From an uncultured virus (IMG/VR IMGVR_UViG_3300037408_000925) (lineage: Duplodnaviria > Heunggongvirae > Uroviricota > Caudoviricetes): a DNA stretch of 64,000 bases. A model generated the notes under the pieces. It was not told the DNA's origin and ran no database searches. It saw only the letters and a program-made list of their open reading frames with translations. Of this stretch, positions 1 to 64,000 are shown piece after piece. The translations under genes and the position numbers were made by a program. Numbering within the stretch: the first letter of the stretch is position 1; each line of letters starts with the position of its first letter. The DNA is taken from IMG/VR virus record IMGVR_UViG_3300037408_000925; one strand, written 5' to 3'.

Positions 1-1695
1 AGTGGATATGTAGATGGTTACTTCCGTCATACAAAATTAATAACTAGAGCTGAAGCTATAGTAGTACTTCAAAATATATTGAAGCTAAAAGGTAAAGATG
101 CTGTAGTTACATCAACACCATCCCCTACATCAACACCAGTTTCAATAGTTATTACTAAGATAGACGATAAAGTTATATCATTAAATACTGGGGTTTTTAG
201 TCAAACAATTAAAGTATCACCAGAAACAGTTGATTTAACAGTTGTTTCAAGTAATACCTCAGTTGTAAAAGTAGTTCTTAAAGATTCTACTATGACAATT
301 ACTCCTGTATCACAGGGAACTTCTGAAATAACTATTACTGCATCTCGTAAAGGATCTAATTCATATCCTGTAACAAGTAAATTTAAAATTACAGTAACAC
401 CTTATCAGAGTTCTGGTGGAGGTGGTGGCGGTGGTGGAAATACTTCTATAGCAGTACCAACACCTAAGCCTACTGAAGTTCCTAATGAACTTGTTAATGT
501 TACGGTAGTAGTTGCTTCTTCATTACCTACTTTTAAGAATATAAAAGTAAATACTATGACAATCGGAACTAAGTTTAAGATAGAAGGATCAACCCTAGTT
601 AAAGGTATCGGTGGGGATATTGTAGTTAATACATCTGAAACTAAAAGGAAACTTTCTGTATTAGATGCTAATGATGTAGTACTTGGAACAACAGATATTG
701 ATGTTGGAGTTTCTAGTACTAAGAATTATACAATAATAAAGTCACCTGTAGTACCAACTCCTACCCCTACAGCAACACCTAGTTATAAAGCTAAGGTTAC
801 TGTAGTGGTAGCTTCTTCATTACCTACTTTTAAAAATGTAAAAGTAGAATCAAATATCGGTTCTAAGTTTAAAGTTGATGGTTCTACCCTAATTAAAAAC
901 TTAGGAGAAGAAGTTGTTATTAATACAGGAGATACTACTAAATTACTTTCAATCCTAGATTTAGATGGTAGGGTTATAGGGACAGTTGTTATTGATGTAG
1001 GTACTAATCAAGTAAAGGAATATACTATAACTTTACTTATAAAACCTAGCCCAACATCTACAGTAACACCTAGCCCAACACCTACAGTAACACCTACAGT
1101 AACACCTACAGCTACAGCAACACCTACAGCTACAGTAGTACCAACACCTACACCACCTATCGGAAGTAATATTAAAATGTCTGTAGTGGTAGCTGAGGCT
1201 CTACCTAGTTTTAAGACTATTAAATTACTCGATGCTCCTTTAGGACTTAAATTTAAGGTTGAAGGATCAAGTTTAGTTAAAGATGTAGGAGATTTTATAG
1301 TAATTAACTCTAGTAATACAACAGTTCTTATTACCTTTTTAGATAGTACTGGTTTAATAGTAAGAGGAACTTTAGTTCTAAATATAAGTACTGGAAGTGA
1401 AAATTGGTACAATGTGATACTATCTGATACAGAGATACAAACATCTAATATTTCTGTAGTAGTTGCTGAATCACTTCCCACTTTTAAAAGTATTAAGGTT
1501 ATATCCTCTACAATAGGTACAAAGTTTAAAGTAGAAGGCTCTACCCTAATAAAACCTATTGGAGAAACTATTGAGGTTAATACTACAGAGACAACAAGAA
1601 TAGTTAGTATATTAAATAATGACGAAACTGTTGTGGGTACTGTAGTAGTTAATGTAAGTACAAATAGTTCCACAGGATACACAATTGTAAAATAA
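1..1695 (+). CDS. SLH-domain cell-surface protein (5' partial) with an Ig-like domain, PT linkers and 4 copies of a ~85-aa beta domain
   Basis: Frame is open from base 1: SGYVDGYFRHTKLITRAEAIVVLQN is an SLH motif (GY.DG.F....ITRAE). Four repeats of VVVA(S/E)(S/A)LP(T/S)FK.(I/V)K...G.KFK(V/I)(E/D)GS.L(V/I)K; PTPT linkers. Confidence 0.75.
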   Translation, partial: SGYVDGYFRHTKLITRAEAIVVLQNILKLKGKDAVVTSTPSPTSTPVSIVITKIDDKVISLNTGVFSQTIKVSPETVDLTVVSSNTSVVKVVLKDSTMTITPVSQGTSEITITASRKGSNSYPVTSKFKITVTPYQSSGGGGGGGGNTSIAVPTPKPTEVPNELVNVTVVVASSLPTFKNIKVNTMTIGTKFKIEGSTLVKGIGGDIVVNTSETKRKLSVLDANDVVLGTTDIDVGVSSTKNYTIIKSPVVPTPTPTATPSYKAKVTVVVASSLPTFKNVKVESNIGSKFKVDGSTLIKNLGEEVVINTGDTTKLLSILDLDGRVIGTVVIDVGTNQVKEYTITLLIKPSPTSTVTPSPTPTVTPTVTPTATATPTATVVPTPTPPIGSNIKMSVVVAEALPSFKTIKLLDAPLGLKFKVEGSSLVKDVGDFIVINSSNTTVLITFLDSTGLIVRGTLVLNISTGSENWYNVILSDTEIQTSNISVVVAESLPTFKSIKVISSTIGTKFKVEGSTLIKPIGETIEVNTTETTRIVSILNNDETVVGTVVVNVSTNSSTGYTIVK

Positions 1696-1758
1696 AAAGG
1701 TCTTTTGAAGATGTATAATCTTCTTAATGATAAAAAAATGACATGGGAGGAAGTTTTT

Positions 1759-4700
1759 ATGAAAAGAAAGATGAGAGTTATATCGTTAGCTTTAGCTTTG
1801 GTTATGTTGTTAAGTACACCAGCTATGGCACTACCTAACGATACAGTAGTATTAGGAAATACCGCATTTACCTTGAGGTCACTGTTTAATAACATACCTG
1901 GGGTTCAAACAGCCCTAGACTTAGCAAATGGTAAGTACTTCTATAATTTGCTTGGTCAAACTAATGGATTCGTTGGTTTATTCACAGGAACTCCAATGAC
2001 ACCTCAAGAAAAAAGCTCTTTCTCAAATATTACTCTATGGGATAAAGATGGTACAAATCCACCAACATCTCAATTATGGAGTGATTTTGATACTCTAGCA
2101 ACAGGTTCACCTACAGCAACACCTACAGCAACACCTACAGCAACACCAACACCATTAAGGTCAGCAGTAGAGCAAATTAGTTTTGTTAGTTATCGTCATA
2201 TTAAAGTGACGTTTAATAAAGCAGTTGATTTAGCTAGTGCAAAAGACCCTAGAAATTATTACTTCGAGATGGTAGACGGTAGTGCTGTGTGGAACACACC
2301 TTCTATACTTGAAAGTAATCAACTTAGTAATCTAGCTACTACTTACTCTGGTGGTATAGATGAGTGGTGGAATCATAATATTAGTTCAGCTAATGTTAAT
2401 GGTAAGACAGTAGTAAATATATACTTGCCAGAAGACGCTAGATTTACTAATATAGAAGATTTGGATTTGACTGATGATGCTGAAAAAACACTAGTAATTG
2501 TAATGAGAGCATCTAAAACAGCAGTTCCAACAACAAAAAGCTTAGTAAAAGATATGTCTGTTAATGTTGGAGTAAGAAATATTAAAGATACATCTGGAAG
2601 ATTCTCAATAAATACAGCAGTACAATCTATCAAGATTCTTGATTTGGTTAAACCTGAACTAGTAGGAGTAAACAAAGTTCCATTTAATAACGTAACTTCT
2701 GTTTCAGAAGGAACTTCACTACCAGTTGAGTTAGGAACATTTGACCTAGTAAGAACATTACCATCAAATAGTCAAGAAGCTGAAAAAATCTCACTTCTAT
2801 ACTCAGAACCTGTTTTTGATACACATGATCTTTCAATTTCTGCTTTATTAAGAGATAGAAATGTTAGATTGTATGTAAATAATAACTTGATAGCATCTAC
2901 CCTAATGGGAAATATAAATGAGTATTTGACATTTAGAATGGATGCAGATAGTGATTATTGGGATTCTAGAATAGTAACTCTAGAAGCTGAAAAAGCAGTA
3001 TTAAAAGAGTGTGAAAGATTCAATGAAGAATTTGCTGTACATCAAACTTATAATATCCAAATAAAGGGTATTACTGATTTAGCTGGAAATATTGAAGTGC
3101 CTGCTGAACATTATCTAACAGTAAAATTCCATGATAATGCTGTAGTGCCTCCTGTAATAGTTCCTCCAGTTATCAAAAATATCGATCAAGTAGCTGATAA
3201 CATTTTCAGAGTTGAATTTAACAGAGAAGATGTTCAAGGTACTCTAAAAATCAAAAATCCAGACGGAGAAGGTATTGGACTTCTACAAGTTCCTTTCGCA
3301 CCTTCAAAGAAATCAGCTAATGGAAAGTACTATTCATATGTAGCTGTACCTTGTGTTGATACTGAGCCATCAGGAGCAATACCAACAGGAGTACACTCAA
3401 GTGAATACCTTGCATACGATAATCAAGATGTAATCTATAGAGATGTATGTGTTGAGGAAGCTGTTGTAGCTCATCCAGTTCACCCTCTATATGCAAACAG
3501 TATGTATAAAGTAGGTATGGAATTGAGAAATGACATACTAGCACCTACAACATTAGGTATTGCTGATATTAAATACAAAGGAAGAGGTACTGTTCTTAGT
3601 ATACCTGTGAAAGATGTAAATCCATGGGTAGCTGACGAAAATATCACTCCTTTTGTAGCACCTATCGCTTATCAGTATGATGATTTGAGATTTAAAAATA
3701 CTATCTCAAGAAATCAATATAATAATGACCATTACTTGCCTATTACAGTATCTTATGTAGATAAAAATGGGGCAACACATAAGGCAGTGGTTACAAATTA
3801 TACCCTAAGACCTGATGCACCTATCCCTCCAACAGAGAATTCAGATAATCATCCAGGTTTCTTAGGAAGTATCTCTTTTGACTGGAATACTAACGAGTTG
3901 CTTCTAGATTTGTCAAATTATCCTGAGTTATTGGAAAATGCAAAACTAGTAGGAAATACTCAATATAAAGTTGAAATCCCTAATGGATACTTCACAGATT
4001 CACCTCTAGATAATGAGTTGAATACTTTTGAACAAACTCCAGAAATCACAGATCTACTTGTACCTTCTACAGTAGAATATGATTTTGAATTTGGTGGAAA
4101 CTTCTACGATATTCTCTATGTTGATGATGCTAGAGTAGAAACACCAGAAAGATATCACTTCAGAAGACATGATAACCATGTAGGACTTGGTTATACTTCT
4201 ACTCAAATGACAAGGTTAGGAAAAGTGTTAGAAAAACTTCCAAAACCAACACCAGAACAATATGTACCACAAACATCAAGAGAACTAATGTACTATGATG
4301 AAGCTTCAAACTCAATGAGAGTGGAGTTTACAGGTACAATTGATGTAAGAACACTTACTAATAAAGATAACTACTCTTTAGATGGTAAGACCCTAACTGA
4401 GTGGGATGCATTACTCGGAACTAATACTGTTATTGAGTATACTGTTAATAATGCAGACCCAGATAATAAACATCAATATGCTATATTTGTTCTACCTAGA
4501 GATAGTGTAAAAGAAACAGGAGATTGTGCTTTCTCTGTAAGTAGAGTAGCTCATCCTGATGGTGGTCAAATGTTCCCTGTTGATGTAAGAGTATGGGTAT
4601 TGGATAACGCTCGTCCAGTTGTACTTAATGCAAAGGTTACTGGAACAAATCAAATTAAAGTAGAATTTGATGAACAAGTACGTTATTTTGTAGCTCCTTC

Positions 4701-4959
4701 TGTTAATGCTGATTCTAACTCTTCTGCTAGAAACTTTAAAGTTACTATAGGTGGACAGTTATGGACAGTAACATCAGCAGTTATTCCAGAAGGTGGGAAT
4801 AATAGAGAAGTAATTCTTAATCTTGGAAATGTAATACCAAGTAATGGAGTTATTACTGTTGAGATTGTTAAAGACCAAAATGATAATATTTTGATGATAG
4901 ACAAATCTACTCTAAAAAATCCTCTAAAGATGGATGTATACCCTGTAACAAGACCATAA
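1759..4959 (+). CDS. Large secreted S-layer-like protein with Ig-like (Big_5-type) domains
   Basis: RBS GGGAGG before ATG 1759; signal peptide MKRKMRVISLALALVMLLSTPAMA; PTATPTAT linker; I.V.F(N/D)..V motifs typical of clostridial S-layer Ig domains. Confidence 0.6.
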   Translation: MKRKMRVISLALALVMLLSTPAMALPNDTVVLGNTAFTLRSLFNNIPGVQTALDLANGKYFYNLLGQTNGFVGLFTGTPMTPQEKSSFSNITLWDKDGTNPPTSQLWSDFDTLATGSPTATPTATPTATPTPLRSAVEQISFVSYRHIKVTFNKAVDLASAKDPRNYYFEMVDGSAVWNTPSILESNQLSNLATTYSGGIDEWWNHNISSANVNGKTVVNIYLPEDARFTNIEDLDLTDDAEKTLVIVMRASKTAVPTTKSLVKDMSVNVGVRNIKDTSGRFSINTAVQSIKILDLVKPELVGVNKVPFNNVTSVSEGTSLPVELGTFDLVRTLPSNSQEAEKISLLYSEPVFDTHDLSISALLRDRNVRLYVNNNLIASTLMGNINEYLTFRMDADSDYWDSRIVTLEAEKAVLKECERFNEEFAVHQTYNIQIKGITDLAGNIEVPAEHYLTVKFHDNAVVPPVIVPPVIKNIDQVADNIFRVEFNREDVQGTLKIKNPDGEGIGLLQVPFAPSKKSANGKYYSYVAVPCVDTEPSGAIPTGVHSSEYLAYDNQDVIYRDVCVEEAVVAHPVHPLYANSMYKVGMELRNDILAPTTLGIADIKYKGRGTVLSIPVKDVNPWVADENITPFVAPIAYQYDDLRFKNTISRNQYNNDHYLPITVSYVDKNGATHKAVVTNYTLRPDAPIPPTENSDNHPGFLGSISFDWNTNELLLDLSNYPELLENAKLVGNTQYKVEIPNGYFTDSPLDNELNTFEQTPEITDLLVPSTVEYDFEFGGNFYDILYVDDARVETPERYHFRRHDNHVGLGYTSTQMTRLGKVLEKLPKPTPEQYVPQTSRELMYYDEASNSMRVEFTGTIDVRTLTNKDNYSLDGKTLTEWDALLGTNTVIEYTVNNADPDNKHQYAIFVLPRDSVKETGDCAFSVSRVAHPDGGQMFPVDVRVWVLDNARPVVLNAKVTGTNQIKVEFDEQVRYFVAPSVNADSNSSARNFKVTIGGQLWTVTSAVIPEGGNNREVILNLGNVIPSNGVITVEIVKDQNDNILMIDKSTLKNPLKMDVYPVTRP

Positions 4960-4988
4960 AAAAAAGTTGTTAGAATGGAGATTAAGAC

Positions 4989-5378
4989 TTGATTAGAAAA
5001 CATAGAAGTCCCGAAGATTTATGGGTTTGTAAATGTTTTATAGTAAATTCTCAAAATAAAGTCTTAATACTAGATAAAGATGTATCAAATACATGGAGTT
5101 TCCCTACTGAGATTGTATCAGTAGGGAAAACTCCTGTAGATACAGCTCTTGAAGGTATTAAAAACTATATTGGAGTTAATGCCCTAGATGTTTCCTTATT
5201 GTTTACTCATGGTATAAATGCGTACTTAGAGTTTGTTTTTCTCTGTAAAAGGTTTGATGAGAATGCTTCAACACCTCTAAAAATCAAATGGGAACACTTT
5301 TGGTATCTATCTAGTCTTACTCTTGTACCTGATTCTAAGGAAACTTTGGATAAGTATCAACAGATTTTTAATTTGTAG
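4989..5378 (+). CDS. Degenerate Nudix-fold protein
   Basis: CFIVNSQNKVLIL...WSFP...GKTPVDTALEGI resembles a Nudix scaffold, but the REUxEE catalytic box is missing. Confidence 0.4.
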   Translation: MIRKHRSPEDLWVCKCFIVNSQNKVLILDKDVSNTWSFPTEIVSVGKTPVDTALEGIKNYIGVNALDVSLLFTHGINAYLEFVFLCKRFDENASTPLKIKWEHFWYLSSLTLVPDSKETLDKYQQIFNL

Positions 5379-5430
5379 TCTCTAAATTAACACCTCTTTA
5401 TATATAATTAATATAGGGAGGTGTTTTTTC

Positions 5431-5691
5431 ATGAGAAAGTTTAACCTGTGTTTAGAGGATAAAGTTAAAATCCTTAAAGAAGATACTACTTCTATTGAAC
5501 ATACTAAAATTGGAACTATTTGTGGTATTCAGCTACTTGCTGATGGTTGTATTGGATATACTGTTAAGATATCTCTAGATACAGGATTTGGTGAACATGA
5601 CGTTCTCTGTAGTATACGTGATGGTGAGTACGAACTCTTAGAAAAAGTCGGGGATACCCCTGATTTAGACACCTATGAGTTTGAACACTAA
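5431..5691 (+). CDS. Hypothetical protein
   Basis: ORF with GGGAGG RBS and an upstream TTATATA motif. Confidence 0.6.
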   Translation: MRKFNLCLEDKVKILKEDTTSIEHTKIGTICGIQLLADGCIGYTVKISLDTGFGEHDVLCSIRDGEYELLEKVGDTPDLDTYEFEH

Positions 5692-5727
5692 ACCCTAATA
5701 AATTTTATTTTTAGGAGATGATTTATT

Positions 5728-6150
5728 ATGTGGGGTGCCCCTGTTATACCAGTTACAGACGAATTCAAACGTAAAGTAGACTACCTAGTAAATAAAATAT
5801 CTAATGAGATTAAACAAAAACTATATGATGAGGGTCATGACTCTCTTCTTTCTATGGGGTATGGTGTTGTTACAGCTGAATATCGTCAAAAATATGTGTT
5901 GATTAAAGTTGCTAAACAAAGTAACTATATGATAGAGAAAGAAACAGGGCGTATTTTTGGAACAAAAGCATACGACACTATAAATAGAGTACGACCTTAT
6001 AAAACCCTAGATGATGTAGATGATTATTACTGGGGAGACTACCATCCTCAACTTTTATCAACTAGAAGAATAGCAAAAGGAAAAGCACAGATAAGAAAAG
6101 AAGTAGCCCCTCTCTCAGATTTAAAAGCCAGAGTTAAAGACTTACTATAA
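5728..6150 (+). CDS. Hypothetical protein with the conserved C-terminal tag
   Basis: Ends RKEVAPLSDLKARVKDLL; not a hexapeptide-repeat protein. Confidence 0.7.
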   Translation: MWGAPVIPVTDEFKRKVDYLVNKISNEIKQKLYDEGHDSLLSMGYGVVTAEYRQKYVLIKVAKQSNYMIEKETGRIFGTKAYDTINRVRPYKTLDDVDDYYWGDYHPQLLSTRRIAKGKAQIRKEVAPLSDLKARVKDLL

Positions 6151-6166
6151 AGGAGTGCCTAACCTA

Positions 6167-6817
6167 ATGCCTAATAAAAAATATGAGTTTATAAAAGAGG
6201 ACACAATAACATATGAAGGAAGAACCCTAACAAGAATAAGAGCTTTAAAATCCTTTGGTAAGATGAAAGCCTATTATAGAGGTGGATATATAGAGAGTGA
6301 GGATAATCTTTCTCATAATGGTGAGTGTTGGGTAGGTGGACAAGCTTTTGTGTATGGAGATGCCAAAGTATTTGGAGATGCTAAAGTATTTGACTATGCT
6401 AGTGTTTTTGATAATGCCAAAATATTTGGAGAAGCTCGGGTATATGAAAATACTAAGGTATATGGTAACGCTGAAATATATGATAAAGCTAGGATATATG
6501 AAAGTGCTGAGGTATATGAAAAAGCTAAAGTATTTGATAATGCTGAAATCTTTGGAGAAGCTTTGGTATATGGAAAGACTCATGTATATGGTGCTTCTGA
6601 GGTATCAGGTAATGCTAAGGTGTATGGTAATTCTAAAGTATCTGATAACGCTAAAATACATGGAAATGTTCAGATATACGGAAACGCTGAGGTACGTGGA
6701 AATGTAGAATTAAAGGATGATGAAAAAATCTTTGGGGATACAAAATTAGATGGAAAAGTAAGAAAAGAAATAGCTCCACTCTCTGATTTAAAAAATAGAG
6801 TAAAAGATTTACTTTAA
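6167..6817 (+). CDS. Hexapeptide-repeat (left-handed beta-helix-like) phage protein, tagged
   Basis: N-terminal KYE...RIRAL..F....GG.IE.E.NLS..G.CWV followed by A.V(Y/F)(G/D)N repeats; C-terminal tag. Confidence 0.85.
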   Translation: MPNKKYEFIKEDTITYEGRTLTRIRALKSFGKMKAYYRGGYIESEDNLSHNGECWVGGQAFVYGDAKVFGDAKVFDYASVFDNAKIFGEARVYENTKVYGNAEIYDKARIYESAEVYEKAKVFDNAEIFGEALVYGKTHVYGASEVSGNAKVYGNSKVSDNAKIHGNVQIYGNAEVRGNVELKDDEKIFGDTKLDGKVRKEIAPLSDLKNRVKDLL

Positions 6818-6879
6818 ATATGAAAAGATTTATATATATATATTGAGTAAGATATATTTTTAATAGGAGGAATACTATA

Positions 6880-7758
6880 ATGGCTAACAGTAAATATGAA
6901 TTACTGATGGATAAGAGTATAATTTTTAGTGGAACAACCTTATACAGAATAAAAGCTTTAAAGAGTTTTGGTAAAGTGAAAGAGGGAGACTTAGGTGGGT
7001 ATATCCAAAGTGAAGACAACCTATCTGATAAAGGAAATTGTTGGGTAGATCTTAGAGCTATGGCATATGAAAAAGCTAAAGTCTATGATAATGCTCTAGT
7101 CGATGATTATTCTATAGTATCTGGTAATGCTAAAGTATATGGTAATGCTGAACTCCTTGATGTTAGTAGAGTCTATGGTAATGCTAAAGTCTATGGTAAT
7201 GCTAAAGTATCTAATTCAAATATATATGATAAGGCTCAAGTCTTTGGAAACTCTAATTTATCTTTTGATGTTAAAGTCTTTGGTAATGCTCAAGTCTTTG
7301 GAGACGCTAAATTATCTGACACTGCTCAAGTCTATGGTAATGCTAAAGTATCTGGTAAAGCTACAGTATTGGAAAAAGCTAAGGTCTATGGAGATGCTTT
7401 GGTATTTGATAATGCTGAAGTGTATGGGGATGCACAGGTATATGAAAAAGCTGTGGTATCTGGTAACGCTAGAGTCTTTGGTAAGGCTAAAGTCTATGGA
7501 AATGCTCAGGTATATGATGAAGCTCAAGTATATGATAATGCTAAAGTATATGGTAATGCTAAAGTCTTTATTAAGGCTGAAGTATATGATAATGCTGATA
7601 TATCTGGTAATGTTAGAGTAGCTGGTGATGCTACAGTGTCTGGTAATGTTAAGGCATCTGGAAAAGAGTTATTAGATAATTATGAGTATGAAACTCAAAA
7701 AGATATAGAAGAATTTTCAGAGAGCTTTAGAAGAGAAGTAAATGCTATTTCTAACTAA
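6880..7758 (+). CDS. Hexapeptide-repeat protein, paralog lacking the tag
   Basis: Same N-terminal domain and AKVYGN repeats; different C-terminus. Confidence 0.85.
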   Translation: MANSKYELLMDKSIIFSGTTLYRIKALKSFGKVKEGDLGGYIQSEDNLSDKGNCWVDLRAMAYEKAKVYDNALVDDYSIVSGNAKVYGNAELLDVSRVYGNAKVYGNAKVSNSNIYDKAQVFGNSNLSFDVKVFGNAQVFGDAKLSDTAQVYGNAKVSGKATVLEKAKVYGDALVFDNAEVYGDAQVYEKAVVSGNARVFGKAKVYGNAQVYDEAQVYDNAKVYGNAKVFIKAEVYDNADISGNVRVAGDATVSGNVKASGKELLDNYEYETQKDIEEFSESFRREVNAISN

Positions 7759-8256
7759 ATATTATTGATTTATAAAGTAGATATAGATACCTATATCTAC
7801 TTTATTTTATACTCTAATCCTACTATCCTGACTTTATAGTTAAAAAAAGATTTACTTTAAATTATGAGATTATGTTTTAATTTAGATTTACCTCTGTTAT
7901 AATAGAATTGTTATTATGAGATATTAAATTAGAAAAGTATCTTATATTCCGTCAGTTTAAAAAATAAATACTTTATATAGAAGATGTAGAATAAACCCTA
8001 CATCCTTTGAGTATTTCTGATGATATTATAGGGAGGGGATTTTTATTATGACATCTGTTAAAAAAGAGCCTGTGGAGACGATTGTTCAGCTTAAGACATG
8101 GTTAGAAAAGACCATAATAGATACAAAAACCTATGGTAAGGGAACAGCTTCTCGTGTAGGAAATTCTTCTGAAGATGTAAAAAGAATCAAAATTAAAGAA
8201 AATACCCTAAGAATGGTGTTAGAAAAAATAAATGAGATAGAAAGGGTGACTTAAGA

Positions 8257-8820
8257 ATGAGTGATGTAGGTATTATAAGAAGAATAGATGATTTAGGTAG
8301 GGTGGTTATACCTAAAGAACTTAGAAAAAAACTTAAAATATCTGAAGGTGACCCTCTAGAACTTATCATAACAGATAATGGGGATCTGTTAGTTAAGAAA
8401 TACAATTCTATTATTTCAAAAAAACATAATGAGATTATAAGAGATCTAGTACTCTCTGGTGTAAAAGCTTTAGGTATACAGATTTGTATAGTTAACCATG
8501 ATTTTATCTTTGAGTTTAAAGGAGATGAACAAAAAGAAAGATTTTTAAAAGGATACCAAATATCTCAGGATCTAAAAGAAATCTTTGATGAGTTTAAAGA
8601 CCTACCTAGAGATATCTTAAAAACTTATAAACAAATACCCCTAACAAACCACTCTGAAGTATTCAATAAGGTTTTTATAAAAGCTATATATTATCAGGAG
8701 AGTATTATGGGACTTCTTATAGCTGTACCTTTTGAGGATAAAGAACCTCCACAACAAGATATAGTAGACAAAATCTTATCTACTATGTCTAATACTCTTT
8801 CAGATATGGAGAACCTGTAA
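8257..8820 (+). CDS. spoVT: SpoVT-like regulator (AbrB DNA-binding domain plus GAF-like domain)
   Basis: GIIRRIDDLGRVVIPKELRKKLKISEGDPLE is the AbrB/SpoVT signature; 187 aa. Confidence 0.8.
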   Translation: MSDVGIIRRIDDLGRVVIPKELRKKLKISEGDPLELIITDNGDLLVKKYNSIISKKHNEIIRDLVLSGVKALGIQICIVNHDFIFEFKGDEQKERFLKGYQISQDLKEIFDEFKDLPRDILKTYKQIPLTNHSEVFNKVFIKAIYYQESIMGLLIAVPFEDKEPPQQDIVDKILSTMSNTLSDMENL

Positions 8821-9234
8821 ATGATACCTGTATACCAATCTCTACTAACAGATAAAAAGAAAAAAATACAAGGAGATTGTCTTAGAGCTTGTATATGTTC
8901 TCTCTTACACTTACCTATAAAAGATATACCTCATTTCATAGAACATAAAACAAGAAAAGGTCATACATGGATAGATTTTCTAGAAGAATGGCTTAAAACT
9001 AAAGGATACAAACTTTTTTTCGACAAAGATATCCCTAATACTGAGTTTTATATGGTTTGGGGAACAAGCCCTAGAGGAAGTTATCATTCTGTAATACATT
9101 CAGTGGGGAAATTAGTTCATGATCCTCACCCTAATGGAGGAGATGTTATACCTTCTCAGTATGTATGGTTAGAAGAAATAAGAAAAAGTAGATGGAGAGT
9201 TAATTTAAAAAGAAAAGAGGGTAATTTAAAATGA
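8821..9234 (+). CDS. Conserved-looking phage protein, possible Cys/His peptidase-like fold
   Basis: GDCLRAC...HSVI...HDPHP. Confidence 0.35.
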   Translation: MIPVYQSLLTDKKKKIQGDCLRACICSLLHLPIKDIPHFIEHKTRKGHTWIDFLEEWLKTKGYKLFFDKDIPNTEFYMVWGTSPRGSYHSVIHSVGKLVHDPHPNGGDVIPSQYVWLEEIRKSRWRVNLKRKEGNLK

Positions 9235-9457
9235 CTGTAAAAGAAAAGTGTATGGAAATACTTGAAAAGGCATTAGGAGAAGAACCAATACCAGAAGAGG
9301 ATTGCCCCTCAGAAGAGGTTATAGCTATTGCTAGAAGATTCTTTGAATGTGGGGTAATGACAGCTCTAAGACTCTCAGATGAAATGAAAATTAAAGAAGA
9401 TATAGAGAAGATACAAAGAAAATAAAAAAATAATTGAGAGTAAAGTAATTTAGAAAG

Positions 9458-9979
9458 GTGAGTGTTATGAGTAGTAAATTTGATGAGGATTTAGAGTATT
9501 ATAAGTTAAATGTAAGAACTAATGAAATCTATGATATGGTACTTAAGGAGAAAAAATGTAAGTGCTGTGGTTTATGTTGTCATATCAGCCCTTGTACTTG
9601 GAATAGGGGTGATGTGTTTAGGGTATCAGAATACTTGAAGATTGATAAGAAAGAATTGTATACTAAATATCTAACATTTGCTAAATTAGGAATAAGAGAT
9701 GGATACATTCTAAACGCAGTAAGAGTTTCTGATAAGGAATTTGCAGGAAATATACTGCCCGATACACATGAACGTGAGTTCTCTCCATGTATATTGTTTG
9801 ATATGGAAAGAAAGATATGTACCATACACAAGGTAAAGCCCGCTGGGGGAAAGAGATTTGGTTGTTGGACTTCTTTTAAAAAGACAGTCCCACAAACTAT
9901 AGCTGATATGAGATTTGGTGGTGAGATATTCTTTAAATTAGAAATAGAAGTATTACTGGATAGTTGGGGAGTGATATAA
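9458..9979 (+). CDS. YkgJ-family CxxCxxCC (Fe-S/Zn) protein
   Basis: CKCCGLCC...C...CTIHKVKP. Confidence 0.7.
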   Translation: MSVMSSKFDEDLEYYKLNVRTNEIYDMVLKEKKCKCCGLCCHISPCTWNRGDVFRVSEYLKIDKKELYTKYLTFAKLGIRDGYILNAVRVSDKEFAGNILPDTHEREFSPCILFDMERKICTIHKVKPAGGKRFGCWTSFKKTVPQTIADMRFGGEIFFKLEIEVLLDSWGVI

Positions 9980-9988
9980 TTTAGAAAG

Positions 9989-10420
9989 GTGAGTGTTATG
10001 AGCAAAAAGTGTGGTTGTCCCTCTGAGGAAGAATTAGATCGTATAATTAAAGAGTCTATGAAGTTATATGGATTTTACATTCACTACATACCCCTAGTAG
10101 GTAAGATAGATTCTCATACTCATGGATTGATTGAGTCTTTCAATCATCTAGATTTTCAGATAACTTTAAAATTATCTCCTGACACAGTTTCAGCTATGTT
10201 TCATACCATTGTTGATATGGTTAGACAAGGAAAAAGATTTTCGAATAATGAGATTGTACCTAATGTATTAAAAGGTGACTATAAAATAAAACTATTTCAA
10301 ACAACCGAGTCTAGAAGACCTGTGTTGCGTATACTCTTACCTGATATACAAGGACACTTTCCTGATAGTGTAGAATGTGATGCTTTATATAAAGAACAGT
10401 TGACTATTGAACCATTATAA
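9989..10420 (+). CDS. DUF4262-like protein
   Basis: YG..IHY...HTHGL...FNH.DF...RILLPD..G.FP. Confidence 0.5.
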   Translation: MSVMSKKCGCPSEEELDRIIKESMKLYGFYIHYIPLVGKIDSHTHGLIESFNHLDFQITLKLSPDTVSAMFHTIVDMVRQGKRFSNNEIVPNVLKGDYKIKLFQTTESRRPVLRILLPDIQGHFPDSVECDALYKEQLTIEPL

Positions 10421-10440
10421 TTAGATTGGGAGAAAATTAG

Positions 10441-12030
10441 ATGAGAAAAGCAATTAAACTAGAATTAGAGTTAGAAGAATGTATATGTGCTTATAGACAA
10501 ACTTATAAAAGTCCTAAGGAACAAGCTCTTCTAGAGTACAAAGATAAAAAAGATAAAAAAGAATTAGCTAAGATAGCTCTTATAAAACATGAACAAAAGA
10601 AAGAAGATATACTAAATCATGTAAAAACACTTGATTATAAGGTGCTTTCTATTGGTGGTGAAGCTGGTACAGGAAAAACCACCCTAACAAAAGAAATAGT
10701 ATCACAACTTCTTGAAAAGGGTATTAATATTAGTGAAATACTTCTTGCTGCTCCTACTGGGACAGCTTCTAAGAGATTATACCAAGTGCTACAAGATTTT
10801 AAAATATATCCTAGAACAATACATTCATCTATATACAAACAAGACCCTGACACAGAATATAATGAGAGGGTAAAGTTTTTAACTAGAGATATTGAGGACT
10901 TTGAAGTGACGCCTAAGGTTATCCTTATGGATGAAGGATCTATGGTAGATGAGTATACCATGGAAGATGTATTATTGCTACATATACCTGTAGTACTCAT
11001 AGGTGATTTTAATCAACTAAACCCTATCAATGGTAAAATGAACAAATATATAAAAAATCCTACTTATACTCTCACTGTTTGCTTTAGACACTTAGAGGAT
11101 AATGATATCCTTGAACTGGCTCGATATGTAAACAGCCTTGATAAAAAAACTCATTATGCTAAAGATATAATGAGCAAAATTACTAAAAAATATGGGAAAA
11201 AAATAAATAAAGGTGTTTTTATTCTAGAGAGTCATTTAAAGCTTTATGATAATTTTACGGTTCTTGTTAAAAATAACTTTCAGTTTATCTCAGGACAACA
11301 TAGAACTAAAAATTACATTAATAGAAGAGTAAGAGAACTTTTAGGATTCTGTCCTACCCCTCACACACAAGAATTTGAAAAAAACCAACTAAAACTTACA
11401 TATAACCCTATGTATCCTCAAGTTGGAGATAGAATTGTCTGTAGGAAAAATGTATATATTAAAGATTCTTTCGAAGTACAATTAGGTATGATACCTAACG
11501 GTGGTATATACATTGTACAAGAGGTGTTGGAAATTAAACCAGAAAATGACCTTATTAAAATGAGAATAAAAGATGTTATAGATAATATTTCTCTAGTTAT
11601 CTTTAGTAGACTCTCTTACTTTTTTGTAAAACCTGATAACGGTATAAAAGTATTCGATGATAAGATTTGTAAGTTCGATTACGCTTATTGTATGACCTGC
11701 CATTCTGCTCAAGGATCTGAGTTTCCTAATGTAGCTGTAGTTGTGGATTGGGGAAAAGACGCTCGAGCTTGGATTTATACTGCAATTACACGAGCTAAAA
11801 CAAATCTCGTAATTGCCGATCATGTAGGAAAAGCTACAGATGACTCACTATATGATGAGATATACCCTTTAGAATTAGCACCTTTTATCTCTAAAATTAC
11901 AGCTAACTTAGAAAAAATGAAATTATGGAAAAAAATAAGAGAACAAGAAATAAAAAAAGGAATACTAAAAGAACCCTATCAAGAAGATTTTTCAACTTTT
12001 CATCTGGGTTTAGATATAACTTTTGGTTAA
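10441..12030 (+). CDS. SF1B Dda/RecD-like DNA helicase
   Basis: GEAGTGKT, AAPTGTA, TIHS, DEGSM, GDFNQL, YAYCMTCHSAQGSEF, YTAITRA. Confidence 0.9.
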   Translation: MRKAIKLELELEECICAYRQTYKSPKEQALLEYKDKKDKKELAKIALIKHEQKKEDILNHVKTLDYKVLSIGGEAGTGKTTLTKEIVSQLLEKGINISEILLAAPTGTASKRLYQVLQDFKIYPRTIHSSIYKQDPDTEYNERVKFLTRDIEDFEVTPKVILMDEGSMVDEYTMEDVLLLHIPVVLIGDFNQLNPINGKMNKYIKNPTYTLTVCFRHLEDNDILELARYVNSLDKKTHYAKDIMSKITKKYGKKINKGVFILESHLKLYDNFTVLVKNNFQFISGQHRTKNYINRRVRELLGFCPTPHTQEFEKNQLKLTYNPMYPQVGDRIVCRKNVYIKDSFEVQLGMIPNGGIYIVQEVLEIKPENDLIKMRIKDVIDNISLVIFSRLSYFFVKPDNGIKVFDDKICKFDYAYCMTCHSAQGSEFPNVAVVVDWGKDARAWIYTAITRAKTNLVIADHVGKATDDSLYDEIYPLELAPFISKITANLEKMKLWKKIREQEIKKGILKEPYQEDFSTFHLGLDITFG

Positions 12031-12447
12031 ATTGTATGACTATGTTGTTATTTTACTAATTTTACAGTATTATAATATTGTAAACTCTTGTAAAATATAA
12101 TTTTTAGAAGGGAAAGTGATTAGATGGGTATTAGTGAGGGTATAAAAAAAGCAAGAAAAAAACATAGAACTGTATTAAATGATATTATTTCAAAAGAAGA
12201 GGTGATTATAACTTCTTTATCTGAAATAGAAAAAAGTCCTGAGGAAGAACTTGTCTTTATTTCTAATAGGATCGCTGTCTTAGAAAACTTTTTAAAAAAT
12301 TTAGGTAGAGAGAGGAGATTATATAATAAAATACCTGTACATATAAAAGATAACACACTTGTGGGTGTACTAAAGAAAAATCTTAAAAAGTCCTAATAGT
12401 ATTGAGGTTTTTTGTATTTAATTTAGAAAAGGAGTGTTATAAATATT

Positions 12448-14331
12448 ATGGAACATTTTTTAAACAATGTTGAGAAAGTAGACCCTATAAAACTTAGAGA
12501 GCTTGAGGATAGTTGTAGTTTAGATGGGGATTTTATAGCAGAAAACTATACCGTATTCTCAGCTGAGGAATTAGCAGAACTTTTATCAGTACCCATAAAT
12601 GTAATAGAGATGAGAGCTTTATACGCTGGTCATGTCCTCTATTATAAAGACCATACAAGATGTACTACATGTAGAAAGTTTATACCCGTTGGTTATTCTT
12701 CTTGTCCTTGTGGGAATACAGGAAAACTAGAGTGGAAAGCTGTCCCTAATAAAGAAGATAACCCTAAAATTATATCAAAAGGTAACTTTTTTAATAATCA
12801 TCTACGAGCATATAACAGATATATCGCTGGGAATAGAGATATATTTATTTGCCCTTTATGTCTTATGCCTATTTCTTTAAATGGTATGAGAGTACATGCT
12901 AAACAAAGTCATAATGATACTTTTCTTAACTTTGTAGAAACACATAATATTGAGAATATCTTTAAGAGGTACAATGGAGTAAGAATTTCTTTTTCTGAAT
13001 ATAAAGAAATTATTAGGGGATTAGATGAGGATAAAATACTCATAAACCTCTTAGATTGTGTGAAATCCTCAAAAGATTTTGTATATCCTGTATCTCCTAC
13101 ACTATTGAAGGTCATAGATATTAAAACTCCAGAGGAAACCTTGCCTTTGGAAGATAATGGAGAATTAAAAAAACATAAGTCGAGAATATCTAACTCTTAT
13201 AACCGATATAAATTTCTTCAGAGTTCTGGAAAAGTTACACTAGAAGGATACAGAAGATGCCCTATTTGTGGTATACCTCAGAATATAGATGGAGAGGTTC
13301 AAAATCTTATCGAACATATTAGGGTACATCATAATTGTACTCAGTTATCAGATTTATATAAAAGTTATCCTACTCAGTTTAAATCCCTTCTAGCTCCTTA
13401 TAATGGAAAATTCTTAGGTATTACAAGTCATTTAAAATTATTTCCTGTAAAAGACCCTAATACAGTGTATAAAGAGTTTGAAGCTAAGATATTAGGTACT
13501 GTAGAAACTAATAATACTTGTTTAGAAGAGGATACTTTAGTAACTCCTGATGAAACAGATTCTATACTTAATACTGATATCTCTATAAAAGAGATTCTTA
13601 GAGGAGTTAGTACTACACTTACTGGTAATACTTCTACCGATGTTACTAGGTGTCGTGAGTCTATAAGTAAAATAAAAGATGCCTCACATATTCTTTGGTA
13701 TAATTTACAGAAAAAAAGTAATGATTATGGGTATAGTTCTCTACTCCATATATTACACTTATTCGCTAAAAACTCTAACAATAATTTTACTCGGTATCTC
13801 GATGGGAAGAGGGATATGTTTTTATGTCCTTTATGTCTTATTCCTTTATCTGTTGCTGGATTTGGAAGACATGCCGAAACACATGGAAAAGCTTTTGTAG
13901 ACTGTGTGAGAAAAACATCTTTAAGTGTGATAGCAGAGCCTTTTATATGTAAAACTTCTATAGATGATTACTTACAAAAACTCTTAGATAATCCTTCGGT
14001 AGAGGATGTTATAAAACTTATAAACTCTAAGTTGTCAGGAGAGCCTCAGAATAATAAACCTATATTAGAAAATATGAAATCTGATAGAGTAGAAACAGTT
14101 AAAGAAGAACCTAATATTAAACCTAAAATTTTTGAAACAGAAATAGTAGAGGTATTAGACAACTCTTATCTAAAGACGATTCAAAATAGATCTAAGAGTT
14201 TAATGTCACAAATAGTTATAATAGAAAAACAATTGAACTTCTTATCCTCTACCCTAACAAACTTAACGGAAGAACAAGAACTGTTAGAGAAGCTTTTAAG
14301 TATAATTAACCCTAAAGTAGAAAATACATAA
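12448..14331 (+). CDS. Multi-zinc-finger protein
   Basis: Several CxxC...H...H motifs and a duplicated RY..G.RD.F.CPLCL.P.S..G...HA module. Confidence 0.6.
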   Translation: MEHFLNNVEKVDPIKLRELEDSCSLDGDFIAENYTVFSAEELAELLSVPINVIEMRALYAGHVLYYKDHTRCTTCRKFIPVGYSSCPCGNTGKLEWKAVPNKEDNPKIISKGNFFNNHLRAYNRYIAGNRDIFICPLCLMPISLNGMRVHAKQSHNDTFLNFVETHNIENIFKRYNGVRISFSEYKEIIRGLDEDKILINLLDCVKSSKDFVYPVSPTLLKVIDIKTPEETLPLEDNGELKKHKSRISNSYNRYKFLQSSGKVTLEGYRRCPICGIPQNIDGEVQNLIEHIRVHHNCTQLSDLYKSYPTQFKSLLAPYNGKFLGITSHLKLFPVKDPNTVYKEFEAKILGTVETNNTCLEEDTLVTPDETDSILNTDISIKEILRGVSTTLTGNTSTDVTRCRESISKIKDASHILWYNLQKKSNDYGYSSLLHILHLFAKNSNNNFTRYLDGKRDMFLCPLCLIPLSVAGFGRHAETHGKAFVDCVRKTSLSVIAEPFICKTSIDDYLQKLLDNPSVEDVIKLINSKLSGEPQNNKPILENMKSDRVETVKEEPNIKPKIFETEIVEVLDNSYLKTIQNRSKSLMSQIVIIEKQLNFLSSTLTNLTEEQELLEKLLSIINPKVENT

Positions 14332-15161
14332 AAGAGAGGATTTATTCTTATGAAGTGGCTAGTTGAGGCAGATATTTCTGTAGGGAAAATAATTGAAGCT
14401 GATAATAAGTATAAGGCTCGAAGACAGATGAGAGATATTTTGGATGCTATGTACATACCCTATAAGTTTAAGATGACAAAAATATGTGAGCTTACTGGTA
14501 AAGTGTGTGATGAGTGTAGAGATATACATGGTACTCTTGCCTATTGTAAGTTAAAAAGAGAGGAATAAGCTATGGAGAAAACTACTAGAAATGACCTTAT
14601 CTCTGAAATTATAAATACTCTTAATAAACTTGATTCTACTGGAGATATTATTCTTCAAGTAGAAAACAACACCAATAAAGATTTAGTATATAAGTGTAGC
14701 AAGGACTCTAATAATGAATACACCCTAAAAATTTATAAAAAAGATAGCATTATTATGACACCTTCAATATTCGAACCAGATAATAAAAAGATTACCTTTA
14801 CTATACATATTGATGATGAGGTGAGTCATGATACAATCTAATAGCCTTGAAAACAAAGCATCCCTAACAAAAGAAATAAGAGGTAAACTTGAAGATGTAG
14901 TTAAGACTGGAAATGTTATATTTCATATAGAAAACCTTACAGGGGAGAAACTTCTTCTAGAACACCTCAAAATAGAAACAGGAATCTATAAAATAACCCT
15001 TTTAGATGAAGATGATTATATAGACATCTTGGACCGACCTTTACAATTAGAAAAATTAAAATTATCTATTTCTGTTCGTGTTTAAATCTCCCTTGAATGT
15101 TCTTAGAGTAACTAGTTTATATATACTTACTAGTTACTCTTATTTTATGGGAGGATATTTT

Positions 15162-15755
15162 ATGCAAATATTAAAAAATAAAACAAAAAAACTAGCTGCT
15201 ACTATAGTAGCCCTATCTGTTATAGGGGCTAGTAGTATCTTTGGTATAGATATTGCCACAAAACCTACAGACCACTCTCAAATTATCTCTGAGATAGGTC
15301 TTGGAGTACGAGGAGAAACCCTAAGAGCTTCTGTAAATAGGGTTATTGATGGCGATACTTTTGAAATTATTTATAATGATATCCCCACTAAAGTAAGACT
15401 AATCGGTGTAGATACTCCTGAAACAGTAAAATCAGGTACTCCTATACAATTTTATGGTAAAGAATCCTCCGATTTTACTAAAAAGACTTTAGAGGGTAAA
15501 ACAGTAACACTAGAGTTCGACAAAGAAAGATATGACCTTTATAAAAGACTTCTAGCTTATGTGTACCTTTCTAATGGTGATATGTTAAACCTTATACTTC
15601 TGCATAGAGGGTACGCCACAGTAAAATTTTATAGCCCTAATACAAAATATAAAAAGGTGTTTTTAGATGTAGAACAAAGAGCTTTGGAAAGTAATATAGG
15701 AAGATGGAATACTACCTCTCAATCAGTTTGGGAGAAAAAATATACTAAGGAGTGA
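15162..15755 (+). CDS. Secreted/membrane thermonuclease (SNase)
   Basis: RVIDGDT, VRLIGVDTPE, D.Y.RLLAYVY; N-terminal signal; RBS GGGAGG before ATG 15162. Confidence 0.9.
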   Translation: MQILKNKTKKLAATIVALSVIGASSIFGIDIATKPTDHSQIISEIGLGVRGETLRASVNRVIDGDTFEIIYNDIPTKVRLIGVDTPETVKSGTPIQFYGKESSDFTKKTLEGKTVTLEFDKERYDLYKRLLAYVYLSNGDMLNLILLHRGYATVKFYSPNTKYKKVFLDVEQRALESNIGRWNTTSQSVWEKKYTKE

Positions 15756-15762
15756 TTGTACA

Positions 15763-16677
15763 ATGCCTAATACTAAATATGAGTTTGTAACTGATGATAC
15801 CATAAAATTTATGGGGAAAATATTAACAAGAATAAGAGCTTTAAGGTCTTTTGGAGATGTAAAAAAAGGAGATTTGGGTGGATATATAGAAAAAGAAAGC
15901 AACCTATCTGTTAAGAATATTTGTTGGGTATTTCATACAGCTAAAGTATTTGAAGATGCTAAAGTAGAAGGAGATGCCGTTGTATTTGGAAATGCTTCTG
16001 TATATGGAGATGCACATATATTTGAAAAAGCTAAGGTATTGGGAGAAGCTAAAGTATATGATATGTCTTCAGTATTTGGAAATGCTATAGTCTATGGTAG
16101 TTCTAGGGTGTTTGCTTACGCTAAGATATTTGGTAATGCACAGGTATATGGAGATGCAGAGGTGTCTGGAGAAGCTGGTATATATGATGAAGCTCAAGTA
16201 TTTAGAAAGGCTAAAATTTTTTCTGGGAAGGCTAAAATATCTGGAGAAGCTAAAATATATGGAACAGCAGAGGTAAAAGGAGAGGCTGAGGTATATGGAA
16301 AAGCTAAGATATATGGAAATGCTGCTGTAGAGGATAAAGCCAAGATATTTGAAGAAGCTTGTCTTTTTGAAGAAGCTTTTGTATATGGGGAAGCTAGAGT
16401 ATATGGAAATGCTCAGATATATGGAAATGCACATATATATGAAAAAGCTCAGGTATATGGACTTGCTCGAGTGTTTGAAAAAGCTCAGGTATTTAATAAG
16501 GCACAGGTATATGGTAGGGCTAAAATATATGGACTAGCTACGGTATATGGTCAAGCAGAGGTATATGGTGATGATGAAGTGTTTGGGGATGAGAATAGAA
16601 ATTTTACAATAGCCCCTAAAAGAAAAGAAATAGCCCCACTCTCAGATTTAAAAGCTAGAGTAAAAGACCTATTATAA
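15763..16677 (+). CDS. Hexapeptide-repeat protein, tagged
   Basis: Family N-terminus, repeats, RKEIAPLSDLKARVKDLL. Confidence 0.85.
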   Translation: MPNTKYEFVTDDTIKFMGKILTRIRALRSFGDVKKGDLGGYIEKESNLSVKNICWVFHTAKVFEDAKVEGDAVVFGNASVYGDAHIFEKAKVLGEAKVYDMSSVFGNAIVYGSSRVFAYAKIFGNAQVYGDAEVSGEAGIYDEAQVFRKAKIFSGKAKISGEAKIYGTAEVKGEAEVYGKAKIYGNAAVEDKAKIFEEACLFEEAFVYGEARVYGNAQIYGNAHIYEKAQVYGLARVFEKAQVFNKAQVYGRAKIYGLATVYGQAEVYGDDEVFGDENRNFTIAPKRKEIAPLSDLKARVKDLL

Positions 16678-16691
16678 GGAGTGCTTACATA

Positions 16692-17588
16692 ATGGATAAA
16701 AAATATGAGTTTGTAAAAGATGATACCATAAAGGAAGGAAACATAACCCTAACAAGAATAAGAGCTTTAAAAGACTCTTACTTTTATGATTCTGGTGACT
16801 TAGGTGGATATATAGAGAAAGAATCTAACTTATCCCATAAGGGGGATTGTTGGATTGGTGATAATGCTAAAGTATATGGAAATGCTAAAGTATATGAAAA
16901 TGCTAGGGTGTTTGGAAGAGCTAAAGTATATGAAAATGCCAAAGTATGTGGAAACGCTAGAATTTATGAAGATGCTTCTATACATGGTGATGCTAAGATT
17001 TATGGAGATTGTTATATAGCTGAAAAGGTTACTATATATGATGATGTACAAGTCTTTGGACATGCTAATATATCAGGAAAAGCTATTTTATTTGGAAAAG
17101 CTAAGGTCTATGGAGATGATGTATATATATTCGGAGATGCTGAGATAGGTGGAAAGGCTGAGGTATATGGAGGAACTATCTCAGGTTACTCTCGTGTAGA
17201 GGGAAATGCTAAAATATATGGGACAGCTCATATCATGGAATCTTGTAAAATATTTGGAAAAGCTCAGATCTATGGAGATGCCTCTGTCCTTGGAAATACT
17301 GAAATTTTTGGTTCTTCTCACATCAGAGACACAGCTTCTGTATCTCAATATGCTAAGGTCTCTGGAAATGCTATTATAGAAGGAAACGCTAGGGTATATG
17401 GAGATGCTAATATATCAGGAGATATAAGAATTTGTGATAAAGCTGAGGTTTTTGGAAAGGCGATACTTAAAGGAAAATTACTAATTAATAATACTATGAA
17501 AGTAGACTATGATGTTGATGGAAAACCTGAAAGAAAAGAAATAGCTCCTCTCTCGGATTTAAAAGCTAGAGTAAAAGACCTATTATAA
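16692..17588 (+). CDS. Hexapeptide-repeat protein, tagged
   Basis: Family N-terminus, repeats and tag. Confidence 0.85.
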   Translation: MDKKYEFVKDDTIKEGNITLTRIRALKDSYFYDSGDLGGYIEKESNLSHKGDCWIGDNAKVYGNAKVYENARVFGRAKVYENAKVCGNARIYEDASIHGDAKIYGDCYIAEKVTIYDDVQVFGHANISGKAILFGKAKVYGDDVYIFGDAEIGGKAEVYGGTISGYSRVEGNAKIYGTAHIMESCKIFGKAQIYGDASVLGNTEIFGSSHIRDTASVSQYAKVSGNAIIEGNARVYGDANISGDIRICDKAEVFGKAILKGKLLINNTMKVDYDVDGKPERKEIAPLSDLKARVKDLL

Positions 17589-17603
17589 GGGAGTGATTAC
17601 ATA

Positions 17604-18323
17604 ATGTTTGAAAAATATGAGTTAGTAACTGATGATACCATAAAATATAATGGAAGAACCCTAACAAGAATAAGAGCTTTAAAAACTTTCTTAAGTATAA
17701 AAAAGGGTGACCTTGGTGGATATATAGAAAAAGAAGATAACTTATCTCACTCGGATAACTGCTGGGTATATCCCTATTGTAAAGCCTATCAAAATTCTAA
17801 AGTATTTGGAGATGCTCAAATAGCTAATAGCTCTGAGGTCTTTGGAAATGCTGAGGTATTTAGGGAAGCTAAGATATTAGGAAGTGCTAAAGTATATGAT
17901 AATGCTAAAGTTTTTGGAAATGCTAGTATATCTGGAAAGATATCTATATTCGGATATGCTAACGTTTATGATAAGGCTAAGTTAAGAGGAAATGTTAAAG
18001 TGTATGGAAGTTCTTTTGTATATGGAGAGGCTGAGGTCGGTGAGAATGTTGAGATATATGGAGATGCTCATATATTTGAAAAGGCTTGGTTATCTGGAGA
18101 AGCCAAAGTATTTGAAAAGGCTTGGATATATGGAGAAGCTCATATACTTGGAAAGGCTACAATACATGGAAACGCTGTAGTAAGGGGAAAAGCTCGAATA
18201 TCAGGTGATACTGATGTAAAGGGATATAGTGATATTGAGGGAGATACAAAATTAGACGGTAAAATAAAAAGAGAAATAGCCCCTCTCTCTGATTTAAAAG
18301 CTAGAGTAAAAGATATTCTATAA
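17604..18323 (+). CDS. Hexapeptide-repeat protein, tagged
   Basis: Family N-terminus and repeats; ends KREIAPLSDLKARVKDIL. Confidence 0.85.
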   Translation: MFEKYELVTDDTIKYNGRTLTRIRALKTFLSIKKGDLGGYIEKEDNLSHSDNCWVYPYCKAYQNSKVFGDAQIANSSEVFGNAEVFREAKILGSAKVYDNAKVFGNASISGKISIFGYANVYDKAKLRGNVKVYGSSFVYGEAEVGENVEIYGDAHIFEKAWLSGEAKVFEKAWIYGEAHILGKATIHGNAVVRGKARISGDTDVKGYSDIEGDTKLDGKIKREIAPLSDLKARVKDIL

Positions 18324-18326
18324 GGA

Positions 18327-18923
18327 GTGATTCTATATATGAATTATAAATATGAACTGGTAAAAGACAATACTAAAAATGAAAATGGAAGAACCCTAAC
18401 AAGAATAAGAGCTTTAAAATCCTTTAGTAACATTAAAGAAGGTGACCTTGGTGGATATATAGAAAAAGAAGCCAATATATCTGCAAATAATAATTGTTGG
18501 GTATTTGGTAACGCTAAAGTCTTTGAAAATGCTTTTGTAACTGAAAACGCTACAGTGTCTGGAAATGCTAAAGTATTTGGAAAGGCTCAAATAGCTGGAA
18601 AAGCACAAATATCTGAGAATGCTATTATATCTGGAAATGCTCAGGTCTATGAGCTCGCTAAAGTTTATGGAAAAGCTCTTGTATCAGGACAAAGTATAGT
18701 GTCTGGTAAAGCTAGTGTATCAGGACAAACCACTGTATCAGGGAAAGCTAAAGTGTCAGGGAGAGCTATAATAAAAGGAACTGCTGAGGTAAGTGGAGAT
18801 ATAATAGTAACAGATGATACTGTCTTGGATGGTACTGAGGATATTGAAAAGATAGATTTTCCAGAAAGAAAGGTAGTAACAGCAAGACTCCGAGATGCTT
18901 TAATTCGACAAGATATACTTTAA
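18327..18923 (+). CDS. Hexapeptide-repeat protein with degenerate tag
   Basis: Family N-terminus; ends ERKVVTARLRDALIRQDIL. Confidence 0.8.
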   Translation: MILYMNYKYELVKDNTKNENGRTLTRIRALKSFSNIKEGDLGGYIEKEANISANNNCWVFGNAKVFENAFVTENATVSGNAKVFGKAQIAGKAQISENAIISGNAQVYELAKVYGKALVSGQSIVSGKASVSGQTTVSGKAKVSGRAIIKGTAEVSGDIIVTDDTVLDGTEDIEKIDFPERKVVTARLRDALIRQDIL

Positions 18924-18950
18924 AATAATTTTTTGTGCGGAGGATGATGA

Positions 18951-19883
18951 ATGAGAATTATAAAACCTAAAGCATCTATAATATTTGATATGGAAATAGA
19001 CCCTAATAGAAAAATAGAATATATAGGTAGGGTATGTTATAATAGCGAAGATAAAATAACAGCTGATAGTCATGTAAAATTTATCTCTTCTCTAATAGAT
19101 AAAAAACATTATAGTGTAACAGAACACCATGTATTTGTCTTAGAAGTTTCTCAACAACTCTATTACGAAATAAAAGAACTAAACCCTAAATTCTTAAATA
19201 TGACCTTCTCTTGTACCATTGATGATAGACATGATGAACTCTACCTTATCTCTGGTAGCACTAGGGGATTTGTTGACCTTTATAAAAAATCTAGCAATAT
19301 CTTCTTACAAATAATATTATCCTTCCTATCTAAAAGATACCCTACTCTTTATGGTGGAAAAGATATATATGGAGACATTACCTCTATACAAAAAGCCCTT
19401 GTGAAAAAAGAACTCTCTTTTGAAGACATACAAAACCTAGAACCTCGAATTAGAAATCTACATAAATATATTTCAGCTAAGGTTATTTGCGATAGAGCTA
19501 TAGCAAATGAAATTGTACGACATAGAACTTTCTCTTTTAGCCAAGCTAGCACTAGATACATCAATTACGGTAAGCAAAAAGGAATAACTATCATAGACTC
19601 TCCTTTCTATACAAAAGGTCTTAAAAGATTTATTTGGCTGTATGCCAATAAAGTCAGCGAAATATCATACCTCACCCTAATAAAGTTTTTTAAATCTACA
19701 CCACAAGAAGCTAGAAGCGTTCTAACAAACTCCCTAAAAACTGAACTCGTTATGACCAACAACATACAGGGATGGAACGAATTCTTCATTCTTAGAGACC
19801 ATAAAGACGCTCACCCTCAAATAATTGAAATAGCTCATGAACTTCATCTAGAATTTTTACGCCTAGGATATTTAAAATATTAG
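18951..19883 (+). CDS. thyX: FAD-dependent thymidylate synthase
   Basis: GRVCY, H.SVTEH, RAIANEIVRHRTFSFSQASTRY, ARSVL, AHPQI. Confidence 0.92.
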   Translation: MRIIKPKASIIFDMEIDPNRKIEYIGRVCYNSEDKITADSHVKFISSLIDKKHYSVTEHHVFVLEVSQQLYYEIKELNPKFLNMTFSCTIDDRHDELYLISGSTRGFVDLYKKSSNIFLQIILSFLSKRYPTLYGGKDIYGDITSIQKALVKKELSFEDIQNLEPRIRNLHKYISAKVICDRAIANEIVRHRTFSFSQASTRYINYGKQKGITIIDSPFYTKGLKRFIWLYANKVSEISYLTLIKFFKSTPQEARSVLTNSLKTELVMTNNIQGWNEFFILRDHKDAHPQIIEIAHELHLEFLRLGYLKY

Positions 19884-19932
19884 ACTCGTTAAATAAAAGT
19901 GTCAGGTATTGTACCTAAATAATGGTGCTATC

Positions 19933-19961
19933 TTGACATTTTTATTTAATTATGGTATACT
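19933..19961 (+). promoter_or_regulatory. sigmaA-type promoter with extended -10
   Basis: TTGACA-17-TATACT with upstream TG. Confidence 0.8.
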
Positions 19962-20016
19962 TAAATAGTAGGGAATATATGGGGGAAAGTTAATTGAGAG
20001 AGGGAGGGTGTTCATA

Positions 20017-21213
20017 ATGAAAAAACTATTAACACTATTGGTAGTAGTAATAATGAGTACACTTATGAGTATCAATGTAGGAGCTTATGACCTAACAAAA
20101 ACTTTTGAAGTAGAAGACAAAGCCCTAACAGGAGATACCCAAAACTCTGAGATGACCCTAACTTTTGAAGACTATACTACTGATGTAACTATTGATGAAG
20201 ATACGGATTCAAAATTTACTGATAAATTACTCTTTGGTAGTGGTGATTTTGGACATAAAAATGGTACATTTGATGAAGCTTCTATCGGTACTGTTTGGAG
20301 TATGGTAGTAGATAATGATAAAAATGTATGGTTCATTGATGGTTCTGTACCTTATGATGGTATGGGAAGCTATTGGAATGGTAGTCTGGTAAATGAAAAT
20401 GGATGGACTAAAGTTAATGAAACTACTGAATATAAAAATCAATTCTTAAGGAAATATGACCCCAAAACTAATGAAGTAACTACTATTAAAAAACTTAGTA
20501 CTCTAAAACTTAGATATAAAAATGACTTGGGTAAAATAGAAAGACTCTCAGTATATAGAGGGTACAAACTCGTACATGATCCTAAAACAAATAAAGTATT
20601 TATGTCTGGTAAATTTGTAAAAAATGGTGGAAAACCTGATTATAGAGGAACTCTAATACAAGTAAGTCCTGAGTTCAAACCCGTTGTTGCCGATAAGTCT
20701 TTTAATTGGATGTTTGGTTCTGATGATTTCGCTTACGTTGATTCTAAAGGTGCTATTGTCTATAGTAGAAAAGATGGAAGTGCTTTAGATGTATTTAGAG
20801 TTAAAGATACTTCTAGAAAATATGTAGATGTTGTCGGTGACGCTGGAAGTTATAATAGTGTACTACAAGCTATACCTACTACTGAATATCTCTATGTTCT
20901 ACAATCTAATGTTGGTGGTATGGCTCTCGATAAATACAGTATGAGTAAGGGAACTTGGGAACGTGTTGAAACTTTTACAGGTAAATATGATAGTATATCT
21001 TCTCTAAATGATAAGTTCTATGCCTCTAAGGGTGGAGAAGTAGATATCATTAATATAGACGGTTCTGTAGAAGCTTATGTGGATTCTGATGGTGTTACTT
21101 CTACTACTGGTTTTAGTAAAGGAACTAAATCCCTAATGCAAGTGTTAGAAGATGGTAGTATTGTATATTATGATAGTATTCATAATATGTTTGGAGTACT
21201 CTCCAAACAATAG
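20017..21213 (+). CDS. Secreted beta-propeller-like (NHL-like) protein
   Basis: Signal peptide MKKLLTLLVVVIM...; G.G..G..NG...A motif; repeated beta-strand blades. Confidence 0.45.
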   Translation: MKKLLTLLVVVIMSTLMSINVGAYDLTKTFEVEDKALTGDTQNSEMTLTFEDYTTDVTIDEDTDSKFTDKLLFGSGDFGHKNGTFDEASIGTVWSMVVDNDKNVWFIDGSVPYDGMGSYWNGSLVNENGWTKVNETTEYKNQFLRKYDPKTNEVTTIKKLSTLKLRYKNDLGKIERLSVYRGYKLVHDPKTNKVFMSGKFVKNGGKPDYRGTLIQVSPEFKPVVADKSFNWMFGSDDFAYVDSKGAIVYSRKDGSALDVFRVKDTSRKYVDVVGDAGSYNSVLQAIPTTEYLYVLQSNVGGMALDKYSMSKGTWERVETFTGKYDSISSLNDKFYASKGGEVDIINIDGSVEAYVDSDGVTSTTGFSKGTKSLMQVLEDGSIVYYDSIHNMFGVLSKQ

Positions 21214-21449
21214 AGAGATGCACTACCCTCAATTAAACCCAAAATACCCTACAATATTTTGGATAGATGAGAGACTCACCTCCCTCATCTTTTTTCTTTG
21301 TGATTATATCTTTTTAAATAATATAGAATAAGATACTATATGACCTCGTACAATGCTCTTAAATCAATTTTTAGAGGTAGGGTAATATAAATTTACATCT
21401 TATAAGTCACATTCGTTAAAACTTATCCTAACGTGAGATTTGTAGAAAA

Positions 21450-21880
21450 GTACCCTAACATCTTAAAAAACAATAAAATTACTAGTAATATATTTCATAA
21501 AACTCAACTTAAATTTTTTAAGTGAGTAAAAGTGTATTTCAACTAGTGCAAAACATGAATTTTGACTAAGGTAAAAACACTAAAACACCTTAAATATTTA
21601 ATATAAGTTTAAAAAATGATTTAGTATTTTAATTTTACATACTAAGAATATTATGTCTATTTGAGGGTGTTTTAGTTCATTTTTATCAAACTGTAAATAT
21701 TTAATGTGTTTTTTAATTTGTATTAAATATTTGAGGTGTTTTTGGTATTTCACCTTACTCGAATTTATACTTTCAACTAGTCCACAAATAAAAAATGACA
21801 CTTTAAAATTTAAGGTTGGGTATTTTAAGATTTGGGGTTTTTGGGAGGTATTTTTAATTTTTATCTTTTGATATTGGGAT
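21450..21880. repeat. Large imperfect inverted repeat in a gene-free interval
   Basis: TAAGGTAAAAACACTAAAACACCTTAAATATTTAATA (~21566) is mirrored by TATTAAATATTTGAGGTGTTTTTGGTATTTCACCTTA (~21721); weaker symmetry continues outward. Confidence 0.65.
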
Positions 21881-21923
21881 ATATATATAATACGTATAAT
21901 AGTTTATGAGGAGGATTTTTCTA

Positions 21924-22409
21924 ATGAATGATAAATCAATTAAAGGGATTCTTGAAGGATTACAAGAAGTTAGAGTAAATGAAGAAAAAATACCTACAAA
22001 CCCTAAAGATTATAAAAAATATATATTAGATACTTATGGAGAAGCTCTTATTATGGGTGATGGAACAAACCCACTATATGATAAAGGTATAGAACATGTT
22101 AAAAAATTAGCTAAAATGGAAAAGAAAAACTATAAAGATGTTCTTAATTCTATCATTAACAAAGTCCCTACAAATGAAGAAGTTTACTCTGGAAGCTCTA
22201 CTATAAGGAAAAAAAATATTTCTTTTGATGTGTCTTTAAAAACTTTATATATAAGTGCTGAAAAGGACTATAAGGATATAGAAACCCTAATAAATGATTA
22301 TAAAGGTAATGAAACCTTCAAAAATGTTTTACCTCTACTTGGAGATTGTAAAAGACGCTACCAAGAAATAAAAGAACTTATTAACCAGATTGGAAAAGAA
22401 CTAAGCTAA
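21924..22409 (+). CDS. Hypothetical protein, putative virion/internal protein
   Basis: RBS GAGGAGG; N-terminal ILEGLQEVRVNEE. Confidence 0.55.
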   Translation: MNDKSIKGILEGLQEVRVNEEKIPTNPKDYKKYILDTYGEALIMGDGTNPLYDKGIEHVKKLAKMEKKNYKDVLNSIINKVPTNEEVYSGSSTIRKKNISFDVSLKTLYISAEKDYKDIETLINDYKGNETFKNVLPLLGDCKRRYQEIKELINQIGKELS

Positions 22410-22425
22410 GGGAGTGGTTATATAA

Positions 22426-23346
22426 ATGAATAAAAAATATGAGTTTGTATATAGTGATACAAAAAAAGTAAATAGTAGCACAGTAACAAGAATAAGAGCC
22501 CTAGTAAAATTTAAAAGTGTTAAAAAGGCAGGGGAGTTAGGTGGTTATATAGAGAAAGAATCTAACCTATCTTCTGTGGGAGATTGTTGGGTATATGATG
22601 ATGCTATTGTTTGTGAAGATGCCAAGGTATATGGAAATGCTTTGGTAACAAATAATGCCATTGTATCAGGAGAAGCTGAGGTATTTGATGATACAATAGT
22701 TTCTGATAATGCTAAGGTCTATGGAAAAGCCCGTATATATGATCATGGTTGGTTAATGGCTAAGTCTGTTGCTTATGGAGAAGCTAGAGTATATGAAAGT
22801 GCTACATTAGAAGGGAAAGCTAGGGTATATGGAAATGCTCAAATATTTAGAAATGCTAGTGTATATGGGGAAGCTTGGATAGCTGGAGAAGCTCTAGTCT
22901 ATGGAAGAGCAAAAGTATATGGAAAAGCTAAGGTATATGGAGAAGCTAAGGTATATGGAGATGTTAGAGTATATGGAGAAGCTAAAATAGATGGAAATGT
23001 TTTTGTATTTGGAGAAGCTCAGGTATCAGGAGAAGCTAAAGTATTTGGAAAAGCTAAGGTATATGATAACGCCAAGGTATATGGAAAAGCTAAGGTATAT
23101 GGAAATGCTAATGTATATGGAGATGTTAGAGTATATGATATAGCTCTAGTCTATGGAGAAGCTGAAGTATTTGAAAAAGCAAAAGTATTTGGAAATGTTA
23201 AGGTATATGGTCGTACTAAAATTTATGGAAATTTAGAAATAGATAGAGGAGAATATACAGTAGGAGACTATGAAGGTGTAACACCTGAAAGAAAAGAGGT
23301 AGCCCCACTCTCAGATTTAAAAGCTAGAGTAAAAGACTTACTATAA
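22426..23346 (+). CDS. Hexapeptide-repeat protein, tagged
   Basis: Family N-terminus, repeats and tag. Confidence 0.85.
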   Translation: MNKKYEFVYSDTKKVNSSTVTRIRALVKFKSVKKAGELGGYIEKESNLSSVGDCWVYDDAIVCEDAKVYGNALVTNNAIVSGEAEVFDDTIVSDNAKVYGKARIYDHGWLMAKSVAYGEARVYESATLEGKARVYGNAQIFRNASVYGEAWIAGEALVYGRAKVYGKAKVYGEAKVYGDVRVYGEAKIDGNVFVFGEAQVSGEAKVFGKAKVYDNAKVYGKAKVYGNANVYGDVRVYDIALVYGEAEVFEKAKVFGNVKVYGRTKIYGNLEIDRGEYTVGDYEGVTPERKEVAPLSDLKARVKDLL

Positions 23347-23361
23347 AGGATGTGACATTCT

Positions 23362-24174
23362 TTGAATGATAAATATAAACTTAGATTAGACATAACAAAA
23401 ACATTGATGGGTAAAACCTTATATCGAATAGAATCTAGAATACCTTTAAGAAGTGATGTTCTTGCTGGAGTATTAGGTGGTTGGGTTGAAAGTGAGTCTA
23501 ATCTCTCTGATTCTGGATACTGCTGGATTTATGATAATGCTATGGTAATAGGAAATGCAAGGGTCTATGATAACGCCCTAATAAGAGACACAGCCCTAGT
23601 ATGTGATAATGCTAAGGTCTTTAGAAGAGCCTCTGTTTATGGAGACTCTACTGTTATGGACAATGCTGAGGTCTATGATTGGGCTCAGATGCAGGGTGGT
23701 AGTATTTCTGGAAAAGCTCAACTTAGACAAAGAGCTATTTTACATGATGGTAATATTAGAGGTGAAGCTGACATCTATGGTGATTCTAGAATAAGAGGTA
23801 AATGTGATATAAATTCAAAAGCTAGAGTTTTTGGTAATGCCTCCATCAATGGGGAAGTTGAAATAACCGATAATGCTGAGGTGTCTGAAAAAGCTGTGAT
23901 AACTGGTACTGCATACCTCTCTGGAAACTCTAAGGTATACGGAGAAGCTAAAGTATCAGGTGAAGCTAAATTATTTGATAATGCTGAGGTATTCGGTAAT
24001 GCTGAAGTATCTGAGAAAGCTCAAATACAAGAAAAAGCTAAAGTATTTGGAAACGCTGTTATAAAAGGTACTAATATAGTGAAAGGGAGTAGTAAAATAT
24101 CAGGAAAATTAGAAAAAAGAAAAGAAGTAGCACCACTCTCAGATTTAAGAGATAGAGTAAAAGACCTATTATAA
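23362..24174 (+). CDS. Hexapeptide-repeat protein, tagged
   Basis: Ends RKEVAPLSDLRDRVKDLL. Confidence 0.85.
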   Translation: MNDKYKLRLDITKTLMGKTLYRIESRIPLRSDVLAGVLGGWVESESNLSDSGYCWIYDNAMVIGNARVYDNALIRDTALVCDNAKVFRRASVYGDSTVMDNAEVYDWAQMQGGSISGKAQLRQRAILHDGNIRGEADIYGDSRIRGKCDINSKARVFGNASINGEVEITDNAEVSEKAVITGTAYLSGNSKVYGEAKVSGEAKLFDNAEVFGNAEVSEKAQIQEKAKVFGNAVIKGTNIVKGSSKISGKLEKRKEVAPLSDLRDRVKDLL

Positions 24175-24197
24175 AATAATGAGATAGACCTACTATA

Positions 24198-24226
24198 TTG
24201 ACTTTTCTTATAATTTATGGTATAAT
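24198..24226 (+). promoter_or_regulatory. sigmaA-type promoter
   Basis: TTGACT-17-TATAAT with TG. Confidence 0.8.
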
Positions 24227-25034
24227 AAATATAGTAGGTCTATGAGGTAATATAATTTAGGAGGGGATTATTTATGAGAATAGCACGTAGAGAAGAGATA
24301 GTAGAAGGACTTATAAGAAATCTTATCTTGGTGGACTCAACTGAGTTTTCTTCTAAAATGATAACCCTAATAAAGAATAAAGAATTTAAATTTGATAATA
24401 ACCTAGATGACCTTATAATTAAGGTAAAGAGTCTTGAGGGAATTACTTTTAACTCTTCAGATAGAGAGATAGTGATACAGAAATTTAATGAGATGTATAA
24501 TTAAATTTAAAAGGGGTGATTATTTATGATAGGTTCTATATTACATACTTTATTCTTAGGTTACGTATTCTTAGCTATATGGTGGATAATATGCCTACCT
24601 TTTAGATTCTTAAGATGGCTATGGTATTATGATTTGTTTCTAGGTAAATCTGTAAGACCTCAAAAAAGATAAGGAGTGATTCATTTGAAAAAGAAAATAA
24701 AAATTGAATTGCCAGATGGTAGAGTGATTGAAAGAGTTCCAATTACTAAAGCTTGTGGAAACTTCTGCCAACTCTTTGTAACCCTAAACAAGGAAATATA
24801 CAGCATAGGTGATGGTGATGAATACATAAGAGGAGTACCCGATACTTGGAGACTATCTTATAGCTATACCGAAAAGAAATATATAGCCTATTCTGAACAG
24901 GATTCTAAAACTTTTAAAGAAACTATGATTTGGAAAGATTTTAGTCAGGTAAAATAATATCAAACTCCTAAATATTTAGGGGTTCTTTTTTTACCTAAAA
25001 TATTGTATAGTAAGAAAGTAAGAAAGGAGGATTT

Positions 25035-25232
25035 ATGAATTATTTTTCTAGGGTATCATCTAAGGCACAGGTAGTTATACCTAAAGATATAAGAGATTGT
25101 GTTGGTATTGGAGAGGGAGATCTTCTAATGTTTTATGTAGATGATAGTGTAGTAAATCCCTCAGAGATTATAATAAGAAAAATATGTATTGAAAGGAACA
25201 TTCAAAATGAAAACCCTAATAAAGAATCTTAA
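25035..25232 (+). CDS. AbrB/MazE/SpoVT-family small regulator
   Basis: SRVSSKAQVVIPKDIRDCVGIGEGDLL. Confidence 0.8.
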   Translation: MNYFSRVSSKAQVVIPKDIRDCVGIGEGDLLMFYVDDSVVNPSEIIIRKICIERNIQNENPNKES

Positions 25233-25435
25233 TGATGGAACTATTGTAGAAGTAGATATATCCCATCAAAAACACTTCCCTCGTGTAGGTGAATACCTAA
25301 CACTTGAAGGTACAAATTTTATAGTTAATAACCTTAATACAATTATATCTAAAAATGAACCATCTTATACTATCATTCTTGTTGTACCTATTTAGGTAAA
25401 TAATGAGTCTATCTCATTATTTAGGTTTATTGATA

Positions 25436-25464
25436 TTGACATTTATATTAATTTATGGTATAAT
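25436..25464 (+). promoter_or_regulatory. sigmaA-type promoter
   Basis: TTGACA-17-TATAAT with TG. Confidence 0.85.
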
Positions 25465-25515
25465 TAAACTGTGGGGTAATAATGGGGTGTTTTTAATTGA
25501 GAGAAGGGGGTAATC

Positions 25516-26070
25516 ATGTTACTTTATCATGGAAGTCCTAGGAAGTTTTCAGATTTCATAGTTAGTGAGAGTCTTTGTAGACACGATATTCAGACTGTTT
25601 TAACTGAGGGTGTTGGGATATATATGTCTAAAGACATTAAAGTAGCAAAAAGTTATGGGGAGTTTCTTTATACTGTAGAAGTAGATGATACTTCAGTGTT
25701 GGATATGACTAATTCTATAGTAGTTAGAAGTTTAATCACTAAATTCTCAAAAAATTTAGAAGTTTTGGGATTTAACCTAACTAGATATATAAAAGCTTCT
25801 ACTCTTGAGTCAATGGTTTCTGGTATAGTTCTAGGGTCTTTCTCTTGTACTGATATGGCAAGAGAGTTAGAACTCTTACTTGATTGTAATGAGTACTTTC
25901 ATACCAATAATAATAACATCACTTCGATTTATAAAAATCTTCAAAAAACACAAAAAGAGATACTTAGATCTCATATTATTAAATTTAATGATATAAGTCT
26001 TGGCACTGTTTATATTGTCAAGAACCCTAAACTCCTTAAAATCTTGGAGGTGATACACTATGAAGTGTAA
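25516..26070 (+). CDS. ADP-ribosyltransferase-like protein
   Basis: LYHGS...G.GIYMS.....A..YG (H-Y class ART motif). Confidence 0.55.
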   Translation: MLLYHGSPRKFSDFIVSESLCRHDIQTVLTEGVGIYMSKDIKVAKSYGEFLYTVEVDDTSVLDMTNSIVVRSLITKFSKNLEVLGFNLTRYIKASTLESMVSGIVLGSFSCTDMARELELLLDCNEYFHTNNNNITSIYKNLQKTQKEILRSHIIKFNDISLGTVYIVKNPKLLKILEVIHYEV

Positions 26071-26286
26071 AAGAGGTCTAGAAATTAAAGTTCTAAGAAG
26101 TGCTTGTGCCTTCTACATAGGAACTACTGATGAAAGAGGAATACCTAATTGTAAGCTCTCTGGATATTTTTCTTCTGAGGAAAACGCTCTATTTAATTTA
26201 GATAATGGTATTGGTATGGTGTTTAGAGATGAGAATAAACATGTATGTCCTGACTGTACTGGATACACTAAGGAGACAGAGGAAAA

Positions 26287-26646
26287 ATGAAGTTGTGTCC
26301 TAGATGTGGTATAGAAAAACCCTCTACATCTGAATATTTTTATAGGAATAAGCAAACTTATGACGGTCTTCATAGCTATTGTAAGATTTGTAAAAGCAAT
26401 ATTCATAAGGAGTATAGAAAGAATCCTTTTATCCGAGAAAAGATATCAAAAGAGGTAAGAGAATGGCAAAAAGGTATAGGTAAAGAGAAGTATACCCTAA
26501 TAAGAAAAAGATATGATACTTCGGAGAAAAGAAAACAATGGAGACATAGAAGATACATACCTACTCATGGTAGAAGAGATGCAACTTTACAAGAAGCTTT
26601 GGAATGTTTAGAGAGGATAAAAAGAGAGCGTGGGTTAATTGATTAG
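26287..26646 (+). CDS. Zn-finger protein of the HNH-associated type
   Basis: CPRCGIEKP....F.......DGLHSYCKIC. Confidence 0.55.
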   Translation: MKLCPRCGIEKPSTSEYFYRNKQTYDGLHSYCKICKSNIHKEYRKNPFIREKISKEVREWQKGIGKEKYTLIRKRYDTSEKRKQWRHRRYIPTHGRRDATLQEALECLERIKRERGLID

Positions 26647-26664
26647 GAGGAGGATAATACTGTT

Positions 26665-27738
26665 ATGAGAGGTAGTATAGTAAGAGATACACACACTAAA
26701 ATTCTTGCTTTATATGAGCAAATTTCAAAAAGAATACCAGAATTGAGAGGTAAGGACTTAACACCTGAGTCTTTTGACACAGTTAGGATTGTTCAAGATC
26801 TTTTTAAACGATCATCTTTATCTCCACAACATTTAGAAAATGATATTGTAAATGATGATACACCTATAAGAGAGTTAAGCCCTTATGAAAAGGACTTAAA
26901 AGACCTTTATAATTTATTACTCTCATACGGAACATTAACCCCTACACTCTCTGTTGGATCACACTTCCACGTTACTGATAAAAGTTATAGTGATATCGTA
27001 GATAAATCTTTCCATAATATGGACAAATATTCTATTGAAGAACTTAAAAAGATAAATCTCCCTTTTAGGTGTTTCTATATCACATTTGAGGGTACTGAAC
27101 CTAATCAGGATGAAATGGAGTATATAGTGGCTCGTGTTAGTGAGGATAACTCTGTGGTAGATATAAAACTTTTCTTTGGAGAAGTTAAAACCTCTGAAGG
27201 AAGAATTTATTTGGATAGGTTACCTAGAGTATATATCGGGTGTGGAACTCCTTCAAAGAAATGCACTAATTATAATAAGACTATTCGAGATGAGAATACT
27301 TATTGTATGAAAACTATAAGAAATTGTCACACCTGTTTATTAGGGACTCATGTACCAGAAGGAGAAAATAGAACTGTTATACCAAAAGCACAAAAACTCC
27401 TACATATTTTTCTTATCATTTATGAAATAATGAAAAGACTTACTAAATATCCAGAAGTTATAACACGCATACGTCAAGATACTGAAACTAAAAGAACCTA
27501 TGAGAAAACCCATAAGGATACACCTATACAAGATACTATGATTGAAATACATAAAACAACATATAAATACATTGGGTATAGAACACCAACAGACCCTAAT
27601 ATAGAAACACAACCTAGAACAAGTCCTTGTGAGCATTATAGAAGAGGGTGTGAGAGAACATTAAAAAGTGGTAAGGTAATTCAAGTACGCCCCTCTATAG
27701 TTAATAAAGGAAAGCCTAAAAAAACATATAAAGTATAG
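26665..27738 (+). CDS. Hypothetical phage protein
   Basis: 357-aa ORF with RBS GGAGGAGG; C-terminal SP..H.RRG..R motif. Confidence 0.6.
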   Translation: MRGSIVRDTHTKILALYEQISKRIPELRGKDLTPESFDTVRIVQDLFKRSSLSPQHLENDIVNDDTPIRELSPYEKDLKDLYNLLLSYGTLTPTLSVGSHFHVTDKSYSDIVDKSFHNMDKYSIEELKKINLPFRCFYITFEGTEPNQDEMEYIVARVSEDNSVVDIKLFFGEVKTSEGRIYLDRLPRVYIGCGTPSKKCTNYNKTIRDENTYCMKTIRNCHTCLLGTHVPEGENRTVIPKAQKLLHIFLIIYEIMKRLTKYPEVITRIRQDTETKRTYEKTHKDTPIQDTMIEIHKTTYKYIGYRTPTDPNIETQPRTSPCEHYRRGCERTLKSGKVIQVRPSIVNKGKPKKTYKV

Positions 27739-27942
27739 AAAGGAAAAACAAATGACCTTAAAAGAAGCCTCTGAAAGTATTGGAAGAAATGTTACATATA
27801 AACCCTATAAAGATTGTGACCTAAAACTTTATGAGTATGGAGTTATAACAAGTACAAATGACTCTTACGTATTTGTACAATACACATATGATACAAATAG
27901 TAAAGCTACAAGAGCTGAGGATATTGAATTAGGTTAGAAAGG

Positions 27943-28356
27943 ATGATAAAAATGGGTATTATGACCAGAGAAGAATTTTTGAAAGGTATTTTAGAAGATA
28001 AAGTAGTAGACTACAATAACCCTAACTGTATTAACTGTAATGATTGTTGCTCTCTTGGTAGCATTCTTACAGACTCAGAGTATAAAAAATTAAAGAATTA
28101 TTTCACGAATAACCCTAAAGGAAGAAAAATTCATGCTGAGGGTGTAGAACTGATCATATCGTATTATAAAAAAGGTATGTTTTATGCCATGTGTCCTTTA
28201 AGTGACCCTACAACAAAAAAATGTAAGATTTATGATAGAAGACCTAAAATTTGTAGAGATTTTCATTGTAAAAAAGAACTGGATAAATCAGATATAAAAA
28301 AAGAAAGGCTTTACTGTAATAAAACTATAATAGATATATTTTTTGAAAGAGATTAA
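27943..28356 (+). CDS. YkgJ-family CxxCxxCC protein
   Basis: CINCNDCC...CPL...CKIYDRRPKICRDFHC. Confidence 0.8.
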   Translation: MIKMGIMTREEFLKGILEDKVVDYNNPNCINCNDCCSLGSILTDSEYKKLKNYFTNNPKGRKIHAEGVELIISYYKKGMFYAMCPLSDPTTKKCKIYDRRPKICRDFHCKKELDKSDIKKERLYCNKTIIDIFFERD

Positions 28357-29422
28357 TAGAGAACAGGGGAGATTTTAAATGAGTATAGAAGAAAATGCAA
28401 AAAAATTATCAAAGGAAATAATAAGTCTTTTAGATAAGAAGGTGTATCATGAGTAATCTGATAATGTGGTTTCCTTTAAGTATATATCCAGAACAAGTTA
28501 CAGATAAAAAACTTATGTATAATCAAGAATCCTATAACTCCCTAATAGATCAACTTAATAAAGGATTTAATGTTTATAGTTCTCTGGAGAATGGATATCC
28601 TATTATAGGAAAAACTTTGGGAACTAATAGTGGGGGTAATATTGAGATTGAGATTTATGATAAGGATTTTGCTAAAGAAATAAAAATCTTTGGTGATGAT
28701 AAATTCTTTATTGCTACCTATATAGATGGCGATGCTGAAGAAGATGATAGAGGAATAATGGTAGTAAACTCTGCAACATTACTAAGAGTAGCTATATTAC
28801 CTAGATTCTCTCTACCAACTCTTAAAAAGAAAAATTATACAATAGTAAAAGAATCTACACTGAAGGAGACTCTGGTATGAAACATGAGGAAGCTTTTAGA
28901 AAACATATGATTGAGGTAGAAGAAATAACACCAACAGCAGCTAAGAGTAGAATTGCATGGTGTAATAGGGTGTGTCGAGATTATGGTGTAGATATTGATG
29001 AGATTATAACTACAGTGGAGAAAACTCAGGATTTAAGAAGAAAAGTCATGATAAGTCTTTCCTACACAAAAACACAAAGAAAAAATTTCCCTAATGGAAT
29101 TAAGAAATACTATGAGTTTGTTAATGGTATTGTTTTACCTAGAATACCTCGTATGTCTGATTGGGAGTGATACTATGGATTTTTTCTCTTATCTTATGTG
29201 GGTGATTGTAATTGTTCCTTGTGCTTTGATTTTATGTATTTATGTTTGTTGCTTTGTAGGAAGTTTACCTATTATATTTGTTTTATGCCTTCCTTATATT
29301 CTTTATATATCAATTACTAAGTACCCTCTACTACTTATCCTTCTTTTATGTGGGTTAGCTCTATACCCTAAGAAACGTCCTAAGACAGTGTGCGTTGTAT
29401 GGTATAGGAAAGGAGATAAAAA

Positions 29423-29803
29423 ATGGAGATAAAAAAAGGAGATGCAGATGTAGATATGAATAACAAGAAGAAATTATTAGATAAAATAGTAAGGGATAAA
29501 ATACCTGAAATACTTAGAGAAAAAGGAATTAAGTTTACTTATGCTACTGCTGAGGGAAAACATTATATAAAAAGACTTATGAATAAAAAGATATTAGAAG
29601 AAGTTAACGAGTACCTAGAGTCAGGAGAGATAGAAGAACTAGTAGATATAGTAGAAGTAGTCTATATGATACTTAGATATAATGGGATCTCTCTAGAGGA
29701 TTTTGAAGTAATGAGAAAGTATAAAAATATTAAAAAAGGCTCTTTTAATGGTAATATAGTGCTAATGAGTTTAGAAGACAAAAAGGAAGAAGGAAAAAAA
29801 TAA
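29423..29803 (+). CDS. MazG/HisE-like NTP pyrophosphohydrolase
   Basis: KIVRDKIPEI...KILEEVNEYL...EELVDIVEV...KKGSF. Confidence 0.8.
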   Translation: MEIKKGDADVDMNNKKKLLDKIVRDKIPEILREKGIKFTYATAEGKHYIKRLMNKKILEEVNEYLESGEIEELVDIVEVVYMILRYNGISLEDFEVMRKYKNIKKGSFNGNIVLMSLEDKKEEGKK

Positions 29804-29824
29804 ATATTTTGGAGGTTCTATTCT

Positions 29825-30373
29825 ATGAGTGACAAAATGACAAAATGTAAATCGTGTGGACATGAGATTTCAGCAAGAGGAAAAGTAACTTGTCCTAGTT
29901 GTGGTAGGGTAAACAAGAAGCCTATTTATAAAAGGGTTTGGTTTATTATTTTAGTTGTTGTTTTTGGTTTGATTATAGTTGGAAATATGGGAACACCAGA
30001 AAAGTCAGAAATAACACAAACAAGTCAAGGAAATAAAGTTATTGCAACCACAAAACCAATACCTATTGATGTAACAGCAGATGAGTTAAATTCTGCTCTT
30101 AAATCAAATGCACTAAAAGCATCACAAACCTATATGAATAAATATATTAGATTAAAAGGGAAACTATCTGGTATAGATTCATCAGGAAGTTATTTTTCAT
30201 TATCAGATATTAACAGTGATTTTTCATTTAATAATATTAGATGTGATATAGAAAAACAGCACCTTGATATAGTATCAAATTTTAAAGCAAAACAGCTTGT
30301 AAGAGTTGTTGGAACTATAACAGATGTTGGTGAAATTATGGGATATGTTCTTGAAGTAGAAACAATAGAATAA
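29825..30373 (+). CDS. Zinc-ribbon, TM and OB-fold membrane protein
   Basis: CKSC..CPSC, KKPIYKRVWF TM segment, A.EL......N...A...Y..K. Confidence 0.65.
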   Translation: MSDKMTKCKSCGHEISARGKVTCPSCGRVNKKPIYKRVWFIILVVVFGLIIVGNMGTPEKSEITQTSQGNKVIATTKPIPIDVTADELNSALKSNALKASQTYMNKYIRLKGKLSGIDSSGSYFSLSDINSDFSFNNIRCDIEKQHLDIVSNFKAKQLVRVVGTITDVGEIMGYVLEVETIE

Positions 30374-31567
30374 GATTACTTGCTTATACTTACTAATAGA
30401 AAGGCTTACATATGTTTTTATCAAGAGCTTTGACAAAAACTGAATCAAATATTAATACAAAGCATGAACATGTTTGTCATATAGCCAATAGTACAAGTGT
30501 TACCCTTTGTAAAAGATATACCCCTTCTGAGGTACTTTCAGAGAAGTATCTTTTTTATTTGCTTGGAAATATATCTTTGAGGGATTATTTAAATGATATT
30601 TGTTTAGGAAAAACACAGAATCCTAATATATGTAGACTTTGTATTAATACTTATAAAAAACTTGTTAGAACGGATAATGTGTAACTATTTTAAAAGAGAA
30701 TACGTATATTAATTGTATAGAGGTTTTAACCACTGTAAAAATTAAATTGAGAGGGGTAAAAGAAAATGTCAAAAAAATTGGCTTTTGAAAATAATGGAGA
30801 ATTAGCTTTATGTAACTATTGTGGAGAAGAATTAAAGGTGGGGTTGCTTAGTGCGTTTCGGAAAGATAAAGATAAACAAAAATTTGTACTGTGTGGAGAG
30901 TGCCATACCATTTCATTAGTGACTTTTGGTTTAGGTCTTGAAGTTAAAAACTTAGAAAATTTGCCTTCTGAGTCCTCTGATACTTTCTTTACTGCACTTG
31001 CAGAAGCTATAAGATTATTTAGAGAGGTAGGTATTGGTGTGGTAGATAGCCGTCTAATGTCAGAGCAAGACGATCCACACAATGAATGCGAAGAAGATGA
31101 ATACGAAGAAGATGAATACGAAGAAGATGATGTAGCTAAGATGGCTAAGGGTTTTAGAAGGTTATTACTTCTCTTAGGTGAAGATTAAGAGCATTTAAGG
31201 GTAACTTAAAGAGATAAACCTTAAAAAGTTTATCTCTTTAAATATAGATGGGAGACTTTTATGAGAAAATACAAAAATAATATAATAGAATTTAAGAAGA
31301 GAGATAATACTTTTTCAAAAAAAGATGCTCTCCCTAATAAAAGAACTAAATTTTTGGAAAGGATTTTAAACTGTCTAGCTCCTAAATGTATTCTTTGTGA
31401 GAAGAGAAAATTTAGATTGGATATGTATGTAAAAACTCCTATATCTTTGTGTTTTATATGTAGTAGAGCCAATAATATTACATTTATAAAAGAGTATTTA
31501 GTAGTACCTTTTAGAATACCTGAAAATATATTGAGTAAACTTACTTTAGAAAGGGAGTATACAAGAA

Positions 31568-32398
31568 ATGGGTAGAAATAGTATTAACTTATATAATGAA
31601 ATGGGAGTAAGAAAGTTAATTCCTTTTAGAGGTGATATATATTATGTTAATTTGGGAGATGATAAAACTTATGGGAGTGAGCAAAGAGGACAAAGACCTG
31701 CTGTAATACTACAAAATAATAAAGGTAATGAGTTTAGTCCCACAGTTATTATAGCTCCTATAACCTCTAAAGATAAAGGAGTTTTACCTGTACAGGTAAA
31801 ATTAGAGTTTTGGAATGAGAGTGGGCTAACAAAACCCTCTATTGTATTACTAAATCATATAACTACCGTAGATAAAGAAAGATTAGAGAGATTTGTAGGA
31901 ACTTTAAGCCCTTACGATATGGGGAATATAGATAAAAGCTTAAAAGAAAGCCTAGCCCTAGTAGATGAAGATGTAAAAGTAGTAGAAAAAGTAGTAGAAA
32001 AAGAAGTCAGAGTAGTAACTGAGGATAAAAGAACCTTACTACAAATAATAAAGTACATAGAAAATAAAAATAATATAAAACTTATGAATTATCAAAAAAG
32101 CATGATTAAAGGCTTTTTATTAGGTTATAACATCTCTTGTGACCCTCGTATGGGAAAGTCCTTAGTTCTAAATGGAATATCTAATTTCTTCTTGGAACAG
32201 GATATACAACCTTATGAAGCTAACGGTAAATATAAAAAACACTTCCCTATTGACCTTCTATTTAGGGATATGAAGCAGATGAAAGAGAAACAAAAAGGTT
32301 TAAAAACTAATAATACTACTAATAATACTAATAATACTACTAACATCTTACCCAAAAACTCTAAAAAAGAACCTCAAACTGAGAGTGAGGTTGTTTAG
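31568..32398 (+). CDS. PemK/MazF-family endoribonuclease with C-terminal extension
   Basis: RGDIYYVNLG...GSEQ.G.RPAVILQN..GN..SPTVIIAPITS...TVDK.RL. Confidence 0.88.
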   Translation: MGRNSINLYNEMGVRKLIPFRGDIYYVNLGDDKTYGSEQRGQRPAVILQNNKGNEFSPTVIIAPITSKDKGVLPVQVKLEFWNESGLTKPSIVLLNHITTVDKERLERFVGTLSPYDMGNIDKSLKESLALVDEDVKVVEKVVEKEVRVVTEDKRTLLQIIKYIENKNNIKLMNYQKSMIKGFLLGYNISCDPRMGKSLVLNGISNFFLEQDIQPYEANGKYKKHFPIDLLFRDMKQMKEKQKGLKTNNTTNNTNNTTNILPKNSKKEPQTESEVV

Positions 32399-32953
32399 GT
32401 ATATGATTATGATGTAAAACTTGTTGAGGATAACCTTAAATTCGTATCCTTTATAATAAAAAAATATATGATGAATATTTTTCGTACTGCTTATAACTCT
32501 GATTGGGAACATATATATCAGGTAGGTGTTCAAGGACTAATAAAAGCCGCTAAAAAATTTGACCTTAGTAAAGGTACTATTACCACTTTTGCTAATCGTT
32601 TTATTATACATGAGATTTATAAAGAAATACGGTTTATGTCGAAACAGAATAAATATGTGTCCTGCTCTTTAGATGACATTCTCTTTACTAATGATGAAGG
32701 AGTGGGGGTAACTAAAGGTGATACTTTAGAATATCTTGAGTCTGGGTATGATAAAGTTGTTTATAATACCTCAAAAAATAATATAATAAAAAGACTTCTA
32801 CTAAGACTAACAGGACTAAAAAAAGAAATCCTAAAAATAAAAATAGAAAACCCTAAAAGAAATCAAGAAGATATTGCAAAGATATTGGGATGCTCTCAAG
32901 CTACTGTATCTAGAGCCTTACTAGAAGCTAAAGAAATTTATAAAAACTTATGA
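32399..32953 (+). CDS. RNA polymerase sigma factor (sporulation-sigma-like); start codon uncertain
   Basis: QVG..GLIKA.KKFD..KG...TFA; C-terminal HTH QEDIAKILGCSQATVSR. LVEDNLKFVSFIIKKY lies in frame upstream of the first ATG (32468). Confidence 0.8.
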   Translation, partial: VYDYDVKLVEDNLKFVSFIIKKYMMNIFRTAYNSDWEHIYQVGVQGLIKAAKKFDLSKGTITTFANRFIIHEIYKEIRFMSKQNKYVSCSLDDILFTNDEGVGVTKGDTLEYLESGYDKVVYNTSKNNIIKRLLLRLTGLKKEILKIKIENPKRNQEDIAKILGCSQATVSRALLEAKEIYKNL

Positions 32954-32969
32954 AGAGGAGCATTGAATT

Positions 32970-33575
32970 ATGGCTAAATTATTTTTTCGTTATGGTGCTA
33001 TGGGAGCATCAAAAACAGCTAATGCACTAATGGTAAAACACAACTATACAGAGAGAGGTCTTAATGCCATCTTATTAAAACCTGAAATAGATACTCGAAG
33101 TGGAAGAACTTCTGTAAGCTCTCGTATAGGTATTAGCTCAGAAGCTACCATAATAACAAAAGATACCGATATCCTTTTACTCGTGGATAATATTAAAAAT
33201 GAAATGGACTTACACTGTGTTATCGTAGATGAAGCACAGTTCTTATCTAAGATTCACATATCCTCTCTTTGTACTGTAGTAGATACTCTAGATATACCTG
33301 TTATATGCTATGGATTAAGAACAGATTTTCAAGGTGAGCTATTTGAAGGTAGTCAGTGGTTACTAGCTTGGTCAGACTCAATCGAAGAAATAAAAACTAT
33401 ATGTTGGTGTGAGAGTAAAGCTATTATGAATATGAGAAAGATTAATGATGTACCAACTTTTAGTGGAGATAAAATTTTAATCGGTGGAAATGATTCTTAT
33501 GAAGCTGTATGTAGAAAACATTTTATTGAAGAAGGATACAAATATGAAAAACTTAGAGAAGAGAAATCTTTTTAG
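32970..33575 (+). CDS. tdk: Thymidine kinase
   Basis: YGAMGASKT, SSRIG, VDEAQFL, YGLRTDF, IGG...Y..VCRKH. Confidence 0.95.
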   Translation: MAKLFFRYGAMGASKTANALMVKHNYTERGLNAILLKPEIDTRSGRTSVSSRIGISSEATIITKDTDILLLVDNIKNEMDLHCVIVDEAQFLSKIHISSLCTVVDTLDIPVICYGLRTDFQGELFEGSQWLLAWSDSIEEIKTICWCESKAIMNMRKINDVPTFSGDKILIGGNDSYEAVCRKHFIEEGYKYEKLREEKSF

Positions 33576-33600
33576 GAGTTTTTACGTACTATAGATATAT

Positions 33601-33660
33601 GAAGTGATAAATGAAGTGATAAATGAAGTGATAAATGAAGTGATAAATGAAGTGATAAAT
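33601..33660 (+). repeat. Five exact 12-bp tandem repeats (GAAGTGATAAAT)
   Basis: Read directly; followed by the variant GGGGTGATAGAT that contains the RBS. Confidence 0.95.
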
Positions 33661-33672
33661 GGGGTGATAGAT

Positions 33673-34548
33673 TTGAAAACATTGCAAGAGTATGGTGTAT
33701 ACAACATTACCCCTATCGAGGAGCATAGGGGTATATTTTATAAAAGAGATGATTACTACCAACCATTTGAGGATGTACCTTTATCTGGTGGGAAGGTTCG
33801 ACAAGCATTAAATCTTATACATGATAATTATAGATACATTAAAAATGAATGTAATGGGATTATTGCAACTGGAACTTCTGTTAATTCTCCTCAAGGTATT
33901 ATCGTAGCTAGAGTAGCTAAAGAGTTTGGTTTTCAAAGCCTTCTCATAGTAGGAGCTACAAAAAAAGAAACTCTACTAACTAACCCTCTTATAGTCAATG
34001 CTATTAATCTTGGAGCTAAAGTAGATTTAAAGTCTAAATTAGGTTATGACAGTACCCTAACAGCTAGAATAAATGAACTCGAAAAGAACTTGAAATTTTT
34101 TGTTGTGAAGTTTGGTATTAATTTAGATACCAACCCTAATGCAATAATAGATTCAATAGCTTTACAGGTACAAAATCTTCCTACAGATTTAGATGTTTTA
34201 ATAGTACCCGTAGGAAGTGCTATTACTTTTGGGGGAATCTTAAAGGGACTTATAAAATATAATATAAAACCTAAAAGAGTTATAGGAGTACAGATAGCTG
34301 GATATGACCGGACTGATGTAGTAAATAGAATATTAGATCAAGATACTATAGACTATGAGTTCTATCCCGATAAAACTTACGCCTACTCTAAACATCTTAC
34401 CCTATTCTTTAATGATAGAGAATTCTTAGATAAAATTTATGAAGCGAAAGCCTATGATTTCATGATGAGAAATATAGACGTTAAGAATAACAAGGTACTA
34501 TTCTGGATAGTTGGGGATAGTACACTGGCAAGAAAATTATGGTTATAA
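33673..34548 (+). CDS. PLP-dependent enzyme (fold type II; ACC deaminase/D-cysteine desulfhydrase-like)
   Basis: KRDD......SGGKVRQ, SPQ, VPVGSAIT..G, LD..YEAKA, LFWIVG. Confidence 0.7.
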   Translation: MKTLQEYGVYNITPIEEHRGIFYKRDDYYQPFEDVPLSGGKVRQALNLIHDNYRYIKNECNGIIATGTSVNSPQGIIVARVAKEFGFQSLLIVGATKKETLLTNPLIVNAINLGAKVDLKSKLGYDSTLTARINELEKNLKFFVVKFGINLDTNPNAIIDSIALQVQNLPTDLDVLIVPVGSAITFGGILKGLIKYNIKPKRVIGVQIAGYDRTDVVNRILDQDTIDYEFYPDKTYAYSKHLTLFFNDREFLDKIYEAKAYDFMMRNIDVKNNKVLFWIVGDSTLARKLWL

Positions 34549-34566
34549 GAAAGGACTCTGAGTACT

Positions 34567-35334
34567 ATGGAGTTTCATGGAATACCTGAAAACAACTCTA
34601 TAATACACCCTAAGAAGGAGGTCATACAGATTTTGTATGATAATCTTCCCCCTATTTCAGAGTTTATAAAGAAAAGAAAAATAACTCACAACAAATATAC
34701 TGAGTTAGCTCTTAAGTATGGGTATTCTAATTATAGAGTATGTACTTTGGCAGAACTACACTCTCTAAAACTAATGAAGTCCTTTACAGATAACCAAAAA
34801 CAGTTTTTTAATGATAATGGAGAGTTCTTAGTAATCTTTAATGAGATAGGTGGAAAACCTGTATCACTTGTATTCAGAAGTCTTAAAATTAAACAGTTTA
34901 TTGATTATTCTATGTTCTACACTGTATACGGACTAGATCTTATAAATCCTGATTTTAAATTTGGAAAGTGGATGATTCTTACTGAAGGTATTTATGATGC
35001 TGATAGCTTTAGAGTTATACACAAAGATATACTAGCTATGCTCACTAGTAATATAACTCTTATGCAAGCTGAAGTACTTACTACCCTAACAGATAAATTT
35101 ATTTTAGCTTTTGATAATGATGATGGGGGAAGAGCTGGGGTAACTCTCTCTACAAAAAGATTAAAAGACCTCAACCCTAAAATACAGATAGAGGTAATGC
35201 CTTTATACTCTACAGATAAAGACTTAGGAATATTAGAAGAATTATCCCATAACCCAGAAGACTATATGTACCGAAAGATTTTTTATGAGTCTTTTGTTTT
35301 CAATACTTTAAATACAGAGGGGTTTGGACTATGA
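34567..35334 (+). CDS. TOPRIM-domain primase-like protein
   Basis: YGLD, LTEGIYDA, LAFDNDDGGRAG, KDLG. Confidence 0.75.
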   Translation: MEFHGIPENNSIIHPKKEVIQILYDNLPPISEFIKKRKITHNKYTELALKYGYSNYRVCTLAELHSLKLMKSFTDNQKQFFNDNGEFLVIFNEIGGKPVSLVFRSLKIKQFIDYSMFYTVYGLDLINPDFKFGKWMILTEGIYDADSFRVIHKDILAMLTSNITLMQAEVLTTLTDKFILAFDNDDGGRAGVTLSTKRLKDLNPKIQIEVMPLYSTDKDLGILEELSHNPEDYMYRKIFYESFVFNTLNTEGFGL

Positions 35335-35651
35335 GAAAAATATTAATTCGATTACTTAAGAACCTTCTTTTAAGAATTGATGTAGACTCAGTAACTACCT
35401 ACTCAGATTTGTCTGGTAGTACTGAGAAGTTACTTAGTGAAAATGATACCCAAATATCTATTATATTACAACACTTTGGGAGGAGCTTCTTTCGAATTTG
35501 TAATTTATATAGTATGATTACAAGAAAAGAGAAGGAAAAGGAGGAAGAAGTAATTAAATTAATACTTAATTGTGAAATAGTACTGTGTAAATCCTATATA
35601 GACAGACTACCTTATCTACTTAACAAAAAAGAATAATGAGGAGGGATTACT

Positions 35652-36368
35652 CTGAACAAGAAATTATTAAGAACTTTAAGTATCCTAATAATTGCACTGT
35701 TACTGTTAGTCTTGATATCTATTCCTTACATTGTCCAAGTAGACAAAGTAAATAGACTGAATATCACTATACAAGAAGCAAAAAATGAGTTAGAACAGAT
35801 AAGAGTAGGAAATAAAAAATTACAGGAAAAATTACAGGAAAAACTACAGAAATCCCTAGAGCAAAACTCTTACACTACAAAGCAATTAGATGAAATCTTT
35901 AAAAAGGCAAGCACACTAGAACAACAAATAAAAACTCTTGAAAGTATTAATAATAGAATACAAGCTTCTAAAACAATAGTTAGTAGAGGAACTAAAAGAG
36001 ACTATATAGTAACAAAGAAAATTCTAAATAATAGTAAGATGCTTAATATGAGAGCTACTGCATATGACCTATCCATAGTAAGTTGTGGAAAAAGACCTAG
36101 CCACCCTGAGTATGGTATAACGAGAACTGGAGAGAGAGTTATTTATAAAACTACTGTAGCTGTAGACCCTAACACAATACCTTTAGGAAGTATTCTATAT
36201 ATTCAATTTCCTGAAAAATACTCATACATGAACGGCATATATAAAGCTATGGATACAGGATCAGCTGTTAAAGGAGATATTATTGATATTTATATGGGAG
36301 AAAATAAAACCTCTCTTTGTAATAAATTTGGAATACAAAAAGCTAAAGTATATATATTAGAAAAGTAA
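35652..36368 (+). CDS. 3D-domain cell-wall protein with TM anchor and coiled coil (probable CTG start)
   Basis: ATAY...G.T.TG...VAVDP..IPLGS...A.DTG.A.KG..ID; in-frame CTG after a GAGGAGGG RBS adds a TM segment. Confidence 0.85.
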   Translation: MNKKLLRTLSILIIALLLLVLISIPYIVQVDKVNRLNITIQEAKNELEQIRVGNKKLQEKLQEKLQKSLEQNSYTTKQLDEIFKKASTLEQQIKTLESINNRIQASKTIVSRGTKRDYIVTKKILNNSKMLNMRATAYDLSIVSCGKRPSHPEYGITRTGERVIYKTTVAVDPNTIPLGSILYIQFPEKYSYMNGIYKAMDTGSAVKGDIIDIYMGENKTSLCNKFGIQKAKVYILEK

Positions 36369-36410
36369 TACTTTATGGTAAATTCACTATTTTGGGAGGT
36401 AAATACATAA

Positions 36411-37598
36411 ATGGTTAATATTGAGAAGCTTGAATTAACTTGTATAGGAAAGGGTGATAAATCTAAAAAGGATCTCGGAAGGTTGATTTATGATGAGGAA
36501 AAATCTTATGGAGATGAAAATACTGAGAATATTTTAATATATGGGGATAATTTACTTGCATTAAAGACATTGGAACATGACTACTCTGGGAAAATAAAAT
36601 GTATTTATATAGACCCTCCCTATAATACAGGTTTGGTCTTTGATCACTATAAGGATAATTTAGAACATGATACTTGGCTTAGTTTTATGAAATCAAGATT
36701 GGATGTTCTTTATAATTTGTTGAGTGATGATGGGAGTATCTGGATTAGTATTGATGATAATGAATGTCATTACTTAAAAGTTCTCTGTGATAAAATTTTT
36801 GGTCGCAAAAATTTTATCACTAATATTATATGGGAAAAAAAGTACACCAGAGCTAATGACACAAAATGGTTATCTGATACTCATGATCATATTTTACTTT
36901 ATGCTAAAAATAAAAATGTATGGAGACCAAATAGATTACCTCGTTCTGAAGAAATGGATAAGGCATATAGAAATCCAGATAAGAGTTCTAAAGGTGTGTG
37001 GAAATCCACTCCTCTTCATGCAAAAAGTGGATCTTTATTTAGTGAGAAGTTTAGTTTTACTTTCAAAAATGGAGTTACTTGGATGCCTCCATTAGGAACA
37101 TTTGAAAGATATACTAAAGAAAGCTTAGCTCGAATGGATGAAAATGATGAGATTTGGTTTGGTAAGGATGGGAAAGCTATACCCTCAAGAAAAACGTTTT
37201 TGTGTGACTTGAAAAAGGTAGGTGTACCTTCAAAAACTCTTTGGAGATTTGATGAGGTTGGTCATACTCATGAGGCAAGAGCAGAAGTAAAAATTTTTAA
37301 TGGGGATGATGTTTTTGCTACTCCAAAGCCAGAAAGACTTTTAGAAAGAATACTAACCTTGGGTTCTACTGAAGGTGATTTAGTTCTTGATAGTTTCCTT
37401 GGTTCTGGAACTACCGCTGCCGTTGCACTTAAAATGGGTAGAAGATGGATTGGTATTGAGATTGGTAAACACTGTTATACCCATTGTAAAACTCGCTTGG
37501 ATAAAGTTGTAGACGGAGAACAGGGAGGAATTTCAAAAAGAGTTAATTGGAGTGGTGGTGGTTATAGGTTTTATCATCTAGTACCATTATTACTCTAA
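36411..37598 (+). CDS. Orphan N6-adenine DNA methyltransferase (type III Mod-like, beta class)
   Basis: [33 protein letters not shown]. Confidence 0.92.
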
Positions 37599-38337
37599 AA
37601 AGATAGTTAGGGGAATTTGAGTATATATTAGGTTGATAGGACGAAGAGGGATACAAAAAGCTAAAGTGTATATATTAGAAAAGTAATACTCTTATATCAG
37701 TGTTTACATTGAAAAGATTTTAAAGTTATATTATAATACTACTATGAGTATTTCCCACAAATAATATGTAAGAGTTTTCAAAAATAGACATGTAATTAAT
37801 GTCTATTTTTGCTTTATAACACAATAAAAAAGGAGCTGTGCCACATGAGTAAAAATATCCTACCATTCAAAGAGAAAGACCCTAACAAAAGTAGAGAGAT
37901 AGTAAGACGTAACGAACTAACACCCATTATCACCCAAATTGTCGAGAACGTAAATCAAATGGCTCACCATTTACTAAATGATGTTAATACACTCTTCAAA
38001 AGATTTGTATACCCTAACATGATGAGACTTAACGCTATCGAAAATGTTCTAATAGCCAAAGGTGTTCTAACCAAAGAGGAAATTAACGAAGAATCTAAAA
38101 AAATTACAGCTGAAGCTGTAGCAAAAGCTAAAGAAATTCAAACAGAAGACCCTAACAAAAAAGAAGAAGAACCTCAAGAAGAAACAAACATAGAAGAAAT
38201 GAAGAAAACTGAAGAAGGTTTAAATGAAAAACCTAAAGAAAATTTAGAAAATACTGAGGTAATAGAAGAGATTATAAAGTAAATAAAATTCTAATTTAGA
38301 GTATTGAGATAGACCTCTTATTTAGGTCTATTTTATT

Positions 38338-38367
38338 TTGACATAATATATTTTTATATGATATAAT
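38338..38367 (+). promoter_or_regulatory. sigmaA-type promoter
   Basis: TTGACA-18-TATAAT with TG. Confidence 0.7.
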
Positions 38368-39331
38368 AAGATAGTGGGGATTTTATTTTTAGGGAGGTAT
38401 ATATTATGTCAGATAAAATTTTAGATTTAGAGGGTTTTCATGATGTAGCTACCTTATATTCATACAAAGTTTACATCAGTGGTTACTGTAATGGTAGGTG
38501 GGTTGGTAAGTTAGTAGATGAGGAAGGAAAGACTATTAGCCTATTTGGTATGGAACAGGATGATATATGTCCTTCACATGATAAGGAAGTAACAGAAAAC
38601 TTCACTAAAAAGTTATTTGAGGAATATAAGAAAAATTAGAGAGGACGATAAAAATGCTAATAAAATGTGATGGTAAATGTATTGATGGGGAGAGGGTATG
38701 GGAGTATACTCCCATACCACTTCCACCTGTAGGTTCAATCTTAAGGGTACATCCTTTTAAAGAGATAGGAGAGGAGGGAGATGCTAAAGAGTATAGGGTT
38801 TTATATTATGAGTTTAATATTCATAGATCATACAATTTTACTTATAGAAGAGATGAACCAATAATGCATGTGGAGAGGGTACGTAAATCTAGTATGGATG
38901 TATAGAGAGGATGATAAAAATGAAAACTGAGGTAATTCTAGAACAATCAGCAATAACCCTAACAAAATGTGATTGGGAACATTCCTACTCACGAGATATT
39001 TCCTTTCAAGAACTTAGAAATAGCTCTATAGGAGATGAGTTCACTGTTGATGGTAACATATGTGGTAGAGGGGTGACAGACGAAACCCTAAGAATTATTT
39101 ATAAAGCCTCTGACGGTGTAGCTGGACTACTCTCTGTAGAATATACATCAGATGAACCGAATCCTATTGATTCTGAAGGTATTAAACTTATTTGGTTTAG
39201 TTATGCGTAGGATGGTTTATGATAACATCGCTGAAAGTTAGACTAGAGCCTAACAACAATCTGATGTTTTTGTCATATGAAAATAAATAACATGATAACA
39301 TCACTAATTTAAAAATTTTATATTTAGGGTA

Positions 39332-39395
39332 TTGACAAAGATAAACTCACTGATTTATACTATGAGAGATGTTAGTTGAGACCCTTGAAAATTAA
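39332..39395 (+). promoter_or_regulatory. Promoter and boxA-like leader of the ncRNA/tRNA operon
   Basis: TTGACA-18-TATACT followed by GACCCTTGAAAATTAA. Confidence 0.55.
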
Positions 39396-39400
39396 ATAAT

Positions 39401-39536
39401 ACATGAAAGCTGTGTAGGAATACTTTACATCGTTGCTAGATGGTCTAGCGTTTTCATTTGGAGAAAAAATTTGTTGGTTCAATTCCGACACGAGCCTCTT
39501 TGAGGTTTCAAAGTACCTAGTTATTCTCTTTCATGT
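39401..39536 (+). ncRNA. Y-RNA-like tRNA mimic, copy 1
   Basis: Terminal stem ACATGAAAG/CTTTCATGT; CTGTGTAGGAA...CCTAGTTATTCT; internal D-, anticodon- and T-like arms (GTTGG TTCAATT CCGAC). Confidence 0.7.
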
Positions 39537-39553
39537 TAAAATATTTATAAGAT

Positions 39554-39611
39554 AGTATAGATGGATACTTAAAAGGTTCGAATCCTTTTATCTTAAGTAC
39601 ATCTAAGTGCT
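39554..39611 (+). ncRNA. Minimal T-arm-only member of the same RNA family (tentative)
   Basis: TAGATG/CATCTA and TACTT/AAGTA stems enclose AAAGG TTCGAAT CCTTT. Confidence 0.45.
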
Positions 39612-39792
39612 CCCTATGTAAGTAGGTGGAAGATTGTAGCAACGACACAGGCACTGTTAAGGAGCTACCTCAAGCTGATATGGGTTTCAAAGGCTGAACC
39701 ACTAGTCTAATAATCAGTTTAATATAGGTGACAGATGGGGAAAGACCCATATTTTATTTGTCAATTTCTACTATGGGTAGATGCTGTTGATT

Positions 39793-39886
39793 ACGGTAGG
39801 AACTACGGAATTTTAAGCCTGTGGAGATAGTAGGTTACGAGGTCAGTGAAGCAGGAATCATCTCACTTTAGTGATGTGAGGTTCAA
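39793..39886 (+). mobile_element. IS200/IS605 right end / TnpB omegaRNA-like scaffold, with no tnpB in the window
   Basis: ACGGTAGGAACTACGG...GCCTGTGGAGA...TGAAGCAGGAATC...CTTTAG...TCAA. Confidence 0.7.
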
Positions 39887-39904
39887 AGTATTAGTGTGGT
39901 AGTA

Positions 39905-39957
39905 GGGTTTTTATTGTTCTATGGTGACAGGGTTTCCCTAAAAAACCCAACACCATA
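39905..39957 (+). ncRNA. Pseudoknot motif, copy 1
   Basis: GGGTTTTT/AAAAACCC crossed by TATGGTG/CACCATA. Confidence 0.5.
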
Positions 39958-39964
39958 TTTATGT

Positions 39965-40036
39965 CGCACTGTAGGGAAGTGGTATCCCATTGGACTCATA
40001 ATCCAAAGAACATTGGTTCAAATCCAATCGGTGCTA
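39965..40036 (+). tRNA. tRNA-Met(CAT), initiator-like 1:72 mismatch
   Basis: TTGGA ct CAT aa TCCAA; T-loop TTCAAAT; C1.T72 mismatch. Confidence 0.85.
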
Positions 40037-40153
40037 TAAGTAGTTTTAAATGATATTTACAAGCAGAGAACCTTTCATTCTTCTTAGGATCTAAAAGTAA
40101 CACCTAAGAGAGAGTAAGAGTTCAAACTTGAAAAGTTTTAGTTAAATTACTTA

Positions 40154-40206
40154 GGTTTTTTCTGGTTGTTGGTGACAAGGTTTTCCCATATAAAACCCAA
40201 CACCAA
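40154..40206 (+). ncRNA. Pseudoknot motif, copy 2
   Basis: GGTTTT/AAAACC crossed by TTGGTG/CACCAA; compensatory change relative to copy 1. Confidence 0.5.
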
Positions 40207-40242
40207 GTATAAATGAGGTATTTTAAAGTAGGGGGAAAAACA

Positions 40243-40989
40243 TTGAAAAAGCTTAATCAAGTTATTGCAATTGAGAAGGGAATTAAATCAAGATCATATG
40301 CTACAGTATCAGATCTACACAAAATATCCCTAAAACCTGATCTGTTTAATGGTTTTACTAAAACTTATCAGAAAAAAGATGAAGAAGGGGAAGACTATCC
40401 TCAAGAAAAAAAGAAGGTTATTCATACGGCAGTTGAGCAAATAGATGGTTTGTGTACCACCCTAACTGAGATGTTTGATATAACTGCTACTAAAGATTAT
40501 GCTAATTGTAATGCTTTAGCTGATATAATTGTTGAGGGTAAGTGTTTAGCTAGTGGTGTACCAGCTACATTTCTTTTATTCTTAGAGAAGCAAATTAATG
40601 ATATTAGGTCATTTGTAGAAGCACTTCCTGTATTAGATGAGTCAGAGGATTGGACTTTTGATGTAAACTCTGGACAGTATAAAACGGAAACAACCACAAC
40701 TCACAAGTCAAAAAAGGTACAAAAGCCTATAGTATTATCAGAAGCTACTAAGGAGCATCCAGCACAAACTCAGTTAATTAGTGATGATGTTTTGGTAGGA
40801 TATTGGAATACAGTTAAGTATAGTGGTGCTTTACCTGTACCTATAAAACAGGGTATTTTGACTAGGATTGAGAAGTTTTCATCAGCTGTTAAGTGTGCTA
40901 GGGAAGAGGCAAATAATGTAGAGGCTAGTAATGTGAACATTGGTAATAACATACTTCAGTATATTTTTGTGAGTCAAGATAAAACTTAG
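40243..40989 (+). CDS. Conserved uncharacterised protein (recalled as DUF7873-like) embedded in the ncRNA island
   Basis: KLNQVIAIEKG.K...F.G..KTYQ..DEEG...P...VPATFLLFLEKQ...ATKEHPAQ...G.W....SGALP...AVK.AREEAN; TTG start after GGGGG. Confidence 0.65.
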   Translation: MKKLNQVIAIEKGIKSRSYATVSDLHKISLKPDLFNGFTKTYQKKDEEGEDYPQEKKKVIHTAVEQIDGLCTTLTEMFDITATKDYANCNALADIIVEGKCLASGVPATFLLFLEKQINDIRSFVEALPVLDESEDWTFDVNSGQYKTETTTTHKSKKVQKPIVLSEATKEHPAQTQLISDDVLVGYWNTVKYSGALPVPIKQGILTRIEKFSSAVKCAREEANNVEASNVNIGNNILQYIFVSQDKT

Positions 40990-41332
40990 ACTTAAATTAA
41001 AAAAAGCGATTATTGGAGGTTCGAGTCCTTCCATCCCGATATGACGGGATGTGGTGGAATGGCAGACACATCGCAGTCAATTTTAATTTCTAACTCACAA
41101 GCTAAATATAGGCTATGATTACTACATCAAATTTTACTTGACGGATAAGTTAAGTGATGGTTCGATTCCGTCTCTCGCCTTTTTTCTAAAAATAGTAGTA
41201 AGTATAAACTATGGCGGGGTAACTTAATGGTAGAGTGAACATACTAAGATATGATCAAGTAAATTAAATGTCGGTAGTAATGTAAATCATGCCACAAAAT
41301 TATCGTAAAGAGGGAAGGGTATCCCTCTTTAC
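40975..41332 (+). ncRNA. Large structured RNA with two circularly permuted tRNA-like domains
   Basis: Order is T-arm, capped acceptor stem, D-arm at 41006-41074 and 41149-41240; nested closing helices; terminal hairpin 41305-41332. Confidence 0.75.
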
Positions 41333-41346
41333 ACTTAAAAATTTAA

Positions 41347-41483
41347 TATAGTTAAGGCTGTGTAGGAAGTAGTTTCCATCGTATTGTTCAATTGGTAGAA
41401 CAGTTTTCCTAAAATAAACTAGTTGTCGGTTCAAGTCCGATTATGATAACAGTAAACTACCCTAGTTATCCTCCTTAACTATA
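41347..41483 (+). ncRNA. Y-RNA-like tRNA mimic, copy 2
   Basis: TATAGTTAAGG/CCTTAACTATA; CTGTGTAGGAAGTAGTTT...AAACTACCCTAGTTATCCT; D and T arms. Confidence 0.75.
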
Positions 41484-41495
41484 ATTTGAAGATAT

Positions 41496-41628
41496 AGATA
41501 CATGCTGTGTAGGAAGTAGTTTCCATCGTATAGCTCAATTGGTAGAGCACTAGACATTTAATCTGGCTGTAATGGGTTCAAATCCTATTATGATAACAAC
41601 AAACTACCCTAATTATTCTCATGTATCT
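41496..41628 (+). ncRNA. Y-RNA-like tRNA mimic, copy 3
   Basis: AGATACATG/CATGTATCT; same core; GCTC AATTGGTA GAGC; CTAGA CATTTAA TCTGG; TTCAAAT T-loop. Confidence 0.75.
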
Positions 41629-41639
41629 TAAAATTTATT

Positions 41640-41727
41640 GGGTAGGAATTACCCTTTAGCCCCTGTAAACTTGTACCAATAGGTATATTGAAGGGGAAGC
41701 TCGTGACTTTAGTCATGAGTAATTCAC
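41640..41727 (+). mobile_element. Second IS200/IS605 right end / omegaRNA-like scaffold
   Basis: GGGTAGGAATTACCC...GCCCCTGT...TTGAAGGGGAA GCTCGTGAC TTTA GTCATGAGT...TCAC. Confidence 0.6.
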
Positions 41728-41901
41728 AAAGTGTATTTCAAAGGGTCAACTATTGGAATGTAATTAAATTAGTCTTTGAAAAGCTAAGAGTATTGGAAGG
41801 ACCTCCTCTACAAATTACAGAAAGGTAGTCTTTGAAATACATTTTATAAGTTTTAAGTATTCTTCTTATATACAAGTTAGTGAGAATTATTTTTTATAGG
41901 A

Positions 41902-42213
41902 GTGATTTTTATGGCAGCAGCTACTTGTACTGTAACATACTTGACCGAAGAATATGATATAACATATGATTATACTACTGAGCCTTACCCTAATGGTAAA
42001 ATTAAAAATATTTTTACTGTAGAAAGTGGGGGAGATACAGTATTTACCCTAACAAGATACGGTAACATAACAAACTTTAGACTTGTTATTAAAGAAGTGC
42101 TTGACGGTTATTTAGCTTTATTAGCCGATATTGCTGAAACAGAGTTAGTGAAAACAGATGTGGGTGCTTGGGACGGTGACTTAGATACATACTTAAGTGA
42201 TTTCCCCGAATAA
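41902..42213 (+). CDS. Acidic hypothetical protein
   Basis: AGGAGTG RBS; upstream TTATATAC motif. Confidence 0.55.
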   Translation: MIFMAAATCTVTYLTEEYDITYDYTTEPYPNGKIKNIFTVESGGDTVFTLTRYGNITNFRLVIKEVLDGYLALLADIAETELVKTDVGAWDGDLDTYLSDFPE

Positions 42214-42492
42214 AATATATTTTTGGAAAGGAAAGTTTATGACTATATTGTTAAATAAGAATTCTAATAGCTTTAATACTTATGATACAGGCTCATCTAT
42301 TTTGCCATGTATATTTAATTATGCCATGATATTAGGACTCTTAGAACAAATATATAGGTATAGACTTAATCCTCAAAATTTCCAAAATAGGATACCCTAA
42401 CAAGAAATAACCTACTTGGATATAAGAGCTGTTAAGTCTTAAAAATTGACTTAACAGCTCTTTTTATATTAAAAAATAAAGGATGTGAAAAC

Positions 42493-43077
42493 ATGGAAAG
42501 AATCTTCTTTAACTCAACTCAGAAAAATATGAGTCTCGAAGATGTAGAAATAAACATTTTAGACTTTATAAACAAAACCCCTAGAGGAGATTTTAAAATA
42601 ATGGTAGGTACAGATTCTCAATTAATAGGTCAACAAACCTGCTTTGCTACTGGAGTTGTAATACATCGAGTAGGACATGGTGCTTGGTGCTGTATTAATA
42701 AACACATAGAACCTAGAAGAATTACAAGTCTTAGGGAAAAAATACATATGGAAACAGTCAGTACTTACGAGGTTATTTGTACTCTTAATGACCTTATTAC
42801 TCTAAAAACTTCTGAAATTCTATTGGGAAGTAAAGACTCTACATTTAAAATCGAAGCTCATATAGATGTAGGAAGAAATGGAGCAACAAGAACCCTAATA
42901 AGAGAAATGCTAGGATACTTTGAAGGTATCGGTATACCTACTCAAATTAAACCTTACTCTTTTGTTGCCAGTTCGTATGCCAACCGTTTTAGTAAAACTA
43001 CAAAGAGTTTAGATAAATTAGCAACTTTTATAGAACCTAGCTATGTTTATGCACCCTTTATGCCTAAAACAAGTTGA
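42493..43077 (+). CDS. RNase H-like YkuK (DUF458) family protein
   Basis: VGTDSQ...F.T..VIHR.G.GA...H.DVG..G.T...KP....AS..ANR. Confidence 0.85.
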   Translation: MERIFFNSTQKNMSLEDVEINILDFINKTPRGDFKIMVGTDSQLIGQQTCFATGVVIHRVGHGAWCCINKHIEPRRITSLREKIHMETVSTYEVICTLNDLITLKTSEILLGSKDSTFKIEAHIDVGRNGATRTLIREMLGYFEGIGIPTQIKPYSFVASSYANRFSKTTKSLDKLATFIEPSYVYAPFMPKTS

Positions 43078-43340
43078 TTCTGTAAAATATAACTTTTAAA
43101 AATTGTGGGTACACAACCCTTTATTAAGTTTACATTTTTTATGGTAGTGTAAAACTGTGTGACCATCACATAATTATTAAAATAAATATTGACATGGATG
43201 TGAGAATTGTGGTACGGTTTAAAAGGAATTGAATTTCATATGGACTTTGAAAATTTAATACTTGTTTTTGTACTTGTATATTAGGTGGTATGGAATCAGA
43301 CTTTTACTATTGAGTTCTGAGTAGAAAAATTATAAGATAT

Positions 43341-43420
43341 GCGGAAGTGGTGGAATTGGAAGACACATACGATTTAAGCTCGTATGCCTTAGCGTGAGAG
43401 TTCAAATCTCTCTTTCCGCA
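43341..43420 (+). tRNA. tRNA-Leu(TAA)
   Basis: TACGA tt TAA gc TCGTA; variable arm; cloverleaf. Confidence 0.9.
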
Positions 43421-43786
43421 CTAGAGGAGCAGACAATCTATGAGTAAGTTATATGAGTGTTCTAGATGTAGTGCATTAAGTACTTCTGTTGAATGGGATA
43501 TAGTAACCCTAAATAGTTGTACTAATAGACAACAGAAAAGAAGATTTATACCTTTTGAAAAAAATATTAGGGAGTTTAGAAAAGAAAAAATAAACTATAA
43601 ATGCCCTAGTTGCCTTGAATTTATAGAAAGAGCATCTATCAAAGAATCTTCTTTAGATGATGATGATATTATAAAAAATAAGTCTAGATAGTTTACTTCT
43701 ACCTCAATATTCTAATCGTCAATAAACTAGAGTATTGAGAGAGTTATGAGATAGTGGTATAATATTATTCGAGGCTCTGTAGCTTA

Positions 43787-43858
43787 GGTCTACTGGTGAA
43801 GTGGTTATCATACCAGATTGTCACTCTGGCATCACGAGTTCGATTCTCGTGTAGACCG
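43787..43858 (+). tRNA. tRNA-Asp(GTC)
   Basis: CCAGA tt GTC ac TCTGG; GGTCTAC/GTAGACC. Confidence 0.9.
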
Positions 43859-44327
43859 TTAGATTTTATTAGAAGGGAATGTGTTAGATTGTTATCAAGA
43901 ATAAAAAAATTCTTATGCTCTATTGGATGGCACGGTTATTTGATATCCTTAGATGATTTAGATGAGTATGGTTCTTATAAATGTACTAGATGTGGTGCTG
44001 TAGGTTGGAGAGATAGCCAAGGAAACTTATTTTAATTTTAGGAGGTGGAGAAGAAAACTTATGGACAAATATGCAAAAGATTTTTTAAGGGGAGCCCTAG
44101 ATGGTCGAAATTTGAACGAGATAGATGATATGTGTGATTTGTTATGTGGTGGACCTCATGATGAACCTGATGAAGAATTAGATGAGCTAGAGGGTGTTAT
44201 ATGTTGTCGTAATTGTACTGAGTATATAGATGGGCACTGTATGAGGTTTGATAAAGATGTAACACCTCAAAATGATGAAGACGCTGGTTTGTATGAGTGC
44301 TTCTTAGAGAAGAAAAAACAGATTATT

Positions 44328-44410
44328 GGGTAGGTAGGTAAATTGGTAAAACAGACAGACTGTAAATCTGTTGCCTTCGGGCTTTGTGTGTTCGAGTCAC
44401 ACCCTGCCCA
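44328..44410 (+). tRNA. tRNA-Tyr(GTA)
   Basis: ACAGA ct GTA aa TCTGT; long variable arm. Confidence 0.88.
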
Positions 44411-44598
44411 TTTCCAAACTAGGCTGAATACTAGAATGGATGTATTGAATGGAGAAGAATCATTAGTTACAAGTAAATCTGTTAGAAACATATGGTTTTG
44501 CATTTCCTTCCATAGGTCAAAAAAAGGAAATGCACTTTTTATTAAAAAATATAAAAACCTCTCAAAAAAGAGAGATTTTTTGAAAGAAATAAAAAAAG

Positions 44599-45134
44599 TT
44601 AAGCGTTTTCTGCTAGGGAACATAGACACTAATTTTTTCACATAAACCTTAGATAATGTTTATATAAGACAGTTGTAAGGTTTTTAAGAAAAAAGTAACT
44701 GAAAAATCTCTAAAAATATAACTCTAATAACTAAACATAAAATTGGGTTTTAGAGATGGGTCACAAGACATAATATTTTGTAAAAACCTTAAATCTAGTG
44801 TAGGAAACATTTATAGGAAGACCATTTAAAAAAGATTAAAAAGTAGAAAAATATTTTAGTGTTTTTGACTATAGAGAGTATCAAACTAATATTTTTAATA
44901 TAAATCCCTAATAATATTTGTAGGAAATACTCATAGGGATTTTTGTTAAAATAATACAAATAGTTTTTACTCTTGAAGTAACATAAAACAGGTGAAAAAA
45001 TACATAATATCTATAGTTGAGAAAATGAGATTTAGAGATAAAAACCTTAAAAGTGTTTACCTATAAGAGTTATAAGGATTTATTAAAAATAAGAAAAGAT
45101 AAAATTAAGCGTTTTCTGCTAGGGAACATAGACA
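44599..45134. repeat. 30-bp perfect direct repeat flanking an AT-rich non-coding tract
   Basis: TTAAGCGTTTTCTGCTAGGGAACATAGACA at 44599-44628 and 45105-45134. Confidence 0.9.
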
Positions 45135-45790
45135 TTAAATTTAAAGGAGATGATTTATATTTCAAAAGTTGATATTTTTGCACCAAAAGGTATAGAAGTA
45201 GAAGAACTTGTATGCCGTAGTTGTGGATTAATTCAGACTTGTGGAGAAGCTATATTAACTTCTTTTGAAATGAAAGATGGTAGGGTTCAAATAAGAGCTG
45301 ATTGTTATGAGTGTGGTGAGTGGATAAAGTGGGTAAAAAAAACACATGAAAATACATATTTCTTAAATAGAATGTTGGAGAGAAAAAATGCCTAAAATAC
45401 ATCTAGAAGTAAATGAACTACAAGCAGGAATTATTCAAGAAGCCTTAGATATCTATAGTAGAGTTATCATGGGTCAATTTCATGAAATGACTAAACTATG
45501 GGAAAATAATACTGAAATATGGAGAAACCAAAAAGCTAGAGATGATATAGATAAAAAGATAGAAGAAATAAGAGATATTGTATACCCCGAACTCAAAGGA
45601 TACGCTCATTGGGGTATATATAACCCTAAATGTCCTGAAACTAGTAAGATAGGGTACGATATGATTCAAGTTCTTAGAAATAGACTAGCATGGCACAGAA
45701 CCCCTAATGGAGGTCATACTGTAGATTTTGGAACTCCTTTACCTGCTAGTAAACAAGAACTTATTAAAGTGGATATTGTAGAATAGGTAT

Positions 45791-45861
45791 GCAGAATTAG
45801 TTTAATGGTAAAATGAGAGATTTCCAATCTCTGGTTATCAGTTCGATTCTGATATTCTGCT
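45791..45861 (+). tRNA. tRNA-Gly(TCC)
   Basis: AGAGA tt TCC aa TCTCT. Confidence 0.9.
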
Positions 45862-45866
45862 TTTTT

Positions 45867-45939
45867 GGGGTCTTAGCTTAGTCGGGAAAGCACCTGCCTT
45901 GCACGCAGGGGAGCGTGGGTTCAACTCCCACAGATTCCA
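45867..45939 (+). tRNA. tRNA-Ala(TGC)
   Basis: CCTGC ct TGC ac GCAGG; G3.U70 pair. Confidence 0.9.
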
Positions 45940-45946
45940 TTTAAAT

Positions 45947-46019
45947 GGCACATTAGTCAAGTGGTTAAGACATATGGTTTTCATCCATGGACTCGCAGGT
46001 TCGATCCCTGTATGTGTCA
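45947..46019 (+). tRNA. tRNA-Glu(TTC)
   Basis: TATGG tt TTC at CCATG. Confidence 0.88.
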
Positions 46020-46047
46020 TGTAATATTTATAAAGTTTGTTTATTTA

Positions 46048-46121
46048 GGGTCTTTATCTCAGCTGGTTAGAGTAGTCGGCTCATAACCGATTTGTCAGTG
46101 GTTCGAGTCCACTAAGACCCA
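46048..46121 (+). tRNA. tRNA with CAT anticodon, probably Ile2 (lysidine type)
   Basis: GTCGG ct CAT aa CCGAT; GGG..TT acceptor typical of Ile2. Confidence 0.8.
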
Positions 46122-46207
46122 CTTAAGGAACACAAATTACAAAGTCAAACGAAGATTGTACGATATATTAGAATAAGTACCCTAGTGTGATTTGTTACCT
46201 TATATTT

Positions 46208-46232
46208 TGACCAGTAGCTCAGTTGGTAGGAC
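46208..46232 (+). pseudogene. Truncated tRNA 5' fragment
   Basis: TGACCAG TAGCTCAGTTGGTAG with no T arm or 3' acceptor. Confidence 0.45.
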
Positions 46233-46335
46233 TCTGAATATGTAGCAAAAACGCTATCTTATAATACTCTCAGGAAATAAAAAAGTTTTTATATACATGT
46301 ATAGATATTATTTTAGTTTATTGGAGGGTGGTATT

Positions 46336-46740
46336 ATGAGAAAATCTGATTTGATTATTGAAGGTTTGAGTAGGATATTTGAGGCTTCTGAGTATACAAG
46401 ACCAAAAAAAGCTCCTAAAATCGGAAGTTATTTACTATTTTTAAAAGATGTACCCTATGTTGGAATAAAGTCTTCTGGAAGAGATTCCTACAAAAAAGGA
46501 AGTATTTATAAAATAGTAGGTCCAAAAGAATATGGTGGTACTATGGGACCTACAAGTGACAATGAATTTGCTCTTAGGAAGATTGATATGAAAACTAAAG
46601 CACTTGCTACTAATTGGAGTACTGATATATGGAAGATGGATGACAATCTTTCTGGTTCGGGATACAGCACTAGTTTAAGTTCTAGAAGTGTTAAAGTATT
46701 TGATACTCTAGAAGAAGCTCTTTCTGAAAAAAATATGTGA
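46336..46740 (+). CDS. Hypothetical protein, putative virion/internal protein
   Basis: GGAGGG RBS; N-terminal LIIEGLSRIFE; upstream TTATATAC. Confidence 0.55.
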   Translation: MRKSDLIIEGLSRIFEASEYTRPKKAPKIGSYLLFLKDVPYVGIKSSGRDSYKKGSIYKIVGPKEYGGTMGPTSDNEFALRKIDMKTKALATNWSTDIWKMDDNLSGSGYSTSLSSRSVKVFDTLEEALSEKNM

Positions 46741-46768
46741 TTATACTATAAGGTGAGGTAATAAAACT

Positions 46769-46963
46769 ATGCAGGATAAAGACTTGGTTTGTAAAGATTG
46801 TGGTAGTCCTTTTATTTTTACTGTAGGAGAACAAGAGTTTTATCAGGAGAAGGGATTCAACAATGACCCTATACGATGTTTAGCTTGTAGAAGAGCTAGA
46901 AAACAAAGTTATAATAGAAATTCTTACGGTGGTGGACATTACTCAGACAGTAATAATTCTTAA
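46769..46963 (+). CDS. Small zinc-ribbon protein (CxxC-x-CxxC)
   Basis: DK.L.CKDCG..F.FT.GEQEFY.EKGF.N.P.RC..CR. Confidence 0.88.
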   Translation: MQDKDLVCKDCGSPFIFTVGEQEFYQEKGFNNDPIRCLACRRARKQSYNRNSYGGGHYSDSNNS

Positions 46964-47002
46964 AATTTAGTAAACTATGGGTAGATACACTACCCTAGTT
47001 AT

Positions 47003-47075
47003 GGTCATATAGCCAAGTTGGTAAGGCTAAGGTCTGCAAAACCTTTATACACAAGTTCGAGTCTTGTTATGACCT
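47003..47075 (+). tRNA. tRNA-Cys(GCA)
   Basis: AAGGT ct GCA aa ACCTT; U73. Confidence 0.9.
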
Positions 47076-47086
47076 TTATAAAATAC

Positions 47087-47167
47087 GTGAGTGTGGTGAA
47101 ATGGCATACACGCTTGATTTAGGCTCAAGTGGGGAAACCTGTGGAGGTTCAAGTCCTCTCACTCACA
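47087..47167 (+). tRNA. tRNA-Leu(TAG)
   Basis: CTTGA tt TAG gc TCAAG. Confidence 0.9.
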
Positions 47168-47787
47168 TAGGAAGTAATCCCTAAATATATAACCACCGTT
47201 ATCTTATTACTGAATTTCAGTTTTGGTTTTAGGATGTATCCTTAGAGTATGGGGAAGTGGTTTGGAAAGTTGGATAGGTAAACTGAAGAATTACCTATCT
47301 GGCTACATTCTCTCAATAAAAAGAAAAGAGGTTTATTGTATATGTGGAAATATATTGTTATCGGAATACCTATATCAGCTTTTCTTTTAGCATGGTTAAT
47401 TTATAAAAAAGATTCAAAAAATACTTCTAATGTTGGATGCCTTATGGGAATAGAATATATAATACCCTTTCTTTTAATCTGTGTTGGGGTAGGAATATCC
47501 CTAATAATTCTTCTAACAAAATTATTTCTTTAGGATAGTGTTGGACATATGATTAATGTACTTACTTGTACAATATGTTGTTTTGTAGTAGGATGTAAAT
47601 ATATCTATGTAATACTAAATTAGTTACTCCCCTAATTCTTGTTATATTCTCACATCTAAAATGGAATGTAACAGGAATTTTTTTATTTTCTCTAAGATTC
47701 TAATTAAACTCCCTAAAGAAAAATTTTTAATAACTTATATACTAGTATGATAGATTTTTTAGTATATTATTAAAAGGAGGAAATATT

Positions 47788-48366
47788 ATGTTTTCATTAA
47801 AGAACAACTCAATAAAAATAGGTACAAAATTTAACACACCAAAACCCACCCTAGATTTTGTTAACGAGCTTGTAAAAAAAGCTAGTAAGGGTGACGAATG
47901 TAGTGCTGTAACACTCTACCAAATCTCAAAAATGGACGCTCCTTCTTATACAGCACCTGTAGCAGCTAGTACTACTATAGGAGCTGGGGATAATGGTCTC
48001 ATTACAATCACAGCAAATACAGCTTGGCTACTTGGTAATAATCTTACTATCGAAGTAGTTATTGATGAGGGAGCAAATGCTTCTCTCGCTGCTGAATTAG
48101 ATGGTAATGATATTCTTGTAACTCTTGGAACTACTGCTTCACCTGGAGTACCAGATAACGCAAAGAATACTGCTACCCTAATTACTGCTGCTATTAATGG
48201 TATCACAGGAAAAACTTTTACAGCTGTTGCTAGTGGTTCTGGTGCAACCCCTCTCGCTACTACAGTAGAACAAAAGAATTTTACTGGTGGTGTAGACGAA
48301 ATTAGAACTGAGGAAAAGAAAGCTTATGATGTAGCTGTTGCTATTATCTCTAGTCTTTTCGAATAA
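47788..48366 (+). CDS. Putative virion structural protein (sheath-like beta insertion domain)
   Basis: ITITA....GN.LTIEV...I.VTL...TA..I.AAIN...FTGG. Confidence 0.45.
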   Translation: MFSLKNNSIKIGTKFNTPKPTLDFVNELVKKASKGDECSAVTLYQISKMDAPSYTAPVAASTTIGAGDNGLITITANTAWLLGNNLTIEVVIDEGANASLAAELDGNDILVTLGTTASPGVPDNAKNTATLITAAINGITGKTFTAVASGSGATPLATTVEQKNFTGGVDEIRTEEKKAYDVAVAIISSLFE

Positions 48367-48511
48367 TTTTTAGAACTTTACCTAAATATACTTAGATAAG
48401 AGTTTGGGAGGAGCTAAAAACTCCTCCTTTCTTATCTTCTAATATTAGGACTTATACCTGTAGACTCAATTTAGAAAAGATAGATTTTATTAACTTCTTT
48501 AAGGAGAGTAT

Positions 48512-49345
48512 ATGAAATTACAACCTGTAATAAAATGGAGTGGTAGTAAAAGAAGTCAAGCTGATTATATTATAAACTTATTTCCAAAAGAAATTGATAT
48601 ATATTATGAACCCTTTGTTGGTGGAGCAAGTGTCTTATTTAATCTATTACACTCGGATATTAAAGTAAAAAAATACATTTGTTCCGATATTAATAATGAT
48701 TTAATAAGTCTGTGGAATAGAATAAAAGAAAATCCACAAGAGTTATACGAAAAGTATAATTTATTTTGGATAGAATTAAACAAAGATGAGGATATAGAAA
48801 GGCGAAAAGAGTTTTTCTACTTAATTAGAAAAAGATTTAATCAGATGAGATACCCTAGTGATTTTCTATTCCTTAGTAGGACATGTGTAAATGGACTAAT
48901 AAGATACAATTCCAAGGGGGAATTTAATACTTCACTGCACTTTTCTAGGGGTGGTATTAATCCAAACACCTTAATGACAATAATAAACGATTGGAGTAGT
49001 AGGTTAAATAAGTACAATGTTGAGTTTATTTGTAGAGATTATAGTGATATAAGAACTAACATTAATGATTTTGTTTATTTAGACCCACCTTACGCAAATA
49101 CAAAAGGTATGTATTTTGGTAAGATTGATTATGATAAATTTTGGAATTATTTAAGACAGCTGAAATCAAATTATATTTTTAGCTTTGATGGTAGAAGATC
49201 TGAAATTAACAATACATATACAGTTCCAACAGATATTTATACTAGGCATGTGTATGTGTCAAGTGGAAAAAGTAGTTTTAAATGTTTAAAAGACCAAAAA
49301 GTTGGATATGTTGAAGAGAGTTTATATATAAAAACTATGAGTTAG
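48512..49345 (+). CDS. Dam-family (D12) DNA adenine methyltransferase
   Basis: KWSGSK, YEPFVGGAS, NGL.RYN.KG.FN, YLDPPY. Confidence 0.92.
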   Translation: MKLQPVIKWSGSKRSQADYIINLFPKEIDIYYEPFVGGASVLFNLLHSDIKVKKYICSDINNDLISLWNRIKENPQELYEKYNLFWIELNKDEDIERRKEFFYLIRKRFNQMRYPSDFLFLSRTCVNGLIRYNSKGEFNTSLHFSRGGINPNTLMTIINDWSSRLNKYNVEFICRDYSDIRTNINDFVYLDPPYANTKGMYFGKIDYDKFWNYLRQLKSNYIFSFDGRRSEINNTYTVPTDIYTRHVYVSSGKSSFKCLKDQKVGYVEESLYIKTMS

Positions 49346-49493
49346 GTAAGATTGGTCAGAGATAAGAAAGGAGGAGCTAAAAATTCCTTCTTTCTTATAT
49401 TCTCCTATCATAAATTACCTAATCTCTAGTATTTGTAAGAGGAATATAATAAGATAGTGATACTCTTTTTACGTAAGAAGAGAAATATTATAT

Positions 49494-50135
49494 ATGGGGA
49501 TGGGTCATATGGAAGAATTTATAATGGTTAAGTATGAGGGAGAAAAACCTACCGTAAATGGGAGAGAATTACATGAAGCACTTGAGATATCTACAGAATA
49601 TAGACATTGGTTTCCACGTATGTGTGAGTTTGGTTTTACAGAGGGTAAGGACTTTCGGTCAATTTTGAACGAAAGTACAGGAGGGAGACCTGGTATAGAT
49701 CATGAGATAACCCTATCAATGGCTAAAGAATTATGTATGATACAAAGATCTGAAAAAGGAAGACAGTTTCGTAAATATTTTATACAGTGTGAAGAAGCTT
49801 GGAACTCTCCTGATAAAATAATGGAAAGAGCTTTTCATATAGCACATAATAGAGCTATTGAAGCCGAACGTAAAATCTTTGGATTAATGGAAGAAAATGA
49901 AACCTTAGAAATAGCCCTAAATGAATCCCTTAAATTCTTTACTGTAGCAAAATATAACAATGTCTTCAATAAAGGTTGGTCATTAAAACAATGTCAGGAT
50001 ATAGGTAAACAACTCTCAGCTTATTGTAGAAGCCATTCTATTGAAATTAGAAAATGCGAAACAAATGATGAGAGATTTGGATCTGTTAATAGCTACCCTA
50101 TTACCGTTTGGGAAGATTTTATCGAATACAACTAA
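49494..50135 (+). CDS. AntA/AntB antirepressor-like protein
   Basis: V.GRELHE.L....Y..WF.RM...GF.EG.DF...MAKELCMIQRSEKG...R.YFI. Confidence 0.88.
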   Translation: MGMGHMEEFIMVKYEGEKPTVNGRELHEALEISTEYRHWFPRMCEFGFTEGKDFRSILNESTGGRPGIDHEITLSMAKELCMIQRSEKGRQFRKYFIQCEEAWNSPDKIMERAFHIAHNRAIEAERKIFGLMEENETLEIALNESLKFFTVAKYNNVFNKGWSLKQCQDIGKQLSAYCRSHSIEIRKCETNDERFGSVNSYPITVWEDFIEYN

Positions 50136-50508
50136 AATTTCCCTCTTGACTTATAATACTCTTATGAGTATACTTATATTCTACTGATAAGAATACGATA
50201 AGAGGGGATATAAAAATGATAGAAAAACAGACGAGGGTAGTAGTTTTAAATAGTGTGAGTTTAGGTAATGAAGGTGAATGGAAGCTTTGTTTTCAATATT
50301 GTAGGTATGAATTTTGTGATTATGAGGAATTGGGGTACAGATTTATTTGGAAGAAACCTAATGGTAATTTACAAGGTGCTAGAGGTCAAGCTAAAATACC
50401 CTCAATATCTGATGCCATGGTTTTAATGAGTATGGCTATTAGAGAAGGTTGGGGACATCATAATGGTAATTTGGTAGGAAACGCTTATGTAGATATAGAA
50501 TAGTATAG

Positions 50509-50579
50509 TAGGGAATAGTGTAATGGTAGCACATGACACTTTGGCTGTTATAGTTTGGGTTCAAATCCTAATTCCCTAG
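50509..50579 (+). tRNA. tRNA-Gln(TTG)
   Basis: TGACA ct TTG gc TGTTA; U1-A72. Confidence 0.88.
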
Positions 50580-50597
50580 TCAAAATAAAACATAAGG

Positions 50598-51077
50598 ATG
50601 GGATTATCTATGGAGAGACCCGATTGGACTTCTTATTTTATGGAGATTGCTCAAATAGTTAAAAAAAGGTCTACCTGCCTTAGAAGACATGTAGGTGCTG
50701 TACTTGTTAGAGAGCATAGAATAATTGCTACTGGATACAATGGCTCTCCTAAATGGAGTAGACATTGTGATGATGGTGGATGTCTTAGGGAAAAGATGGG
50801 GATACCCTCTGGTGAGAGATTAGACATTTGTAAATCTTTACATGCTGAAGCTAATGCTATCTTACAGTGTGCTTATATGGGTGGTCCTAATATAAAAGAA
50901 AGTGTTCTATATACAACAGTTCAACCTTGTGTTTTATGTGCTAGAATGATTAGTAGTTCTGGTATTGTTCGAGTAGTCTATGCTGAAGATTACCCTAACG
51001 AAAAATCTCTAAATATCCTAAAAGAGTCAGGTATAGATGTACATAAATATATACCACCTACTTTTAAGGGAATTTAA
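50598..51077 (+). CDS. dCMP deaminase
   Basis: RSTC.RR.VGA, TGYNG, HAEANA, PCVLC. Confidence 0.92.
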   Translation: MGLSMERPDWTSYFMEIAQIVKKRSTCLRRHVGAVLVREHRIIATGYNGSPKWSRHCDDGGCLREKMGIPSGERLDICKSLHAEANAILQCAYMGGPNIKESVLYTTVQPCVLCARMISSSGIVRVVYAEDYPNEKSLNILKESGIDVHKYIPPTFKGI

Positions 51078-51126
51078 GAGGAATGTAAGAGGAATTTAAG
51101 AATAATATTGAGGAGGAATTTTAGAA

Positions 51127-52779
51127 ATGGCTAATTTTAAAAAACAAGTAACAAATCTACAGAACATGTTTAAACCAACTGTGAATCATGAGGGTACTAC
51201 TGTACATCAAATGTCAGACCTTGAAACTTTATTCTCACAAGTTTTAGGTTCATTCTTTGGGGAAAGCACTTACTATGAGAAAAAGAATGCTGTATCAGAG
51301 TTTAAAACTTTATACGAAAGAATACAAAGAATACCAGAGTCAGATAAAGAGTACATCCTAAAGATTGCTGAACTAGGGAGATTATGCAATATGATAGACT
51401 ATCCCCTAAATATTCTTTCTATTGTCTTTAATGATGATAGATTCTTAGGTAAGAATTTTATAGACTCTAAAGGAAAAAATAGAATATATGAGTACGCTGA
51501 TAACATCATTCAAAGAGCTAAAGATATCGTAACAATAATGTCCACTCAGATGGTCATGTTCGATAAAAGAAGCTCAGACTATATTGACATAGTAGGGAAA
51601 AGAAATGAAGCACTACCTATGCAGTTAAGGAAAACACTAAAAAGAAAGTTTGAGTCTTATGATAAATTTAAACTATCAAAAGGTCTTAGCAATAACTCTG
51701 ATGTAACCCTAAGAGATTGTATGAGACTATTAAGACCTAAACCTAAAAATAAAGACTTTGAAAAGTTCTTCAAAGAACTTAGAGAAGGTAATGTTAAAGT
51801 AGGAGATGGGAAAGCTACCATTAACACTGAATCAGTTAAAAAAGGTCAAACAAAAACTCGGGATAACTCTGGACTTATTAAAGCTGTTGAAGACGATATA
51901 CTACAAAATATACTAAAGAACCTAGTATCCCTATATAAAAAGGATGTTTTTAATGACCAAAAAACTCTAGAAACAGTTTGTAAAAGACTAAGAGACCCTA
52001 AAGAGGTTAAACAATCAAGATTACTACCTTTTAGATTCTATTCAGCTTATAATGAGTTAGATGGATATCCTACTAAAGTAATTATAAACTCACTTAAAGA
52101 AGCTTTAAGTGATGCCTTAGATATATCTGTATCTAATGTAACCCCTTTAGAGGGTATCAATTGTATTCTGTTAGATAGGTCAGGTTCTATGAATGATAAA
52201 CTATCAGATAAATCTGTGGTAACAGCTTTGGATATGTCTGCTGTTCTAGGAGCTATCGCTTATAAATGTGGTGTAGGGGATTTGTATGTATTCTCTAACT
52301 CATGTAGAAAAGTTGATATCTCTAATAAAGCTCCTGTAATGGATATTGTAAAAGCTATAAAAATGAGTATGGATGTAAGTGGTACGCAATTAAAAATAGC
52401 TTTAGATACTATTGAAGCTACGAATACCAAATATGATAGTCTTATACTTCTTTCAGATAATGATTGTTATGGATATGATTCAAAGACTAATACATTAACT
52501 TTTGGAGAGAGAACATATAGAAATGGAAGTATGATAGGTACTCCTGAAGCTCATATAAACAAACTTATTTCCAAAGGAGTATTCAAAAAAATAATACTAA
52601 ACAACCTTTTAGGGAATGATTTTGCTGTGTTTAATACCGCTTCTAATACAAAGATTCTAGCTACTGGATTCTCAGAAAGATTCTTAGAAGTTATAAACAT
52701 CCAAAATATGATGGGAAAAGATAAAGATATTAAGAAGGTTATAGACTTACTACTAGATAAACTTAAGGGTAAACGCTGA
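51127..52779 (+). CDS. rsr: Ro60/Rsr (TROVE plus vWA) RNA-binding protein
   Basis: N.EG...FFGE.TYYE; LRD.MRL.RPKP; SRLLPFRFYSAY; MIDAS LDRSGSM; GT; SD. Confidence 0.85.
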   Translation: MANFKKQVTNLQNMFKPTVNHEGTTVHQMSDLETLFSQVLGSFFGESTYYEKKNAVSEFKTLYERIQRIPESDKEYILKIAELGRLCNMIDYPLNILSIVFNDDRFLGKNFIDSKGKNRIYEYADNIIQRAKDIVTIMSTQMVMFDKRSSDYIDIVGKRNEALPMQLRKTLKRKFESYDKFKLSKGLSNNSDVTLRDCMRLLRPKPKNKDFEKFFKELREGNVKVGDGKATINTESVKKGQTKTRDNSGLIKAVEDDILQNILKNLVSLYKKDVFNDQKTLETVCKRLRDPKEVKQSRLLPFRFYSAYNELDGYPTKVIINSLKEALSDALDISVSNVTPLEGINCILLDRSGSMNDKLSDKSVVTALDMSAVLGAIAYKCGVGDLYVFSNSCRKVDISNKAPVMDIVKAIKMSMDVSGTQLKIALDTIEATNTKYDSLILLSDNDCYGYDSKTNTLTFGERTYRNGSMIGTPEAHINKLISKGVFKKIILNNLLGNDFAVFNTASNTKILATGFSERFLEVINIQNMMGKDKDIKKVIDLLLDKLKGKR

Positions 52780-52845
52780 AAAAAGAAAATAACAGGTAAA
52801 TAACGATATTGTCAGTGAACTTGTTAAACACACCTCTTTCTTATA

Positions 52846-52875
52846 CTCTCCTATATAAATTTATAGGAGAGTTTT
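52846..52875 (+). terminator. Intrinsic terminator
   Basis: ACTCTCCTATA...TATAGGAGAGT followed by T tract. Confidence 0.65.
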
Positions 52876-52895
52876 ACTCTATTAAACTTATTATA

Positions 52896-52924
52896 TTGAT
52901 TTTATTATGTTTACATGTTATAGT
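52896..52924 (+). promoter_or_regulatory. sigmaA-type promoter of the RAMP operon
   Basis: TTGATT-17-TATAGT with TG. Confidence 0.6.
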
Positions 52925-52962
52925 AATAAAGTAATAAATTGAGTAGAATAATTTAGAGAGGT

Positions 52963-53619
52963 ATGATTTGTATGACTGTAAAAAAAGCAAAGGAAAGTTC
53001 TATGTTAGTGGAGATTCCAGGAATTCAATTGAAAACTATTCGAGTAAAAGTAGTTGGAGTTACTCCTCTGATAATGCACAGCTGGTCTGAGAAAGCTAAA
53101 AAAGAGATGTTAGGAGTACAGACACAGGAAGTAAAAAAACCTAAAGAGAAAAGAAATCCTGTAAGAGATTTTATTGAGAGTATGTATTGGAAAACAGAAA
53201 TGCCAACAGAATTTACTATAGAGGATTTTGAAGAAGCTATAAATAACGGTGCAAAATTTCAATTCCCTTCTATAGCCTTTAAACTAGCCGCTGCTTCTGC
53301 TAGTTATAGAGCTAAAATGTCAAAGGATAAAGTATCAATTCTAGGAGCTTTTTACATTGAAGGAGAATTTGTTGAAATACATGGAACCCCTAATATAAGA
53401 GAAGATATGGTAAGACTTCAAGGAACCTCTGCTGATTTACGTTATAGAGGAGAGTTCAAAGAATGGAGTGCTGAATTAACTATAACTTATATGGTAAATG
53501 TTATTTCTGCTGAACAAATTATTAATCTACTCAACTATGGAGGGTTCTCTTGTGGTATAGGTGAATGGAGACCTGAAAAATCGGGTCAATTTGGTATGTA
53601 TAGAATAGAAGGTCTATAA
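52963..53619 (+). CDS. Stand-alone RAMP / Cas7-like protein
   Basis: First strand IRVKVVGVTPLIMH; FPSIAFK (cf. iPgsslK); C-terminal G-rich loop GGFSCGIGEWRPEKSGQFG. Confidence 0.7.
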   Translation: MICMTVKKAKESSMLVEIPGIQLKTIRVKVVGVTPLIMHSWSEKAKKEMLGVQTQEVKKPKEKRNPVRDFIESMYWKTEMPTEFTIEDFEEAINNGAKFQFPSIAFKLAAASASYRAKMSKDKVSILGAFYIEGEFVEIHGTPNIREDMVRLQGTSADLRYRGEFKEWSAELTITYMVNVISAEQIINLLNYGGFSCGIGEWRPEKSGQFGMYRIEGL

Positions 53620-53636
53620 TACCCTAATAAGATACC

Positions 53637-53982
53637 GAGTGTTTGTATAAACACTCTTGTACATGGTAGGTTGAGGATAGTTCTGGTTTGGTAAGTTTAG
53701 GTAAGTTAAGGCAGTCTTGGTAGGTTTGGGTGGGTTTTGGTGTGTTATGTTTTGATGTGTTGTGGCAGTCGTGGTAAGTCAAGGTAAGTTACGTTAGGTT
53801 CCTGTGATGTATGTTGAGTCTGTGTAAGTTGGTGTAAGGCAGTCGAGGTGTGTTAAGTCGAGGTTCGTTGATGTTGGTTTTGTTTTGGCAAGTTGATGTA
53901 TGGCAGTCATGGTCTTGTGGGTTAAGGTGCGTTTTGTTATGGCAGTCATGGTTTGAGTTGGTTAGTATGGATAACCAACTCA
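53637..53982 (+). ncRNA. Phased pentamer array (conserved triplet plus NN) bounded by hairpins; putative guide-RNA precursor
   Basis: 5' hairpin 53637-53656; units start at 53665, 53710, 53764, 53838, 53902 and 53941; 3' hairpin 53954-53982. Confidence 0.8.
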
Positions 53983-54000
53983 GAAGGGAGATGATATTTA

Positions 54001-54474
54001 GTGGTATTTCAATGGAGAGTAAAAACCTTTCCAGCAGATGCTCAGGTAGTTGGAGAAGTACTAACAGATATAGAGAAACGAACAGGAGAAATAAACCCTA
54101 AGACTGTGGTGGATGAGTCTAGGGATGTTGAAGCTCCTCTACATAAATGTTTTGAGTGGGATGATGTTGTAGCCGCTGAAAAACATAGAATAACACAAGC
54201 TCAACAAATGATAAGAAACATTGTGGTAGTAAGTGTGGGAGATAGTAATAATACTGAGGTAGAGCCTGTAAGAGCCTTTGTTAGTATAAGAGATATAGAG
54301 CCAAATTCACGTAGATATGTATCTATATCCTTAGCAATATCTAATGATTACTATAATGAACAAATACTTTTACAAGCTTTAAAGGAACTAGAAAATTTTA
54401 GAAGAAAATATTCAAACATATCTAAGTTCACAGAGGTTATAAGAGCTATAGATACTGTTCTGAAAGATAAATAA
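54001..54474 (+). CDS. Accessory protein co-transcribed with the RAMP gene and array
   Basis: GGGAG RBS; P..VV..SR....PLH.CFEWDD..AAE..R..QA...IR motif. Confidence 0.65.
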   Translation: MVFQWRVKTFPADAQVVGEVLTDIEKRTGEINPKTVVDESRDVEAPLHKCFEWDDVVAAEKHRITQAQQMIRNIVVVSVGDSNNTEVEPVRAFVSIRDIEPNSRRYVSISLAISNDYYNEQILLQALKELENFRRKYSNISKFTEVIRAIDTVLKDK

Positions 54475-54523
54475 GCACTCTGAATTTCTTTTATATATAA
54501 TAAAAGAAAGGTAGGTGAGCTTT

Positions 54524-54571
54524 ATGCCATGTAAAGGTGGAAAAAAAGGTGGAAAAGGTGGAGGAAAATAG
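54524..54571 (+). CDS. 15-aa basic micropeptide MPCKGGKKGGKGGGK
   Basis: Own TTATATA motif, AGGTAGGTGA RBS and downstream hairpin. Confidence 0.5.
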   Translation: MPCKGGKKGGKGGGK

Positions 54572-54881
54572 TACAAAAAGCAATGATAGTACAGAAAGTA
54601 CTATCATTCTCTATTTAATGGAGGCTATACCATGACCATTAGTTTTGGAGATATACTTTATAACAAGAACCCTATCAAAGGAAAAATGATGAAAAAATCC
54701 TTCTGGAAAGTCATAAAATATGATATACATAACAGAACCTACGAACTCGCTCAACTACATCCTAAAACAGGACAGATTATACCTGATATATCTTCTTTGT
54801 GTATTAATGCCAAAGAATTAGAAACCTTAATTAAGTATAATGAGATAGAAAAAGTCTAAATAGTGAGGCTGTTTTATTATC

Positions 54882-54910
54882 TTGACTTTTATATTTAATT
54901 ATGGTATACT
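54882..54910 (+). promoter_or_regulatory. sigmaA-type promoter
   Basis: TTGACT-17-TATACT; leader nearly identical to the 19933 copy. Confidence 0.8.
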
Positions 54911-55382
54911 TAAATAGTAGGGGAAGTATGGGGGAAAGTTAATTGAGAGAGGATGTGTTACATTATGAAACTTTTTATTATTACGAGTGGTACTAAGGTA
55001 GCTTTAGGTAATGGAGATGGAAAATTGAAGGTACATACAACTATGGTAGAGTATGTTTTTTCTAGTTTTGTGACAGACCCTATCTATTACTATAATAATC
55101 GAAATAATGATGATGTTATGAAGGAACTTAATGAAGACCCTACCATAAAAGAAAAAGGTAATATTGTAGCGAAATACTCTTTTGCTAATGAAGACATTGA
55201 TTCTGATTATAAATACTTATATGCAAATTACAAAGATGTAATAGTATTGTAGGTATTACCTGACCCTAAATAATACTTAGGGTCAGTCTAATAACTTAAA
55301 ATCTATAAAATAGATCCCACTAGAACTTTTTAGGGGATTTTTTATATATAACTTTAAAATACTAAGATAGAGGAAGTGTACA

Positions 55383-56117
55383 ATGTCAAAAGTAAATCTG
55401 TTAAAAGAAAGAGAAGCAAAAGTTACAGTAAGTCTAAAAAAGATAACACAAAGAGAAATAATCTGTAAGGTAAATCTTGTCTTGGATATTTCGGGTTCTA
55501 TGTGTGGTGCTTATTCTTCTGGGAAAGTTCAGAGTATTGTTGAAAAAATCTTTCCTATAGCATCTAAACTTACTCCTAATGGGGTTTTAGGGATGTGGGT
55601 ATTCTCAGATAAATACTTTAAATTAAATGACCTAGATATAAATAACTTTGAGGGTTATGTACATAAATTTATAACATCAAAATCTCTTATTGGTGGAGGA
55701 ACTTACTATGCTCCCGTAATTAACTCTATAAAATTTGACCCTCAAAAAACCTTTTGGTATAAACTCTTTGTAAAAATTAAAAGACTTTTAGGCTTTAAAG
55801 TAAAAACTGATATAAATAAGAAATTACCTGTATTTAATATCTTTATTACCGATGGAGATAATACCGATAGATGGGAGTCTGAAAAAGCAATAATAGATAG
55901 CTCGAAAACAGAAAACTTCTTCCAGTTTGTGGGGACTTGGGGAAATGAATTTAATTTCCTCAGTAAATTAGATAACCTTTCTGGTAGATTTATTGACAAT
56001 GTAAATTTTTTTGAGATATCTAATATAGATTCTATGTCAGAAGAAGACCTCTATGATGCCCTATTAAAAGAATTTCCTTTATGGTTAGATAAAGCCGAAG
56101 AAAATAATATTATATGA
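55383..56117 (+). CDS. vWA domain protein (TerF-vWA-like)
   Basis: LVLDISGSM...Y.SG.VQ, GGT.YAP, FITDG, FFQFVG, L.KLD.L.GR..DN. Confidence 0.85.
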   Translation: MSKVNLLKEREAKVTVSLKKITQREIICKVNLVLDISGSMCGAYSSGKVQSIVEKIFPIASKLTPNGVLGMWVFSDKYFKLNDLDINNFEGYVHKFITSKSLIGGGTYYAPVINSIKFDPQKTFWYKLFVKIKRLLGFKVKTDINKKLPVFNIFITDGDNTDRWESEKAIIDSSKTENFFQFVGTWGNEFNFLSKLDNLSGRFIDNVNFFEISNIDSMSEEDLYDALLKEFPLWLDKAEENNII

Positions 56118-56123
56118 GGAGTA

Positions 56124-56474
56124 GTGATATTTATGAATGTTAATTATATTGAACCCGAAGATAAAGATTATATGAGAGCTAGAAACTTGAAGAAATCCTC
56201 TGATGCTTCTAAGATGGCTCTAGTTATAAAAGATATGGTTAAACTTGTTAGAAGAACAAAAGCTGTTATAGAAGTTTGGGGAGGTCAAGCTTATGGTAGT
56301 GATATGATAGACCCTTTCATACAAGCCTTAAAAAGAAATGGGTTTACTCCTGATGAAATTAATGATATCACCAGAGGAGTAACAAGAAAACAAGTTTCCC
56401 CTATTAAAAATACTGAGAGAAGAGAAGTAGCACCTCTCTCTGATTTAAAAAATAGAGTAAAAGACCTATTATAA
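56124..56474 (+). CDS. Hypothetical protein with the C-terminal tag
   Basis: Ends RREVAPLSDLKNRVKDLL. Confidence 0.7.
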   Translation: MIFMNVNYIEPEDKDYMRARNLKKSSDASKMALVIKDMVKLVRRTKAVIEVWGGQAYGSDMIDPFIQALKRNGFTPDEINDITRGVTRKQVSPIKNTERREVAPLSDLKNRVKDLL

Positions 56475-56491
56475 AGGAGTGATTAATCTAT

Positions 56492-56923
56492 ATGGATGAT
56501 TTAATTTATAAAGTAATAAGTGAGAGTGAGTATAAAGCAAATACAAATGTAGATGATATACCTAAAGGACATGTACGTAAAAGAGATGAAGCTCCTTATG
56601 GTAGACTTACTGATTTTCTCTCTAGAGTAACTCGGAAGACAAAACTAGAATTGAATAGGAAATATAATGTAGCCTCATATGAGCCTAGAAATCTAGGCTC
56701 ATCTAAGTGGCCTGATTGGGTTAAGATTGTAAGTATGGATGAGTATATTTTTAAAAGAGAAACCCCCACTAGATTAGTTACTGCTAGTGGTTATCAGATT
56801 GGAAAGGAAAAAATATTAGCAATTATTGATGATGGTAAAATTGTTGATTACAACGAACTCCTTAAAAGGAGAGAAGTAGCACCTCTATCTGATTTAAAAG
56901 ATAGAGTCAAAGACCTATTATAG
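56492..56923 (+). CDS. Hypothetical protein with the C-terminal tag
   Basis: Ends RREVAPLSDLKDRVKDLL. Confidence 0.7.
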   Translation: MDDLIYKVISESEYKANTNVDDIPKGHVRKRDEAPYGRLTDFLSRVTRKTKLELNRKYNVASYEPRNLGSSKWPDWVKIVSMDEYIFKRETPTRLVTASGYQIGKEKILAIIDDGKIVDYNELLKRREVAPLSDLKDRVKDLL

Positions 56924-56927
56924 AGGA

Positions 56928-57680
56928 GTGATTAATCTAATGACTAATAAAAAATATGAGTTTGTAAAAGATGATACAATTGAAGTAAATGGAATAACCC
57001 TAACAAGAATAAAAGCTCTAAGGTCTTTTAAGTTTGTAAAAAAGGGGGAACTTGGGGGGTATATAGAAAAAGAAGATAACCTATCTCATCTTCTTACCTG
57101 TTGGGTAGGTGGAAAAGCTAGAGTGCTTGATAATGCTGTTATAGCTGAAAATGCTCGAGTGGATGGAAGTGTAATAGTAGCTGGAAATGCTAAAGTATAT
57201 GGAAAAGCTAAAGTATCTGGAACTGTTGAGGTATTTGAGGATGCTGAGGTATATGGAGAAGCTCAAGTATATGGGGAAGCTTGGATAGCTGGAGAAGCTG
57301 AGGTATTTGGAAATGCTGAGGTATTTGGAAATGCTAGAGTATATGGAGAAGCTTGGGTATATGACAGTACTAAAATATATGGAAAAGCTCAGGTATTTGG
57401 AAATGCTAAAGTATATGAATATGCTCAGGTATATGGAGAAGCTTGGGTATATGGAAATGCTTGGGTATATGGAAATGCTCAGGTATATGATAACGCCAAG
57501 GTATATGGAAATGCTGAAGTCTCTGGAAAAGCTAGGATATTTGAAAATGCTCAGGTATGTGGAGAAGCTTTGGTAGATGGAGATAAAAAAATCTTTGGAG
57601 ATACAAAATTAGATGGCAAAGTAAGAAAAGAAGTAGCCCCTTTATCAGATTTAAAAGCTAGAGTTAAAGACTTATTATAA
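56928..57680 (+). CDS. Hexapeptide-repeat protein, tagged
   Basis: Family N-terminus, repeats and tag. Confidence 0.85.
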   Translation: MINLMTNKKYEFVKDDTIEVNGITLTRIKALRSFKFVKKGELGGYIEKEDNLSHLLTCWVGGKARVLDNAVIAENARVDGSVIVAGNAKVYGKAKVSGTVEVFEDAEVYGEAQVYGEAWIAGEAEVFGNAEVFGNARVYGEAWVYDSTKIYGKAQVFGNAKVYEYAQVYGEAWVYGNAWVYGNAQVYDNAKVYGNAEVSGKARIFENAQVCGEALVDGDKKIFGDTKLDGKVRKEVAPLSDLKARVKDLL

Positions 57681-57761
57681 CTTACTTTTATCTTAATAAA
57701 TACCCTAAAAGTCTAACCCTAATAAAAGGTTAGACTTTTTTATATACAAAATATAAAGGGG

Positions 57762-58253
57762 ATGGTAACAATGGATGTATCCTTTGAATATACTAGAAAT
57801 AAAGCACTATACAAGATGATTATAAGTAAGAAAGCTCTTAAAGATGTTATAGAGCTTATGAATTTTTATAGAACTATTGAGAAAACTCTATCCATAGAAG
57901 ATATAGAAAGACTTCTATACATTGTTTTTGAAGATTATTCAGAAGATATAGATATTATAAGTAATAACCCTAATATTCTTTTTATAGAACTTTCATATAA
58001 TACTAAACAATGGGTAAGTATCGCTCATGAGTTAATTCACTACCTACAAAAATATCTTTACCTCTTTTGTGATGATTGGATAGAACCTATGGCATTATCT
58101 CTACAAAATAAAGTCAAAGATATTATATGTGATACTGAACAAAAAAATATGATTTTTAAGTTTGTAACTGATGATTTAGATAAAATAGAGAGTTTTGTAG
58201 ATTATAAATTATACTCATTTTTACATGAAGATGTCTTAGAAGACTCTTTTTAA
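57762..58253 (+). CDS. HExxH metallopeptidase-like protein
   Basis: IAHELIHYLQ...E..A. Confidence 0.45.
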   Translation: MVTMDVSFEYTRNKALYKMIISKKALKDVIELMNFYRTIEKTLSIEDIERLLYIVFEDYSEDIDIISNNPNILFIELSYNTKQWVSIAHELIHYLQKYLYLFCDDWIEPMALSLQNKVKDIICDTEQKNMIFKFVTDDLDKIESFVDYKLYSFLHEDVLEDSF

Positions 58254-58279
58254 TTTATCTGTAGGTTGGAGGTGATTTT

Positions 58280-58651
58280 ATGACAATACCACTATTTCTA
58301 GCTTTGCTCTACGGCTTCATAGTTATTTGTTTATCTTTACTATCTTTTGTTATTATAAAAAATATGAAGAAACAAACAGAAACTATTACAAACATAATGA
58401 CCTCATATTCTGATATTACCCTTGAACTAAAATCTCTTATCTCTAAACTAGATAACTACGAAAAAGATATCTTTAAGAGAGGAGAAGGTCAAAAAGAACT
58501 TGTTACATCAGCTCTTAAACATATTTCAGATAGAATGGAAAAACTAGAAAACAGTAATAAAAATACCTTATCTAAACTAGATACAGATATAAATAGACTC
58601 TACATGTACTGCTCTCGAAAAATAGAAAGAGAAAATACTACCTTGGATTAG
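58280..58651 (+). CDS. Single-TM coiled-coil membrane protein (holin-like?)
   Basis: N-terminal hydrophobic helix followed by a coiled coil. Confidence 0.45.
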   Translation: MTIPLFLALLYGFIVICLSLLSFVIIKNMKKQTETITNIMTSYSDITLELKSLISKLDNYEKDIFKRGEGQKELVTSALKHISDRMEKLENSNKNTLSKLDTDINRLYMYCSRKIERENTTLD

Positions 58652-58926
58652 GAGAACCCTATTATGAAACTTTTTATACACTCAAACAGATCTTTAAGAA
58701 TTATAATATATGTTACTATTTGCGTATTAATTCCTATACTACTCTCACTTATTTTAGGTACAGAACTCTACCCTCACAATCTCTTTGAAACTCTTATATT
58801 TTTCTCTGGAATATCCCTAACTTTCTTAACATCCTTTTTCCTTCTTTGGGAATTGCTTGTCTTATCTAAAGAACTTAATTATACTCTACAAAAACTATCA
58901 AAATTTTCAAATACTAAAATAAGGAG

Positions 58927-59589
58927 ATGATTCACATGAACTCTAATAACCTATCTACCGAACAAATAAAAGCTATTACTGAGATCGTAAAAGGTGTGTT
59001 CAGTGAACAAGTAACTAAAGCTACTACAGAAGCACCAACAGATAATTTTATTGTTTATGCTTTCTTAGTAATAGCTATAGTACTAATTATTGCTGTAGTT
59101 GTATTACTAAAAATCTCATCTAGTGCTACTGGTAAAGCTGTATCAGCTAGTATTGACCCTTATGTTATTCAACTAAAATCCCTAGAAAAATCTTTTGTAT
59201 CTTCACAAAATGTATATGAGAAAATGACTAATAAATTTACAACCCTTACAGAAGAACTTGTAAGGTTTCAAACCCTTAGAATCGGAGAAGAAGATAAACT
59301 TGAGGAAATAGGAAGACAGTTTAAAGATATGCAAAATAAAAGCTTGGACGTTATCAATAACCTATTCAATACCTTTAGAGAACATGAAAAAAATTCCTAC
59401 GAAAGACAGATAGAAGCTCAAAAAAATAGCCATAACATAAAAATAGCCCTAGTAGAAATGAGAGTCAATTGTATTGCCTCATATAGAAGAAAATTAGGGG
59501 ATAAACTAATAGATAAAGGCTATATATCTAGAACTCAGCTAGAGGAAGTACTACATGAACAAATAAATGAACTAGCTCAAGAAGATTAA
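58927..59589 (+). CDS. Membrane coiled-coil protein with a C-terminal MshEN-like motif
   Basis: TM segment; KLGDKLIDKGYISRTQLEEVLHEQ. Confidence 0.5.
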   Translation: MIHMNSNNLSTEQIKAITEIVKGVFSEQVTKATTEAPTDNFIVYAFLVIAIVLIIAVVVLLKISSSATGKAVSASIDPYVIQLKSLEKSFVSSQNVYEKMTNKFTTLTEELVRFQTLRIGEEDKLEEIGRQFKDMQNKSLDVINNLFNTFREHEKNSYERQIEAQKNSHNIKIALVEMRVNCIASYRRKLGDKLIDKGYISRTQLEEVLHEQINELAQED

Positions 59590-59673
59590 TCCTGTAAAAT
59601 ATCTCTGGTAAGGATACTTATATCCTTACCTTTTTCATATTTAAATTAAAATACTAAGATAGGACTACTATTC

Positions 59674-59702
59674 TTGACTTTTTTATTAGTTTATGGTATA
59701 AT
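59674..59702 (+). promoter_or_regulatory. sigmaA-type promoter
   Basis: TTGACT-17-TATAAT with TG. Confidence 0.8.
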
Positions 59703-59745
59703 TAAACTGTGGGGTTATTCTGTAATTTAGGAAGGGGAGTTTAAA

Positions 59746-60726
59746 ATGAGAATTAAATGTTTTTCGCATGGGGATTTAGATGGGGTAGTTTCAAATTTAT
59801 TGATGTGTAGATATTTTAATATGTTGGGGTACGGTCATTCTACTGAGACCTGTAATACTGGAAAAAGTATAGATGAAAAAATATTAGCTTATATTAATAG
59901 TAGGGAGTATGACGAGGATACCATTATTATAGTAACTGATGTGTGTATGTCTTATGATGTTGCTAATATCTTAAATACTCTACCCAATAAAAAAATCTTA
60001 ATAGATCATCATGATACCTCTCAAAAAATGCTTGGTAGAGGAAGAGAAGAAGGTACTGATTTTGAATGGGCTTCTATTCAAGAGGGTGATAGTGCTACAA
60101 TGTTAGTATTTAGATACTTATATAATCTCGCTAATACACCTGAAATGAAGGAAATGTTAGATTCTTATAAACCTTTAGTTGTTGTAACTGATTTATGGGA
60201 TACTAAGTCTAGACAAAGTGAGGACTTTATAGCTTGGAGAGATTCTATAGAAAATATCTTAGCTTTACAGAATGCTTTAGGGATTCAAAATATGAAAGCT
60301 AGGTTTCTGATTGACCCTAGTATAGAACTAACTGATACTGAAACTGCTATGGTAGATACACTTAAAAAGATTAAAAATAATTACATGAAGTATATGAACA
60401 TAACTGTAAAACCCATAACATATAAAGGACAAAACTGTTCTTATGGTATAGGTTTTGGAGGACTTTACCGATCAGAAACAGCAGATTACATCTTTGAAAA
60501 TAATAAGGAACTTCTTTTTGTAGTACTAATTGATCTAAATGAAACTAGAGGCTCTCTAAGAAGGTCAAATCACCTTATAGCCGAGAACTTAGATCTTACA
60601 AAAATAGCAAAACAAATAGACCCTAATGGTGGAGGTCATCCTTTCGCCTGTGGATTTGGTTTTACTTTGGATTCTTACTCTTCTATAATAGATACTTTCT
60701 TAAATGGTAACTTTTCTCTAGATTAA
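59746..60726 (+). CDS. DHH/DHHA1 phosphoesterase (NrnB/oligoribonuclease-like)
   Basis: H.DLDG, TD, IDHH, D.WD, GGGHPFACG. Confidence 0.9.
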   Translation: MRIKCFSHGDLDGVVSNLLMCRYFNMLGYGHSTETCNTGKSIDEKILAYINSREYDEDTIIIVTDVCMSYDVANILNTLPNKKILIDHHDTSQKMLGRGREEGTDFEWASIQEGDSATMLVFRYLYNLANTPEMKEMLDSYKPLVVVTDLWDTKSRQSEDFIAWRDSIENILALQNALGIQNMKARFLIDPSIELTDTETAMVDTLKKIKNNYMKYMNITVKPITYKGQNCSYGIGFGGLYRSETADYIFENNKELLFVVLIDLNETRGSLRRSNHLIAENLDLTKIAKQIDPNGGGHPFACGFGFTLDSYSSIIDTFLNGNFSLD

Positions 60727-61341
60727 AAATACTACTAACTTATATATACTCATATATTAATTTTTTAGAAGGAGTGAGTTTTCATGGGAATTTTAGCTCA
60801 GAATATGTCATACTTATCATTAATAAGAAAAGAGATTTATAATTCTAATAAAGAAGTCTTTGTATCAGACCAAATTCTACCTGTAATAGACTCAAATGAC
60901 CCTAAAGTATCGTTTAGACTAAGCTTGAATGGGGTAGAGTTAGATTTTATAGAAGAATCTTCAAATATAGTCCTTATAGGCGTACCTATCAAGGATATAA
61001 AAATAATAGGATTTGAATCACCTACACTAGAATATAAAGTATCTGATTTAAAACTCTTTATAAGACCTGACTTTAAAAGCACTAATAAATCAGATACCCA
61101 TATGATTCTCTTTAGATTCCTATTTTCTAAACACACTATTGAAGCTCTTTTTGATACAACAACCTCTACTGTAAAAAGATATACTGTAGGAGATATCTAC
61201 TCTTTTTCTAAGATAAAAAATACCCTAATACTAAATAAAAAATCTTTTCCTTTCTCTAGATACCTTAACGCATCTATTAATGGAAAACTAATTCTTCTAA
61301 ACTAAATAGTATTGCTATCTCATTATTTAGATTTACTGCTA

Positions 61342-61370
61342 TTGACATTCATATTAACCTATGGTATAAT
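61342..61370 (+). promoter_or_regulatory. sigmaA-type promoter
   Basis: TTGACA-17-TATAAT with TG. Confidence 0.85.
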
Positions 61371-61413
61371 TAAACTGTGGGGTAAATATGGGTGTTTTTT
61401 AATTTAGAGGAGG

Positions 61414-62673
61414 ATGATTTATATGAGAACAAATAGTATAATATCAATTCTAAGAAAAAGAAGAGCATTGAGAAGAAGAGCATCAAGAAGAATCAAGTAC
61501 GCTGAGGCTTTACAACTACTAAAAGCTTATGAAAACAATAATCTAAAGATAAAAACACTTATAGATAACAAATTACAACCCAATAAATCTATCTCAAATA
61601 AATGTACTCTTGATGGATGTGGTCACCCTATTAGATATGAATATGTATTAGTTACAATAGATACTGGTATTGAAAAAGTTGTAGGGTCAACTTGTGTTGC
61701 TGTTATGCTTGACTTAAGTAAAGAACAGATAAAAGAATTTTCTAAAATTGAAACTACTATGAAAGACTTCCATGATATGCTTCTTTGGAGAAAAACAAAC
61801 ATGGATGTATGGGAGAAACTACAGGAAATTAAAAAACTTAATCTCGAATGGTTCAAACCCTTTTGGGAAGAAGTGGATTTTAGTAGATTACATCCAGAAG
61901 ATGAAGATTTTATAAGAAGTCTTTCTATAGATGAAGCTATTAAATACAATGAAGACAAAAAACCTATAGTAGGAAATACACTTAAAAGAACTAGAGGACC
62001 TAATAAACCAAAAGTAACAACTCCTACCGTAACTCAAACAATAACAACTCCTCCTGTAACTCAAACACTTACTCCTTCTGTAGACCCAATAATTGTTTCT
62101 AATGGAAACCCTTTTGAGATAATACTAAATGAAATAATGTCTACTGTTGATACTCAAACTAATACTCAAACTAATACTCAAACTAGTACTCAAACTAGTA
62201 CTCAAACTAATACTCCTCCTGTTGATACCCAAACTCAAGCTCAAAAAGAAGAGCAGTATAAAGTACTTGTTGGTATGTTAGGAGATTTATGTAAAAAGTA
62301 CCCTAGTAGTACTCTGTTAGCCAGTATTAAAACTCAGCATGAGAGTGGAAAAACTCTCACTGAGAATCAATTATATTGGATTAAGGTATGGATAAATGAT
62401 GATTACTTTCAAACTAAGATTAAAGGTACTCCTAGAGAAGATGATTACAATAATTGTGATAAACCTATCAAAGATTTGTTTGTATCTTTAGTAGAATCTA
62501 AAGATATACATATCTATATGATGGATATAGACAAGCTTTATACATCTAAGTTGGTATCTATGATAAGTAAGTACAAAAGACAGTTCAATGAGAAGATTTT
62601 GGATATGAATGACATAAACATGAAAAATAATTGGATGTACTTTAGAATAAAACATCAAATTATTTTAAAGTAG
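61414..62673 (+). CDS. Hypothetical protein with a Zn-binding motif and T/Q-rich linker
   Basis: C....CGHPIRY...VGSTC; TQT(N/S) tandem repeats at ~62150-62215. Confidence 0.6.
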   Translation: MIYMRTNSIISILRKRRALRRRASRRIKYAEALQLLKAYENNNLKIKTLIDNKLQPNKSISNKCTLDGCGHPIRYEYVLVTIDTGIEKVVGSTCVAVMLDLSKEQIKEFSKIETTMKDFHDMLLWRKTNMDVWEKLQEIKKLNLEWFKPFWEEVDFSRLHPEDEDFIRSLSIDEAIKYNEDKKPIVGNTLKRTRGPNKPKVTTPTVTQTITTPPVTQTLTPSVDPIIVSNGNPFEIILNEIMSTVDTQTNTQTNTQTSTQTSTQTNTPPVDTQTQAQKEEQYKVLVGMLGDLCKKYPSSTLLASIKTQHESGKTLTENQLYWIKVWINDDYFQTKIKGTPREDDYNNCDKPIKDLFVSLVESKDIHIYMMDIDKLYTSKLVSMISKYKRQFNEKILDMNDINMKNNWMYFRIKHQIILK

Positions 62674-62745
62674 TAAATGAATAACTCTCTTATATACAAA
62701 TACTATAAAATATTATTAAAAATTATATGTAAGAGAGGTATTTTT

Positions 62746-63123
62746 ATGAGAAGACAGGTAAATTCAATTACAGAAAGTACTGCCAAAATAAATATGGACG
62801 GAAAACCTAAAAAACTCCCTGCAAATATTAGAAAATTTGTTACATCAAGACTTCAAAAAGAGTACGGTAGTGGATATTTCCCCAAAATACCCCTAAAAGA
62901 GATATTTAATATTCTAAAAGAATCTTATATACTACCTGTAGATGAGTCTGGTGAGGAATGGTCAGGTATGCTTTTAGGAGACAGATCACACACATCTTTT
63001 GACCTTGTTATCTATGATAATGATACCCAAGAATTTGTACCTATCTCAGACTCTATGTTAGTATTAAGTTGGTACAAAATGGAACAGACAGGAAGATATG
63101 AAATCAACGCATACCTTTCTTAG
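62746..63123 (+). CDS. Hypothetical protein, putative late/virion protein
   Basis: GAGAGG RBS; upstream TTATATAC. Confidence 0.55.
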   Translation: MRRQVNSITESTAKINMDGKPKKLPANIRKFVTSRLQKEYGSGYFPKIPLKEIFNILKESYILPVDESGEEWSGMLLGDRSHTSFDLVIYDNDTQEFVPISDSMLVLSWYKMEQTGRYEINAYLS

Positions 63124-63215
63124 AGTAAATTAATTTAGTTAGTATTAAAAGAGATTATATATATAAAGTAGAATCTGTGTTATAAAGGTTCTACTTTTTT
63201 ATTGGAGGAATTTCT

Positions 63216-63749
63216 ATGGGAAGTACTGATGCAAATAAGGTATTAAATATGAATATGTTAAAAGGTCTATTTATGGCTAACCAAACAAGAATAGGTGTAG
63301 CCTCTGGAAGTTCTAGTATTGAGGAAATAAGAAGTACTAGAAATATACCTATGATTACAAGACAAGCCTCTATTATCTCAGGACTTCAAGTATCTATACC
63401 TGAAAGCTTTATCTACACCCTATTAGAAGAAGTAGCGGGTGAGCAGAAGGTATGGACTAAGGATGAGATTAAGGAATTACTATCAAAAAATGATAAGGCT
63501 GTATATAGAGCACTAAAAGTTATTTATAGTCTTCAGACTGATACAGAAAAAAGACAAGAGCAAACAGGAGAGGTTAATTCTGTTGGGTTTAGTAGTTATG
63601 ATTCTAAATTCTTAACAAGTCTTGCTAAACAGTATAGTGAGAGAGGTACTCTCTCTGTTAAACAATTAGAAGCTGCTAGAAAAGGTATGATGAAATACGC
63701 TGGACAGTTAGCTAAAATAGCTAATAAAAAAATTAGTGTGTCAGTATAG
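63216..63749 (+). CDS. Hypothetical phage protein
   Basis: C-terminal GF...D..FL.SLA.Q......LS.KQ...A.....KY..QL. Confidence 0.55.
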   Translation: MGSTDANKVLNMNMLKGLFMANQTRIGVASGSSSIEEIRSTRNIPMITRQASIISGLQVSIPESFIYTLLEEVAGEQKVWTKDEIKELLSKNDKAVYRALKVIYSLQTDTEKRQEQTGEVNSVGFSSYDSKFLTSLAKQYSERGTLSVKQLEAARKGMMKYAGQLAKIANKKISVSV

Positions 63750-63764
63750 AAGGGAGAAACTAAA

Positions 63765-64000
63765 ATGAAAAAAGTAATAGGTAGTATTATAGAAAGCTTG
63801 AGGTTGGTTAGGGAGAGTGTATGTGATGGTACTCTATCTGAGTCAAGTAAAACTAGTTTAGATAAATTTGATAAGGCTACCCTAGAAAAATATCGTAATT
63901 TGGTAGATCTAGTATATAAAAGAACTATGAACAGTGGGGATAAATCCTTAAAATCTTTTAGAGAGAGATTACAGGGTGATGTAGCTTCCTTTTATGCTAA
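63765..64000 (+). CDS. Hypothetical protein (3' partial), putative virion protein
   Basis: GGGAG RBS; MKKVIGSIIESLRLVRES; frame is open to the window end. Confidence 0.55.
   Translation, partial: MKKVIGSIIESLRLVRESVCDGTLSESSKTSLDKFDKATLEKYRNLVDLVYKRTMNSGDKSLKSFRERLQGDVASFYA

What the first reader, a model, noticed from the sequence alone, without database searches (positions are those of the whole stretch)
53665..53954. The array parses without indels into GGCA-delimited units whose information lies only in NN dinucleotides
Seen: U1 (53665) has 9 pentamers; U2 (53710) GGCA+10; U3 (53764) GGCA+14; U4 (53838) GGCA+12; U5 (53902) GGCA+7; U6 (53941) GGCA+2, then the terminal hairpin. Unit lengths are exactly 4+5n (54, 74, 64, 39). 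The triplet is almost always GGT, GTT, GTC or TGT, and is always GTC right after GGCA, while NN is free. NN strings: U1 AG GA TA CT TT AA TA AA AA; U2 TT AG TG GG TT GT AT TT GT GT; U3 GT AA AA AA AC AG CC GA AT GA TG AA GG AA; U4 GA GT AA GA TC GA TG TT TT AA GA AT; U5 AT CT GG AA GC TT AT. Inference: GGCA marks processing sites and each unit is a distinct non-contiguous guide. A one-base gap between dinucleotides would let a guide ignore codon wobble positions.
Basis: partly seen in the sequence, partly recalled or inferred. Interest (0 to 1): 0.9.

Follow-up and report, generated by a model that had tools for sequence, protein, structure and literature searches.

The report
Phage VIPR guide-RNA array, tail-less type

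Summary
Window 53665-53954 parses without indels into 54 pentamers [G/T][G/T][T/C]NN plus five 4-nt GGCA units.

The array lies between a 218-aa gene (52963-53619) and a conserved 157-aa gene (54001-54474). The 218-aa protein is a Vipr:
- It matches the SUSP1 Vipr (BLASTP E 3e-12; PDB 36pp "SUSP1 Vipr protein").
- Its model has a Cas7/Csm3 fold.
- It keeps the residues that hold G1, G2 and Y3.

In 169 of 180 related loci a same-strand pentamer array accompanies the gene. Units between GGCA steps hold 8-14 pentamers in 287 of 316 cases. This fits the 'staggered' vrRNA arrays of bioRxiv 10.64898/2026.04.26.720920.

The 1-nt-skip rule gives an excess of in-frame hits on rival vipr genes in this clade.

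For this window's own guides I found no target. Eight exact-pattern scans gave nothing, and there was no excess over shuffles. No RNA data exist, so cutting at GGCA is untested.

Verdict: a real, new member of a known kind. The scan has found VIPR on other DNA before.

One unexplained extra: U2 has a 20-nt exact antisense match to ORF 47788-48366.

The parts
52963..53619 (+). vipr gene: 218-aa stand-alone Cas7-like RAMP (phrog_4652)
   Evidence: BLASTP to SUSP1 AVU07_agp039 E 3e-12. PDB 36pp 'SUSP1 Vipr protein' E 2.3e-10 with profile A1 and 3.4e-7 with the single protein. AF2 pLDDT 85. Foldseek best hits are type VII Cas7, Csm3 and Cas7-11, with 68 matches at E<=0.001. H39, R162, E201, W202, R203 align with SUSP1 H17, R138, D177, W178, R179.
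53591..53620 (+). promoter-like site TTGGTA-18-TATAAT just upstream of the array, overlapping the vipr stop codon
   Evidence: 10 of 12 consensus matches. This is a consensus match only: the region as a whole is not enriched in such sites (10 found against 7.7 +/- 2.8 in shuffles).
53637..53656 (+). 8-bp hairpin between vipr and the array
   Evidence: Folds at -9.4 kcal/mol, z -1.19, not significant on its own. Hairpins at the same place are seen by eye in L048, L055 and L049.
53665..53709 (+). guide unit U1, 9 pentamers
53710..53763 (+). guide unit U2: GGCA junction + 10 pentamers
   Evidence: Its bases 53728-53747 are the exact reverse complement of window 47832-47851.
53764..53837 (+). guide unit U3: GGCA junction + 14 pentamers
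53838..53901 (+). guide unit U4: GGCA junction + 12 pentamers
53902..53940 (+). guide unit U5: GGCA junction + 7 pentamers (short for a guide)
   Evidence: In the family, 287 of 316 internal units have 8-14 pentamers and 2 of 316 have 7.
53941..53954 (+). last junction GGCA + 2 pentamers, running into the terminal hairpin
53952..53983 (+). terminal 13-bp hairpin closing the array, followed by the ribosome-binding site of the next gene
   Evidence: -19.1 kcal/mol, z -4.67, 1 of 200 shuffles as good. No T-run follows it, so it is not called a terminator.
54001..54474 (+). conserved accessory gene (vap-like), 157 aa, phrog_15946
   Evidence: A homolog lies beside vipr in 92 of 101 loci. AF2 pLDDT 89. 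The N-terminal 8-114 resembles winged-helix domains only weakly (Foldseek best E 0.38; VIA Z <= 6.8). Not similar to SUSP1 vap1.

Best explanation
The array is the vrRNA (guide RNA) array of a phage VIPR system.

Inferred for this locus:
- It is transcribed on the + strand, either from the promoter-like site at the end of vipr or by read-through.
- Copies of the 218-aa Vipr protein bind the RNA one protomer per pentamer. They sequester the G-K-Y triplet and present the two N bases.
- The NN bases of one unit together pair with a DNA target in which every third base is skipped, usually the codon wobble base. The filament then represses transcription of a competing phage, satellite or prophage.
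- The 4-nt GGCA units are the joints of a 'staggered' array. The last pentamer GGCAG of one guide shares its G with the first pentamer G-K-C-N-N of the next. The 5-nt register therefore slips by one at each joint, and each unit becomes a separate guide of 7-14 repeats (U1-U5).

Shown here: the anatomy, the homology and fold of Vipr, the family-wide linkage of gene and array, the guide-length distribution, and the clade-level signal for the 1-nt-skip rule.

Taken from the preprints on SUSP1 and P. fulva systems: RNP formation, the triplex/R-loop mechanism and transcriptional silencing.

Not shown for this locus: transcription, cutting at GGCA, and the targets.
For: 1. Exact parse and periodicity.
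2. The neighbouring 218-aa protein is homologous to SUSP1 Vipr. SUSP1's own locus shows YNNGG arrays around that gene.
3. RAMP fold: pLDDT 85, and the top Foldseek hits are all Cas7-type chains.
4. The residues that the cryo-EM preprint names as contacts of G1, G2 and Y3 (H17, R138, D177, W178, R179) align with H39, R162, E201, W202, R203. These are invariant or >=90% conserved in 43 clade members.
5. 169 of 180 loci fetched through the protein have a same-strand array, and 1 has a minus-strand call. Of the 11 without an array, 9 hold under 600 nt downstream of vipr and 1 is a partial match.
6. In 128 distinct arrays there are 436 GGCA 4-nt steps. Units between steps have a median of 10 pentamers, and 287 of 316 hold 8-14. 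The preprint gives 9-16.
7. Across 4833 pentamers positions 4 and 5 carry 1.90 and 1.95 bits of entropy. Positions 1-3 are biased by my detector.
8. Clade test of the rule, 360 guides against 85 distinct vipr genes: matches >=85% numbered 8 at skip 1, 0 at skip 0, 1 at skip 2 and 1 at skip 3, and 0, 2 and 2 in three shuffled sets. 13 of 16 plus-strand hits >=80% put the skipped base on the wobble position. 0 of 360 guides hit their own vipr at >=80%. Examples: an L013 guide matches 20 of 22 and an L085 guide 19 of 20 on the motif E-D-M-V-R-x-G-M-G-T of rival vipr genes.
9. Within 30 clusters of homologous units, variable columns by position 1-5 are 1, 19, 39, 20 and 18 of 312. NN drifts less than the C/T position.
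10. No self-target in the window, as the preprint reports for its systems.
Against: - No target was found for this window's guides. There were 0 exact matches for 1-nt-skip patterns of U2, U3 and U4, whole or as 10-11-dinucleotide parts, in IMG/VR (7 scans) and in the metagenome collection (1 scan). Best mismatch-tolerant matches in the window and in 0.87 Mb of related loci do not exceed shuffled guides. Only exact matching was possible in the big collections, whereas the preprint accepts >=80% NN match.
- The scaffold departs from GGY. Only 15 of 54 triplets are GGY (GGT 14, GGC 1), and GTT, GTC and TGT make up 37.
- No structured 3' tail follows each unit, unlike the tested type II systems.
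- The accessory protein is unrelated in sequence to SUSP1 vap1.
- The clade-level excess is modest (8 against 0-2).
- The 20-nt contiguous antisense match of U2 to ORF 47788-48366 is not predicted by the gapped code.
Confidence: 0.9

Rival explanations
1. The array RNA acts, wholly or in part, as an ordinary contiguous antisense RNA on the phage's own genes. U2 would pair with the 5' coding region of ORF 47788-48366 and control it, independently of or in addition to Vipr.
For: Array 53728-53747 is the exact reverse complement of window 47832-47851 (20 nt), extending to 25 of 27. 0 of 300 arrays with shuffled triplets and NN reached 20 nt (one reached 19, one 17; the mode was 12-13). The site lies at codons 13-21 of a + strand ORF with a strong ribosome-binding site.
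Against: Only 1 of 5 units has such a match, and complementarity stops abruptly outside the 27 nt. In VIPR RNPs the triplets are buried in protein. In related loci I saw 1 self antisense 14-mer match (L098) among 180 loci, although only about 3 kb of flank was held on each side. The matching gene segment is itself a 4-pentamer array-like string on the minus strand, so a recombination relic is possible.
Confidence: 0.07
2. The array is a protein sponge or assembly RNA of the TRAP kind. Its triplets every 5 nt would bind a ring or helix of protein subunits, the NN bases being mere spacers that carry no information.
For: The 5-nt period with a conserved triplet and free dinucleotide is formally like the (G/U)AG-NN sites of TRAP (recalled knowledge, not tested). 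No target was found for this window's guides.
Against: The partner protein is a Cas7-like RAMP homologous to a protein shown to use NN as a guide (preprint). Guides of this clade match rival vipr genes in the wobble frame above controls. NN is conserved within homologous units while position 3 drifts. Spacers without information should drift fastest.
Confidence: 0.02
3. The array is a DNA-level element, such as an origin, a packaging site, a centromere-like iteron array or bent DNA, and not an RNA.
For: The lag-10 autocorrelation is the strongest (z 6.4), close to the helical repeat. No RNA evidence exists for this locus.
Against: There is strict strand asymmetry, and the array has the same orientation as vipr in 169 of 180 loci against 1 on the other strand. 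Homologous arrays in SUSP1 are transcribed and co-purify with Vipr (preprint). The lag-10 signal comes from the alternation of GGT and GTT pentamers.
Confidence: 0.01

Closest known systems
VIPR systems with 'staggered' vrRNA arrays (bioRxiv 10.64898/2026.04.26.720920, legend of fig. S18)
   Same: [quoted passage not shown] Here that is GGCAG/GKCNN sharing the G, seen as a 4-nt GGCA step. Neither has a structured tail between guides.
   Different: I could not see the figure or data S4, so I cannot say whether the published example uses the same GGCA joint or which of the seven types this is. Here the scaffold is G-K-Y (GTT 22, GGT 14, GTC 8, TGT 7 of 54) rather than GGY. The preprint says this architecture was not among those confirmed by sRNA-seq.
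Type II VIPR of Escherichia phage SUSP1 (Vipr, vap1, four vrRNAs; PDB 36pp)
   Same: The Vipr proteins are homologous (E 3e-12). H/R/[D or E]-W-R contacts are conserved. A small accessory gene is present. Guides have 9-16 repeats. Rival vipr genes are targeted (here).
   Different: In SUSP1 each vrRNA has its own flanking sequence and a roughly 40-nt pseudoknot tail, and the gene order is vrRNA-vipr-vap1-vrRNAs. Here five guides are fused head to tail between vipr and the accessory gene, with one hairpin at the very end. The accessory protein shows no sequence similarity to vap1. The G-loop has E where SUSP1 has D.
Class 1 CRISPR-Cas Cas7 backbone with crRNA (type III Csm3, type VII Cas7)
   Same: The protein fold is the same. 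One protomer binds per fixed RNA step, and a thumb flips bases out at regular intervals (preprint).
   Different: There are no CRISPR repeats (no CRISPR-DR family at gathering score in the window) and no cas1, cas2 or other cas genes beside it. The step is 5 nt with 2 pairing bases, not 6 nt with 5 pairing bases. The guide is written into the repeats themselves.
TRAP-trp leader RNA (recalled, not tested)
   Same: Triplets are spaced every 5 nt and read by a homo-oligomer, with two free bases between them.
   Different: The protein fold is unrelated. In TRAP the spacers carry no information, whereas here they are the guide.

Membership tests
VIPR system | Vipr protein: small stand-alone RAMP with RRM core, glycine-rich loop and thumb | tested here: met
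   218 aa. AF2 pLDDT 85, pTM 0.78. Foldseek gives 68 PDB matches at E<=0.001, the top ones Cas7 (type VII), Csm3 and Cas7-11. The G-loop GxGEWRP is invariant in the clade. Sequence homology to 'SUSP1 Vipr protein' 36pp and to SUSP1 agp039.
VIPR system | Residues that hold G1, G2 and Y3 of each repeat (SUSP1 H17, R138, D177, W178, R179) | tested here: met
   They align with H39, R162, E201, W202 and R203 (and for H39). H39, R162, E201 and R203 are invariant and W202 is >=90% conserved in alignment A1. D177 is replaced by E. The residue roles are taken from the preprint.
VIPR system | vrRNA: tandem 5-nt repeats, conserved GGY alternating with variable NN, 9-16 repeats per guide | tested here: met
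   54 pentamers in units of 9, 10, 14, 12 and 7. Position 1 is G in 47 of 54, position 3 is Y in 53 of 54, and NN uses 14 different dinucleotides. The deviation is at position 2, which is T in 30 of 54, so the consensus is G-K-Y. The preprint allows 'a related consensus'.
VIPR system | Array linked to vipr, on the same strand, outside any CRISPR-cas context | tested here: met
   169 of 180 loci have a same-strand array. The window has no CRISPR-DR hit at gathering score. The neighbouring genes are TROVE/Ro60-like, phrog_15946 and vWA-TerF-like, not cas genes.
VIPR system | Accessory vap gene next to vipr | tested here: inconclusive
   A conserved 157-aa neighbour is present in 92 of 101 loci. 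It has no sequence similarity to SUSP1 vap1 and no Pfam, NCBIfam or PADLOC family. Winged-helix-like matches are only middling. I could not see which of vap1-6 it might be (figures and data files not held).
VIPR system | Targets read by NN with a 1-nt skip | tested here: inconclusive
   For this window's guides there were 0 exact hits in 8 collection scans and no excess over shuffles locally. For the clade the feature is met modestly: 8 guides >=85% at skip 1 against 0-2 in controls, with 13 of 16 in the wobble frame.
VIPR system | vrRNA expressed, processed and bound by Vipr | not testable with these tools
   The three runs that hold the locus are DNA contigs of wetland metagenomes. No RNA holder is listed.
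Type II VIPR (SUSP1 / P. fulva) | Each vrRNA ends in a conserved structured 3' tail (pseudoknot, about 40 nt) | tested here: not met
   The units abut through 4-nt GGCA joints with nothing between them. The only structure is one hairpin after the last unit. The locus is therefore not filed as type II.
CRISPR-Cas | Repeat-spacer array with contiguous spacers plus cas1/cas2 adaptation genes | tested here: not met
   No CRISPR repeat family was found, the 5-nt units carry 2-nt variable parts, and there are no cas families in the neighbouring ORFs.

The most novel reading that the evidence does not exclude
In this tail-less clade the guide boundaries may be set by phase alone. The 4-nt GGCA joint shifts the 5-nt register by one, so a Vipr filament growing along one unit cannot continue in register into the next. 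The short out-of-phase joint (family logo GGCA|G-K-C-R-W-GG) is left exposed for a host RNase. Guide length would then be measured without a structured cap, a ribozyme or a Cas6-like nuclease. Together with a scaffold relaxed to G-K-Y and a D-to-E change in the G-loop, this would be a distinct solution for making many guides from one compact transcript. As a further possibility, the unprocessed precursor may also act as a plain antisense RNA on the phage's own ORF 47788-48366.
Probability: 0.3. Interest if true: 0.55.

Novelty: new member of a known kind. Interest (0 to 1): 0.4.

Why it matters
VIPR was described only in 2026, and its tested examples are two type II systems of Proteobacteria. 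This locus comes from a large, low-GC phage of a wetland metagenome that has no close relative in the phage, IMG/VR or metagenome collections searched.

It belongs to a widespread clade: 148 IMG/VR stretches, 304 metagenome stretches and 20 species genomes encode a relative of the protein. Many of the genome records are titled as gut Firmicutes.

In this clade:
- Five or more guides are packed head to tail with only a one-base phase slip between them.
- The scaffold tolerates T at the second position.
- Leading guides often aim at the most conserved motif of rival vipr genes.

These points extend the published picture and give concrete material for testing how tail-less arrays are cut. They do not reveal a new kind of system.

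Tried and rejected
- **Known RNA families.** Rfam gave nothing for the array. At gathering score the window has only 13 tRNAs, and the permissive search gave only chance-level rows.
- **DNA relatives.** blastn of 52900-54500 against 50,697 phage records found no match. No whole genome is held for the window.
- **Targets, exact patterns.** All 1-nt-skip patterns gave 0 matches. In IMG/VR I scanned U3 whole, U4 whole (43), U2 whole (44), U3 dinucleotides 1-10 (56), U4 1-10 (57), U3 5-14 (97) and U4 3-12 (98). In the metagenome collection I scanned U3 1-11. U1 and U5 were not scanned, because they hold too few specified bases.
- **Targets, mismatch-tolerant scans.** U1-U5 at skips 0-3 gave nothing above shuffled guides at skip 1, either in the window or in 0.87 Mb of loci. 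U4 at skip 3 (20 of 24, 1 of 100 shuffles as good) and U3 at skip 2 (22 of 28, 3 of 100) are isolated. I did not follow them up.
- **Close relatives of this array.** I looked for them to compare guides, but the best Vipr identity anywhere was 57%.
- **Expression and processing.** No RNA holder is listed. The three DNA runs hold identical sequence with no variants.
- **Host.** The helicase gene finds no close phage relative, so I did not scan genomes with mismatch-tolerant patterns.
- **Accessory protein.** It has no family in Pfam, NCBIfam, PADLOC or PHROGs beyond phrog_15946. Foldseek gave no match at E<=0.001.
- **ORF 47788-48366.** No Pfam or PHROG family.
- **Self antisense matches in relatives.** 1 of 180 loci within about 3 kb of flank, so it is not a general feature at that range.
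- **Coding reading of the array.** Rejected. A 5-nt period with free dinucleotides does not fit codons, and the ORFs across it are short and lie on both strands.

Full report
**Observation**

It holds 54 pentamers and five 4-nt GGCA units with no indel, in units of 9, 10, 14, 12, 7 and 2 pentamers.
- Position 1 is G in 47 of 54 pentamers, position 2 is T 30/G 23, and position 3 is T 44/C 9. Positions 4 and 5 use all bases.
- GTT, GGT, GTC and TGT make up 51 of 54 triplets, and GTC follows GGCA in 5 of 5 cases.
- Identity at lag 5 and lag 10 exceeds base shuffles (z 3.9 and 6.4).
- G+T is 76% in the array against 50% in the window.
- No other array exists in the 64 kb.
- The stretch is intergenic. 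It lies between a 218-aa ORF (52963-53619) and a 157-aa ORF (54001-54474), all on the + strand.
- Rfam has nothing for it.

**What it is**

A full-text search for pentanucleotide repeats in phages led to bioRxiv 10.64898/2026.04.26.720920. I read its Results, Discussion, four Methods sections and the supplementary figure legends.

The preprint describes VIPR systems:
- a roughly 20-kDa stand-alone RAMP protein (Vipr);
- vrRNAs of 9-16 YNNGG repeats whose NN dinucleotides pair with DNA while one target base per repeat is skipped, usually the codon wobble base;
- accessory vap genes;
- seven types and several array architectures, among them 'staggered arrays' in which neighbouring vrRNAs overlap by 1 nt.

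A companion preprint, 10.64898/2026.04.26.720927, gives the cryo-EM mechanism (abstract, two Results sections and passages read). A third, 10.64898/2026.10.15.759431, shows phage-satellite competition and vrRNAs aimed at rival vipr genes (abstract and two sections read). A fourth, 10.64898/2026.10.21.760802, I saw only in the search listing.

**Membership tests**

The 218-aa protein (phrog_4652, no Pfam family) passes each protein test:
- It aligns with the SUSP1 gene product AVU07_agp039 over its whole length (BLASTP E 3e-12, 23% identity).
- That SUSP1 gene is flanked by YNNGG arrays, as published.
- It also matches PDB entry 36pp, named 'SUSP1 Vipr protein' (profile E 2.3e-10; single sequence E 3.4e-7).
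- Its AlphaFold model (pLDDT 85) finds Cas7 chains of type VII, Csm3 and Cas7-11 as best matches, with 68 matches at E<=0.001.
- The residues named in the cryo-EM preprint as holding G1 (H17, D177), G2 (R138, W178) and Y3 (R179) align with H39, E201, R162, W202 and R203. These are invariant or nearly so in 43 clade members.

The protein brought in 80 IMG/VR loci, 20 species-genome loci and 80 metagenome loci, at no more than 57% identity.
- A pentamer-path detector finds a same-strand array in 169 of these 180 loci and a minus-strand call in 1.
- Of the 11 loci without an array, 9 hold under 600 nt downstream of the gene and 1 is a partial match.
- The 157-aa protein (phrog_15946) has a homolog beside vipr in 92 of 101 loci. 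The order is vipr-array-gene in 55 and vipr-gene-array in 36.
- It is not similar to SUSP1 vap1.
- Its model (pLDDT 89) resembles winged-helix domains only weakly, so its class stays open.

**The GGCA joints**

In 128 distinct arrays I counted 436 four-nt GGCA steps. The units between two steps hold 8-14 pentamers in 287 of 316 cases, with a median of 10. This agrees with the published guide length.

The joint has a wider signature, GGCA|G-K-C-R-W-GG. After the joint, C at position 3 occurs in 0.80 of cases overall. In T-type arrays it is 0.53 against a background of 0.27. The window's invariant GTC after GGCA fits this.

Read as GGCAG overlapping GKCNN by the shared G, this is the 1-nt overlap of the preprint's staggered arrays (legend of fig. 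S18). The preprint states that the hammerhead-interspersed and single-vrRNA architectures were confirmed by sRNA-seq, so staggered arrays appear untested.

I infer that the one-base phase slip itself separates the Vipr filaments of neighbouring guides.

**Does NN carry information?**

Between guides, positions 4 and 5 have 1.90 and 1.95 bits of entropy, and 580 distinct units form only 30 small homologous clusters. Within those clusters the variable columns by position 1-5 are 1, 19, 39, 20 and 18 of 312. NN changes about half as often as the freely toggling C/T position. This is the mark of a constrained message, not of a spacer.

Close pairs of loci support this. Examples are L107/L109 (vipr 99.5% identical) and L016/L169 (98.2%). 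They differ by scaffold substitutions and by gain or loss of whole units.

**Testing the 1-nt-skip rule in this clade**

I scanned 360 guides against 0.62 Mb of held loci. Matches of 90% or more numbered 6 at skip 1, 0 at skip 0, 1 at skip 2, 5 at skip 3 and 0 for shuffled guides. All 5 skip-3 hits were L038 guides matching the unmasked sister array of L039.

Against 85 distinct vipr genes:

| Guide set | Matches of 85% or more |
|---|---|
| skip 1 | 8 |
| skip 0 | 0 |
| skip 2 | 1 |
| skip 3 | 1 |
| shuffled, three sets | 0, 2, 2 |

- 13 of 16 plus-strand hits at 80% or more put the skipped base on the wobble position.
- No guide matched its own vipr at 80% or more, 0 of 360.
- Several leading guides aim at the motif E-D-M-V-R-x-G-M-G-T of rival vipr genes. 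L013 matches L001 at 20 of 22, and L085 matches L068 at 19 of 20.

The signal is modest, but it agrees with the published targeting of rival VIPR systems.

**This window's guides**

No target was found.
- The window has no self-target, as expected.
- Held loci give nothing above shuffles.
- Eight exact gapped patterns found nothing in IMG/VR or the metagenome collection. These scans allow no mismatch.
- The phage has no close relative in any collection.
- The locus occurs in three wetland-metagenome runs as identical DNA contigs, with no RNA. Expression and processing could therefore not be examined.
- A promoter-like site (TTGGTA-18-TATAAT, 53591-53620) lies just before the array. This is a consensus match only.
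- A strong hairpin (53952-53983, z -4.67) lies just after it.

**Unexplained**

Laying contigs showed that array 53728-53754 matches, in reverse complement, another place in the same contig.
- The match is 20 nt exact, and 25 of 27 when extended, with window 47825-47851.
- That site lies at codons 13-21 of the + strand ORF 47788-48366, which has no known family.
- No shuffled array reached 20 nt (0 of 300; the maximum was 19).
- The gapped code does not predict a contiguous match.
- It could be a second, antisense use of the precursor, a recombination relic, or chance. I could not tell which.

**Verdict**

The kind has been in print since 2026, and this scan has met it on other DNA. It is a new member of a known kind. 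Its open points are processing at the joints, the targets, the accessory protein and the antisense match.

Noticed in passing
window 47825-47851 (ORF 47788-48366, +) versus array 53728-53754: A 20-nt exact reverse-complement match, 25 of 27 when extended, links the middle of guide unit U2 to codons 13-21 of an upstream ORF of unknown family. 0 of 300 shuffled arrays reached 20 nt. The gene segment is itself a 4-pentamer array-like string on the minus strand.
   Followed up: partly
window 51127-52779 (+), and the gap 52780-52962: A TROVE/Ro60-like protein with a Ro60-type vWA domain (Pfam TROVE E 6e-11; phrog_850 'RNA-binding protein') lies directly upstream of vipr. A terminator-like hairpin at 52845-52872 sits in the gap after it. 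Bacterial Ro60 homologs work with Y RNAs (recalled). No Y-RNA family was found by Rfam in 52700-54100.
   Followed up: partly
window 39964-50579: 13 tRNA genes lie on the + strand (Met x2, Leu x3, Lys, Asp, Tyr, Gly, Ala, Glu, Cys, Gln), interspersed with small ORFs. This fits a large phage.
   Followed up: no
window 56124-56474, 56492-56923, 56928-57680: Three consecutive ORFs end in nearly the same C-terminal peptide (...EVAPLSDLK-x-RVKDLL). The third is a beta-solenoid (YdcK/bactofilin-like) protein. Four more solenoid paralogs lie at 6880-7758, 15763-16677, 16692-17588 and 22426-23346.
   Followed up: no
window 55383-56117: A vWA-TerF-like protein (Pfam E 6e-52) lies two genes downstream of the VIPR locus. 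With the Ro60 vWA domain it is the second vWA protein within 5 kb.
   Followed up: no
window 18951-19883, 36411-37598, 48512-49345, 50598-51077: ThyX, two DNA methyltransferases (N6_N4 and Dam-like D12 class) and a dCMP deaminase. This is a nucleotide-metabolism and DNA-modification set of a large virulent-type phage with no close relative among 50,697 phage records.
   Followed up: no
L013:3616, L017:3634, L012:3634, L085:690, L093:3116, L008:3648 (first guide units of related arrays): In several related loci the first guide after vipr matches, by the 1-nt-skip rule and in the wobble frame, the conserved E-D-M-V-R-x-G-M-G-T region of other loci's vipr genes. It never matches its own.
   Followed up: yes
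window 53043-53079, runs X1-X3: A separate 603-nt contig, at 4-5 times the depth of the phage contig, matches 37 nt of the vipr gene with 6 differences in all three wetland runs. It may be a second, more abundant VIPR-bearing element in the same habitat.
   Followed up: no
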